A stretch of 47,462 bases of DNA from positions 2,629 through 50,090 of the forward strand of contig CAYIRC010000003.1 in assembly GCA_964365855.1 (NCBI GenBank), given 5' to 3'. A program made the position numbers and the translations under genes. This document shows, piece after piece, positions 1 through 47,462 of the stretch (positions are counted from its first letter, which is position 1; every line of letters starts with the position of its first letter). The DNA comes from Candidatus Woesearchaeota archaeon. Its GTDB lineage: Archaea > Nanobdellota > Nanobdellia > Pacearchaeales > GW2011-AR1. The notes below the pieces were generated by a model. It was not told the DNA's origin. It worked only from the letters and a program-made list of their open reading frames with translations, and searched no databases.

Positions 1-31
1 TCAAGATGCATCGTCAAGCATCTTGACATAA

Positions 32-382
32 CTAAAAGCTCTCTGTAATTGAATCAAGTATGCCTCTTTTTCTTAATTGATTTATTGCAGAAAAATTATA
101 TTTGTAAATAACATCACCCTTCTCATCATCATCTGCCCACGGTTTGATTAAAACAATATCTTTTGGCCTTAGCCACAAGCTTCTTTTATATCTTCCTGGA
201 ACACGGCAGTTTCTTGTTTTGCCATTAGTAGATTTAACTTCCATTCTATTTCCTCCGAGTCTTTGAATAATAACTCCAATTACCTCGCCGTTTCTGGGCA
301 TTCTAACTCTCGTAGACTCATCACTCTCCTTAACTTCTTCGCCTTCACTCTCTGTCTCTTCAAAATCCCCAAACTTTCCCAT
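32..382 (-). CDS. eif1a: Translation initiation factor aIF-1A
   Basis: RVRMP..GEVIGVIIQRLGGNRMEV..G..RNCRVPGR...LWLRPKDIVLIKPW...KGDVIYKY OB-fold signature. Confidence 0.95.
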   Translation of the reverse strand: MGKFGDFEETESEGEEVKESDESTRVRMPRNGEVIGVIIQRLGGNRMEVKSTNGKTRNCRVPGRYKRSLWLRPKDIVLIKPWADDDEKGDVIYKYNFSAINQLRKRGILDSITESF

Positions 383-413
383 TGTATTAATTGGTTAGAA
401 TTGCTTTTTAAAC

Positions 414-1046
414 CTATTTTATTTTTATGTATCTCTCTATCTTAAAAATGTCTTCATGGATTTTGCTGGAATCATAAGCATCATAATCCATATGCATTGC
501 ATTTTTATTCTTAAAAAGGGGCTTTTTCCCAAAAAAAACAATTCCAGCATTAGAAACTTTTCTTTGGCTTCCTTTGTAAAAGTCAATATCATGCCACCGT
601 TCTTCCAGCTCCCTATAAGTCAAATAAGCAATCAAAATCGTGCTGGGATCATTGAAATAAATTCTTTTATTATCATACCCCATAGCAACAACAAAATGCC
701 CGTCAGTCCACGATTTTTTCAAATCTTTCTCTCTTTTTTCAGGCCAGGCTTGAATTTGCAGAACTACAGGAATTTTTTTGTCGATATATCTCTTTAAATC
801 ACTAATTGTTAATCCGCTCCAGTAGCATTTATATTTTAAGCCCACTTTTTTTGCAACATTAATAAGCCCAAAAAAAGAGGTTCCAGTCTTGCCATGTGTT
901 TCAACTAATCTAATCATGTCTTTTTCGCTAATGTCCATTCCATAATAAGCCATAACTGAATGCATTGCACTTGCCCCGCAGTCATAATAAAAAGTTTGCC
1001 TAAAATTCGGGAAATCTATCAAACTTTTTAGTTTTACAGTTTTCAT
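414..1046 (-). CDS. C39-like cysteine peptidase
   Basis: RQTFYYDCG (Q..C), GHFVVAMGYD, FNDP catalytic-triad pattern. Confidence 0.85.
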   Translation of the reverse strand: MKTVKLKSLIDFPNFRQTFYYDCGASAMHSVMAYYGMDISEKDMIRLVETHGKTGTSFFGLINVAKKVGLKYKCYWSGLTISDLKRYIDKKIPVVLQIQAWPEKREKDLKKSWTDGHFVVAMGYDNKRIYFNDPSTILIAYLTYRELEERWHDIDFYKGSQRKVSNAGIVFFGKKPLFKNKNAMHMDYDAYDSSKIHEDIFKIERYIKIK

Positions 1047-1208
1047 ATTCCTCTCTTCTAAAAAAATAAATTAAAGAGGTTTATTAAGATATCGTTTTGC
1101 CAATCAAAAAAACTCTGATAAGTTTGTTAGTTTTTTGGATGCCTGAAAATCTCTGATTTTCCTGTGCTCATAACAAAGCCTTAAATATAAGAAAAAACTA
1201 AAATAAAA

Positions 1209-1721
1209 ATGATTGAAGGAAGATTTTCTGGTGAAAAAATACTGTCAAGTTCTCAAGATGCCTTTGCATTGTATGAAAAGTCAAGATTTGGTGAAAAAAA
1301 AGCAAAAAAAATTGAATATGCACCGGTCGAGGCTTTATTTTTGTTGTCAGAAGAAAAAATGAGAATAATTGCAGGTAAAAAAGAAATTTCTGAGGATGAA
1401 TTAATAAAAAAACTCAGAAGATTAGACAAAAAAATAGAAACAAAATTCCAGGTATTTAGCGATTTAAGGAAAAGAGGGTATATAGCTAAAACTGCCCTTA
1501 AGTTTGGAGCAGAATTCAGAATATATGAAAAAGGAGTGAAGCCTGGCGAAGACCACGCAAAATGGATTCTGTATACTGTAAAAGAAAATGATGCATTAAC
1601 TTGGCATGACTTTGCAGCTAAAAATCGTGTTGCCCATTCAACCCAAAAAAATCTTCTAATTGGAATAGTAGATGATGAAGGCGATGTCTCATACTATGAG
1701 ATATCCTGGTTAAGGCCGTAA
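1209..1721 (+). CDS. endA: tRNA-splicing endonuclease (single-unit type)
   Basis: VFSDLRKRGY..K...KFGAEFRIY, DHAKW, RVAHSTQK; Tyr-His-Lys triad present. Confidence 0.93.
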   Translation: MIEGRFSGEKILSSSQDAFALYEKSRFGEKKAKKIEYAPVEALFLLSEEKMRIIAGKKEISEDELIKKLRRLDKKIETKFQVFSDLRKRGYIAKTALKFGAEFRIYEKGVKPGEDHAKWILYTVKENDALTWHDFAAKNRVAHSTQKNLLIGIVDDEGDVSYYEISWLRP

Positions 1722-1762
1722 AATACAATAATATTTATAACATCAGCCTCTCTTCTAAAAAA

Positions 1763-2749
1763 ATGCCGGATATTCAAAAGTTGAATGAAAATAAAGAGAG
1801 GATAATAAGCAATCTTAGGATACGTGGCCCAAGTCTTCCAATTCATATTGCTCGCACGATAAGTGTAAGCCCGTTATTTGCTTCTGCATTTCTTTCAGAA
1901 TTATATGCTGAAGATAAAATAAAAATAAGTCATATAAGAGTAGGTAGTTCTCCTTTATATTTCCTATCAGGACAAGAGCCACTTTTAGAAAATTTTATTG
2001 AGTATCTAAACCATAAAGAAAAAGAAGCTTTTTCAGTTTTAAAGAAAAATTTAGTATTAGATGACAATGAGCAAGAGCCGGCAATTAGAGTAGCATTGAG
2101 AGCAATAAAAGATTTTGCAGTGCCGATAAAAGTAAAAATAAATGAAGAAAGTAAATTATTTTGGAAATATTTTCAGCTCTCTGACCAGGATGTAAAAGAA
2201 GAAATTCAAAAGATTTTGGCAGAGCCAAAAAAAGAAGAGATTAAAAAAATTAAATCAGAAGAAAAAATAGAGCCTAAAGAACCAGAAGTCAAGTTAAAAC
2301 TTGAAGAAAAATTGATTCCAGGACAGATTATAGAAAAATCACTGCAAGCTATTGAAAAAGAGTTCAGTGAGCAAGATAAAGAAAAAAAGGAATCTAAAGA
2401 AAAATTCGAGAAAAAGAAAAGACAAAAAGACAAAACATATGATTTTCCGTCCAATATCAAAGGTTATTTAACAGCAAAAGATATTGAAATATTAAGCTCA
2501 ATATTAGAGAAAAAGAAAGAATTTACTGCAAAAATCAGAATAGACACCCTCTTTGGAAAACAGGAATTCTATCTTATTGCAAAAGACAAGAAGAAAGTAA
2601 ATGAAGATGACTTAACTCTTGCGCTTCAAAGGGCGCAATCAGAAAAAATGCCTGCAATCTTTATGTCATCAGGCGAGCTTGATAAAAAAGCAAAAGAGTA
2701 TCTTTCTGGCTGGAGTAGTTTAATTAAATTTGAAAGAATAAAGTTCTGA
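1763..2749 (+). CDS. Hypothetical protein with N-terminal winged-helix-like region and charged linker
   Basis: GPSLPIHIA...FASAFLSEL...VGSSPLY wHTH-like pattern; 328-aa ORF. Confidence 0.6.
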   Translation: MPDIQKLNENKERIISNLRIRGPSLPIHIARTISVSPLFASAFLSELYAEDKIKISHIRVGSSPLYFLSGQEPLLENFIEYLNHKEKEAFSVLKKNLVLDDNEQEPAIRVALRAIKDFAVPIKVKINEESKLFWKYFQLSDQDVKEEIQKILAEPKKEEIKKIKSEEKIEPKEPEVKLKLEEKLIPGQIIEKSLQAIEKEFSEQDKEKKESKEKFEKKKRQKDKTYDFPSNIKGYLTAKDIEILSSILEKKKEFTAKIRIDTLFGKQEFYLIAKDKKKVNEDDLTLALQRAQSEKMPAIFMSSGELDKKAKEYLSGWSSLIKFERIKF

Positions 2750-2787
2750 TAAAAAGCTTTAAATAAGCAAAATTCGGCTCAATAACT

Positions 2788-2985
2788 ATGGGAAGAATAA
2801 AGTCAACAATGGTAAAGAAAGCAGCCAAGCAGCTGCTTCAGGGAGAGCATATTTTTACAAGTAGTTTTGACAAAAATAAAAGAGTATTAAACCAAACAAT
2901 GCCTAGCAAGCCAATAAGAAACAAAATAGCAGGCTATATAGCAAGATTAATGAGAGCACAGAAAGCTAAATCACAAAGTCCCTGA
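2788..2985 (+). CDS. rps17e: 30S ribosomal protein S17e
   Basis: MGRIK...VKK.A..L, F..NK, SKPIRNKIAGYI. Confidence 0.95.
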   Translation: MGRIKSTMVKKAAKQLLQGEHIFTSSFDKNKRVLNQTMPSKPIRNKIAGYIARLMRAQKAKSQSP

Positions 2986-3050
2986 ATTTGTCCGTGGACT
3001 TTGGTAGACAGAAAATTATGATTTTCTTGTGATCAAGTTCCTTGACATAA

Positions 3051-3275
3051 TTATCTCTTTTTGCTTAATTTAGTGTTTATTTCTTCAAGGAGTTCCCTAA
3101 TCTTTTTAATTTCACGCCTTTTTTTTCTGTTCCAAAATATGTTTATAATATTAAAAACTATGTAAGCAACAACCAAGCCTCCTATTGCTTGAAAAATAGT
3201 CATTAGCGTAGAAACTTGTGTTAAAATATCTTCAACATTAATGCTTGTTATATTGGGTATATTTTCTAATACCAT
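3051..3275 (-). CDS. Small single-TM protein
   Basis: Hydrophobic helix followed by basic amphipathic tail. Confidence 0.6.
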   Translation of the reverse strand: MVLENIPNITSINVEDILTQVSTLMTIFQAIGGLVVAYIVFNIINIFWNRKKRREIKKIRELLEEINTKLSKKR

Positions 3276-3367
3276 GAAAAGTCAAAGCAGGGCTTATTTT
3301 TAAAGCTTAAGATGCACCTTAAACCTCATTTCAAAACCCTTTTAAACCATCCGAAATTGGTATTTTC

Positions 3368-3487
3368 GGCGCTGTAGCTTAGTGGCTAAAGTACCGCTCT
3401 CATGAAATCATAAAGAATCTGGGATTTTCTCGGATATCGAAGATTTGCGACAGGCGGTGATCGGGAGTTCGAATCTCCCCAGCGCCA
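3368..3487 (+). tRNA. CAT-anticodon tRNA (Met or Ile2) with ~47-nt intron at 37/38 (about 3405-3451)
   Basis: GGCGCTG/CAGCGCC acceptor stem, GTTCGAATC T-loop, CCGCT-CT-CAT..A-GGCGG anticodon arm split by an insert forming a relaxed BHB. Confidence 0.85.
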
Positions 3488-3810
3488 TTTGCTTTGTTTC
3501 TAGAAAATCAGTAAATCTTTTTTTGTGCTTGGGATTTATAAAACCAATAACTTTGTCAAAAAGAAGTAGATTTTTCAAACCGTTAAATTGGAATCTGTAT
3601 TGATCTTGAATCATGCCTCAATCTAAAATGGCTCTCTTTTTGTCTCAATTCTTTTAAAAGAGGAGATACAACATTTTCAAAAAAAAGAAGGTCATCATCT
3701 AATCCACAAGTGATTACCACAAATTTCTTCTTGTTTACCAAGCTAAGACAGCCATCCCCAAGAAGAATTCCATAAAAAATTGCTGAATTTGAATTTATTG
3801 AGAGTGCCAT
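3408..3810 (-). pseudogene. Degenerate free-standing LAGLIDADG endonuclease (two frames, probably internally deleted)
   Basis: FYGILLGDG motif in 3583-3810; C-terminal-like FQFNG....IGFINPKH in 3408-3614, which reads antisense into the tRNA. Confidence 0.75.
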
Positions 3811-3825
3811 ATAATATTGTATTTA

Positions 3826-3894
3826 TAGTCAAGGACATTAATATTTCTGCAGTTTGTCGTTGACTAGATAGGGAAAGACTTATGTCTTTCACTA
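3826..3894. mobile_element. 69-bp MITE-like element, copy 1
   Basis: Identical to 41927-41995; TA on both sides; imperfect terminal inverted repeats TAGTCAAGGA / TCTTTCACTA. Confidence 0.85.
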
Positions 3895-3936
3895 TAAGTA
3901 ATTTTTATATATTTGTTTTCATTAAACAGTAGGCAG

Positions 3937-3954
3937 TTTCCCCGGTGCCATTTG
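3937..3954 (+). repeat. Degenerate duplicate of tRNA 3' end
   Basis: TTTCCCCGGTGCCATTTG vs TCTCCCCAGCGCCATTTG (3474-3491), 15/18. Confidence 0.6.
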
Positions 3955-4003
3955 GATATTCGAAATAAAAAGAATTTTTAAAGCAAAAAAGCTATGAATT
4001 CTG

Positions 4004-7000
4004 ATGAAAAAAGAGAAGGCGAGAAAGACAAAGTGGGTTCTTGCAGTTCAGGCAATAATTCTCATAGGATTCTTCATTTTGGCATTTGGCTTTTTATCAA
4101 CAAAAAAGCAAATATTGGGCTTTGTAGTCTACCAGTCCCAGCCATCGCCTGACGAGGGAAAAGATACATACATAAGGCAGAATTCAGACGTAAATTTCGG
4201 CACAGATACAACATTAAAAATTGGAAAAACTGCAACTGGAATTGAATTTAGGCCAATTCTGGAATTTAATCTGTCAGCAGTGCCTAACGGCGTAACAATA
4301 ACATCTGCAATTTTGCAGCTTTATACATGGTCAAGCACAGGCAATGCAACTACAGTAAAAGTTTATCGCTTGATTGAGCCATGGAATGAAACAGAAGCTG
4401 GCTGGAATAACAGAACATCATCCGACCTGTGGAATTATGGCTTTTCACCTGGTGGGAGGTATGATGAGTCTGAAATAACTTCTGTTCTTTTAAACCAAAC
4501 AGGATGGTATAATTTTACAATTTTAACAGTAGCAAGAGGATGGCTAAATACTTCATATAACAATTATGGAATTATATTAATTGCATCAAATGCAAACAAT
4601 GGAGACCAGAAAGAGTTTTACTCTTCCGACTACGTGACAGATTCTTCTTTAAGGCCAAAATTATACATAGATTACACAGAAAATGCTCCTCCATCAATTG
4701 AAAATATTCAGGTAAATTCGCTTTTGCCAACTCCTAAGAAAGTAGGTGAAAATGTCACATTCACAATATCATGGTCAGACCTTGAGTCAAACCAAGCAAA
4801 GTTATTTATTTGTAACTCATCATCAATCTCAACATCTAACTGTGCTGGCAGGCAGTTATGTAATGCTTCATTTTCATCAGTAAGTCCATTGTCATGCAAT
4901 TATACAATTGCAGCAACAGATAACAGGACAACTTCATTCTTCGCAGCAGTGTGCGATTTAGGAAATTGCTCATCAGCAAATGAGAGTTATTTTCAAATGA
5001 ATCACCTGCCAACTGTAAATCTTGTCCAGCCAAATTCAGCAGGTATAACAATTAACCAGTCGCAGGGCAGTTATCCTGTTCAGTTTATTATTGCAGATTC
5101 TGATTCAGACTTGGTGAATGCAAGTATTTACTATGGCATAACGCAATATTCAACAAATTCTATTGTTATTGAAAATATAAATACTTCTGCAACAACAACT
5201 TATTTTTGGAACTCAACAGGAATCTACGGGACGTATTATCTTACAATTATAATAAATGATACCTATCACACAAATAATGATACTTCAGACAATTCATTTC
5301 AGGTTGTAAGTTTGACAGACAATATTCCTCCAAATATAACTGCACAATGGATTACAGACTCTTATGTTTATTCAGGAAAATCAATTCAGATCTATGCAAA
5401 TGTTTCAGACCCAAACTTAAGAGCTGTGTGGGTTTCAGTCAATATAACCCCCCAACAAAACATTACAATGACAAATTTAACATCAGCAACTTTTAATGCA
5501 ACATTCACCGCGCCAGCCCCTGCAACATATTCTTTCAAAGTTTATGCAAATGATACAATTGGAAATTTTAATAATTCAATGCCCTGGAATAAATTCAATG
5601 TCACAAAGCCATCTGCAGCAAGCCAGAATATAACTGCCCCCGCAGCAACGCTTCCTTTCCATGTCATAAAAGTGACTGCAGAACTTAATGCCACAGATTC
5701 ATTAAGGGATATTTATGCTTATCTTAATATTCCAAATGGTTTCACATTCTTAACAGACTACTCTCAAAATTCTTATCTCGGAAATTTTTCCACAAATGAA
5801 ACCAAAACAGCAACCTGGTTTTTATCAGCACCAATTACAGAAAGCTCTTATAAATTAAATGTGTCTTATACAGATAAATATTCAAATTCATGGAATAGCT
5901 CAAATGCAAATATTTCAATTACTTCTGCAATTGGTGGCGGTTATGCTCTCTCTGTTTCAGGCTACCCTGAAGTTGAAACAGCGCGTAATTATTATGCAGA
6001 AGCTTCATTTATGCAATCAGGATTATATGCAGCTCCTGATTCAGTTTATTTGACAATAAAAGACTCAACAGGAACCATAGTCGTAGGTCCTGTTGCAATG
6101 TCGCAAAAATCAACAGGCATATATAATTATACATATTCTGTCGGCTCTTCTGTTAATGAAGGTTTATGGGAAACAATTGTAAATGCAACAAAATCTTCAA
6201 CAAGTTATTATGCAAACCAGTTCTGGAAAGTTGTTGGCGGCCCATTTGATGTTCGTAATATTGTAGTCAACGACAATACAGTTCCTTTATTGAGCATATC
6301 TGTAACAGCAGAAAATACAGGCGGTGCTAATAAAGACCTGTACTTAACCTGGAATCTTACAAGAACAGACAATAACGCACTTCTTCATTCAGGCGCAGAT
6401 ACAATTGGGGTAAATGCTAGTTCACAAAGAGTATGGACAATATCTCCCCAAACATCTTATGTCGGGCAGGTAAAAATAACTTTCTTGGGAACCTATTCTG
6501 GAACAGAAAAAGCAGGGGCATACGCAATATTCAGTACAACATCTGCTTCAAATGAAACCTCGGTGACACCGTCAGTAACTTCTGGGGGAGGTGGAGCATC
6601 AGTTGTAAATGTAACAAAGCTGGGGAAAAGATCAGATTTTGAAATAAAAGCAGATTCGCAGATATTTCTCACAAAAAATATTGAAAAATCAGTTCAGGTT
6701 GAAATAACCAACACAGGTGAAAAAGAGCTTACAAACATTGAGCTCAAGCTGGCAGGGCTTGAAAAAACAGAATATACTATTACTCCCCAATCACAAAGCT
6801 CATTGCAAAAAGGAAAGACATTAATATTTAATGTAAAAATCATAATTACAGACTGGATTGGCGAAAAAGATTTTACTTATATCGTTAAAGCAAATGAACT
6901 AACAAAATCCTTGCCGGGAAAAATTATAGTCCTTACAATGAGCGAATATTTCCAGCAGGAATTAGCCAGGCTGAAACAGGCTGCGGAAGATTTAAAAGGA

Positions 7001-7384
7001 AAAATTGGCAGTGATGAAAAGCTGTTAGCCCAATTAAACGTATGCGGGGATATTATAAACACTCTTGAAAATAATATAGAAAAAGAGCAATTTATTTACG
7101 CATTAAGCAATGTAAAAGATGCAGATAAATGCTTGTCTGAAATTAAAATAAAAGGAAAAATTATCAGTAGCATCTACAAAAATATTTGGCTGATAATTGG
7201 AATAATTGCAGCTTTAATCATGCTTGTTTCAGTAATCATAATAATCTATCTAATATACAAGAAGCTTAACATATTGGCATTTTTCAGGAATCAGGAGCAA
7301 AAAAAATCAGCTGATAAAAGCTCATTGAAAGATAAATACTTCGACGAGAAAATCAAGCAAATCGAAGACAAATTAAAAGAATAG
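4004..7384 (+). CDS. Membrane-anchored surface glycoprotein with DNRLRE/CBM96-like N-terminal domain and Ig-like repeats
   Basis: N-terminal TM, DTYIRQ...NFG...RPILEFNLS...RPKLYIDY, many N-x-S/T sequons, SGGGG linker, C-terminal TM. Confidence 0.8.
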   Translation: MKKEKARKTKWVLAVQAIILIGFFILAFGFLSTKKQILGFVVYQSQPSPDEGKDTYIRQNSDVNFGTDTTLKIGKTATGIEFRPILEFNLSAVPNGVTITSAILQLYTWSSTGNATTVKVYRLIEPWNETEAGWNNRTSSDLWNYGFSPGGRYDESEITSVLLNQTGWYNFTILTVARGWLNTSYNNYGIILIASNANNGDQKEFYSSDYVTDSSLRPKLYIDYTENAPPSIENIQVNSLLPTPKKVGENVTFTISWSDLESNQAKLFICNSSSISTSNCAGRQLCNASFSSVSPLSCNYTIAATDNRTTSFFAAVCDLGNCSSANESYFQMNHLPTVNLVQPNSAGITINQSQGSYPVQFIIADSDSDLVNASIYYGITQYSTNSIVIENINTSATTTYFWNSTGIYGTYYLTIIINDTYHTNNDTSDNSFQVVSLTDNIPPNITAQWITDSYVYSGKSIQIYANVSDPNLRAVWVSVNITPQQNITMTNLTSATFNATFTAPAPATYSFKVYANDTIGNFNNSMPWNKFNVTKPSAASQNITAPAATLPFHVIKVTAELNATDSLRDIYAYLNIPNGFTFLTDYSQNSYLGNFSTNETKTATWFLSAPITESSYKLNVSYTDKYSNSWNSSNANISITSAIGGGYALSVSGYPEVETARNYYAEASFMQSGLYAAPDSVYLTIKDSTGTIVVGPVAMSQKSTGIYNYTYSVGSSVNEGLWETIVNATKSSTSYYANQFWKVVGGPFDVRNIVVNDNTVPLLSISVTAENTGGANKDLYLTWNLTRTDNNALLHSGADTIGVNASSQRVWTISPQTSYVGQVKITFLGTYSGTEKAGAYAIFSTTSASNETSVTPSVTSGGGGASVVNVTKLGKRSDFEIKADSQIFLTKNIEKSVQVEITNTGEKELTNIELKLAGLEKTEYTITPQSQSSLQKGKTLIFNVKIIITDWIGEKDFTYIVKANELTKSLPGKIIVLTMSEYFQQELARLKQAAEDLKGKIGSDEKLLAQLNVCGDIINTLENNIEKEQFIYALSNVKDADKCLSEIKIKGKIISSIYKNIWLIIGIIAALIMLVSVIIIIYLIYKKLNILAFFRNQEQKKSADKSSLKDKYFDEKIKQIEDKLKE

Positions 7385-7411
7385 ACTTATCCAGTATAAG
7401 GCAAATGGGTT

Positions 7412-7669
7412 ATGAAGCTCTATTCTGGAAGGCTGACTGATTTCAGGGATATAACTGCATTGGCAAAAGATGCTAATCTTGAAATAATACGGAAGTTTTT
7501 ATTTATCGGCAATCAAGAAGTTTTGAATAAAAATTTCAAGAGACTTGAAAAAGCAGTCAAGGATAAAAATTTCATAGATTCATTTAAAGGTGTGTTTATA
7601 GAAAAGAAATTTGACATTGATATGAAGCAGGTTGAGAAGATTAGCAGGTTGAGAAAATTTGCTAAATAA
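7412..7669 (+). pseudogene. C-terminal fragment of an AbiEii/DUF6036-like nucleotidyltransferase
   Basis: Starts at MKLYSGRLTDFRDI (K....R..D..D motif that is normally internal); no room upstream for the N-terminal part. Confidence 0.55.
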
Positions 7670-7749
7670 ACCTCTTCGCAACAGGCTGCGGAGCATAATG
7701 ATTAATCAAAAAAGATTAGGAGATGGAAATTCTAATCGCCCTTAACTTA

Positions 7750-7790
7750 TAGCAACTGACTTTAATATTTCCTCAGACTGTCAGTTGCTA
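7750..7790. repeat. TA-flanked 41-bp hairpin related to the MITE's left hairpin
   Basis: TAGCAACTGAC-N19-GTCAGTTGCTA perfect stem; loop shares TTAATATTTC..CAG with the MITE. Confidence 0.75.
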
Positions 7791-7861
7791 TATTCGAGAG
7801 AACAAAAAGGAGAAAGGAGATATTTTGGTCTCTCGTTATAGCAGTTCAATTATTTTTATTG

Positions 7862-7949
7862 CTCCAATTGGGTCTAATACCCCGTAGCTTGCTGCGATAT
7901 TTTTTCGTTCCCAATTGGAGGCTTAAAGAATACCTCCTAGCTTGCTGTG
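7862..7949. repeat. REP/IS200-IS605-end-like palindrome cluster
   Basis: ATACCCCGTAGCTTGCTGCG and ATACCTCCTAGCTTGCTGTG, the first enclosed by CTCCAATTGGG/CCCAATTGGAG; related copy at 46166-46192. Confidence 0.6.
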
Positions 7950-9719
7950 ATTGGATTCTTTATTTTTCTTTGCCAAATGCACACCTTGCTTTTTTTCTTT
8001 ATGTTTTATTTCAGGCAGTGCATGTTTTGGCTTGTGCTTATGGTGATGAATTATATTTTTTTTATTCGCAATGTTTTTGTATTCAAATTTAGGTTTTAAA
8101 TAAGCAAAAGATTTTTCAACTTCTTCAATAGGCCATCCCTGTTTTAATAAAGGCTCTTTTATCTCATAATCATCAAACCCTCTTTTGCGCGCCTCTCTGA
8201 TAAATTCAACAACTCCTTTATTTGGCTTTTTGGCTTTTTGCTCATTCTTATTGCCTTTTATTTTTTTATTCGCAATGTTTTTATGCTCGCGGACTTCAGG
8301 GCTCTTGTGCTCCTGCTTATAACTAAATTTTTTATGAAAATGCTTTTCTAAAGGTTTTTTAATTATTTTACTCTCTTCTTCGTTTTTGGCTTTGGCGCTA
8401 TTATAAGTAATATCTGCTTCAATTTCAGCGCTGGATTTGTCAGCAGCCCTGGCAACTTCAATCTCTTTCAAGCTCTGCTCAATTTGCTCATTTCCTTTTC
8501 CAGAATTATCCTGAATTCTTTTTACATTTTCATGCACCTCTGGCTGGCTTGTCTCAAGCGGTTTTGAGACTTTAGGGTTAACCTCAAGATTTTGCAATTT
8601 GAGCTTATTGTCATTATCAATCATTTTCCTTGCTTTTACAGAAATTTTTCCTTTTATGCCAACCTTTGCTTTTATCTCTGTAATCTGTCCTGCAAGCGCG
8701 TCCAATATTCCCAGGATGGAGTTTAATCTATTGTCATAATCGCTGACTTTTTTTATATGGTCGTCCCCAATGCTGATTGCAAGGTCTGCAATATCTCGTT
8801 TATTCTGCTGGGAAATTCCAAGAATAGTTTCAATAATTCTTCCAAGCCGCTCATTCTCATCCCTTAATCTTTCAACAGAGTTCAAAATCATCTCAAAATT
8901 GACAAACCTTTCACCAATTCTTTTCTTAAAATCATTAAAATCATTTTGGTTTACAATATTGCTAAAGTCAACTTTAAATTTTTCAACTTCTTTTACCATT
9001 CCAGAATAATTTGCATCAAGCATCTTTACAAGCTCGTGTATCTTTTGGCTCTCTGCAACTCCTCTTTTCATCTCAGAAAATAGCTGCTCTGTCTTGTCAG
9101 AATACATTCTCGATTTCGTCGCCATTTGCTGCGCCCCAAGCAATTCGCTTTTTACATCCTGGTTTAGTTTTATCAGTTCAGCTGTTCCAAGAAAAGTCCC
9201 CATCTTGCTCCTTATTTCCTTTAGCTCTCTCATAACAACATCCATAAACTGCTTGTTCGACTCTATCTTTTCGCTTAATGCCTCAACCTTCATTTCAACT
9301 TTCTGGAAATCAATCCTTAATTTTTCCGGCTCAACTTCGCTGACAATATCAATTGCCCGTGCAGATTCAACTTCGATTTTTGAAATTGCCTTTTCATTCG
9401 AGATATTCATCCCTCTTAATTCACCAACCTGCTGGCTTAATGCGCCCATTCTCTCATTATATCCTTTAATCAGCTCATTCATAGACTCAAGTCTTGAAAA
9501 TACCTTTTCAAATTCAAGCATTGTTCTTTCACTGCTTGCAGAATAACTTTCAGATTTTAATTTTCCCTTGCCCTTTTTTTTGCCAGATTTCCCAATATCT
9601 TCTTCTATGTCATCATTCTCAAAATCAGTCTGCTCTGGCTCTGGAATTTCAGTGCTGATTGCTTCCTTCCCCACATCAGGCGGAATATCTTCTTTTTTCT
9701 TTTTAAAAAATTCAAACAT
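7923..9719 (-). CDS. Long coiled-coil protein with low-complexity charged tail
   Basis: Heptad-rich aa ~65-350; start codon overlaps the giant gene's stop (TAATG). Confidence 0.75.
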   Translation of the reverse strand: MFEFFKKKKEDIPPDVGKEAISTEIPEPEQTDFENDDIEEDIGKSGKKKGKGKLKSESYSASSERTMLEFEKVFSRLESMNELIKGYNERMGALSQQVGELRGMNISNEKAISKIEVESARAIDIVSEVEPEKLRIDFQKVEMKVEALSEKIESNKQFMDVVMRELKEIRSKMGTFLGTAELIKLNQDVKSELLGAQQMATKSRMYSDKTEQLFSEMKRGVAESQKIHELVKMLDANYSGMVKEVEKFKVDFSNIVNQNDFNDFKKRIGERFVNFEMILNSVERLRDENERLGRIIETILGISQQNKRDIADLAISIGDDHIKKVSDYDNRLNSILGILDALAGQITEIKAKVGIKGKISVKARKMIDNDNKLKLQNLEVNPKVSKPLETSQPEVHENVKRIQDNSGKGNEQIEQSLKEIEVARAADKSSAEIEADITYNSAKAKNEEESKIIKKPLEKHFHKKFSYKQEHKSPEVREHKNIANKKIKGNKNEQKAKKPNKGVVEFIREARKRGFDDYEIKEPLLKQGWPIEEVEKSFAYLKPKFEYKNIANKKNIIHHHKHKPKHALPEIKHKEKKQGVHLAKKNKESNHSKLGGIL

Positions 9720-12700
9720 TATAACTTGTCAACCTCTTTTTTAAGTTCCTCAATTTCCTGTTGAACTCCTTCTGCATCTTTCCTGTCAACTTTTTTTATC
9801 CCTTTTAATCTGTTCTGCAGGTCACTGAATTTATTTTCAACATTTGCTGTATTCTTGCTCTTTTTCTTGTCTGCAATCGCTCTCTTTATTTTATCAAGCT
9901 CTTCAGATATTGATATTTTTACTTCGGGATTTTTCTTTATATATTCTGCTCTTTCTTTCTCAGCCTCGCTGATTGCTTTTTCAACTTCAGACTTTTCAAC
10001 TTTCTTTGCTACAAAATGCCTTACTCTCTTTCCAAGTTTCTTCCATGCATCATCAAACTTAGGAGTCAAAGACTCAAGATACATATCAGCCATCTGAAAC
10101 TGTCCGGACTTGATTTTTGATTTTGCAAGCTTCAGCTCAAGCTCAAGGTCAAGTACATCAACTTTCTCTTTCTTTAATTCCTCAACCTGATAATCCAAAT
10201 CCTCAACAATATCAAAATATTTCTCATAATTCTTCAATTCATTATTGCTTAATCTCCTAGTGCTGTGCAATAATGGCCTGAAAGCAATAAAATATGGCTT
10301 CCCTAAATTAAATTCTGCATTAACAACCATTCCAGTTCCAATCGGCTCTTTGACAACTGATTTCAAAATATCTTCTCCATATTTCATATTAACTCTTTCC
10401 AAATCACCCTCATACCTTGTTCCCATCTGCACTTCAGTTCCAATGTTTGCCTTAATTTCTCCAACAAAATCGCTTAATACTTGCGAGATTAATACCAATC
10501 CAATTCCCCACTTTCTGAATTCTCTTGCTCCTCTTTCAAGCTGAATAAAGCCCTGTCCCGTCCCACCGAACTTTGGCAATAATCTGTGAACTTCATCATA
10601 AACAATCAATGTCTTAAGCTCTTTATTTTCATCCGGCTCTGACTTGAATATCTGGTCAATTGTGCTTGCTACAACAATGTCAATTTCTTTAGGCGTTAAA
10701 TGGCTTATATTAAATACAGTAATTTCACCCGGCCTGTTCATATATTTCTTTATGTCAATCATTTCATATGGGTCATGTATTGTCTTTATGCTTCCATCAA
10801 ATGCCCTTGCTTCTCCTGTCTTCATGTCAAAGAAGCCATATCTCTTTAACATTCCAGAATCCTCGCACTTTCTCAAAAACCCGGTCCACTGTGCAGTTGG
10901 GTCAAATACAATAACGCTCTTCTTATTTACAAGCGCTGCCTCAATAATATCCTGCGCAGCAACTGTCTTTCCGCTTCCTGTTGAGCCTGCAACAAAAGTA
11001 TGCATCTGGAGTTTATTCAAATCTATAAATGCCCTTATGCCTGTTTCTGCAACTTTGCCGACAAATGCAGAATTAGGCCCTGCCTGCGGCAGCTTATTAA
11101 ATTCAACTTTCATCCTGAATCTTCGCTTCTGCCATTCAATATATCTCAAATAATAAAATGCACCAACTATCAGTCCAATTATAAGCAGTGCAACTAAATA
11201 TATCCAAAGTTCAATTCCAACTATGCGCATTTTGAAAATAGAGTAATTTACATTTACATATGCAATTGAACTTGCCTGCTGGTTTTCTTCTTCCAAGCTG
11301 GAGTAATAAGCAGTTCCTTTAAGAAGATATTTCCCAAGAGGGGTGTCACTAGGAACTTTAAATTCCTTAATCATGCTTGTTGATGTTTCAACTGCAAATG
11401 CTTCTTCTTGCCTCCCGACCAATGCGCCTGTTTCAGCATCAAGCATTTGCATGTCAAACTGAACATCAATTCTCTTTGTCTTTCCTAAGTTAAGCAAGTC
11501 TAACTGATATCTTAATACATCCCCAGGTGCAACCCTTTCCTGCAATGGTTGTATCTTAACATCAAGCAATTTTCCTTCAGGCGATAGAACTTTAATTGTA
11601 ACAGGAATTTCACCTTGCTTGTCTCCTGACTTGAATAAAATTGTCCCGTCATATTCAGTTGGCTTCTGGAACTTTGGTATTACAATCTTTACCAATACAT
11701 CTCTTATTTCATTTGGCTCGAGCTCAATTGTTGATGTTTCAAAAAAGATAAATGGTTGTATGTCTCCTGTTGCTTCAAGAGACATAATACTCTTTGAATT
11801 CAAGGTATTAACAAACTTCATCCTAAATGAAGATGAGTCTCCTGCAAATAGTTCCTTGTAAATAGAAGTTATCTCAACCTTGATTCCAGCTATATTTACA
11901 CTGCTCTTGATTAAGTTCTCTATCTTTGACAAATCCCCGCTTCCTAATCCTCCTCCACCGCCAGAGCTTGAAGCAGGCAGACTAACAGTAAGTGTTGGGC
12001 AGTCATTTGAACATGTCGATGTAGTTTCTCCATATGTTGTTTCACACAACCCATTTCCACACTTTTTTTCAGCAAGGAAATAAGAGCTAAATCCAGTTGA
12101 ATTTCCTGTAACCTGCTTTGTGTCTCTGTCAATTGAAGATACTATCGCGCTCCATCCACCATTGCATTTTCTCAATGAATAATTCCAGTCAGCGCATTTT
12201 ACAACCGCAAGCTGGCTTGCTTCATCATAACTATATCCTGTATAGTTAAATATAACATTAACAGTATTTGTGCTCAGATTAGTTGAATTCAAAGATATTC
12301 CAATAAATGGCTTGTACAGTGAGATTACTTCAGCAAGGTCATTGCCATTCATTTTATGCATATTTAATGAAATTCCTGAATTAGTAATATTTGTTAAATT
12401 AACATTTCTGACAATAACTTTATCTCCTGAAATCAGGGCATGCAGGTCATAATTCATCTTATTGACAGAAAGTGTTGTTCTCCCATCACTTCCGGTTATG
12501 TTATTAACTAAAACATTTGTCTTATTCAGTCTTGCTAAGCTTATATTTACCCCGGCAACAGGGTTATTATTGTAATCAATCATTATCAAAGCCCAGTTGT
12601 ACCTGTCATAAACTTCAAACCAGTCTTCAGTTGTATTTACATTTCCAGTTGTGTCATTTGCACTGTAATTCACAATGTATTCTCCAGCACTGTTTAAAAT

Positions 12701-15700
12701 AAATGAACTAAGATTATACAACTGTCCATTGCTTAATGTTAGAGTATAATTGCTGATAGTCCCATTTGGAGAAGTTACAGTTGCAATTACTTTATCAACA
12801 GCAACATTATCAGTTACATTTGCACTTAAGTTAATATAGCTTGATTTTTCTATGCTGTTTCTCGCAATGCTGTTAAATACAGGTGGTGTAACATCTCTGT
12901 AAGCAATTGAATTCGCAGATATTTTGCTTACTTCTCCGTAAACTGCATGAGTTAGTGTCAAGGTTAAATTATAAGTCATTCCATTTGTAATGCTAGGTGC
13001 AGTGCATGTTATATTCCACCATACATTTGAGCTGCTATAAACAGCACTTAAGCTGCTGCATGAACTTCCTCCAATTATTGCACTCCACACAGAATCGCTT
13101 GAAACAACATCCCCAGAGAATGTTGCATTGGCTAAAATTTGTATTGCACTTCCTGCAGTTGCGCCCGTTATCTGGTTTACTGATGTTGGATAAATTATAC
13201 TTATGTTCAAGTTTGTTGCAGTTAAATTAACACTAACATTAATTTGTACAGGAATTGCGCTTGAATTAGTCATTGTTATAATTGTAATATAGCTCCCATC
13301 AGCAGAAGGGCTTGTATAATTAACCATAAAGCTTCTGTTTGCATTAAGTGGAACTTCTATGCTTGACATATTTGGAACTACAATTGAGCTATTTGTGCTA
13401 TTCAATAAGAATGTAATATTTACATTTCCTGTATTGCTTATTGTAATTTCTCTAATTGTTCCTGATTGTCCGGCAGCCTTTGTTGAATTAATTAACAATG
13501 GGCTTGCGCTCCATGTCAGACTTTCAGGCACAACAATAGAAATATTAATTGTCCTTGATATATTCTGCTCTGTAACATTGATTATTCCAGAATAAGTTCC
13601 TGCAGATTTTCCAGAGCCCGCAGTTGAATTTATATTTACAATCCTCGAGCCATTTCTTGCAATTGCAAAATTGCTTTCATTAAATGTAATTGTAAATCCA
13701 GTGCATACCTCTCCTGAAACGCATACCAGATTCATCCCAGTCAAGTTATCATTTCCAGTATTATTTATTGCTAACGCTGACCAGTTGGAGCTTCCTGATA
13801 AGACACTTATATTAACAATAGAAGAATCAAAGCTTATGCTCTTATTGCTCAAAACATTCAAAGTTAAAGTTCTTGCAGTTGTTTCTATGCTTGTGTCTGC
13901 ATGCATATACCTTAAGCTTGCAGTTACACTATAAGTTCCAGGCCATGTCAATTTACTAACATTAATTTGTACAATCTTGCTCTGGCTGCTTCCTAAACCA
14001 ACAGTTCCAAAGCTGTAATTATTAAGGCTCATTATAATATCTATACTGCTATTGGCTAATGTTAAATTAACATCATATGCATTTATATTTCCTGTATTGT
14101 TTAAGCTGTAATTCACATAAACCATATAATTATTGGTTTTGTCAATTCTGGAAATATTCAAGTCAGATATATTTTCATTAAAGTTTATGCTCGTCGTCCC
14201 ATAAGCAGTAAAGTTATAAGCTATTGATGTATTCTTCTTTGCTCCTGTAGAATACACAGTTGCATAAGCATAATAAACACCAGATGTCAAAGGCGTGAAA
14301 TTACCTGTATAATTCAGCACTGTCTTATACTGCCCTCCAGTAAATTCACCTGCAGTTGAATTCAAAGGAATTGCAGCTATGATTGTGTCAATGCCTCCTC
14401 TTGTTACATTTATGCTGTTTCCAGTTAGATTTAATCCAATTGCATCTGTTGCCCTAAACTTTATTGTAACATTCTTGTTAACTTCTGCCTTTGTACCATA
14501 AGCACCATCAAGCAAGAACCATATTCCAGTTATTTGAGGAGGAGCAGGCACAATCCAAAACGCATCCTTAACATTTACTGATATAGGGGATGCACTCGCA
14601 TTTGCAATATTCATATTAACTACAACATTACTCAATTCCTGCTGGCTCCATCCATTTTGATAAAGAGTTATTGTTGTATTGCTTCCCTTTGTTGCATTTA
14701 TTAATGTAGGGTTGTAAACCAGTCCATTAACATTCTTATTTTCTTCAAATAATCCTGAATATAAAGTATAATCTTCCTCGCCAGTTAAAGTTCCTTGGGA
14801 ATAAGTAATTGCAAATGTCATATTAACATTTCCTGTATTCACAACACTGAAATTCCCGATTTCTCCAGCAGTGCTTAGCCCAAATGTTTTGTTATATGTT
14901 AAATTTGTGCTAGGTGTTAAATACCAACTTGTATTTGTAGGAACCTCAACCCTTATCGTTAAATTCTTTGACCCTGCGTTTGCAGAAACAACACTCACAT
15001 TTCCGGTATAATTTCCAGGGCTTGTATATAATGGCACACTTATATTTACACTTGCAGAAAAGCTTGTCCCTGCAATAAGCCCTGCATAAGTGCTTGGAGT
15101 GATATTAACCCATGAAAATGGAAGGGTCTCATTTACAAAAGATAATGTTATTTCAGTCACAGTGTCTGTTCCAATTGATTGCACTAAAAATGAAAAGTTC
15201 TGTGACCTCCCTTGCTGCACAGTCCAGTTAGAGCTATAAGCAGACAAAGCCATTGTTGCATTTAATGAAACATTAATATAACTTGTAGCTTGTATGTAAG
15301 TTGCTCCTCCTGCAATGCTTCCGTCATTATCACTCCAATTTCCTCTCCATGTAATATATAATGGGTCAACTCCACTTCCTCCTCCCCTTCCTCCTGTATT
15401 TCCATCAACAGTAATATTCATAATTGCATTGCAGCTTTGTCCAGGCCACACTTTACTGCACGGAGTTATTTGAGTAACATTCTTTACATCGCCTGACTTT
15501 GCAGCAGCCCATATATAAGCGCTGTTCATCGAAGCATTGCCTGTATTGTTTATAGTTACATTCCATAAATATGAATAATCAACGCCTGCCTGCAGGTCAG
15601 AAATAACTTTATTATTAGAGCCTATATTGCCTGATGTATTTCTCTGCTCTAAATAGTCTAAATAGCTGACAGACGCATTTCTATAATATCCTGTTTCATT

Positions 15701-18700
15701 ATTTGCAGTAATATTAATTGTATAATTTCCATAAGTTGGATTTGTTGCAACAGTCCAAGCATATGAATACGTGCACAAAACTCCGCCAGAGCACGTATAG
15801 TTTGTTGAATATCCTGCCTTATATATTGTAATTGTAACACTTCCATTTATCACTCCATTTGTATCAGTTCTTGTAAAATTAGGGTAAACTATATACTGGC
15901 TCAAGCTTCCAGTATAATTTTTTGTAACAGCATAAGGAATATCTGTCCTCGCCCATACAGTTATATTTGTTGAATTCGCTCCAACAATTCCCGTATTTGG
16001 ATTTTGCACAACACTAATTTCCAAAGGCAAAATTCCAAGCGCATCAGTTGGAATTGTTATATTATAGTCATACCCTCCGCTTGAATTAGTTGTTGCATTG
16101 AAATAAGAAATATTCACTGCATACAATATCGGAGTGACATTAAAATTTGTTGTCTCAAAAATTGCCTTGTACTGCAGATATCTCTTGCTATATGAAGTAA
16201 TGCTGTTGTCTAAATTATTTGTAAAATTACTGCTCCAGTCAGTCCATGTAACATTATCATCGCTCTCTCTCAACTGCACTTTAATTGTCTGCTCCGATGT
16301 ATTCTGGTCCCACTTCAAAACAGTATAAGTCATATTAGCCAAGTCAATTGCCCGTGAAACAAAATTCCCGCTTGAGTTATACTGCCATTGTGTATAGCTG
16401 ATATTATATTCACTAATTGGGTTTTCAGCGCCTGTTGCTGTATTTGCAACTGACTTCAGCATAACATAAAATTCATTTCTTCCATTAACAGGAGCACTTC
16501 CTCTTATCATCGCTCCTATTGATGTTGAAGAATTCATTAAATTCCATGAAGTTGCATTATAACTATACCATATAGATGTATTTCCATTACCGTCATTTCC
16601 AGTTGATGCAGTTAAAACATTTACAGATGCATTGTAAAATGCAGTTGGAGAAGTATACCTATAAGTTATATTTCCAATATTTGAAGTCATTGAGTCAACC
16701 TCAAATATTCTTCCATCCCCTGTTCCTGCATATCCAATACTGCTGTAATTATAAGCATCTGTAACATATTTATTCGTCGAGTAATTATCATTATAGCTCA
16801 TTCCACCGCTTGCACTTGTTAAATTCAATTTCACAACACTGCTTATATTCACGCTTGTTCCATTTCCAGCTGTAAAGCTTGTATCTCCAAGCATATCTGA
16901 AGAAACAGTCACCCCATTCAGCTTCATTACAAACCTATTATTCCCAATTGCCCAGCTATCGCTTCCATTCCATCTCTTAATCAATCCGCTAACAGGCACA
17001 ATGTCAGTTGTATTTACAATAAGTGATTGCGGAGTAATTTTTATTGACGTATTCTGCACCGAAAAGTTCGAATAAACATTCTCAAACAGCATCTGGCTGT
17101 TTGTAAGGTTTGCTTTGAATGTTACATTATAATCACCCAATCTTCCAGAAGTCGAGTATGTCGCATTCCATATTTCTACACTGCTATTTCTTAAAGTAAC
17201 ATTTGCATAAGCCCCATCAGGCCTTTTAATTTCAGCCCACACTTTGCTCAACGAGCTTCCTGTATAACTTGAAGCAGGAATATTTAATGTTAAATTAACA
17301 CTCTCATTATGATTTACATAAATCTTTCCAGTTGTTAATCCAATGCTTGAGCCATTTATCATGCCAGCTGAAACTAACTGCATAATAACATCATCTTGTA
17401 TGTTTGTCGTCAGATTCACAGATGTAATATTAATTGAATACCCGCTTGCAATTGTAGTTACATTGTATGGCGTCACATAAAAAGTTCCTGTTGTATTTTG
17501 CGTGTATTCTGTCAAATTCTGCCTTGTAATAAATCCATTCGCAGCAGTCAATTCGCTGAATGCAGTTGTCCCATTCACATACTGCCCCGTCACATTTGCT
17601 CCTGACAAAGCACTGCCCGCAGTGCTTGTCACATTCACATCAAGATAATACAAATTGTAAAGAGTAAAGTCCGCATCATTTATTGAAGTGTCTGATTTGT
17701 TGAATGTTACATTCAATAATTTAAGATAAGAGCCGGCTGTAAGAGCAGTATCAGCATAAATATCAACAGGATTTGAAGTGCTGTTATAAACATTTATTAT
17801 TCCATTCTCAATAGTTGCATTTACTTTGTTTGTATTAATATAAATCCCATAAGAGGTTCCTCCCCCGCTTGAATTTATATTCAAATTCCTGAACAAGTTA
17901 TCATAAGCATTTCCTGATATCCGCAATCCATAAGCAGCATCACCCCATGTATTTGCAACTGCTAATTTTTCAATATAATTATTCGAACTGCCGGAAATCC
18001 AAATCCCAGATACGCCTGCTCTTGAATTTGTGATTGTGCTGTTGATGATATTATTTGCATTTGAGCTGGAAGTTAAATAAATAGCGCCGCTAGGATCTGT
18101 GCTGTATGTACCTGATGTTGAGATATTGCTGTTTGTTATATTGGAGTTGGAACTTGAAACAAAATAGATTCCATGAACAGCATTTGCTCCAGAAGTACTA
18201 ATTGTATTATTATCTAATCTTGAATAATTGCTGCTTGATAAATAAATGCCATTACCATTGCTCTGTCCGCCAGATAACCCGCGGATTATATTATTGGTTA
18301 TGCTTGAACTGCTGCTGGAAATAAGCTGAACACCCTTATTTGGGTTTAAAATATTAATGCGGCTGTTATTTATAGTAGCATTGGGGCTTGAATACAAGTA
18401 AATAGCATTTCCTACTGATGTTGTTATATTGCTGTTTAAAATCCGTGAATTATTGCTGTAAAACATTGCAACACCATCTGCACTAAAGTTGCTGTTTTGA
18501 ACAGTTATATTATTGCTCCATGCAACAATAACCTGCCCGTAACTATTATCAATTCCTTCGAATACTAAATTATTCTGGGCAAATGTGTAATTTAGAGGCA
18601 ATCCTTCAACCAGATTAGTTGAGTCAAGGGTATTATTGTAGTGTTGAAAAACGCCAAAAATATAAAAAGCATTTTCCTGGCTATTATTAATCCTATTGCC

Positions 18701-21700
18701 GCTAAAGCTATTGTTAGAGCTATTAATCAGATAAACACCAAATATACTAGATGAAAGTGTTGAAATCACATTCTGCTGTATAATGCTGTTATTTGTATTT
18801 TCCTCATAGATTCCATACTGGCTGTCAGCACGAAGATTTAATGTATTATTTGCAACAAAAGCATTGTCTGAACTTAGAAGATAAATTGCTTTCTGAACAG
18901 AAAGATAACTGCTGCTGATATTTATAGTATTATTCTGAATAATGCCATTCAAAGCATTTCGATAATAAACAGCATGCCTATTTAGCGTATTAGCTGGCCC
19001 CAAGCTATCAATGATTCTGCAATTTCTGACATTAGTAAAATTCTTATTGGAATAAACACCATATCCAGGATTTCCTCCTAGATTTGATGTACTGTAATTA
19101 ACCATATAGCCCTGGCAATCCAGAGTCACAGAATTCGCAGTAACATTAAAGCAAGTCCCTGTTGTATTCACATCATTCTGAAGATAATAAACATGGTTTG
19201 TCCAGTTCAACTCCCCGCATGCTCCCATTCCTGCTGTTGTGCCTGTGCATGTTGTCTGATATATCACAGCATCAGGATTAAATATAGCATTATTAAAACT
19301 GCTTCCACAATCAGTATAATTCAGGGTTATCTGCCCCTCTGATGTCCCTGCCACCGACGCATTTATGCGAGATGCATTATAAATCCCACTCAAAGTTAAA
19401 AGCGGAGCTGTAATATTTATCCTCTGCCCCCAATCACTCCCTCCCGCACTTGTTCCATTATATCCAACAACACTAATGTTCCCCGATGAAGTTATAGAAG
19501 TTGAGGCGTTGATGTAGACAGTGCCGCCGGAACCTGGATAGTTACTTAAACCACCTTTATTATTGATTATTCCAGAAAAAGAAATATTTCCTGTTGAAAT
19601 TAAAGCTATTCTACCTCCGCCACCCGCATAATAATCATCAGAAATAAATCCCGAGGAAGCATTTAAAATTCCTGTTCCAGATATGTTATTTGCCTTAATC
19701 CAAATTGAACCGCCTGAACCTGAATTAAGAACATCAGAAGTACTTTTCATATCAATCAAACCATTAACAACAATTTTATCTAATGACTCTAATTTAATCG
19801 CAGAACCTGCGAAATTACCTGCATTGGAAGAACCCCCACCACTCCCCAAACTTACTGGCTCTGTTTCACTTCCGTAGGTATTCTTATTTGCATTTCTCCC
19901 TTTGCCTCCATATGTCCCTCCAGCATTATTATTTCCATTTCCAGGTCCAACATTCGCAGGAAACCCCAACCCAACTCCATCCAGCACACTTCCACTTGTA
20001 ATCGTAATATTACTGCTTGCATTAATCCACACGCCTCGTCCATCATCTGTCTTATTGTAACAAGTCACAGGATTTGTTGCATTGTAAAAACAATCTCCGT
20101 AAATTGTCATGTTGTATCCATTTGTATTAAAATTCCCAAGAACATTTGTAACATTTCCTTCGCCATAATTTCCCCCAAGTAATCCTATATTGCCTGTTAA
20201 GTTCCAATCACCAGGCCAGGTGTTATTTGTGAATGTTAAAGAACCAGATTTTCCAGAAAAAGGACTAGATTCAAATAAATTAATTTTACCTGTATAACTC
20301 ATTGAATTTCTATATTCTAGTCTGATTCTTCCTCCACCACCTGCCCACTCTGTTGTTGTATGTCCTCCAAATGCATTTAAAATTCCACTTCCAGAGATAT
20401 TATTTGCTTTTAACCAAATTGAACCGCCTGAGCCTGAATTACCATTAGTAACCCCACTCATATTCACACTTCCATCAATTATAACTGAATCTCCTTGTAA
20501 TTTGATAGCCGAACCAGCAGCTGAATTTCCTCCACCACTACCTAAACTCGTCGGTGCTGAAGCATTTCCATAGATAGACGGAACATACTGTTCACTACCA
20601 CCTTTGCCACCATAAGTTCCTCCTGTAGTAGAACCACCAGGTCCAATTAATTTAGTAAACCCCAGCCCCACTCCATTCATCTTCCCACTAACTCCAATAC
20701 TAATATTCCCACTCACGCTTCTCCATTCCTGCCCATGCCCATCTGCAGTTATATTTCTCATTCCTAAAGCAGTATCATTATACGCATCTCCATAAATCTT
20801 CATGGTTCCATTGCCAATGTAAATATTATTTGTAACATTCCAGAGCTGTGTCCCTGCCCAAGTTCCCCAAGTTCCCTGTGCAAATAAGGGCTGGAAATAA
20901 ATTGTTCCAGAACCATAGCTTTCATTAACAGTAAAGCTGTTCAGATTTTGAGGCATTGTGTTGTTTGTTATGTTCACACTAGCTAACCCAGTTGAATTAA
21001 ACACTAAACTATCGCCAGGAGCAGGAGCTCTTCCCAAACTCCAGCACGACGCATTATTGAAATATTGTGTTCCAGAAGTGCAGTTCCATAAATTAGTTCC
21101 AGGTGAACAACTCCCGCTCACATAAATTGCAGCAGGAGCAAATGTTGCTTTTGTTGTATCGCTTCCAAAACAATTGGTATAGCTTAGTGTAATGGTTCCA
21201 TTAACATTAGTATCGCTCATATTTAATTTTGAAGCATTATAAATCCCAGATAAAGTTAAAAGAGGTGAAGTTATATTAATTCTCTGCCCCCAATCTGCTC
21301 CAAGTGAGCCATTATATCCGACAACAGATATATTTCCTGAATGAGTAATTGATGTTGTGGCGTTGATGTAGACTGTGCCGCCGGAACCAGGACTGGTTAT
21401 ACTATATGGCCCATTACCGCCACGACTAGAAATTACTCCAGAAAACTCGATTGCCCCTGTTGAAATCAATGCAATTCTTCCGCCGCCGCCGCCAGTTTCT
21501 GACCCACTTCCACCAGTAACATTAATATTCGCAGTTCCAGAGATAGTGCTCGCCTTCAAAAGAACACTTCCCCCGGAACCACCAGCCCACTGGCTAGTAC
21601 CCCTCATATTAATTGTTCCATTTGCCACAATATTTCCAGAAGATTGGAGCACAACAGCAGAGCCGCCAAATTCTCCTGGCAAAGAAGTGCCAGAAAAACT

Positions 21701-24700
21701 ACCACTGCCTAAACTTACTGGCTCTGTTTCACTTCCATATGTAGCCGCTGAGCTACCTGTCCACAATCCTCCTTTGCCGCCATAGGAAGCGCCCCGACCA
21801 CCGCCACCAGGAGTACCTGGTCCAAGCTTAACGGGGAATCCTAAACCATCACCATCCAAAACACTGGTACTTGTAATAGTTATATTCCCACTCGTATTAA
21901 TCCAAACCCCTCGTCCGTCAGAAGTCTTGTTCCAGCATGTTGAAGGATTTGTTGCATTGTAAAAGCAATCTCCGTAGATTGTAATATTATAACCATTGGT
22001 ATTAAAGTTTCCTAAAACATTTGTAACATTAGTTCCATCTCCATCATAATCTCCTCCAAGCAATCCAATATTTCCTGTCAAACTCCAATCACCAGGCCAT
22101 GTGTTGTTTGTGAAAGTGAGGGTCCCGTGTTTAGCAGCACCAGCTCCCGAGACAGAGACTGTTCCAGTCACATTCATTGAACTTCCATATTCCAGTCTTA
22201 TTCTTCCGCCGCCACCTGACAATGATGTGGGACTATTTCCATCTGCTTTAATGGCTCCTGTAATTGCTATATTATCTGCTTTTAGCCAAATAGAGCCACC
22301 AGCCCCTCCATAGTCGTTTGAATTACGTATAGCAGAGAAATTAAAAATACCTTTTATATCTATAAGTTCATTTGCAAAAAGTTTAATAGCAGAGCCCCCT
22401 TCATTATCTTGGCCGCCGCTTCCTAAACTTGTAGGAGCACTTGCATTTCCATAAGGTTGCTTTGTAGTAGACCCAGCTGCCCCAACTCCACCATGACTTG
22501 CACCAAAGGCATGAGCTCCAGGTCCAATTAATTTAGTAAACCCCAGCCCCACCCCATCAATCTTCCCACTCACCCCAACACTAATATTCCCTTCCACACT
22601 TCTCCACTCCTGCCCATGCCCATCTGCAGTAATATTCTTCATTCCTAAAGCAGAATCATTATAAGCATCGCCGTATATCTTCATCGTTCCGTTATTGATA
22701 ATAATATTATTTGTAACATTCCATAATTGAGTTCCTTGCCAGCTTCCCCATGTTCCTTGTGCAAATAAGGGCTGGAAATAAATTGTTCCAGTATAACTTT
22801 CATTAACAGTAAACGAATTAAGGTTTTGAGGCATTGTGTTGTTTGTTATATTAACACTAGCTAACCCAGTTGAATTAAACACTAAACTATCGCCAGGAGC
22901 AGGAGCTCTTCCCAAACTCCAGCACGACGCATTATTGAAATATTGTGTTCCAGTTGTGCAATTCCATAAATTAATTCCAGGTGAACAACTTCCACTCACA
23001 TAAATTGCAGCAGGATTAAATGTTGCTTTTGTTGTATCGCTTCCAAAACAATTTGTATAGCTTAATGTTATTGTTCCATTTACATTCGTATCGCTCATAT
23101 TTAATTTTGAAGCATTATAAATCCCGCTCAAAATCATCAATGGCGCAGTAATATTAATTCTCTGCCCCCAATCAGCCCCATTAGAACCATTTTTTCCAGC
23201 AACAGAAATATTTCCTGAACTTGTGATTGAAGTTGTTGCATTTATGAAAACAGTGCCGCCGGAACCTGATTGTGAAGAATAACCTGTATTAATTCCTCCG
23301 AGATTATTAATTATTCCAGTAAAACTTATTGTTCCTGTTGAGGTTAATGCTATTCTTCCACCTGCACCAGCATATCTAGAAGCAGCATTGCCATTTGACC
23401 CTCCGGACGCATTCAATGTTCCTGAGCCAGATATATTATTTGCCTTTAACCAGATGCTTCCACCTGCACCACGATGTTCACTTCCTGAAGGGTCATTCAT
23501 AACTAAAACTCCATTTAAGAAAAGGGTTCCTAAAGATTCAAGTTTGATAGCAGAACCGCCAGCAATATCACCGCCTCCACTCCCTAAACTTACTGGCTCT
23601 GTTTCGCTTCCATAAGTTGATTTTGTATTTAAAGCACCTCTTCCGCCATATGTTCCTCCTACTCCTGAACCAGCACCAGGTCCAACATTAGCTGGAAATC
23701 CCAACAACTGCCCATTCAAAACACTCCCGCTTGTGATTGTTATATTCCCACTTGCATTAATCCAAACACCTCTGCCGTCGCTTGTCTTATTATAGCAAAG
23801 TAAAGGATTATTTTTATTGCTATAACAATCTCCTTGAATAGATATATTATAATTATTTGTATTAAAATTCCCTAAAACATTTGTAACATTTCCATCACCA
23901 AAATTCCCGCCAAGCAACCTAATATTTCCTGTTAAATTCCAGTCACTGGGCCAGGTATTGTTTGTGAATGTTAACGAACCTAAACCTTGACCTCCATTAA
24001 TTGATATTACACCGTTAAACAACATTGTACTACCATACTCCAGCCTTATTCTTCCGCCACTTCCAACATATACTGTTCCACCACCATTTGAAATTAATGC
24101 GCCATTTCCAGAGATGTTATTTGCCTTTAGCCAGATGCTTCCTCCAGCCCCAGTTCTATCAGTTGTTCCCGATCCAGAAACATTTATAGACCCCTTAGTC
24201 TCAATTAAATCAGAAGCATGTAATTTAATTCCGCTTCCCCCGGCTGTATTTAAGCCCCCACTGCCCAAGCTTGTCGGAGCAGAAGCATTTCCATATTGGT
24301 CAGCGCCACCACCATACCTGCCTCCATCATATGCGTTTGAACCTCCGGGTCCAGTTGACTCCAGAAATCCCAACCCCACCCCATCCAACTGCGCCCAACT
24401 TCCAATTGTTATATTTCCGCCAACTGACCTCCATTCCTGCCCATGCCCATCTGAAGTAATATTCCTCATTCCTAAAGCAGTATCATTATAAGCATCTCCA
24501 TAAATCTTCATTGTCCCATTATTAATTATAATATTATTAGTCACATTCCAAAGCTGTGTCCCACTCCATGAGCCCCAAGTTCCCTGTGCAAATAAGGGCT
24601 GGAAATAAATTGTTCCAGTATAACTTTCATTAACAGTAAACGAATTAAGGTTTTGAGGCATTGTGTTGTTTGTTATATTAACACTAGCTAACCCAGTTGA

Positions 24701-26596
24701 ATTAAATACAACATCATCATATGCTTGGGGAACTCTTCCAAGTGTCCAGCAAGAAGTATTTGTCCAGTATTGTGTGCCAGAAGTGCAATTCCAAACATTT
24801 GTCAATGCACTTGCATTCGGCAATCCAATATTATATAAAAGCAAAATCTCACTCGCATTCAAGGCGCGATTGTAAATTGCGAGTTCGTCCATTAGGCCGT
24901 TGAACCAGGTATCACTACTTGTATAAATATCAGATACAATATATATTGGCTGGTTGTTGCTTAAATCTCCTGTAGTAGTATCACTAACATTATTCTTTAA
25001 GATACCATCAACATAAATATACAATAAATCTGTACCAGTATCACGGACTCCAACCAAATGATGCCATTGATTCGCGCTGATAGCATCTGGACTTTCAGCC
25101 GTAGGATTATTAGTACCATCATAAATAACCAAACTAGGTATTAAAGTATTACTTAACCTTATCTCAAAAGGATAGGGATTGCCTGATAGCGGTTTTGATA
25201 TTAATCTTATTGTTGTTCCTTTTTGATTTGAATTAGGATTTACCCACATTGAAATTGAATAATTACTTATATTGGTAAAATTTAATGATGCACTATGACT
25301 AATTTGTATCTTATCATCAACACCATCAAACTCCACAGCCCCGAGCTGTTTCCCCGATGAACTCCAAACAGGATTGAAATTGAAATTTGTAAGAGTTCCA
25401 TTATTCTGCGGAACAGATGGGCTCCAATCCCGAGCAACAGTTGTTGTTAATCCCGACTCATTAAACGGCATGTCAAGAACAAGGCCATTTGTGTTGTCAT
25501 CACACCTCATCTTGTATCCTGGCGTGTTGTTCGCAGCAGTTATGTTTGCTGCATTCACCGAGCAGTTCAAGATAAGGACTTCGTCAATTGTGCCATTGAA
25601 AAGTTGAGAAGTAGCAGAATTATACCTTCGCCCTATATTTAAATTTCTTGAATTATTAAAATCAGAACCTGTTGCAGTGCCAGAATTAGTTCCCTCGCTA
25701 ATACCATTAATATATAATAATGCATTTGTAGAATTATAAACAGATACAACATGATACCATATTCCTGTTTGAGTAACAGTAGTTCCAAGCATGCCTCTTA
25801 CTCCGCCAGAAGTTCTAGTATAAAACTCAATTTTACCAGTAGTGCCTGTATATCTTAATTCCCAACCAGGTTCCAAATTAACATCTCCTTTTGTTGCAAT
25901 CATTGCATAATTCGGAAAAGAGTCTGCTTTAACCCAAGCTGAAATTGTAATACTCCCAGTTATATTCAAGCTGGCATTATTTCCCAAATTAACATAATCA
26001 TCCACTCCATCAAACCTCAAGGCATTCCCTTGCTTGCTGTTTGCAGTCCATGGACTTCCATAACCAGTCCCGTTATTGTTGTTTCCTGAAAAATCATAAA
26101 CCCATGTATCATTCTCGCCTTTTGTTGTATCGCGGTTAAAATGATACAAAGCAACCAGCCCAGTTTCAGCCGCAGGATTAATTTCAGGGTCAATAATATG
26201 GTCAAAAACAAATGTGCCATCCAGCATTTTCAAGTCAAAGGTGCTTTGGCTGTAGTTGGTGTTATTTGAACCTACAGGGCCAGTCAAGTTTGTCAAATAT
26301 ATTTTGTAATACGCCCCACCACTCGCATAATCCCCAATCCCGCTAAACTCTGCAATCTTCGTAGTTCCATTCAATTCATACACCCCAATTTTCCCACTGC
26401 TCAAAATCGCATCAGAGGAGTAATTTACCAGCCACCCATAACCGGAGCTCGCAAGCTCGCTCTCAAGCTGCGAAAGTTCAGATTGCAAATCCTGCTGGCC
26501 CTGTGCAAAGGCAAACAGGGCATATGCTATGAGCATTAAAGAGAATAGAATCACTCCTCCGGCAATTCGATTTTTTATTGCTCTTTTATTTTTCAT
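9719..26596 (-). CDS. Giant (5625 aa) surface protein fused to a cytoplasmic HerA/FtsK/VirB4-like (DUF87-type) ATPase
   Basis: Signal peptide, two LamG domains (FDGVDD..WxHxV..IDEV/MDEL), three ~610-630 aa Gly-rich modules, beta-helix, Ig-like arrays, CGNGLCE..C..DC, TM, GSTGSGKT, VYDEVH, ISQ, coiled coil. Confidence 0.9.
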   Translation of the reverse strand: MKNKRAIKNRIAGGVILFSLMLIAYALFAFAQGQQDLQSELSQLESELASSGYGWLVNYSSDAILSSGKIGVYELNGTTKIAEFSGIGDYASGGAYYKIYLTNLTGPVGSNNTNYSQSTFDLKMLDGTFVFDHIIDPEINPAAETGLVALYHFNRDTTKGENDTWVYDFSGNNNNGTGYGSPWTANSKQGNALRFDGVDDYVNLGNNASLNITGSITISAWVKADSFPNYAMIATKGDVNLEPGWELRYTGTTGKIEFYTRTSGGVRGMLGTTVTQTGIWYHVVSVYNSTNALLYINGISEGTNSGTATGSDFNNSRNLNIGRRYNSATSQLFNGTIDEVLILNCSVNAANITAANNTPGYKMRCDDNTNGLVLDMPFNESGLTTTVARDWSPSVPQNNGTLTNFNFNPVWSSSGKQLGAVEFDGVDDKIQISHSASLNFTNISNYSISMWVNPNSNQKGTTIRLISKPLSGNPYPFEIRLSNTLIPSLVIYDGTNNPTAESPDAISANQWHHLVGVRDTGTDLLYIYVDGILKNNVSDTTTGDLSNNQPIYIVSDIYTSSDTWFNGLMDELAIYNRALNASEILLLYNIGLPNASALTNVWNCTSGTQYWTNTSCWTLGRVPQAYDDVVFNSTGLASVNITNNTMPQNLNSFTVNESYTGTIYFQPLFAQGTWGSWSGTQLWNVTNNIIINNGTMKIYGDAYNDTALGMRNITSDGHGQEWRSVGGNITIGSWAQLDGVGLGFLESTGPGGSNAYDGGRYGGGADQYGNASAPTSLGSGGLNTAGGSGIKLHASDLIETKGSINVSGSGTTDRTGAGGSIWLKANNISGNGALISNGGGTVYVGSGGRIRLEYGSTMLFNGVISINGGQGLGSLTFTNNTWPSDWNLTGNIRLLGGNFGDGNVTNVLGNFNTNNYNISIQGDCYSNKNNPLLCYNKTSDGRGVWINASGNITITSGSVLNGQLLGFPANVGPGAGSGVGGTYGGRGALNTKSTYGSETEPVSLGSGGGDIAGGSAIKLESLGTLFLNGVLVMNDPSGSEHRGAGGSIWLKANNISGSGTLNASGGSNGNAASRYAGAGGRIALTSTGTISFTGIINNLGGINTGYSSQSGSGGTVFINATTSITSSGNISVAGKNGSNGADWGQRINITAPLMILSGIYNASKLNMSDTNVNGTITLSYTNCFGSDTTKATFNPAAIYVSGSCSPGINLWNCTTGTQYFNNASCWSLGRAPAPGDSLVFNSTGLASVNITNNTMPQNLNSFTVNESYTGTIYFQPLFAQGTWGSWQGTQLWNVTNNIIINNGTMKIYGDAYNDSALGMKNITADGHGQEWRSVEGNISVGVSGKIDGVGLGFTKLIGPGAHAFGASHGGVGAAGSTTKQPYGNASAPTSLGSGGQDNEGGSAIKLFANELIDIKGIFNFSAIRNSNDYGGAGGSIWLKADNIAITGAIKADGNSPTSLSGGGGRIRLEYGSSMNVTGTVSVSGAGAAKHGTLTFTNNTWPGDWSLTGNIGLLGGDYDGDGTNVTNVLGNFNTNGYNITIYGDCFYNATNPSTCWNKTSDGRGVWINTSGNITITSTSVLDGDGLGFPVKLGPGTPGGGGRGASYGGKGGLWTGSSAATYGSETEPVSLGSGSFSGTSLPGEFGGSAVVLQSSGNIVANGTINMRGTSQWAGGSGGSVLLKASTISGTANINVTGGSGSETGGGGGRIALISTGAIEFSGVISSRGGNGPYSITSPGSGGTVYINATTSITHSGNISVVGYNGSLGADWGQRINITSPLLTLSGIYNASKLNMSDTNVNGTITLSYTNCFGSDTTKATFAPAAIYVSGSCSPGTNLWNCTSGTQYFNNASCWSLGRAPAPGDSLVFNSTGLASVNITNNTMPQNLNSFTVNESYGSGTIYFQPLFAQGTWGTWAGTQLWNVTNNIYIGNGTMKIYGDAYNDTALGMRNITADGHGQEWRSVSGNISIGVSGKMNGVGLGFTKLIGPGGSTTGGTYGGKGGSEQYVPSIYGNASAPTSLGSGGGNSAAGSAIKLQGDSVIIDGSVNMSGVTNGNSGSGGSIWLKANNISGSGILNAFGGHTTTEWAGGGGRIRLEYRNSMSYTGKINLFESSPFSGKSGSLTFTNNTWPGDWNLTGNIGLLGGNYGEGNVTNVLGNFNTNGYNMTIYGDCFYNATNPVTCYNKTDDGRGVWINASSNITITSGSVLDGVGLGFPANVGPGNGNNNAGGTYGGKGRNANKNTYGSETEPVSLGSGGGSSNAGNFAGSAIKLESLDKIVVNGLIDMKSTSDVLNSGSGGSIWIKANNISGTGILNASSGFISDDYYAGGGGRIALISTGNISFSGIINNKGGLSNYPGSGGTVYINASTSITSSGNISVVGYNGTSAGGSDWGQRINITAPLLTLSGIYNASRINASVAGTSEGQITLNYTDCGSSFNNAIFNPDAVIYQTTCTGTTAGMGACGELNWTNHVYYLQNDVNTTGTCFNVTANSVTLDCQGYMVNYSTSNLGGNPGYGVYSNKNFTNVRNCRIIDSLGPANTLNRHAVYYRNALNGIIQNNTINISSSYLSVQKAIYLLSSDNAFVANNTLNLRADSQYGIYEENTNNSIIQQNVISTLSSSIFGVYLINSSNNSFSGNRINNSQENAFYIFGVFQHYNNTLDSTNLVEGLPLNYTFAQNNLVFEGIDNSYGQVIVAWSNNITVQNSNFSADGVAMFYSNNSRILNSNITTSVGNAIYLYSSPNATINNSRINILNPNKGVQLISSSSSSITNNIIRGLSGGQSNGNGIYLSSSNYSRLDNNTISTSGANAVHGIYFVSSSNSNITNSNISTSGTYSTDPSGAIYLTSSSNANNIINSTITNSRAGVSGIWISGSSNNYIEKLAVANTWGDAAYGLRISGNAYDNLFRNLNINSSGGGTSYGIYINTNKVNATIENGIINVYNSTSNPVDIYADTALTAGSYLKLLNVTFNKSDTSINDADFTLYNLYYLDVNVTSTAGSALSGANVTGQYVNGTTAFSELTAANGFITRQNLTEYTQNTTGTFYVTPYNVTTIASGYSINITSVNLTTNIQDDVIMQLVSAGMINGSSIGLTTGKIYVNHNESVNLTLNIPASSYTGSSLSKVWAEIKRPDGAYANVTLRNSSVEIWNATYSTSGRLGDYNVTFKANLTNSQMLFENVYSNFSVQNTSIKITPQSLIVNTTDIVPVSGLIKRWNGSDSWAIGNNRFVMKLNGVTVSSDMLGDTSFTAGNGTSVNISSVVKLNLTSASGGMSYNDNYSTNKYVTDAYNYSSIGYAGTGDGRIFEVDSMTSNIGNITYRYTSPTAFYNASVNVLTASTGNDGNGNTSIWYSYNATSWNLMNSSTSIGAMIRGSAPVNGRNEFYVMLKSVANTATGAENPISEYNISYTQWQYNSSGNFVSRAIDLANMTYTVLKWDQNTSEQTIKVQLRESDDNVTWTDWSSNFTNNLDNSITSYSKRYLQYKAIFETTNFNVTPILYAVNISYFNATTNSSGGYDYNITIPTDALGILPLEISVVQNPNTGIVGANSTNITVWARTDIPYAVTKNYTGSLSQYIVYPNFTRTDTNGVINGSVTITIYKAGYSTNYTCSGGVLCTYSYAWTVATNPTYGNYTINITANNETGYYRNASVSYLDYLEQRNTSGNIGSNNKVISDLQAGVDYSYLWNVTINNTGNASMNSAYIWAAAKSGDVKNVTQITPCSKVWPGQSCNAIMNITVDGNTGGRGGGSGVDPLYITWRGNWSDNDGSIAGGATYIQATSYINVSLNATMALSAYSSNWTVQQGRSQNFSFLVQSIGTDTVTEITLSFVNETLPFSWVNITPSTYAGLIAGTSFSASVNISVPLYTSPGNYTGNVSVVSANAGSKNLTIRVEVPTNTSWYLTPSTNLTYNKTFGLSTAGEIGNFSVVNTGNVNMTFAITYSQGTLTGEEDYTLYSGLFEENKNVNGLVYNPTLINATKGSNTTITLYQNGWSQQELSNVVVNMNIANASASPISVNVKDAFWIVPAPPQITGIWFLLDGAYGTKAEVNKNVTIKFRATDAIGLNLTGNSINVTRGGIDTIIAAIPLNSTAGEFTGGQYKTVLNYTGNFTPLTSGVYYAYATVYSTGAKKNTSIAYNFTAYGTTSINFNENISDLNISRIDKTNNYMVYVNYSLNNTGNINAYDVNLTLANSSIDIIMSLNNYSFGTVGLGSSQSKIVQINVSKLTWPGTYSVTASLRYMHADTSIETTARTLTLNVLSNKSISFDSSIVNISVLSGSSNWSALAINNTGNDNLTGMNLVCVSGEVCTGFTITFNESNFAIARNGSRIVNINSTAGSGKSAGTYSGIINVTEQNISRTINISIVVPESLTWSASPLLINSTKAAGQSGTIREITISNTGNVNITFLLNSTNSSIVVPNMSSIEVPLNANRSFMVNYTSPSADGSYITIITMTNSSAIPVQINVSVNLTATNLNISIIYPTSVNQITGATAGSAIQILANATFSGDVVSSDSVWSAIIGGSSCSSLSAVYSSSNVWWNITCTAPSITNGMTYNLTLTLTHAVYGEVSKISANSIAYRDVTPPVFNSIARNSIEKSSYINLSANVTDNVAVDKVIATVTSPNGTISNYTLTLSNGQLYNLSSFILNSAGEYIVNYSANDTTGNVNTTEDWFEVYDRYNWALIMIDYNNNPVAGVNISLARLNKTNVLVNNITGSDGRTTLSVNKMNYDLHALISGDKVIVRNVNLTNITNSGISLNMHKMNGNDLAEVISLYKPFIGISLNSTNLSTNTVNVIFNYTGYSYDEASQLAVVKCADWNYSLRKCNGGWSAIVSSIDRDTKQVTGNSTGFSSYFLAEKKCGNGLCETTYGETTSTCSNDCPTLTVSLPASSSGGGGGLGSGDLSKIENLIKSSVNIAGIKVEITSIYKELFAGDSSSFRMKFVNTLNSKSIMSLEATGDIQPFIFFETSTIELEPNEIRDVLVKIVIPKFQKPTEYDGTILFKSGDKQGEIPVTIKVLSPEGKLLDVKIQPLQERVAPGDVLRYQLDLLNLGKTKRIDVQFDMQMLDAETGALVGRQEEAFAVETSTSMIKEFKVPSDTPLGKYLLKGTAYYSSLEEENQQASSIAYVNVNYSIFKMRIVGIELWIYLVALLIIGLIVGAFYYLRYIEWQKRRFRMKVEFNKLPQAGPNSAFVGKVAETGIRAFIDLNKLQMHTFVAGSTGSGKTVAAQDIIEAALVNKKSVIVFDPTAQWTGFLRKCEDSGMLKRYGFFDMKTGEARAFDGSIKTIHDPYEMIDIKKYMNRPGEITVFNISHLTPKEIDIVVASTIDQIFKSEPDENKELKTLIVYDEVHRLLPKFGGTGQGFIQLERGAREFRKWGIGLVLISQVLSDFVGEIKANIGTEVQMGTRYEGDLERVNMKYGEDILKSVVKEPIGTGMVVNAEFNLGKPYFIAFRPLLHSTRRLSNNELKNYEKYFDIVEDLDYQVEELKKEKVDVLDLELELKLAKSKIKSGQFQMADMYLESLTPKFDDAWKKLGKRVRHFVAKKVEKSEVEKAISEAEKERAEYIKKNPEVKISISEELDKIKRAIADKKKSKNTANVENKFSDLQNRLKGIKKVDRKDAEGVQQEIEELKKEVDKL
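19250..24803 (-). repeat. Three tandem ~1.85-kb intragenic modules
   Basis: Modules start at WNCT(S/T)G near 24800, 22975 and 21097; identical blocks 24585-24706=22758-22879 and 22854-22953=20976-21075. Confidence 0.9.
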
Positions 26597-27144
26597 TCTC
26601 TTAATATCTCCTTAACTTTATTTACAAAATCAGCAGTTTTACTGCGCATATCCTCAGCTAAGGAAATATCAAAACTCTCATCAACCCGATAGCTCGCTTT
26701 CTCCCTTATTTCCTTAGAGCTTGCAATAAACTCAATTTCCTCGCATTTTACATTAAAATTATCAATAACAATCTGCATATCTTCTTTATTCAATAAATTC
26801 CTTTTATGATAATAAATATAAGTCAATGCGGAAATTGAAGCAAGATGGTTTTTAGACTCAAACCCCGCTTTGGAAATTAAAGCCAGAACAGAATGGTAAA
26901 TTGCATAATAATAAATAACAACGCACCAGTCATAAAATGATTTTCCCCTAAGTTTCTTCTTAATAGAATACTTATGCTCTGATAAAACAAAATTCCCAAA
27001 TTCAAGATTATTTAGAGATTTATTTAAATGCTTTTTAAATAAAGCAGGGTTTGTCTTTTTAATTAGCTGCCTTTTAATAAAAAAATTAAAAACTTCCTTG
27101 CAATACTCCCTATTTTCAATTAATTTATCAATTTCAATTTTCAT
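26593..27144 (-). CDS. HEPN-domain protein (probable start 27144 after GGAGGTGA; ORF track starts 27159)
   Basis: YYAIYHSVLAL...SKNH...REKASY; follows an MNT gene; stop overlaps the giant gene's ATG (ATGA). Confidence 0.85.
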   Translation of the reverse strand: MKIEIDKLIENREYCKEVFNFFIKRQLIKKTNPALFKKHLNKSLNNLEFGNFVLSEHKYSIKKKLRGKSFYDWCVVIYYYAIYHSVLALISKAGFESKNHLASISALTYIYYHKRNLLNKEDMQIVIDNFNVKCEEIEFIASSKEIREKASYRVDESFDISLAEDMRSKTADFVNKVKEILRE

Positions 27145-27195
27145 TTTATGAAGATTCACCTCCTAAAGCGAATATTTGAAAAGTTTGAAAAATTT

Positions 27196-27789
27196 TCATT
27201 CCAAAAACCTCCATAACAATCTGTAATAATATTCAGTTCCCAAAACAATAATTACATTCTGCCTTATTTCCCTTGAAAAGTCATGCTCTTTGTTTAGAAA
27301 ATTTTTCTCAAAATTCTTATAATTAATATAAACAGGGCTTATTTTTGTATTAGTCCTCATGCTGATTCTTTTTGCAGTATTCTCAATGTCTTTCTCATCT
27401 TCAACTTTTTGAAAAACAAGCAATACATCAATATCTGACTCTTTAGTGAAATTTCCTGCCGCATATGAGCCAAAGATTAATGCAATTAAGGGTTTGGTTT
27501 CAAGCTCTTCCAAAAATTCAATTGCTGCACCTTGAATTTTAACAGGCAATAAGATAAATTTCTCAGTATTAACCTGCTTGAGATAAGCAATGCTCTTTTC
27601 GCTCTCTCTTAGCATAAACTTAACTAAATTTGCCTCTTTTTCTTTTCTTACAACTTTTTCCTTGCTTAAAATTTCCAAAAATCTCTTTACATTAGGCAGT
27701 CCAGAATTCACTAATCTGGAAATTTCCCTTAGGTGAACTCCTTTTTTATTCCTTTCCAATTCTGCGATTATTTTTAGTTTAGTTTCCAT
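27196..27789 (-). CDS. wHTH + minimal nucleotidyltransferase (MNT antitoxin)
   Basis: HLREISR wHTH; FGSYAAG....SDIDVL. Confidence 0.9.
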   Translation of the reverse strand: METKLKIIAELERNKKGVHLREISRLVNSGLPNVKRFLEILSKEKVVRKEKEANLVKFMLRESEKSIAYLKQVNTEKFILLPVKIQGAAIEFLEELETKPLIALIFGSYAAGNFTKESDIDVLLVFQKVEDEKDIENTAKRISMRTNTKISPVYINYKNFEKNFLNKEHDFSREIRQNVIIVLGTEYYYRLLWRFLE

Positions 27790-27805
27790 TTTGTTGTTAA
27801 TAATT

Positions 27806-27834
27806 TATTATCATTTGATAATATTATATTATCA
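27806..27834. promoter_or_regulatory. Putative operator of the MNT-HEPN pair
   Basis: TATTATCA-tt-TGATAATA-tta-TATTATCA alternating half-sites next to a TATA-like box. Confidence 0.5.
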
Positions 27835-27861
27835 TTACTTATAAATTTAATTATTTGAAAA

Positions 27862-37201: not shown

Positions 37202-37954
37202 TTATCTGATAAGCAATAATACAATCATCAATACAATACCCAATATAAATGATGCTAGTTCTAATACAGACTCAAGTGTTTGATTTTCCTTATGCAACTC
37301 AGGAATTAGGTCGCTTCCAGCAATATAAATAAATCCTCCGGCTGCAATTGGAAGCAATATGTCGCTTAAATTATTCATAGGCCCGCTGATTACTATAGCA
37401 ACAACTGCCCCAAGAACTGCTAAAAGTCCGAATAAAAAGTTAAAAACCAGGGCTCTCTTTTTAGTAAATCCTCCTCGTATAAGCACGCAGAACTCGCCTG
37501 CTTCCTGGGGTATTTCATGAAAAGCCACTGCAAGAGTAGTTGCAATCCCTAAAGGAAGGCTGGCAATATAACTAGCAGCTATTATCATCCCATCTATGAA
37601 ATTATGCAATCCATCTCCAACTAAATTCATATATGCAAAAGCATGCACATGCTCGTTAGTTACAGGCCTATGGCAATGCCTCCAATGAATAAACTTCTCA
37701 AGAATAAAAAATATCAAAATCCCAAATAACAAAAACAAAGAAATGCTTAAAGTAAAACCCTGTTTTTTAGTTGCTTCTGGAAGAATATGCAAAAAAGCAT
37801 CTCCAAATAAAGCTCCTGTAGAAAAGCTGACAAAATAAAGAAGCAATTTATTAAATGTAGCAGACTTTACAACAAAGCTAAAAAGTCCTATAAAAGATAT
37901 CAGGCTGATTAGCAAAACACTAATTAATGAATAAAGCCAGATATTATACAACAT
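37202..37954 (-). CDS. ZIP-family metal transporter
   Basis: HWRHCH, GDGLHNFIDG, HEIPQE, LIPELH. Confidence 0.95.
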   Translation of the reverse strand: MLYNIWLYSLISVLLISLISFIGLFSFVVKSATFNKLLLYFVSFSTGALFGDAFLHILPEATKKQGFTLSISLFLLFGILIFFILEKFIHWRHCHRPVTNEHVHAFAYMNLVGDGLHNFIDGMIIAASYIASLPLGIATTLAVAFHEIPQEAGEFCVLIRGGFTKKRALVFNFLFGLLAVLGAVVAIVISGPMNNLSDILLPIAAGGFIYIAGSDLIPELHKENQTLESVLELASFILGIVLMIVLLLIR

Positions 37955-37978
37955 TTCTAGAAGAAATTAAAAGTCTTT

Positions 37979-38236
37979 TTAAAGATTATGTGCATGCTTT
38001 GAAAGTCCTTTAGGATTCAAGCGCTTTATAACTATATAATATACTAAAGCTCCAACCCAGCTAGTAATTGCTATAATAACTATCCAAATAATTTTCTCAA
38101 GGTCATTCTTGAAATTCCTCTTAGCGCAATCGACAATCATCCAAATCCAAAACGCAAAAACAAATATTATCAAAGCAATCATAGTAAATACTAAAACCAG
38201 TGCAAATGGAAAAAACCAAAATTGTCGCATTGCCAT
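37979..38236 (-). CDS. PLDc_N-like small membrane protein
   Basis: FWIWMIVDC.KR....K..W......VGALVYY. Confidence 0.75.
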   Translation of the reverse strand: MAMRQFWFFPFALVLVFTMIALIIFVFAFWIWMIVDCAKRNFKNDLEKIIWIVIIAITSWVGALVYYIVIKRLNPKGLSKHAHNL

Positions 38237-38273
38237 AATTCAATAATGCCTTTAATCTTTTTAAATTAATCGT

Positions 38274-38384
38274 TCATTTTATCAGCTTTCCAGCCTTCTC
38301 AAACTCTATTTCAGAATTAAGCAGCTTTCTCAAAACATCTTTGAGCTCATTCACCTTAACCCGTATTTGTTTTGTTGTATCTCT
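38274..38384 (-). pseudogene. Orphan second copy of the glyS 3' end (36 codons + stop)
   Basis: [36 protein letters not shown] aligns with GlyRS RDNTIQIRVKIKDLKEIIRK...KFGKVV. Confidence 0.85.
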
Positions 38385-38428
38385 ATAACTACAGGAATAC
38401 TTAAATAGTAAAACATATTAATGATTTA

Positions 38429-39349
38429 ATGAAGATAGATAAAGAATTAGTAAAGGGTGTTGCTTATTATATCGGAGATGGAAGAAGTTCTGCACCAAGA
38501 AGTTTATCAACGGTTAATCAAAATGTAGAAACTATAAAGTTTTTTATAAAATGGCTTAGAAAATATTTTGATATACCGCTAAAGAAGATAAAAATAGGAA
38601 TAAAAATGAATACTCCAAATTTTTATGAGGATGATATAAGAAAAGAATTTAGCAAAAAATTAAAAATAAAAGAGAAATTTATATTCTCTGTCTCGATTAA
38701 AGATAAAGCGAAAGAACACCATAAGATAGTAACCGAAATCTGGGCACATAACAGTAAAGCAAAAAGAACTTACGATAAGCTTGTCCCAATTGTAAAGAGA
38801 AAATGCTTAAAAAATAGAAGATTGGCAATAGAATATGTCAAAGGAATAATGGCTGCAGAAGGTTCTCCAAAATATGATATAAAGAGTGGAAGTAGAAATG
38901 TCCATCTTAAAATGAAAAATGAAAATGAAATAAAATATATAGGAAAACTTCTAAATGAGATAATAGGCATAAAATCAAGTGTTTTAAGAATAAGAACAGA
39001 AGAAGGAATGTGGTTGATAACAATAAGTGGTTTTTATGAATTAAATAAATTAAAGGATCTGGATATTTTTGAAATAGAAAGCGAAAAGAGAAAAAAATTT
39101 ATAAAAATTGTTGGCTCCTATAAAAGAGCTCAAGTAAAGAAAGGAGATGTGAACAGATTTTATATAGAAAAATTAAAATTTTATAATGAAAGATACAATA
39201 AAAGGATTACTGCTCCAGAATTAGCTAAAATTATAGGAAGGGATAGAACAAGAATAGTTAATGTACTAAGGCAATTAGAAAAGAAAGGGCTAATCCAAAG
39301 TCAGAGAAGAAAAACTATTGGAAGGCCTTTTGAGTTTTGGGTAAGATAG
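38429..39349 (+). CDS. Free-standing two-motif LAGLIDADG endonuclease with C-terminal wHTH
   Basis: VAYYIGDG and YVKGIMAAEGS motifs; TAPELAK....R..I...LRQLEKKGLI. Confidence 0.85.
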   Translation: MKIDKELVKGVAYYIGDGRSSAPRSLSTVNQNVETIKFFIKWLRKYFDIPLKKIKIGIKMNTPNFYEDDIRKEFSKKLKIKEKFIFSVSIKDKAKEHHKIVTEIWAHNSKAKRTYDKLVPIVKRKCLKNRRLAIEYVKGIMAAEGSPKYDIKSGSRNVHLKMKNENEIKYIGKLLNEIIGIKSSVLRIRTEEGMWLITISGFYELNKLKDLDIFEIESEKRKKFIKIVGSYKRAQVKKGDVNRFYIEKLKFYNERYNKRITAPELAKIIGRDRTRIVNVLRQLEKKGLIQSQRRKTIGRPFEFWVR

Positions 39350-39351
39350 GA

Positions 39352-40836
39352 TTAATCTTTTTTTCTTGTATTAACTACCTTTCCAAATTTTAATATATCT
39401 TCTCCTTCTATACCCTTTCTTATTATTTCTTTTAAATCCTTTATTTTAACTCTAATCTGAATAGTGTTATCTCTTAACCTAATAGTTACAGATTTGTCAT
39501 TCAAAGAATCAGAATCAATTGTTATGCAAAATGGCGTTCCTTGTTCATCAGCCCGAGAATAGCGTCGCCCCACACTTCCTGAAGAATCATAAATAACCAT
39601 AAATTCTTTTTTTAGTTCATGATAAATTTCCCTAGCTATCTTCTCCATTGATTTATCATTAATCAACGGAAAAACAGCTGCTTTGACCGGTGCAAGATTA
39701 AAAGGCAAGTGTAAAATAATATTTTCTCTCTCTTTGTTATACTCATAGGCCTCTACTAGCAAAGCAAGAAAAACTCTTTCCATTCCAAATGTAGGCTCTA
39801 TAACTCTCGGAATAACATTTTTCTTTGTTTTCTCATCAAACACAGCCAGATTTTGCTTGCTTTCTTTAATATGCTGGTTCAAATCATACTGCCCTCTGTT
39901 AGCATTGCCTGCAACTTCTTTGCTTCCAAACGGATATTCATAATCAATATCAAAAGTAGCTGATGAATAAAAAGAAAGTTCTTCTTTTGTATGCTCTCTT
40001 ATTTTAATTCTTGTTAATCCTAAAGAATAAAACCATAAAATTTGTTCTGCAAGCCAGTAAGCATGCCATTCATCTAGTCTTTTTTCTCTAAGCATCTTTC
40101 CTATTGATGTTTCCTTAACTTCATCTTTGCCGGCTTTTTGAGTTTCAGCGTCCAAAAGTTTTAATTTAACATCCAAATGGGTTTTATCTAAAATAGAGCA
40201 TTTATGTTCATCAGGATGGATAAAAAATTCAAACTCCCCTATCGTAAATTCTCTACTTCTAAATAAAAAATCTCTTGGAGCAATCTCATTTCTAAAACAT
40301 TTTCCAACCTGAGCAATACCAAAAGGAAGCTGAAGCCTTGATGTTTCCTGGACCAGCTTAAAATCCATAAACATTGCTTGAGCAGTTTCACCTCTTAAGT
40401 AAGCATCCTCTGCATTCAAAGCTCCAACCTTTGTCTTAAACAATAGATTAAATTCACCCCAAGTGATAAATTCACCACCGCACTCGCATCTAATTTTTCC
40501 AACTTCAGATTTATCAATTTTTATAGCTTTCTTGCATTTCTTGCATATAACTGCCACATCAGAAAATCCAGTTAAATGCCCAGAAGCTTTCCACGTTTTT
40601 GGATGAGAGATAATGCTGGCATCAATGCCAGCCATATTCTCCTTTTGTTGTACAAAATAATTCCACCAATTTCTTTTAAGATTACTAAATAGCTCTACCC
40701 CCAAAGGCCCAAAATCCCAAAATCCTGCAAATCCGCCATATATTTCAGAACTTCTAAAAACAAATCCCTTTCTTTTGCAAAAAGTAGCCAGTTCATCAAT
40801 TGTTAGCTTTTTTTCACTTTTGTCTTTATTTTCCAT
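39352..40836 (-). CDS. glyS: Glycine--tRNA ligase (alpha2 type)
   Basis: IYGG..G.WDFGPLG, YLRGETAQ, FRNEIAPR.FLFRSREF, VIEPTFG.ER, anticodon-binding domain. Confidence 0.96.
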   Translation of the reverse strand: MENKDKSEKKLTIDELATFCKRKGFVFRSSEIYGGFAGFWDFGPLGVELFSNLKRNWWNYFVQQKENMAGIDASIISHPKTWKASGHLTGFSDVAVICKKCKKAIKIDKSEVGKIRCECGGEFITWGEFNLLFKTKVGALNAEDAYLRGETAQAMFMDFKLVQETSRLQLPFGIAQVGKCFRNEIAPRDFLFRSREFTIGEFEFFIHPDEHKCSILDKTHLDVKLKLLDAETQKAGKDEVKETSIGKMLREKRLDEWHAYWLAEQILWFYSLGLTRIKIREHTKEELSFYSSATFDIDYEYPFGSKEVAGNANRGQYDLNQHIKESKQNLAVFDEKTKKNVIPRVIEPTFGMERVFLALLVEAYEYNKERENIILHLPFNLAPVKAAVFPLINDKSMEKIAREIYHELKKEFMVIYDSSGSVGRRYSRADEQGTPFCITIDSDSLNDKSVTIRLRDNTIQIRVKIKDLKEIIRKGIEGEDILKFGKVVNTRKKD

Positions 40837-40912
40837 ATTTTCTATTTAACTTTGTTAGTTTTCAATCATTTTGCTAATAAAACCCTTTTCCAAATACAAA
40901 TCAATATCCATT

Positions 40913-40976
40913 AAAATACCATAATTCTGGTATTTTTATATTTTTTTAATTAAACAAATACCATAAAATTGGTATT
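40913..40976. promoter_or_regulatory. Twin palindromic operators
   Basis: AATACCA-N6-TGGTATT twice (within 40913-40936 and at 40957-40976). Confidence 0.6.
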
Positions 40977-41097
40977 AAAATCCTAGAATCTCTTTAGCTT
41001 TTTTTTCAGTATAAAATTCCCCCTTCTTTATTCTTTCCCTTGCTTCAAGTATTTCTTTAATAACTTCCTCACTAAGCTTCAATTTCTTCTTATTCAT
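40975..41097 (-). CDS. 40-aa antitoxin-like peptide (not in ORF track)
   Basis: MNKKKLKLSEEVIKEILEARERIKKGEFYTEKKAKEILGF resembles C-termini of archaeal RelB-like antitoxins. Confidence 0.5.
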   Translation of the reverse strand: MNKKKLKLSEEVIKEILEARERIKKGEFYTEKKAKEILGF

Positions 41098-41145
41098 TTT
41101 CCTAAAAAATATAATTAAAGAGTAAAATAAAAAAATAAAATTAGT

Positions 41146-41295
41146 TTACTTTATTCCGCCCATTCTGCAAACAGTTGTGTTGCAATGAGGGCATTTGCCT
41201 TTTGCAATCTTAGTCCCTTTTACAGTCTTAGACTCAACAGGGTCTTTCATATCAACTTGTTTCTTGCATTTCACACAATATCCTTTTGTTGCCAT
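41146..41295 (-). CDS. 49-aa zinc-ribbon protein, DUF5679-like (not in ORF track)
   Basis: MATKGYCVKCKK.V.MKDP....KGKCPHC.T.VCR; AGGAGGT SD. Confidence 0.85.
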   Translation of the reverse strand: MATKGYCVKCKKQVDMKDPVESKTVKGTKIAKGKCPHCNTTVCRMGGIK

Positions 41296-41352
41296 GTTTA
41301 CCTCCTTATAATAATTTTAAATGAAATTTAGCTTTTATAAATGTATAGATTA

Positions 41353-41425
41353 AGCGCGGACCCGGATTCGAACCGGGGAAAAGCCGGGCTGCAGCCGACC
41401 GCAGTAACCACTGTGCCATCCGCGC
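41353..41425 (-). tRNA. tRNA-Cys(GCA)
   Basis: Cloverleaf with GTCGG-CT-GCA-GC-CCGGC and U73. Confidence 0.93.
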
Positions 41426-41462
41426 ATAAAATATCAAGAGAAATTGAATCTTTTAAACCTTG

Positions 41463-42160
41463 TTAAACTCTTTTTCCAACCTTATTAATCTTATTTCCAG
41501 CAATAGCCAGAGCTTCTCCATCTCTAAGCTCGAAAACAGGATAATCAACCTTTTCTCTGAATTCCTTTACTTCATTTTTTAACTTGAGCTTATAATGCGG
41601 AAAAACAGCAATATCTGTTAGTCCTAAACCTCTTAAATCTTTGAGCCCGATATCATTTGAATCTGCTTCACTGCCCCAGCCCGCTATTTTAACATCTTTG
41701 CCTGCAATTATGCTTCCTGCGCTTATGCCAATGAAAACTCCCCCCTTGTTGGCAAATTTTTTTATCATTTTGTCAATCCCAAGTTTCCTAAGCCTATCAA
41801 GAATATAATAAGTGCTTCCGCCCAGCAGATAAATAACATCAATATCATTGCTCAAATTTTTGATTGATTTGTTCCTGCATATATTAAAATTAACGATGTT
41901 TTTTATATTGAATCCGATATCAATTATAGTCAAGGACATTAATATTTCTGCAGTTTGTCGTTGACTAGATAGGGAAAGACTTATGTCTTTCACTATAATT
42001 CTTCTATAACTGACTTTATCCATCCCCTTTCTTCTTCATCTTCTGCGCTGTCAATCACTAGAATCCGGCTTTCAGAAACAGGCTTATTAAGAAGCCTGTA
42101 AAATGCCTGCTTGATTTTTTCAGAATCCAGCCCGCTTGAAGTAAGAAGCAATTTTTTCAT
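41463..42160 (-). pseudogene. Peptidase E (S51) gene disrupted by MITE
   Basis: MKKLLLTSSGL.. from 42160 stops at a TAG in the MITE end; downstream part has GG.T, G.SAG, FPHY; removing 71 bp restores ..VIEELIDIGF.. Confidence 0.88.
41927..41995. mobile_element. 69-bp MITE-like element, copy 2, with TA target duplication
   Basis: Identical to 3826-3894; TA at 41925-41926 and 41996-41997. Confidence 0.9.
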
Positions 42161-42230
42161 AACAATAAAATAATTATCCCAAATATAAAACTAATGTTCC
42201 TCTTTCATACTCTTCTAGCATTACACCCAG

Positions 42231-42803
42231 TTATATCAAACTGCTAATCTTTTTCCTAGTTTTAATAGAATAAGCCTTAAGGTATTTATTCAGCTTTTTC
42301 TTGTCGATTCTCATTTTAATCTCCTGTAAAACCTCATCAGAGATATTTTGCCTAAAAATAACCATATCAATAAAGGTTTTTTCAATATCAGAATAAGGTA
42401 AATAAACTAAACCATCTTTAAAATAGTTAAAGCCAAAAAAGAACTTTTTATCAATATGCCTGACAAAAATATTTTGCTCAAGAGATTTTCGCACCCCCAA
42501 TCTCACTTTCTTTATAGTCAAAATAACCGGTATTGTTTCCTGCTCCCATAAACCATGATAGCTTAATGCAGATTGCAATCCCAAATAAGCTGGCTTAAAG
42601 CAAAAAACACTCAAGCTTATTTCATTATGAATTGTGTAATATCCTTTGCCAAGCTTCTTTATCTTTCCTTTCTTTAACAAGTTATTAATTAATAGCTTTG
42701 CATAATTCTTATTCCCAATTTGCCTTGCAATTGACTTAAAGTCAACAACAGGGCTTTTTTCAAAAAGGTTTTCAATTGTGATTAAATGTTTTTGTTTCCC
42801 CAT
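42231..42803 (-). CDS. AbiEi-like type IV antitoxin
   Basis: wHTH KL.KGYY, AYLGLQSALSYHGLWEQ, SDIEKTFID. Confidence 0.85.
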   Translation of the reverse strand: MGKQKHLITIENLFEKSPVVDFKSIARQIGNKNYAKLLINNLLKKGKIKKLGKGYYTIHNEISLSVFCFKPAYLGLQSALSYHGLWEQETIPVILTIKKVRLGVRKSLEQNIFVRHIDKKFFFGFNYFKDGLVYLPYSDIEKTFIDMVIFRQNISDEVLQEIKMRIDKKKLNKYLKAYSIKTRKKISSLI

Positions 42804-43438
42804 TTTCTTTTGATATAATCAATCATTTCCTGCGAATTTGGCACAATTCCTTCCAGAATAATTACTTTCAAATCTTCTTCATCAATCGGCTTTGCATACT
42901 TCTTTATCAAACTCTCTATAGCTTTTTCAATTTCTTTCCAATTAACCACAAGCTTAAGTAAAAAGAAAATGTCCCATAAATCTCTTATTTTTCTTCGTTT
43001 CAAATATGTATTGCTCTTTTCTTGTATAAATCCTTCAGGAGTCAAGCTGTAAATAGAAATAACATTTCCATCAGCAGTTTCATAATCCACAATAACTCCA
43101 GAAATGTTTTGAAAAGTCGCTTCTAATCTTACTGCAATTCGCTCATACTCAAGTTCAGAATAAATGCTTCGGTCTGAAACTTTCTTTTTTAAAATTCTAA
43201 AACCTTTTTTCTCTAAAGATTCAAATAATTCATCTGTTTTTTTCCTATCAGCAGGAAAATAAAAATCAAGGTCTTCAGAAAATCTATTTCCAAAATAGCA
43301 TCTCCATATAGCTGTCCCGCCATGCAAAACAGCTCTGTCAAATACCTTATAAACCTCTGTAACAATCAAATCTTGAGCATAAGCTATATTTCTATGTGAT
43401 TCTTTCTTAATTCTCAATATCAACGGTATTTTTTCCAT
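42782..43438 (-). CDS. AbiEii-like nucleotidyltransferase toxin
   Basis: LHGGTAI...RFSEDLDF, EK......R.KIRDLWDI. Confidence 0.9.
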   Translation of the reverse strand: MEKIPLILRIKKESHRNIAYAQDLIVTEVYKVFDRAVLHGGTAIWRCYFGNRFSEDLDFYFPADRKKTDELFESLEKKGFRILKKKVSDRSIYSELEYERIAVRLEATFQNISGVIVDYETADGNVISIYSLTPEGFIQEKSNTYLKRRKIRDLWDIFFLLKLVVNWKEIEKAIESLIKKYAKPIDEEDLKVIILEGIVPNSQEMIDYIKRKWGNKNI

Positions 43439-43480
43439 AATATTAACAAAGGTTATACATTTATATATCTTTCGTTAATA

Positions 43481-43526
43481 TCCCAAAGTCCTTGAGTTTG
43501 TTCGTGGACTTTGGGAGACAGAAAAT
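43481..43526 (+). repeat. Dispersed two-hairpin repeat (other copies 2971-3027, 35656-35706, 47422-47462; diverged 1103-1161 and 37105-37170 on minus)
   Basis: CAAAGTCC-ttgagtttgttcgt-GGACTTTG-ggagac-AGAAAAT. Confidence 0.88.
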
Positions 43527-43678
43527 AAAACGACAGGCATAACTCCAGCTTATGGATAATTCGGTTAATTAAGTCACATCGTTTTAGAATTATCCAGATA
43601 GAAAATTCTGAAGAAAATGTTCTATAATCAACAGAATTTTCTATAAAAGCAGGAGTTTGTTTTCTGTATTAAATTTTA

Positions 43679-44845
43679 TTAAGAATTCTCTTCTTTCCAA
43701 GCCTTTCCAACAGCATCCGCAACTTTTAAAGCAACTGTTTTATCAAGAGGAAAAGGAATTATACAATCACTGCTCAGCTCTTTAACACATGAAGCAATTG
43801 CAAGAGCAGCAGCTAATTTCATTTTAGTAGTTATCTGTCTAGCCCTGACATCCAAAGCACCTCTGAAAATTCCCGGAAATCCAAGAACATTATTAACCTG
43901 ATTTGAAAAGTCGCTGCGGCCAGTTGCAACAACAACTGCCCCTGCATCCAAAGCATCCTGAGGCATAATCTCTGGCTCTGGATTTGCCATTGCAAAAACA
44001 ATTGCTTTAGAATTCATGCTTCTAACCATCTCCTTTGAAACAAGCCCTTTTGAAGAAAGACCGATAAAAATATCAGCTCCTTTTATTGCATCTGCAACTG
44101 TCCCTTTTAAAATCCTTGAATTTGTAATTTCAGCAATTTCCATTTTAGATTTATTCTCACTCAAATCCTCGCGTCCTCGATAAATAATTCCTTTCCTGTC
44201 GCATAAAATAACCTGTCCAGCATTAATTCCATAAGCAATCATCAATTTAGTCACGCCAACCGCAGCAGCACCTGCTCCTGAAATTGCAATCTTAATTCTA
44301 TTCTTTTCCTTGCCAACAACTTTTAAAGCATTAATCAGTCCAGCTAAAACAACAACAGCTGTTCCATGCTGGTCATCATGCATAACAGGAATTCCCAAAT
44401 CCTGCAAAGCATTTTCAATTTCAAAGCATTCAGGTGCTTTGAAATCCTCTAAATTAATGCCTCCGAAAACAGGTGCAATATTTCTTATTGTTTCAATATT
44501 TTTTTTAACATCTTGTGAAGCAAGGCAAATTGGAAATGCATCAATTCCAGCCAATTCTTTAAACAAAACAGATTTCCCTTCCATTACAGGAATTCCAGCT
44601 TCAGCCCCGATATTCCCAAGCCCAAGAACAGCACTGCCATCTGAAATTACAGCAACTGTATTTCCTTTTATCGTATATCTATAAACATCTTCTTTATTTG
44701 CAGCAATCCTTCTACAAGGTTCAGCTACTCCCGGCGTATAAGCTAAAGACAAATCATGCCTGGATTCCATCTTAACTTTAGATTTAACCTCAAGCTTCCC
44801 TTTTAACTGCTCATGCAGTTTAGAAGACTCTTCACCAATATCCAT
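43679..44845 (-). CDS. NAD(P)-dependent malic enzyme
   Basis: YTPGVAEPC, PVMEGK, NLED, HDDQHGTA, GAGAA, ATGRSD..NQVNNVLGFPG. Confidence 0.96.
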   Translation of the reverse strand: MDIGEESSKLHEQLKGKLEVKSKVKMESRHDLSLAYTPGVAEPCRRIAANKEDVYRYTIKGNTVAVISDGSAVLGLGNIGAEAGIPVMEGKSVLFKELAGIDAFPICLASQDVKKNIETIRNIAPVFGGINLEDFKAPECFEIENALQDLGIPVMHDDQHGTAVVVLAGLINALKVVGKEKNRIKIAISGAGAAAVGVTKLMIAYGINAGQVILCDRKGIIYRGREDLSENKSKMEIAEITNSRILKGTVADAIKGADIFIGLSSKGLVSKEMVRSMNSKAIVFAMANPEPEIMPQDALDAGAVVVATGRSDFSNQVNNVLGFPGIFRGALDVRARQITTKMKLAAALAIASCVKELSSDCIIPFPLDKTVALKVADAVGKAWKEENS

Positions 44846-44877
44846 TTTTAAATTAATTTCATAACTATTTTAAAGAT

Positions 44878-45272
44878 TTAGATTCTTCTCAATAATGCCT
44901 TAATCCTCTCCTCAATTTCATCAACAATTTTTATAATTGATTCAAAATCTTCTTCAGTTGTATCCCTAACCTTCCAGACTTCTGTTTTTTCAATAGGAAA
45001 TTTTGAAACATCTACATTATCTGCAACAATTATTATTTTATCAGCCCAATCAACCATAGAATCATTAATAAGGCGAGACTGCTCATCCTTTATCTCCAGA
45101 CCATTTTGTAAAAGAACTTTCTTGACATTTTCAGCAATATAAGGCTTTAAAAAATCAGTTGTAATTCCAGCACTTTTCACATTATGAGTTTTATCTTGAT
45201 TAAGACAATTAAAGATTTTTCTGCGGATTTGCTTCTGAATCTGTTATGTTTGCAAATGAATAAAATATTCAT
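44878..45272 (-). pseudogene. LMW-PTP/arsenate-reductase-like gene with single-base frameshift
   Basis: MNILFICKHNRFRS (CX5R) from 45272 joins ..VKSAG..WADKII..W.V.D if the A5 run near 45216-45220 were A6. Confidence 0.8.
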
Positions 45273-45275
45273 AAA

Positions 45276-45350
45276 TGACCCCGACAGGACTTGAACCTGC
45301 GACCTACTGCTTAGAAGGCAGTCGCTCTATCCAAGCTGAGCTACGGGGCC
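45276..45350 (-). tRNA. tRNA-Arg(TCT)
   Basis: Cloverleaf with ACTGC-CT-TCT-AA-GCAGT. Confidence 0.94.
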
Positions 45351-45387
45351 ATATAAAAAAATAAAAAATTGATTATTTAAAAGTATG

Positions 45388-45696
45388 TTATTTGCTTTTC
45401 ATGTCTAATTTAATGAATCTTCTGCCTTCTTCTTTTGGCACAATTCTAGAATCAATAAAAAGTTTGTATATCTTTAACATAATCAATAATGCAAAAACAC
45501 TGAAAACCAAAACACTAAAAAATAAGGTTAAGATTTCCTGCCCGGAATTTTGAGGATTTAACAGTTGAGCATCAATCTCTTTTGAATCAATGGATATAAA
45601 GCCAGTTAAGCTTCCAAATTGTGAAATTTGAATAAGCATTAAGATAAACCCAATAATAATTAACCCGATAAAAAATGTAATCACTCTTTTCTTCAT
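45388..45696 (-). CDS. Two-TM membrane protein
   Basis: TM + LTGFIS + TM. Confidence 0.65.
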   Translation of the reverse strand: MKKRVITFFIGLIIIGFILMLIQISQFGSLTGFISIDSKEIDAQLLNPQNSGQEILTLFFSVLVFSVFALLIMLKIYKLFIDSRIVPKEEGRRFIKLDMKSK

Positions 45697-45734
45697 ATTA
45701 TAAAAATGTGCTTTTATTTTATAAAATTACCTAT

Positions 45735-46025
45735 TCAATTGTCAGAGCTATATCTTCTTGCAAAGTTAGTAATAAAAACCATATCTTCTTTTGGCAACAA
45801 AAGTCTTGGTGCCTCATCATTCATAATTCTCTCCAATGTCCGTCTCATATTGCAAAGCAAGTTCCATCCTTTCCTTTTAGCTATTTCCTGCCCAGACTTT
45901 TTTCGAGCTGATTCAACAAATGGCTTAAGATAGTTTATAATATCCTTTGAAACTTCTAAATCAGAAACCCCTCCTTCTTCAGCAGTCCACTCCACAAAAC
46001 TTCTTTCAGAGTCATACATACCCAT
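45735..46025 (-). CDS. Hypothetical protein (start uncertain)
   Basis: ORF with protein-like composition only. Confidence 0.4.
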   Translation of the reverse strand: MGMYDSERSFVEWTAEEGGVSDLEVSKDIINYLKPFVESARKKSGQEIAKRKGWNLLCNMRRTLERIMNDEAPRLLLPKEDMVFITNFARRYSSDN

Positions 46026-46151
46026 TCCTTCGGGATCAAAACAATTAAGAGCTCCTATATAGTCATCTTCTTGAAATCTGCCTGCTAAAAAGAAAATATA
46101 ACCATGCGAGGTGTTATCATCAAAAAATCATTCATAAAAGAGTTAATAGCA

Positions 46152-46397
46152 TCACTTAAGGTTTTCGTAGCAAGCTACGGGGTAAGACCCAAAGAGGAAT
46201 CTAAGATCATCTGAAACAACTCTTAAAATCCTTCTTAATGCTCCTAAATATCTATTATAATTTTCCGGCTTAACTTTAAAATGTGCATTTTTTTCAACTG
46301 CTTCATTCAGCCTGATGTAAAATAATCTTCTTGAATTGTTTCTTGCTTCTACAGCAGAATAGTCTGGGAAGCAGCAAGCCTCTTTTAGCATTGTCAT
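46152..46397 (-). CDS. Hypothetical protein whose 3' end runs through a REP-like palindrome
   Basis: ORF with an upstream TATA-like box; no family recognised. Confidence 0.4.
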   Translation of the reverse strand: MTMLKEACCFPDYSAVEARNNSRRLFYIRLNEAVEKNAHFKVKPENYNRYLGALRRILRVVSDDLRFLFGSYPVACYENLK

Positions 46398-46475
46398 ATT
46401 TTGTTAAATTAATTCCTGTTTATAAGGTTTATTGCAAAAAACAACTTATTTAAACAATCATTTGTTCTTTAGTCT

Positions 46476-47372
46476 ATGGAAAAAGTAACAATAAATTTCT
46501 TAGGAACAGGCAATGCAATCCCTACAAAGGAAAAAAATCACACTGCCATACTTGCTAGTTTCAAAAATGAAATAATCCTTGTCGATTGCGGTGAAGGAAC
46601 TCAAAGACAGCTTAAGATAGCAGGTTTAAGTGCGCATAAAATAAACCGCATTTTAATAACCCACTGGCATGGAGACCATATTCTCGGTCTTCCAGGCTTA
46701 TTTGAAACTCTGGTTATGACAGGATATACCAAGAAGCTAAAAATTTACGGTCCAAAAGGAACAAAATATTTCATGTCAATTTTATTAAAGCTTATTCCAG
46801 GCTTAAAATTACTGCTGGAAATCCATGAAGTCTCTGGAAAATTTATAGATGAAAAAGATTTTTACATAGAAGCAAAACCGATGTCGCACGGAGTTCCAAC
46901 AAATGCCTATGCAATTGTAATTAAAGATAAAATAAGAATAGATAAAAACAAGATAAAAAAGTTAAGAATTCCTCAATCACCTCTGCTGGGAAAATTACAG
47001 CAGGGAAAAGATATAATTATTGATAACAAGAAAATAAAGGCAAAAGATGTAACCTATTTGGAAAAAGGCAAAAAAGTTTCTTTTATACTTGATACAAAAA
47101 TGAATGATAATAGCATAAAGTTAGCTAAAAATTCTGATATCCTGATTATAGAATCTGCTTTTTCATCTGAAGAAGCAAGGAAGGCAAAAGCAAAAGAGCA
47201 TTTAACATCTGAAGAAGCAGCAATAATAGCAAAAAAAGCAAAAGTAAAGCAATTAATTTTAACACATATCTCACAAAGATATGAGCATTGCCCTGAAGTT
47301 ATAGAAAATGAGGCAAAAAAAATATTTAAAAATGTCTCAATCGCAAAAGATTTTGATAAGATAGAAGTCTAA
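46476..47372 (+). CDS. rnz: Ribonuclease Z
   Basis: FLGT....PT, DCGEGTQ, THWHGDHILG, exosite, DT, HLT, LTHISQRY. Confidence 0.96.
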   Translation: MEKVTINFLGTGNAIPTKEKNHTAILASFKNEIILVDCGEGTQRQLKIAGLSAHKINRILITHWHGDHILGLPGLFETLVMTGYTKKLKIYGPKGTKYFMSILLKLIPGLKLLLEIHEVSGKFIDEKDFYIEAKPMSHGVPTNAYAIVIKDKIRIDKNKIKKLRIPQSPLLGKLQQGKDIIIDNKKIKAKDVTYLEKGKKVSFILDTKMNDNSIKLAKNSDILIIESAFSSEEARKAKAKEHLTSEEAAIIAKKAKVKQLILTHISQRYEHCPEVIENEAKKIFKNVSIAKDFDKIEV

Positions 47373-47462
47373 GCTTTTTACTAATAAAGAACCTTTAATT
47401 TTACAGGTATAGTCAAGGACATCACAAAGTCCTTGAGTTTGTTCGTGGACTTTGGGAGACAG

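Follow-up and report, generated by a model that had tools for sequence, protein, structure and literature searches.

Repeated pieces of surface-protein genes alternate with genes of the toxin-antitoxin and defense type in a 47,462-nt stretch of DNA (here named the window) from a Candidatus Woesearchaeota archaeon. This array raises the question of how it came about and whether the large surface proteins on its two sides belong together.

Gene order and repeats of the array

The genes listed in the initial annotation were all found on the minus strand at the places and in the order given there: a surface protein with tail T1, an AAA_14-DUF4143 ATPase, a lone head (H3), an MNT-HEPN pair, an ORF running from head H2 to tail T2, a second MNT-HEPN pair, and a giant protein opening with head H1. 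The first protein (897 aa, 34721..32028; ORF call and alignments) harbors an N-terminal basic motif and a single hydrophobic anchor (aa 57-75). It ends in the first strands of a lectin-like domain (..EYVRVTF..DITVFAK) followed by T1 (32028..32135), a 35-aa tail with a short strand and an amphipathic helix, plus the stop codon. Two exact 22-nt direct repeats (31926..31980, minus strand) end at the ATG of the ATPase gene (429 aa, 31925..30636; Pfam, and PADLOC candidate PDC-S01 with an E value of 1.8e-108) and possibly represent an operator. H3 (79 aa, 30580..30341) comprises a hydrophobic signal, a helix, and the motif GYGWL and is cut right after the H motif. According to Pfam, the next two genes encode a nucleotidyltransferase (MNT-like, 208 aa, 30330..29704) with a GSx10DxD motif and a HEPN-domain partner (158 aa, 29720..29244), and a second pair of this kind (197 aa, 27789..27196, and 188 aa, 27159..26593) lies downstream of the 461-aa H2-to-T2 ORF (29247..27862). 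The two pairs are distant paralogues only (33% identity over 89 aa and 23% over 154 aa). Inspection of the protein sequence revealed no Rx4-6H motif in the HEPN partner at 29720..29244; because the HEPN partners lack this motif, "toxin-antitoxin" is used for the MNT-HEPN cargo as a family label, for a putative activity.

The giant (5625 aa, 26596..9719) starts with H1 (26387..26596; signal sequence at aa 9-27, helix, GYGWLVNYS), continues with further strands of a lectin-like domain to about 26183, and then contains Laminin_G_3 domains, repeats, a C-terminal membrane segment (aa 5120-5138), and a HerA/DUF87-like ATPase. The annotated overlaps of a HEPN stop with the following ATG (ATGA) were seen at 29244-29247 and 26593-26596. 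The T direct repeat, originally put at about 120 bp, is real and spans 134 nt with 89% identity (27860-27993 and 32026-32159, the latter copy including T1). Three copies of H are present, as reported. The H region contains a DNA repeat of 166 nt with 80% identity (26281-26446 and 28923-29088), and protein identity to the first 133 aa of the giant is 50% for H2 and 31% for H3.

The 461-aa ORF had been described as a chimera of head, intein, toxin-antitoxin genes, and tail, a description that had to be revised. H2 and three strands of a giant-like C-half extend up to 28918, followed by the N-terminal part of an intein (28917-28702) that is 60% identical to the full element of a relative; the C-terminal part is absent. 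At the other end are a scrap related to the 897-aa protein (about 28030-27970) and T2 (27969-27862). The middle is an antisense reading of VapBC, because the VapB-like ORF (75 aa, 28067..28294; no Pfam match at an E value of ≤0.01) and the VapC-like PIN_2 protein (28301..28705; Pfam E value of 2.9e-18) are on the plus strand. The frame is also open in 20 to 28% of synonymous shuffles, and on sequence grounds the ORF is a remnant kept open by chance and no working chimera. It is best read as the residue of a second C-half, from an allele with an intein and antisense VapBC, and of a second N-half, following a deletion between the two.

Inteins may carry homing endonucleases. Like such inteins, the window element starts with Cys and has an S/TxxH block, as do its full relatives, which also have a ..YDVDV.. 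block and end in ..SGN ahead of S; the window copy is without these C-terminal blocks, and the matches to Pfam Intein_splicing and to the Spl DnaX mini-intein (7cfv) are weak. Unlike in homing-endonuclease inteins, the host is an exported surface protein, and in three of four intact copies, as in the window remnant, an opposite-strand toxin-antitoxin pair takes the place of the endonuclease. The window PIN_2 protein is 45% identical to the PIN protein within the intein of G139:C8. This true intein lies in the same domain as the split described below, one loop further on.

A giant surface-protein gene fissioned within one domain

In this Pacearchaeota/Woesearchaeota-type (DPANN) archaeon, fission of one gene for a giant surface protein gave the 897-aa protein (N-half) and the 5625-aa giant (C-half). 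That they hold two halves of one contiguous domain, as initially proposed, was confirmed by an unsplit paralogue in the same genome (C1:9945-15929, a 1995-aa frame), which matches both halves and reads unbroken ..EYVRVSFE..DITIFARGNNSEIEVYTENG..KIYLSNL..FDLKVLGNIELDYIFDP, and by an alignment of 18 unsplit relatives with 15 split homologues. The cut is located between two neighboring strands of a lectin-like jelly-roll (beta-sandwich) domain. An AF2 model of the unsplit domain is a single beta-sandwich (pLDDT of 78-96 in 10-residue blocks, residues 41-150), with the break between the adjacent strands E89-96 and E99-105. No part of the unsplit domain resembles T significantly (hhalign E value of 0.059).

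It had also been proposed that the halves re-dock through T and H. Complex models of N-half and C-half reached ipSAE values of 0.78, 0.74, and 0.80 in three runs (best of three controls, 0.00). In the calibration of the tool, the mark was reached by 58 of 80 solved complexes and 2 of 110 mismatched pairs; this calibration is only rough here because halves of one fold tend to pass the test, contiguous beta-sandwiches being known to the model, and because our own alignments were used. In the docked model (partner pLDDT of 78-80), the N-half strand EYVRVTF is paired with TFDLKM of the C-half, and the interface includes T residues 113-131 and H residues 34-61 with helical periodicity; the T and H helices touch. 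By inference, the halves may bind each other in the cell, and the T and H helices may hold them together.

Fissioned protein genes whose halves reassemble without covalent joining are known from Nanoarchaeum equitans and other DPANN archaea. As in those cases, an ancestral gene was divided into two ORFs, unsplit homologues are present, and two-chain association presumably restores function. In contrast, the cut described here runs through one extracellular beta-sandwich, and each newly made end has a conserved addition (T, or H with a new signal sequence). The halves stay adjacent, with the gap as a recurrent cargo site that includes extra head and tail arrays. Split inteins, exemplified by the split DNA polymerase of N. 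equitans, trans-splice and likewise involve a split host gene with complementary peptide additions at the break. T and H, however, have no Hint motifs: T does not begin with Cys/Ser, and H is without a terminal Asn plus nucleophile. Neither has a Pfam match, and the joining of the halves that carry them would be noncovalent.

Tails, heads, and cargo in related genomes

In the split form, T (about 35 aa, ..INGxEVPCxIYxKKxRIDEIRRxL before the stop) always ends the N-half, and H (about 65 aa; signal-type hydrophobic stretch, helix LQxELxxLxxxL, GYxWLxNYS) always opens the C-half. Profile searches of 401 family genomes, suggested in the initial annotation, detected H in 19, T (by a T-only profile) in 19 (E value of ≤1e-5 for each), and both together in 18, including G313 and G337, where T is on a contig outside the profile-building set. 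A T-ending protein with a downstream H on the same strand was found at 20 of 28 loci examined, the distance between the two ranging from about 180 nt, with no cargo, to over 6 kb of variable genes. Many arrays are on short contigs that end within cargo. Exceptions are the head G353:C76, which adjoins rhomboid and TFIIE genes and has no T on its contig, and the T protein L087, whose next protein is without H. Among the best 150 matches in a library of 1.84 billion proteins, 85 match through T, of which 80 end within 7 aa past it, while the other 65 run on for a median of 1234 aa.

The gap genes are co-oriented, often overlap at start and stop, belong to toxin-antitoxin or defense-island types, and differ between genomes. 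The 47 ORFs between T and H include 13 Schlafen/AlbA_2+HATPase_c_4+wHTH proteins, 8 nucleotidyltransferases, 7 HEPN proteins, and 5 NYN proteins, the rest being two pairs and 10 singletons. Across loci, the families are MNT-HEPN, Schlafen/AlbA_2, NYN, Bro-N, and AAA_14-DUF4143, with PADLOC matches to PDC-S01, PDC-M05A, and PDC-S13. One tail+MNT+HEPN cassette follows a head in three genomes with 73% DNA identity (995 and 1272 nt) and differing flanks, and G451 has T and H without cargo. No recombinase family was recognized in any Pfam scan of the classified cargo ORFs, and the arrays showed no integrase, transposase, attC-like repeats, or terminal inverted repeats. In integron cassette arrays and defense-island hot spots, a fixed chromosomal slot also gathers diverse small defense and toxin-antitoxin genes, in a single orientation behind a resident promoter. 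Unlike in integrons, with their integrase and attC sites, the slot here is the inside of a protein-coding gene.

Extra heads inside gaps are all truncated directly after GYxWLxNYS. Arrays with two to five heads occur at seven loci from six genomes (window, L027, L070/L071, L075, L083, L093, and L096), and small H..T genes recur in G275 (ORFs of 159 and 145 aa) and in L093, where the two ORFs (182 and 167 aa) share identical 3' parts.

Origin of the array

We consider it likely that the locus is a split surface gene whose halves re-join via T and H and whose gap is a recombination-fed cargo slot. The halves would be exported separately, the N-half via its N-terminal anchor and the C-half via H, and outside the cell the strands of one would complement those of the other to rebuild the lectin-like domain, with the T helix resting on the H helix as a clamp. 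As two chains would still suffice for function, the gap would offer a safe, well-transcribed site for genes. The repeated H and T segments would undergo homologous recombination and unequal crossing-over, with cassettes accumulating as a result. Of the originally proposed integrase-free slot, variable cargo was found, and homologous recombination is suggested because no recombinase gene was recognized among the classified cargo ORFs of any array.

A single old fission with vertical descent is insufficient alone, since the N-side domain tree does not group the split genes as a single clade (AU P = 0.00107). Split genes are found among unsplit ones, with nine changes on the best tree, at least two of them forced by well-supported branches. 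The split G161 and unsplit G149 are sisters (98/97). They are almost the same immediately ahead of the break and, past it, at GTQDVFDLRVVNGSVEFD, with all between differing. Together with the clear homology of T and H at all loci, this would fit a mobile gene-splitting module, T-cargo-H, that enters lectin-like domains of different giant genes. It would offset its damage with a stop and docking tail at one border and a start, signal, and docking head at the other, and would be comparable to an intron or intein but act through protein complementation. We regard this as the less probable account: the arrays show none of the mobility features searched for, a cargo-free version exists, the tree has 98 columns and mostly weak forks, and gene conversion among many paralogous giant genes or precise module loss would give the same pattern.

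A variation system for which heads, tails, and small H..T genes would act as silent cassettes, with recombination swapping N-half/C-half partners or expressed cargo as in polymorphic-toxin or pilin orphan cassettes, is rather improbable. The multihead arrays, the recurring mini-genes, and the window fossil, which implies other past partners for the present N-half and giant, agree with it, but H and T are the conserved and not the variable parts, and structure prediction for the mini-protein by itself gave a poor fold (mean pLDDT of 61, pTM of 0.27). Orphan cassettes of polymorphic toxin, CDI, and Rhs loci (PMC3482391) likewise form tandem arrays, each cassette retaining a small conserved portion of the main gene, which allows integrase-free exchange by homologous recombination. 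In the arrays described here, what is conserved is either the 5' head of the gene downstream or the 3' tail of the gene upstream, and the variable part consists of whole unrelated genes instead of a toxin tip with immunity gene.

Very improbable is a gene simply broken by selfish toxin-antitoxin cassettes, with two decaying ORFs, despite the addiction- or defense-type cargo and the evident debris (H3 and the 461-aa ORF). Long open frames persist in both halves at a genomic G+C content of 34%, no frameshifts or stops were seen in the halves at 20 loci, T and H are conserved across at least 18 genera and T across 80 protein clusters among the best 150 library matches, H supplies start and signal sequence exactly where required, and overlapping starts and stops link the genes as a single operon.

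An assembly artefact joining strains or paralogues through H and T can practically be dismissed: the bin is fragmented (36 contigs), depth is low, and loose ends occur near repeat borders (32010, 32162, and 29243), but the repeats are only 80-89% identical, loci of 19 other genomes have matching architecture, and contigs of another assembler from runs X1/X2 (probably the source sample, 4-9x; scope limited to local junctions, with no piece across the whole array) bridge each junction without differences (27914-29138 for T2-VapBC-intein-H2, 31741-32753 for T1 into the AAA gene, 30244-31013 for the H3 region, and 26120-26681 for H1/HEPN).

In the favored reading, that of a split surface gene with re-joining halves, the gap in a giant gene would serve these archaea as a parking place for toxin-antitoxin and defense-type genes.

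A surface-protein gene divided within one domain

ORF calls between 26.2 and 34.8 kb of the window placed all genes on the minus strand and reproduced the order given by the initial annotation, which had described a cassette array of surface-protein heads and tails interleaved with toxin-antitoxin and defense genes; the exception is a VapBC pair on the opposite strand inside a 461-aa ORF (27862 to 29247, minus strand). The array lies between an 897-aa protein (32028 to 34721, minus strand; here named N-half) ending in a tail of ~35 aa (T) and a giant protein of 5,625 aa (9719 to 26596, minus strand; C-half) starting with a head of ~65 aa (H). T was confirmed as a direct repeat of 134 nt with 89% identity (27860 to 27993 and 32026 to 32159). 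H is indeed present three times, with two copies in a 166-nt repeat of 80% identity (26281 to 26446 and 28923 to 29088) and a third, more distant one opening a 79-aa ORF, and the stop codons of both HEPN genes overlap the next start as ATGA. Pfam scans of the minus-strand genes identified an AAA_14-DUF4143 protein (E = 3.8e-38 and 1.8e-19) and two nucleotidyltransferase-HEPN (MNT-HEPN) pairs (NTP_transf_2/Polbeta and HEPN), and within the span of the 461-aa ORF a PIN_2 protein on the opposite strand (E = 2.9e-18); no family match was obtained for the 897-aa protein, the 79-aa ORF, or the 461-aa ORF. Since the two MNT-HEPN pairs show a mutual identity of only 33% and 23%, the conserved heads were not merely carried along in a recent duplication of a whole unit. 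Directly upstream of the AAA_14-DUF4143 gene, a 22-nt motif occurs in two copies differing in one base (31926 to 31947 and 31959 to 31980), of which the second ends at the ATG of the gene; the genome holds no further copies (shuffling predicts 0), and the pair is possibly an operator.

A misassembly of strains was not seen: among contigs of three runs of one study, each local array junction was bridged without differences by contigs of two runs (probably the source sample, 4 to 9x depth), though no contig of the three runs spans the whole array. Loose ends, at which the sequence takes another course, are concentrated around the borders of the T copy of the N-half and of the heads of the 461-aa and 79-aa ORFs (32010, 32162, 29199 to 29243, and 30556); the H/T repeats may have different neighbors in further genomes or strains of the sample.

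The proposal that the end of the N-half and the start of the giant are two halves of one normally contiguous domain was borne out by a search of the own genome, in which both match a single frame of 1,995 aa (contig C1, 9945 to 15929). The two matches abut on this paralogue with a slight overlap, and its frame is unbroken through ..EYVRVSFE..DITIFARGNNSEIEVYTENG..KIYLSNL..FDLKVLGNIELDYIFDP. Eighteen unsplit relatives, aligned with 15 split versions, also span both halves in one chain. Furthermore, 103 of 201 genomes of the order match the C-terminal 104 aa of the N-half, mostly within frames of 1,000 to 7,000 aa and mostly reaching only query residue ~70 to 90, i.e., without T. AF2 modeled the unsplit domain as one beta-sandwich (pLDDT of 78 to 96 over 10-residue blocks, residues 41 to 150), and the break falls inside this fold, between strands E89-96 and E99-105. 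The top Foldseek matches are lectin or carbohydrate-binding jelly-rolls (lectinolysin lectin domain, E = 2.9e-4; CBM6; CBM32; APC10; TM of 0.34 to 0.5), which amounts to a weak likeness of fold; the lectin-like domain has no Pfam family. Both halves are intact (897 and 5,625 aa), adjacent, and co-oriented on the minus strand, as in 20 of 28 loci, and the split of one gene into N-half and giant is real. By eye, T resembles strand 3 (EVY.EKDG), the last strand (NGxVEFDYIV), or a helix (SDIYEEVK) of the domain; the idea of a strand duplicated at the break was dropped because no significant similarity to the unsplit domain emerged from a profile-profile comparison with T alone (E = 0.059, probability 0.9%).

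Heads, tails, and cargo in related genomes

At E ≤ 1e-5, H (profile from six heads, our own count) and T (T-only profile, 18 rows) were each matched in 19 of 401 family genomes, with both present in 18, T only in G299, and H only in G244. At E ≤ 0.01, the H profile gave 115 matches, mostly weak and to the hydrophobic part. T and H lie on separate contigs in two genomes (G313 and G337), whose T copies are outside the profile-building set. Matches reaching query residue ≥100 in long frames (G046, G188, G079, and G033) were set aside in the survey, as were G244, G299, and the duplicate loci L088, L091, and L094 in the locus analysis. A T-ending protein with a downstream H on the same strand was found in 20 of the 28 loci examined. 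Five of the other eight stop at or near a contig border, and the remaining three are L087 (the protein after the T-protein lacks H), L097 (no ORF matched), and L076. The recurrence of both elements in the family, a check proposed by the initial annotation, marks T and H as conserved add-ons that occur jointly. In L076 (G353:C76, 256 to 3166), a lone 95-aa head directly follows rhomboid protease and TFIIE-alpha genes and precedes a nucleotidyltransferase gene and a 157-aa ORF, on a contig without T.

In a library of 1.84 billion representatives, the end of the N-half matches 1,858 proteins at E ≤ 0.001. Among the best 150 of these, 85 match through T, and 80 of the 85 stop within 7 aa beyond it, so that T is a terminal feature of a sizeable family; the other 65 extend further (median, 1,234 aa), and none of the best 150 carries T followed by H in one chain. 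An H-like motif (..ELEQLESELVSEGYEWLINY..) in L032 (G139:C9, ~1501 to 1581) lies in mid-frame after a Gly/Ser-rich linker and not at the protein start; the helix-plus-GYxWL unit may thus occur outside the split context.

The cargo between T and H, predicted to vary elsewhere, does so in both length and content. T is separated from the full-length H-protein by as little as ~180 nt without a gene (G451), by 5.4 kb in the window, and by as much as >6.4 kb (L093), and gene orders include N-half-T, MNT, HEPN, H-1324 aa (G161) and N-half-T, NYN, H, MNT, HEPN, H, NYN, H (G063). Clustering of the 47 cargo ORFs of the first 20 loci yielded 13 Schlafen/AlbA_2 plus HATPase_c_4 plus winged-helix proteins, 8 nucleotidyltransferases, 7 HEPN proteins, 5 NYN proteins, two pairs (4 ORFs, one pair Bro-N), and 10 singletons; further loci add Thg1-like, FGE-sulfatase-fold, bAvd, and reverse transcriptase genes. 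PADLOC assigns AAA_14-DUF4143 to PDC-S01 (E = 1.8e-108), the nucleotidyltransferases to PDC-M05A, and Bro-N to PDC-S13, all of which are family labels. The cargo is co-oriented, except for the opposite-strand VapBC of the window, and its starts often overlap the preceding stops. The longest array, L093, comprises four heads and two H..T mini-genes; FGE-sulfatase-fold (E = 6.7e-10), bAvd (E = 3e-22), and reverse transcriptase (E = 6.4e-24) genes, with an NYN gene between, lie at 16641 to 20152, and the end of the array looks like a diversity-generating retroelement.

The window pairs share gene pairing and the MNT motif (GSx9-13DxD, present in both nucleotidyltransferases, each adjoining a HEPN-domain gene) with MNT-HEPN type II toxin-antitoxin systems but differ in that the Rx4-6H RNase motif is absent from both HEPN proteins (29244 to 29720 and 26593 to 27159). 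As in VapBC systems, the PIN-domain gene (PIN_2, E = 2.9e-18) is preceded by a small gene, a 75-aa ORF without a family match.

All lone heads (66 to 103 aa) end at one point, directly after GYxWLxNYS, and the short tail that follows is part of the next cassette. Tail-MNT-HEPN units of G063 and G275 each match a unit of L093 with 73% DNA identity (995 and 1,272 nt), with differing flanks, and heads within one array are sometimes nearly identical (G353, G063, and L093). Arrays would grow by insertion of a tail-cargo unit after a head, with duplication of the head, via homologous recombination or unequal crossing-over. The uniform head ends and matching units fit such an insertion without proving it, and we infer recombination as the mechanism of cargo entry. 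No recombinase family was found in any Pfam scan of the cargo, in which several ORFs have no family. Integron-like cassette systems differ in this respect, as no recombinase adjoins in the cargo scans and the window holds no attC-type repeats.

Inteins of the lectin-like domain

The 461-aa ORF had been described as a chimera of head, intein, toxin-antitoxin, and tail, which did not hold up. It consists of a head with three C-half strands, an intein start (CYDNETEIL...SPEHKVY), antisense VapC and VapB, an N-half-like scrap (..VFKPFGLDYTLFAK..), and the second T copy. The intein part (28702 to 28917; with VapBC, 28067 to 28917) has the block A Cys and the block B motif (S/TxxH) and lacks blocks F and G and the terminal Asn with its +1 nucleophile. 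With the first part of a full element at the same exact site of the G313 C-half (L081, G313:C2, 2479 to 3888) it shares 60% identity. Elements at the identical site also occur in a split gene (L074, G451:C23, 2047 to 3576) and in two unsplit ones (L017, G139:C8, 1 to 1410; L023, G126:C9, 64 to 1383), and those of G451, G313, and G126 retain the C-terminal blocks (..IYDVDV.. and ..WSGN|S). The Pfam Intein_splicing cutoff of 35.8 bits is reached neither by the window fragment (14.4 bits, E = 0.034) nor by the best relative (25.8 bits, E = 1e-5), and tblastn found no other copy of the fragment in the own genome (85% complete). The family inserts at a fixed site after YKIYLTxLxE, begins with C-Y-D-[NS]-E-T, finishes in ..WSGN|S, and resides in exported giant proteins.

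An opposite-strand toxin-antitoxin pair is present inside three of the four intact inteins (G126, G139, and G451) and in the window remnant. It occupies the usual position of the homing endonuclease, with the host frame open across it. The pairs of the three relatives consist of PIN_2 (E = 2.5e-18 and 4.3e-17) with a small partner or of DUF433 (E = 6e-20) with DUF5615 (E = 2.8e-11), and the VapC proteins of the window and G139 share 45% identity. As the antisense frame was open in 20 to 28% of 5,000 synonymous VapB/VapC shuffles, the 461-aa ORF was not taken as a selected overlapping gene; the corresponding frame of G451 was open in 26%. In our reading, the ORF is a fossil: a deletion sparing the addiction module collapsed what had been another C-half allele and another N-half. 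In the portions of the literature on inteins, toxin-antitoxin systems, and DPANN surface proteins that we consulted, no antisense toxin-antitoxin pair within an intein was described.

Predicted docking of the halves and origin of the split

For co-folding, the N-half was represented by its last 135 aa (15-row alignment) and the giant by residues 32 to 141 (13 rows). The model reached ipSAE values of 0.78, 0.74, and 0.80 (best of three controls, 0.00), to which knowledge of the contiguous fold may contribute, as these are halves of one fold; partner pLDDT was 78 to 80, and ≥80% of contacts were common to the runs. Calibration of the tool on 80 solved complexes and 110 mismatched pairs gave 58 and 2 passes, respectively, at this mark; it is only roughly valid here because our own alignments were used. 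The tightest predicted contacts join EYVRVTF with TFDLKM and DITVF with YKIY, and by these the sandwich is rebuilt in the model. Re-docking through the T and H helices, as proposed initially, agrees with the modeled interface, which includes T residues 113 to 131 and H residues 34 to 61 with helix-like spacing. The co-fold shows complementarity of the halves rather than binding in the cell, and docking in vivo is suggested from the model. A fold model of the mini H..T protein of G275 (145 aa) had a mean pLDDT of 61 and a pTM of 0.27.

By hydrophobicity, the N-half has one anchor (aa 57 to 75), and the giant has a signal-type segment (aa 9 to 27) and a C-terminal segment (aa 5120 to 5138). The latter is followed by a HerA/DUF87/FtsK-type P-loop ATPase (window 9719 to 11300, E = 8.4e-11), predicted to be cytoplasmic, which would tie a surface giant to an internal motor-like domain. 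A basic motif (..K.GRL.GPY.YESYR..G.VKKRY..) precedes the membrane anchor in the N-half (34620 to 34721) and in the unsplit paralogue (C1, ~15816 to 15914), with 58% identity over 33 aa, and is also present in G063.

Overall, the observations of the initial annotation were confirmed and the testable parts of its interpretation supported. The main rival to a single origin of the split is that T-cargo-H is a mobile module. A tree built from the N-side domain (33 rows, 98 columns) does not unite the split genes in one clade; nine changes are required on the best tree, at least two of them forced by well-supported branches, and constraining the split genes to a single clade lowers the log-likelihood by 65.5 units (AU P = 0.00107). 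Moreover, the split gene of G161 groups as sister to the unsplit one of G149 (98/97); the two are near-identical directly before the break and again at GTQDVFDLRVVNGSVEFD past it, and different in between. The scattered split genes and this sister pair imply that the T..H segment moves by recombination in the conserved flanks, that it is precisely lost, or that paralogues undergo gene conversion. A stronger version is that T-cargo-H is a self-spreading gene-splitting module, which would invade a single conserved lectin-like domain in the genes of giant DPANN surface proteins, be made harmless by a docking tail and an export-plus-docking head that let the host protein be rebuilt extracellularly from two chains, and carry defense and addiction genes in the gap. 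We consider this version rather unlikely; if true, T-cargo-H would be comparable, at the level of proteins, to introns and inteins.

A split intein does not fit, since its N-terminal add-on starts with Cys/Ser and carries Hint blocks A and B and its C-terminal add-on ends in Asn followed by Cys/Ser/Thr, features that T and H lack. Fissioned genes with reassembling halves share the contiguous homologues, the break inside one domain, and the intact, adjacent, co-oriented halves. A split gene with T/H add-ons and cargo was not found described in those parts of the literature on DPANN split genes, gene fission, toxin-antitoxin systems, and giant surface proteins that were available to us.

If docking holds, the split gene with its add-ons encodes a natural two-chain giant archaeal surface protein with dedicated peptides at the break, a testable model for gene fission tolerated outside the cell, and T and H may provide small natural docking pairs. 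The same lectin-like domain also hosts inteins with an antisense toxin-antitoxin pair in the endonuclease slot. Re-assortment of N- and C-halves among surface proteins is suggested by the scattered occurrence of split genes and by the change of partners that the window fossil implies. The interior of a working gene that gathers defense and addiction genes without a recognized recombinase is a new kind of hot spot, which bears on how accessory genes are acquired and retained in very small DPANN genomes.

Follow-up and report, generated by a model that had tools for sequence, protein, structure and literature searches.

The window, that is, the whole 47,462-nt stretch of archaeal DNA analyzed here, contains a segment of approximately 1.09 kb (~38388-39477) that is very probably a homing cassette, composed of an endonuclease gene and a spare 3' end (the last 40 codons) of the glycyl-tRNA synthetase gene, glyS, and homing by the mechanism proposed below. 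The cassette lies between the host-derived body of glyS and a displaced, orphan copy of the native glyS tail, and the features of the locus are as follows.

39352-40836, minus strand: glyS, 494 aa (open reading frame; Pfam tRNA-synt_2b and HGTP_anticodon)
39478..40836, minus strand: glyS body, GlyRS residues 1-453, host-derived (open reading frame, Pfam)
39475..39477, minus strand: junction codon TTA (Leu454) (sequence and allele comparison)
39352..39474, minus strand: replacement tail, glyS residues 455-494 plus stop, cassette-borne, in frame with the body
38429-39349, plus strand: double-motif LAGLIDADG endonuclease gene, free-standing, 306 aa (open reading frame, family alignment, profiles, predicted structure)
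38388..38428, plus strand: cassette end with a TATA-like run at 38400-38408, ~25 nt before the ATG (sequence)
38385-38387, minus strand: TAT codon before the orphan (sequence)
38274-38384, minus strand: native glyS tail left as an orphan, start-less, 36 codons and a stop (BLASTP, tail profile)
37979..38236, minus strand: PLDc_N membrane protein, host gene downstream of the orphan (Pfam)

The HGTP_anticodon domain of the window GlyRS is complete (residues 385-474, profile positions 1-93 of 94 in Pfam) and is completed by the current tail, which itself matches a GlyRS tail profile with E 9e-17. The endonuclease gene is on the opposite strand, with its stop codon 2 bp from that of glyS, and the two genes are therefore convergent, as the original prediction, made from the sequence alone, had proposed. 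The same prediction recognized beyond the endonuclease a start-less GlyRS C-terminus of 36 codons with its own stop, diverged from the active one, and this identification is fully borne out: the orphan aligns to residues 455-488 of the window's own GlyRS (BLASTP, 16/35 identical, E 4e-7) and matches a profile built from 30 GlyRS tails with E 8e-20, a similarity that is well beyond chance, while its identity to the active tail is 45% at the amino acid level, with 41 of 72 nucleotides identical across the first 24 codons. The orphan frame runs into an in-frame stop 11 codons upstream, with no ATG, GTG or TTG between, and no open reading frame of 30 aa or more is listed at the fragment. No intron was found by Rfam in positions 36900-41600 (E ≤ 1), where two tRNAs are the sole matches. 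Downstream of the orphan, the PLDc_N gene and a ZIP transporter gene mark the original downstream neighbourhood of glyS, as the same pair is also found 3' of glyS in the endonuclease-free genome G009 and 3' of the orphan in locus L042. Furthermore, both junctions are spanned without differences by contigs of a second sample from the same study, which rules out chimeric assembly as the source of this arrangement.

The body of the window glyS is 75% identical to that of its endonuclease-free sister G009, with which it is grouped at an SH-aLRT of 96; the tails have a more complex relationship. It had been anticipated that the C-termini of element-free relatives would match the orphan, and among the best matches this is the case: those of the orphan are the tails of endonuclease-free relatives (29/36 or 81% identical in G014, followed by 78%, 74% and 72%), compared with 68% for the best match of the current tail in any such relative. 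Across all 27 endonuclease-free tails the expectation holds less well, with 15 nearer the orphan, 10 nearer the current tail and 2 tied, and the tail of the closest relative, G009, is 60% identical to each. A similar relationship is seen elsewhere in the family, where the orphans of L040 and L041 match the tails of endonuclease-free sister lineages; the L041 orphan is 83% identical to the tail of its sister L007 and 50% identical to its own current tail, the latter being 58% identical to that of L007. A sorting of all tails into a native type A and an element-borne type B was dropped, since the L040-L042 orphans are B-like and the tails of long-form elements A-like.

The arrangement recurs throughout the endonuclease family. 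The collection comprises 21 endonuclease loci, 19 of which hold DNA beyond the 3' end of the endonuclease (two stop at the endonuclease), and glyS is convergent with the endonuclease in all 19 judgeable loci, the two being separated by -41 to +6 bp; the convergent layout is also found in the window's own genome (G000, 0.79 Mb), in G012 and at a decayed copy in G017. Site specificity is thus family-wide, in archaeal host genomes that share no more than 36-75% identity in the GlyRS body. The tail profile detects a second tail copy, located past the 5' end of the endonuclease and on the strand of glyS, in 13 of 18 distinct loci (six at E ≤ 2e-13 and seven at 1.5e-5 to 1.1e-2), the matches beginning at profile positions 1-8 except for a partial match in L039; no orphan is seen in the other 5 of the 18. 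The order of glyS core, inserted C-terminus, endonuclease reading frame and native remnant is accordingly that of the window and of these 13 loci. Past the orphan, the genes vary by locus (PLDc_N-ZIP, ZIP-HIT, HIT, ParA or M16-like), and in free relatives glyS is followed by HIT. None of the 27 endonuclease-free loci has a second tail (best second match E ≥ 0.7), and none has an endonuclease remnant at E < 0.6 with the family profile. Candidate decayed orphans in the endonuclease-free loci L012, L025 and L033 (E 0.7-3.9; tblastn E 0.005) were rejected as a real small Lys-rich gene 3' of glyS, and a match in G060 (E 0.0025, residues 238-290), which covers the HTH part alone and lies on a contig other than that of the G060 glyS, was not counted.

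In the relatives, the tail and the endonuclease move together as one discrete transferred unit, the glyS tail segment going with the history of the endonuclease and not with that of the body. Comparison of L040 and L041 illustrates this: a tail-plus-endonuclease block of ~1.1 kb is 97% identical (3/123 differences in the current tail and 29/918 in the endonuclease), whereas the glyS body and the orphan differ by 17-19% (200/1200 nt, distributed 28/18/154 by codon position, and 23/120 nt, distributed 5/4/14, respectively), and the block of 93-100% identity is bounded by the orphan junction and the R-x-RD junction. The amino acid identities of body, tail and endonuclease follow the same pattern in more distant pairs (51/78/84% for L043-L053, 53/78/80% for L046-L053 and 44/68/64% for L036-L053). 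In one host the block is an island of 30% GC in a genome of 58% GC; the GC content of the segment made up of endonuclease, tail and ~100 nt upstream is 26-40% in L036 and L044, within flanks of 55-65%. Mapped on a 42-row tree of GlyRS bodies, endonuclease presence requires at least 8 changes, 5 of them forced by starred branches, and G009, the sister of the window's genome, has no endonuclease. Transfer within the endonuclease family has therefore been recent in these relatives. The proposal that the element brought a replacement glyS 3' end is supported by this single transferred block and by the orphans of 13 distinct loci, all of which share their starting codons.

All of the evidence for mobility derives from the relatives and not from the window's own copy. 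In the window itself a GC island is not evident (26-29% versus 31-37%), and no clear empty-site allele of its organism, which is present in groundwater samples, is found among the assembled contigs; a single joint of position 38386 to 39764, seen in one contig and extending 26 letters on one side, is probably that of a different organism. Peaks of depth inside glyS represent conserved stretches from other organisms.

The assignment of the window protein to the LAGLIDADG group, which was part of the original prediction, is supported by the family and is only partly shown for the protein itself. In Pfam the window protein matches wHTH families only, with no LAGLIDADG profile (LAGLIDADG_3/PF14528, PF00961 or PF03161) matched at E ≤ 1, and a PDB sequence-profile search returned 0 matches. 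However, LAGLIDADG_3 (PF14528) is matched by 14 of 24 homologues (best E 1.6e-8; E 3.7e-5 for L046, a relative of the long form, which has an N-terminal extension of ~110 aa), and an hhalign comparison with a LAGLIDADG domain from an intein of the same genome aligns both motifs (probability 75%, E 2.6e-5). The alignment of the 24 homologues contains two LAGLIDADG-type motifs, Gly-Asp-Gly at 16-18 and Ala-Ala-Glu at 142-144, in which the acidic residues Asp17 and Glu144 are kept; G10, Y13, G16, D17, G18, Y136, G139, A142, A143 and E144 are invariant and G145 is nearly so. The window protein has a C-terminal winged helix at residues ~257-295, and its ESM Atlas model (pTM 0.73) has as predicted structural neighbours an LAGLIDADG_3+HTH cluster (TM 0.80), LAGLIDADG_3 clusters (0.52-0.67) and WhiA clusters (0.52-0.55 over ~205 residues). 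The cassette end at 38388..38428 carries a probable promoter of the endonuclease's own, and a comparable A/T box is found at the same offset beside the orphan in L035, L040, L041, L042 and L055.

The resemblance to WhiA, a bacterial transcription factor derived from a LAGLIDADG protein and likewise built of two LAGLIDADG-like domains followed by an HTH, bears on an alternative in which the cassette did home into glyS, while the window copy is now a vertically inherited, long-term resident, either immobile or domesticated as a WhiA-like DNA-binding protein that acts on glyS or its neighbours. This alternative is improbable, but it accounts for several observations. Within the short-form clade, the identities of endonuclease, tail and body are all about equal (63-70%), and the endonuclease has diverged at the pace of the GlyRS body, as would also be expected of a gene long inherited vertically. 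The domain arrangement and the predicted structure are WhiA-like, and 5 of the 24 homologues weakly match LAGLIDADG_WhiA. Most loci retain an uninterrupted endonuclease frame, which a purely selfish gene that has reached fixation does not usually do. WhiA has, however, lost the acidic residues of its LAGLIDADG motifs, whereas Asp17 and Glu144 are invariant in 24 of 24 homologues of the glyS endonuclease, which is in addition patchily distributed, missing from sister lineages, mobile in relatives by recent transfer within the same family, and confined to one insertion site. Furthermore, the window orphan is still an open frame of 36 codons with 81% identity to a functional tail, which fits ill with an ancient insertion followed by neutral decay.

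A homing cassette is also consistent with the alleles at the junction itself. The junction residue is Leu, Trp, Ser or His in 15 of 15 distinct endonuclease-bearing alleles and Asp, Glu or Asn in 26 of 27 free alleles, and the change is in the same direction in 5 of 5 independent pairs (sign test p = 0.0625, with only 5 pairs). The conserved site that encodes Arg-Asp-Arg-Asp is a tandem AGAGAT-like hexamer. The insertion had been placed at R|RD in the anticodon-binding domain; the domain is correct, and a position one codon further upstream, R^D-R-D, is the more likely site of insertion. The Leu454 codon would then be both the first codon of the cassette and the immunity change, and the TAT codon at 38385-38387 may be a relic of the native Asp codon, since GAT or GAC is kept at this position in five other short-form orphans.

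From these sequences, we infer cleavage by the window's endonuclease, its exact cut site and the resistance of the current allele; this copy may still be active, and the following mechanism is proposed. The invariant insertion site and the substituted junction codon are the indirect evidence that the element-free allele would be cut. The endonuclease would cut an endonuclease-free glyS at the Arg-Asp-Arg-Asp coding site in the anticodon-binding domain, and the break would be repaired from a cassette-bearing copy, for which the glyS body would provide homology on the left and the orphan tail of the donor would provide it on the right. The recipient would thereby acquire the imported tail and the endonuclease behind its own body, and its own tail would be displaced downstream as a new orphan, while GlyRS would remain full length. 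The imported allele, which is without the central Asp codon (Leu in the window), should be protected from re-cutting; the cleavage resistance of the current allele, as originally proposed, is suggested by the pattern of substitution at the junction codon.

Two further origins for the duplicated tail are very unlikely. The first is that the 3' end of glyS was locally duplicated in tandem or rearranged, with the endonuclease landing later, and independently, in the spacer. The tandem hexamer at the Arg-Asp-Arg-Asp codons could favour slippage, and the order of events cannot be read from the window alone, but a duplication predicts two tails of the same lineage, and here they differ at 55% of amino acids while the orphan is 81% identical to the tail of another genus; in addition, the geometry is repeated at 13 distinct loci, every one of them with an endonuclease of this family, and at none of the 27 that are endonuclease-free, and the tails of L040/L041 and L036 share the history and base composition of the endonuclease, not of the body. 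Less probable still is that the orphan is the attachment-site scar of an integrase-type element or provirus, which would follow the same logic of a restored gene end and a displaced native one (as do the e14 prophage at icd and islands at tRNA genes, which restore the 3' end of their target genes), because the block is ~1.09 kb with a single reading frame and no integrase or recombinase domain (Pfam wHTH, and LAGLIDADG in the family), the host genes PLDc_N and ZIP directly follow the orphan, and the high-identity block of L040/L041 stops at both tail junctions.

The homing cassette may be compared with the intron-less homing of phages (the T4 seg and mob genes and the cyanophage endonuclease F-CphI), in which a free-standing gene adjoins its target, the cut falls in a conserved gene of genomes that lack the endonuclease, and homing involves co-conversion of flanking markers and a donor allele made immune by sequence differences. 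Since synteny extends over both flanks, these intergenic phage elements leave no orphan. In contrast, the glyS cassette supplies the gene end itself, and with the displaced tail available as homology on the right it does not require synteny downstream.

The closer parallel, as the original prediction had suggested, is the replacement of gene 3' ends in fungal mitochondria, and the published account of these elements supports the comparison (PMC3630166). Mobile endonuclease reading frames (mORFs) with a foreign C-terminus occur in Allomyces macrogynus atp6, in Glomus sp. atp6, atp9, cox2 and nad3, and in Endoconidiophora resinifera cob and atp6; an LAGLIDADG or GIY-YIG gene lies between the imported C-terminus and the displaced native one, and the native segment is closer to near relatives than the inserted one, from which horizontal transfer was inferred (PMC3630166; PMC6279837). 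The glyS locus likewise has a free-standing endonuclease between an imported gene end and a native remnant, and the best relative of its orphan (81%) is closer than that of its current tail (68%), albeit with the tie for G009. Unlike the fungal mORFs, which reside in organelle respiratory genes with the endonuclease on the host strand and often in phase, the element described here occupies the gene of a cytosolic aminoacyl-tRNA synthetase on an archaeal chromosome, and its endonuclease is antisense, with its own probable promoter, and meets the host gene 3' to 3' with an overlap of up to 41 bp in relatives. The glyS endonuclease further differs in its C-terminal winged helix and in forming one family at one site across hosts. 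No archaeal, bacterial-chromosome or aminoacyl-tRNA synthetase case was found in the literature searched, in which subscription journals are thinly covered, in line with the earlier statement that no case from an archaeal synthetase gene was known.

LAGLIDADG reading frames have also been reported in archaeal rRNA group I introns (PMC6125680), and the glyS endonuclease shares its nuclease superfamily and its kind of host with these and with archaeal inteins (Woesearchaeota and other DPANN). Unlike inteins and group I introns, it involves no splicing element, as the endonuclease is antisense and the glyS stop precedes it. Separately, long open frames of the window's genome encode at least 5 domains of the LAGLIDADG_3 type.

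Free-standing homing endonuclease genes are described, in the introduction of PMC13619312, as generally confined to intergenic sites, as a gene that received such an insertion would be destroyed. The glyS endonuclease family evades this limit in an archaeal chromosome by bringing a substitute for the gene end, a strategy documented until now in fungal mitochondria. Whether it extends to other genes was surveyed in 24 other free-standing LAGLIDADG_3 loci, with no signal of a tail duplicate in 21 of the 24; gatD and nth look like further targets. We tentatively suggest, as a possibility somewhat short of likely, that free-standing LAGLIDADG+HTH endonucleases of DPANN archaea generally invade essential protein genes by means of cassettes that carry the gene's own end, with glyS as the best-sampled example and gatD and nth as further ones. 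If this is true, such cassettes would pass between lineages that diverged deeply, reaching even a GC-rich MAG titled Hadesarchaea, and housekeeping genes would be chimeric; exchange of DNA and homologous recombination in these uncultured, host-dependent archaea could then be read directly from the sequences.

The glyS family offers a natural, conserved predicted target of ~20 bp in an essential aminoacyl-tRNA synthetase gene, together with nucleases that are presumably very specific. The 3' end of glyS, and probably that of gatD, can differ in history from the remainder of the gene, a point of importance for phylogenies in which these genes serve as markers. Recent exchange of DNA between DPANN lineages that have yet to be grown, and recombination among them, are evidenced by the identity blocks and GC islands, and the orphan tails are datable scars that can be used for tracing cycles of invasion.

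The 3' end of glyS in the window is occupied by an endonuclease gene of opposite orientation, beyond which lies a second copy of the GlyRS tail (the orphan), additional to the functional C-terminus next to the endonuclease (the current tail):

39352-40836, minus strand: glyS (494 aa; class II core, complete HGTP anticodon-binding domain at residues 385-474)
38429-39349, plus strand: endonuclease open reading frame, 306 aa, convergent with glyS
38274-38384, minus strand (that of glyS): orphan of 36 codons plus stop, beyond the 5' end of the endonuclease frame

The stop codons of glyS and of the 306-aa frame are separated by 2 bp, and the orphan frame has an in-frame stop 11 codons upstream with no start codon between. 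The orphan aligns with residues 455-488 of the window's own GlyRS (16/35 identical, E 4e-7) and matches a profile of 30 GlyRS tails at E 8e-20, so that the convergent endonuclease and the start-less, 36-codon GlyRS paralogue of the original prediction are both borne out. Contigs assembled from another sample in the same study span both junctions with zero differences; the layout is real and not an assembly artefact. One run-X1 contig joins position 38386 (the orphan start) to 39764 (inside the glyS upstream of the junction, the body), skipping 1377 bases and with a side of 26 letters, and possibly represents the uninterrupted glyS of a related organism, its tail aligning to the orphan and not to the current tail. 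The spacer of 41 bp that separates the orphan from the endonuclease ATG contains a TATA-like run approximately 25 nt ahead of the ATG, and a similar box is found at equal offset in five relatives; by the usual spacing of archaeal promoters, this would suit a leaderless transcript of the endonuclease. Two minus-strand tRNA genes (36982-37053 and 41353-41425) flank the wider region.

The endonuclease is encoded once in the window's genome (0.79 Mb, 85% complete) and has 23 homologues in a large protein collection, the related records being labelled Woesearchaeota. In Pfam the window protein matches winged-helix families only (residues ~257-295), and a PDB sequence-profile search gave zero matches. 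Within the homologue alignment, however, motif 1 (Gly-Asp-Gly, 16-18) and motif 2 (Ala-Ala-Glu, 142-144), each with an acidic residue, are invariant, and Gly145, directly after motif 2, is nearly so. Furthermore, 14 of 24 family proteins match Pfam LAGLIDADG_3 (best E 1.6e-8), the family profile aligns by hhalign with a LAGLIDADG domain of intein type from the same genome over 188 columns including both motifs (E 2.6e-5, probability 75%), and the structural neighbours (TM 0.52-0.80) of the ESM Atlas model of the exact window protein (pTM 0.73) are LAGLIDADG_3+HTH, LAGLIDADG_3 and WhiA clusters. The motifs, family matches, profile alignment and structural neighbours therefore lead us to infer a double-motif LAGLIDADG enzyme, monomeric and extended by a winged helix, with predicted catalytic activity, which supports the original LAGLIDADG label. 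LAGLIDADG_3 matches occur in 39 of 61 genomes of the archaeal family, up to 27 per genome; in the window's genome there are eight (contigs C21, C1, C2, C27 and C12, loci L056-L063; six above cut-off), and all fall within five long open frames (805-1357 aa), probably as inteins in large proteins.

The same arrangement recurs throughout the endonuclease family. A search of 60 relatives turned up two homologues, full-length in G012 and decayed in G017, each at the glyS 3' end. Another 21 loci came from genome and metagenome contigs; two of these stop at the endonuclease, and the remaining 19, whose DNA extends beyond its 3' end, all have glyS in convergent orientation, separated from it by -41 to +6 bp. 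After removal of near-duplicates (L048-50, L051, L054, L021 = L035), 18 distinct loci remained. In a six-frame tail-profile search, 13 of these 18 have an additional tail copy immediately past the endonuclease 5' end, in the orientation of glyS, six at E <= 2e-13 (window, L035, L040, L041, L042, L055) and seven at 1.5e-5 to 1.1e-2 (L039, L043, L045, L046, L047, L052, L053), while the search found none in L034, L036, L037, L038 and L044. In 27 glyS loci free of the endonuclease, the best second match to the tail profile has E >= 0.7; the weak second matches there are an unrelated small Lys-rich gene and not orphans. This gene (~50-75 aa), downstream of glyS in several free relatives (L012 3059-3215; two copies in L025; L033 ~3120-3300), gives a weak match to the GlyRS tail and could be mistaken for an orphan. 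With the exception of the partial L039 match, orphans begin at profile positions 1-8, at or just after the Arg-x-Arg-Asp codons. The long-form endonucleases (L036, L037, L043-L047, L052, L053) have an additional N-terminal stretch of ~110 aa, and their orphans are short (~24 codons), mutually conserved and end in their own stop; the host gene that follows begins right after the orphan in L046 and L053.

Judged by sequence similarity, the orphan is the native glyS tail. The orphans of L041 and L040, two metagenome contigs, share 83% and 73% identity with the L007 tail, from one of their free sister lineages (body 77-82%), compared with only 50-52% with their own current tails. The window orphan is likewise 45% identical to its current tail versus 81% (29/36) to the tail of the free genome G014, with 78%, 74% and 72% for three further free tails. 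The expectation that the C-terminus of element-free relatives should match the orphan is mostly borne out, but the window result is not clean: of the 27 free tails, 15 resemble the orphan more closely and 10 the current tail, with 2 ties, among them that of the closest relative, G009 (60% to each). The main argument for a fairly recent displacement in the window is the intact 36-codon frame.

The evidence for mobility is strongest in relatives of the window element, where tail and endonuclease have moved as one unit. Between L040 and L041 the glyS bodies differ at 200/1200 nt (codon positions 28/18/154) and the orphans at 23/120 (5/4/14), compared with only 3/123 for the current tails and 29/918 for the endonuclease genes. 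A sliding window delimits a block of ~1.1 kb with 93-100% identity, from the orphan junction to the Arg-x-Arg-Asp junction, outside which the body is ~80-85% identical and similarity past the orphan is zero. The third-position bias of the orphans indicates that they diverged as functional tails in two host lineages before displacement. The long-form clade is discordant in the same way at a deeper level of divergence, with identities of body, tail and endonuclease of 51/78/84% (L043-L053), 53/78/80% (L046-L053) and 44/68/64% (L036-L053). In L036 (a MAG labelled Hadesarchaea) and L044, the endonuclease, the glyS tail and ~100 nt upstream form an AT-rich island between flanks of 55-65% GC, a pattern that would reflect transfer across lineages out of an AT-rich donor:

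L036 ~3700-5150: island covering endonuclease and glyS end, 26-40% GC
L044 ~360-1800: island covering endonuclease and glyS end, 26-40% GC

Mapped onto a 42-row tree of GlyRS bodies, the distribution of the endonuclease requires at least 8 changes, and well-supported branches force 5 of these; the window glyS is sister to that of G009, which is free. In the short-form clade, all three parts (endonuclease, tail and body) have diverged to a similar degree (63-70%), and these identities therefore do not demonstrate a recent transfer of the window copy. Together, the orphans of 13/18 loci, the L040/L041 block, the GC islands and the resemblance of orphans to native tails support the original claim that the element replaced the 3' end of glyS, as a probable homing cassette.

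In the most likely mechanism, the endonuclease would cut a free glyS allele at the conserved site, and repair would copy a cassette-bearing genome, using the body as left arm and the donor's orphan as right arm; the recipient would acquire the endonuclease together with a foreign tail, and its native tail would become the next orphan. Since the right arm would belong to the target gene itself, the cassette would be independent of conserved downstream synteny, in agreement with the varied genes behind the orphan (PLDc_N-ZIP, ZIP-HIT, HIT, ParA, an M16-like gene), free relatives having mostly HIT directly after glyS. Decay of the endonuclease would follow, as in G017, which retains only a C-terminal remnant with a stop, in L038/L054, which lack the N-terminus, and in L045, whose N-terminal extension is broken. 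In G017 (C5 ~5999-10066; L034, L143), glyS and gatD are convergent neighbours with the remnant between them, as well as a candidate tRNA gene recognized by eye.

The site in free alleles encodes Arg-Asp-Arg-Asp, in most cases by a tandem AGAGAT-like hexamer, and five short-form orphans retain the Asp codon ahead of Arg-Asp, where the window has TAT. Insertion is therefore more likely at Arg^Asp-Arg-Asp, subject to a 6-nt ambiguity from the repeat; the predicted location near the Arg-Asp codons of the anticodon-binding domain stands, but the exact point would shift one codon upstream of ..R|RD... In the functional gene of 15 distinct bearing alleles the Asp codon is replaced throughout (W 6, L 4, S 3, H 2), compared with D 21, E 3, N 2 and I 1 in 27 free alleles. 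All five phylogenetically independent pairs point in the same direction, although with five pairs no p value below 0.0625 can be reached. The replacement fits a putative immunity change at the centre of the target.

An intein or intron reading is ruled out by an Rfam search, which finds only the two tRNAs in 36900-41600, and an integrase element by Pfam domain searches. The closest precedent is the one originally named, the mobile endonuclease ORFs of fungal mitochondria, for which two papers describe a foreign C-terminus inserted and the native one left downstream, in Allomyces atp6, Glomus atp6/atp9/cox2/nad3 and Endoconidiophora cob and atp6 (PMC3630166, PMC6279837). The archaeal case departs from these in four respects: the element sits in a chromosome, in a gene for a cytosolic aaRS; the endonuclease runs antisense to that gene, with the two 3' ends facing each other; it carries an extra winged helix; and one family keeps one site across very diverged hosts. 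No archaeal, bacterial-chromosome or aaRS example was found in the literature searched, the coverage of which is incomplete. The glyS cassette would thus be a new version of a strategy known in fungal mitochondria.

When 24 further LAGLIDADG_3 loci of free-standing type in this archaeal family were scanned generically for tail duplicates, all five glyS positive controls were recovered, and the scan flagged two more loci of the same geometry, gatD in G064 (L092) and nth in G076 (L093):

L092 (G064:C5) 1872-3194, minus strand: gatD (Asparaginase and GatD_N domains), region ~560-3194
L092 676-1869, plus strand: LAGLIDADG_3 gene, 398 aa, convergent with gatD, 2-bp gap
L092 ~568-633, minus strand: short GatD tail duplicate beyond the endonuclease 5' end, E 7e-4
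L093 (G076:C15) 825-1457, plus strand: nth, endonuclease III-type (HhH-GPD), region ~825-2556
L093 1447-2463, minus strand: LAGLIDADG_3 gene, 339 aa, convergent, 3' ends overlapping by 11 bp
L093 2506-2556, plus strand: weak nth tail duplicate, E 2e-3

Both are leads only: gatD looks like a second target of the tail-replacing strategy, and nth is a possible third. By eye, the gatD orphan is much nearer the tail of the closest free GatD than its own current tail.
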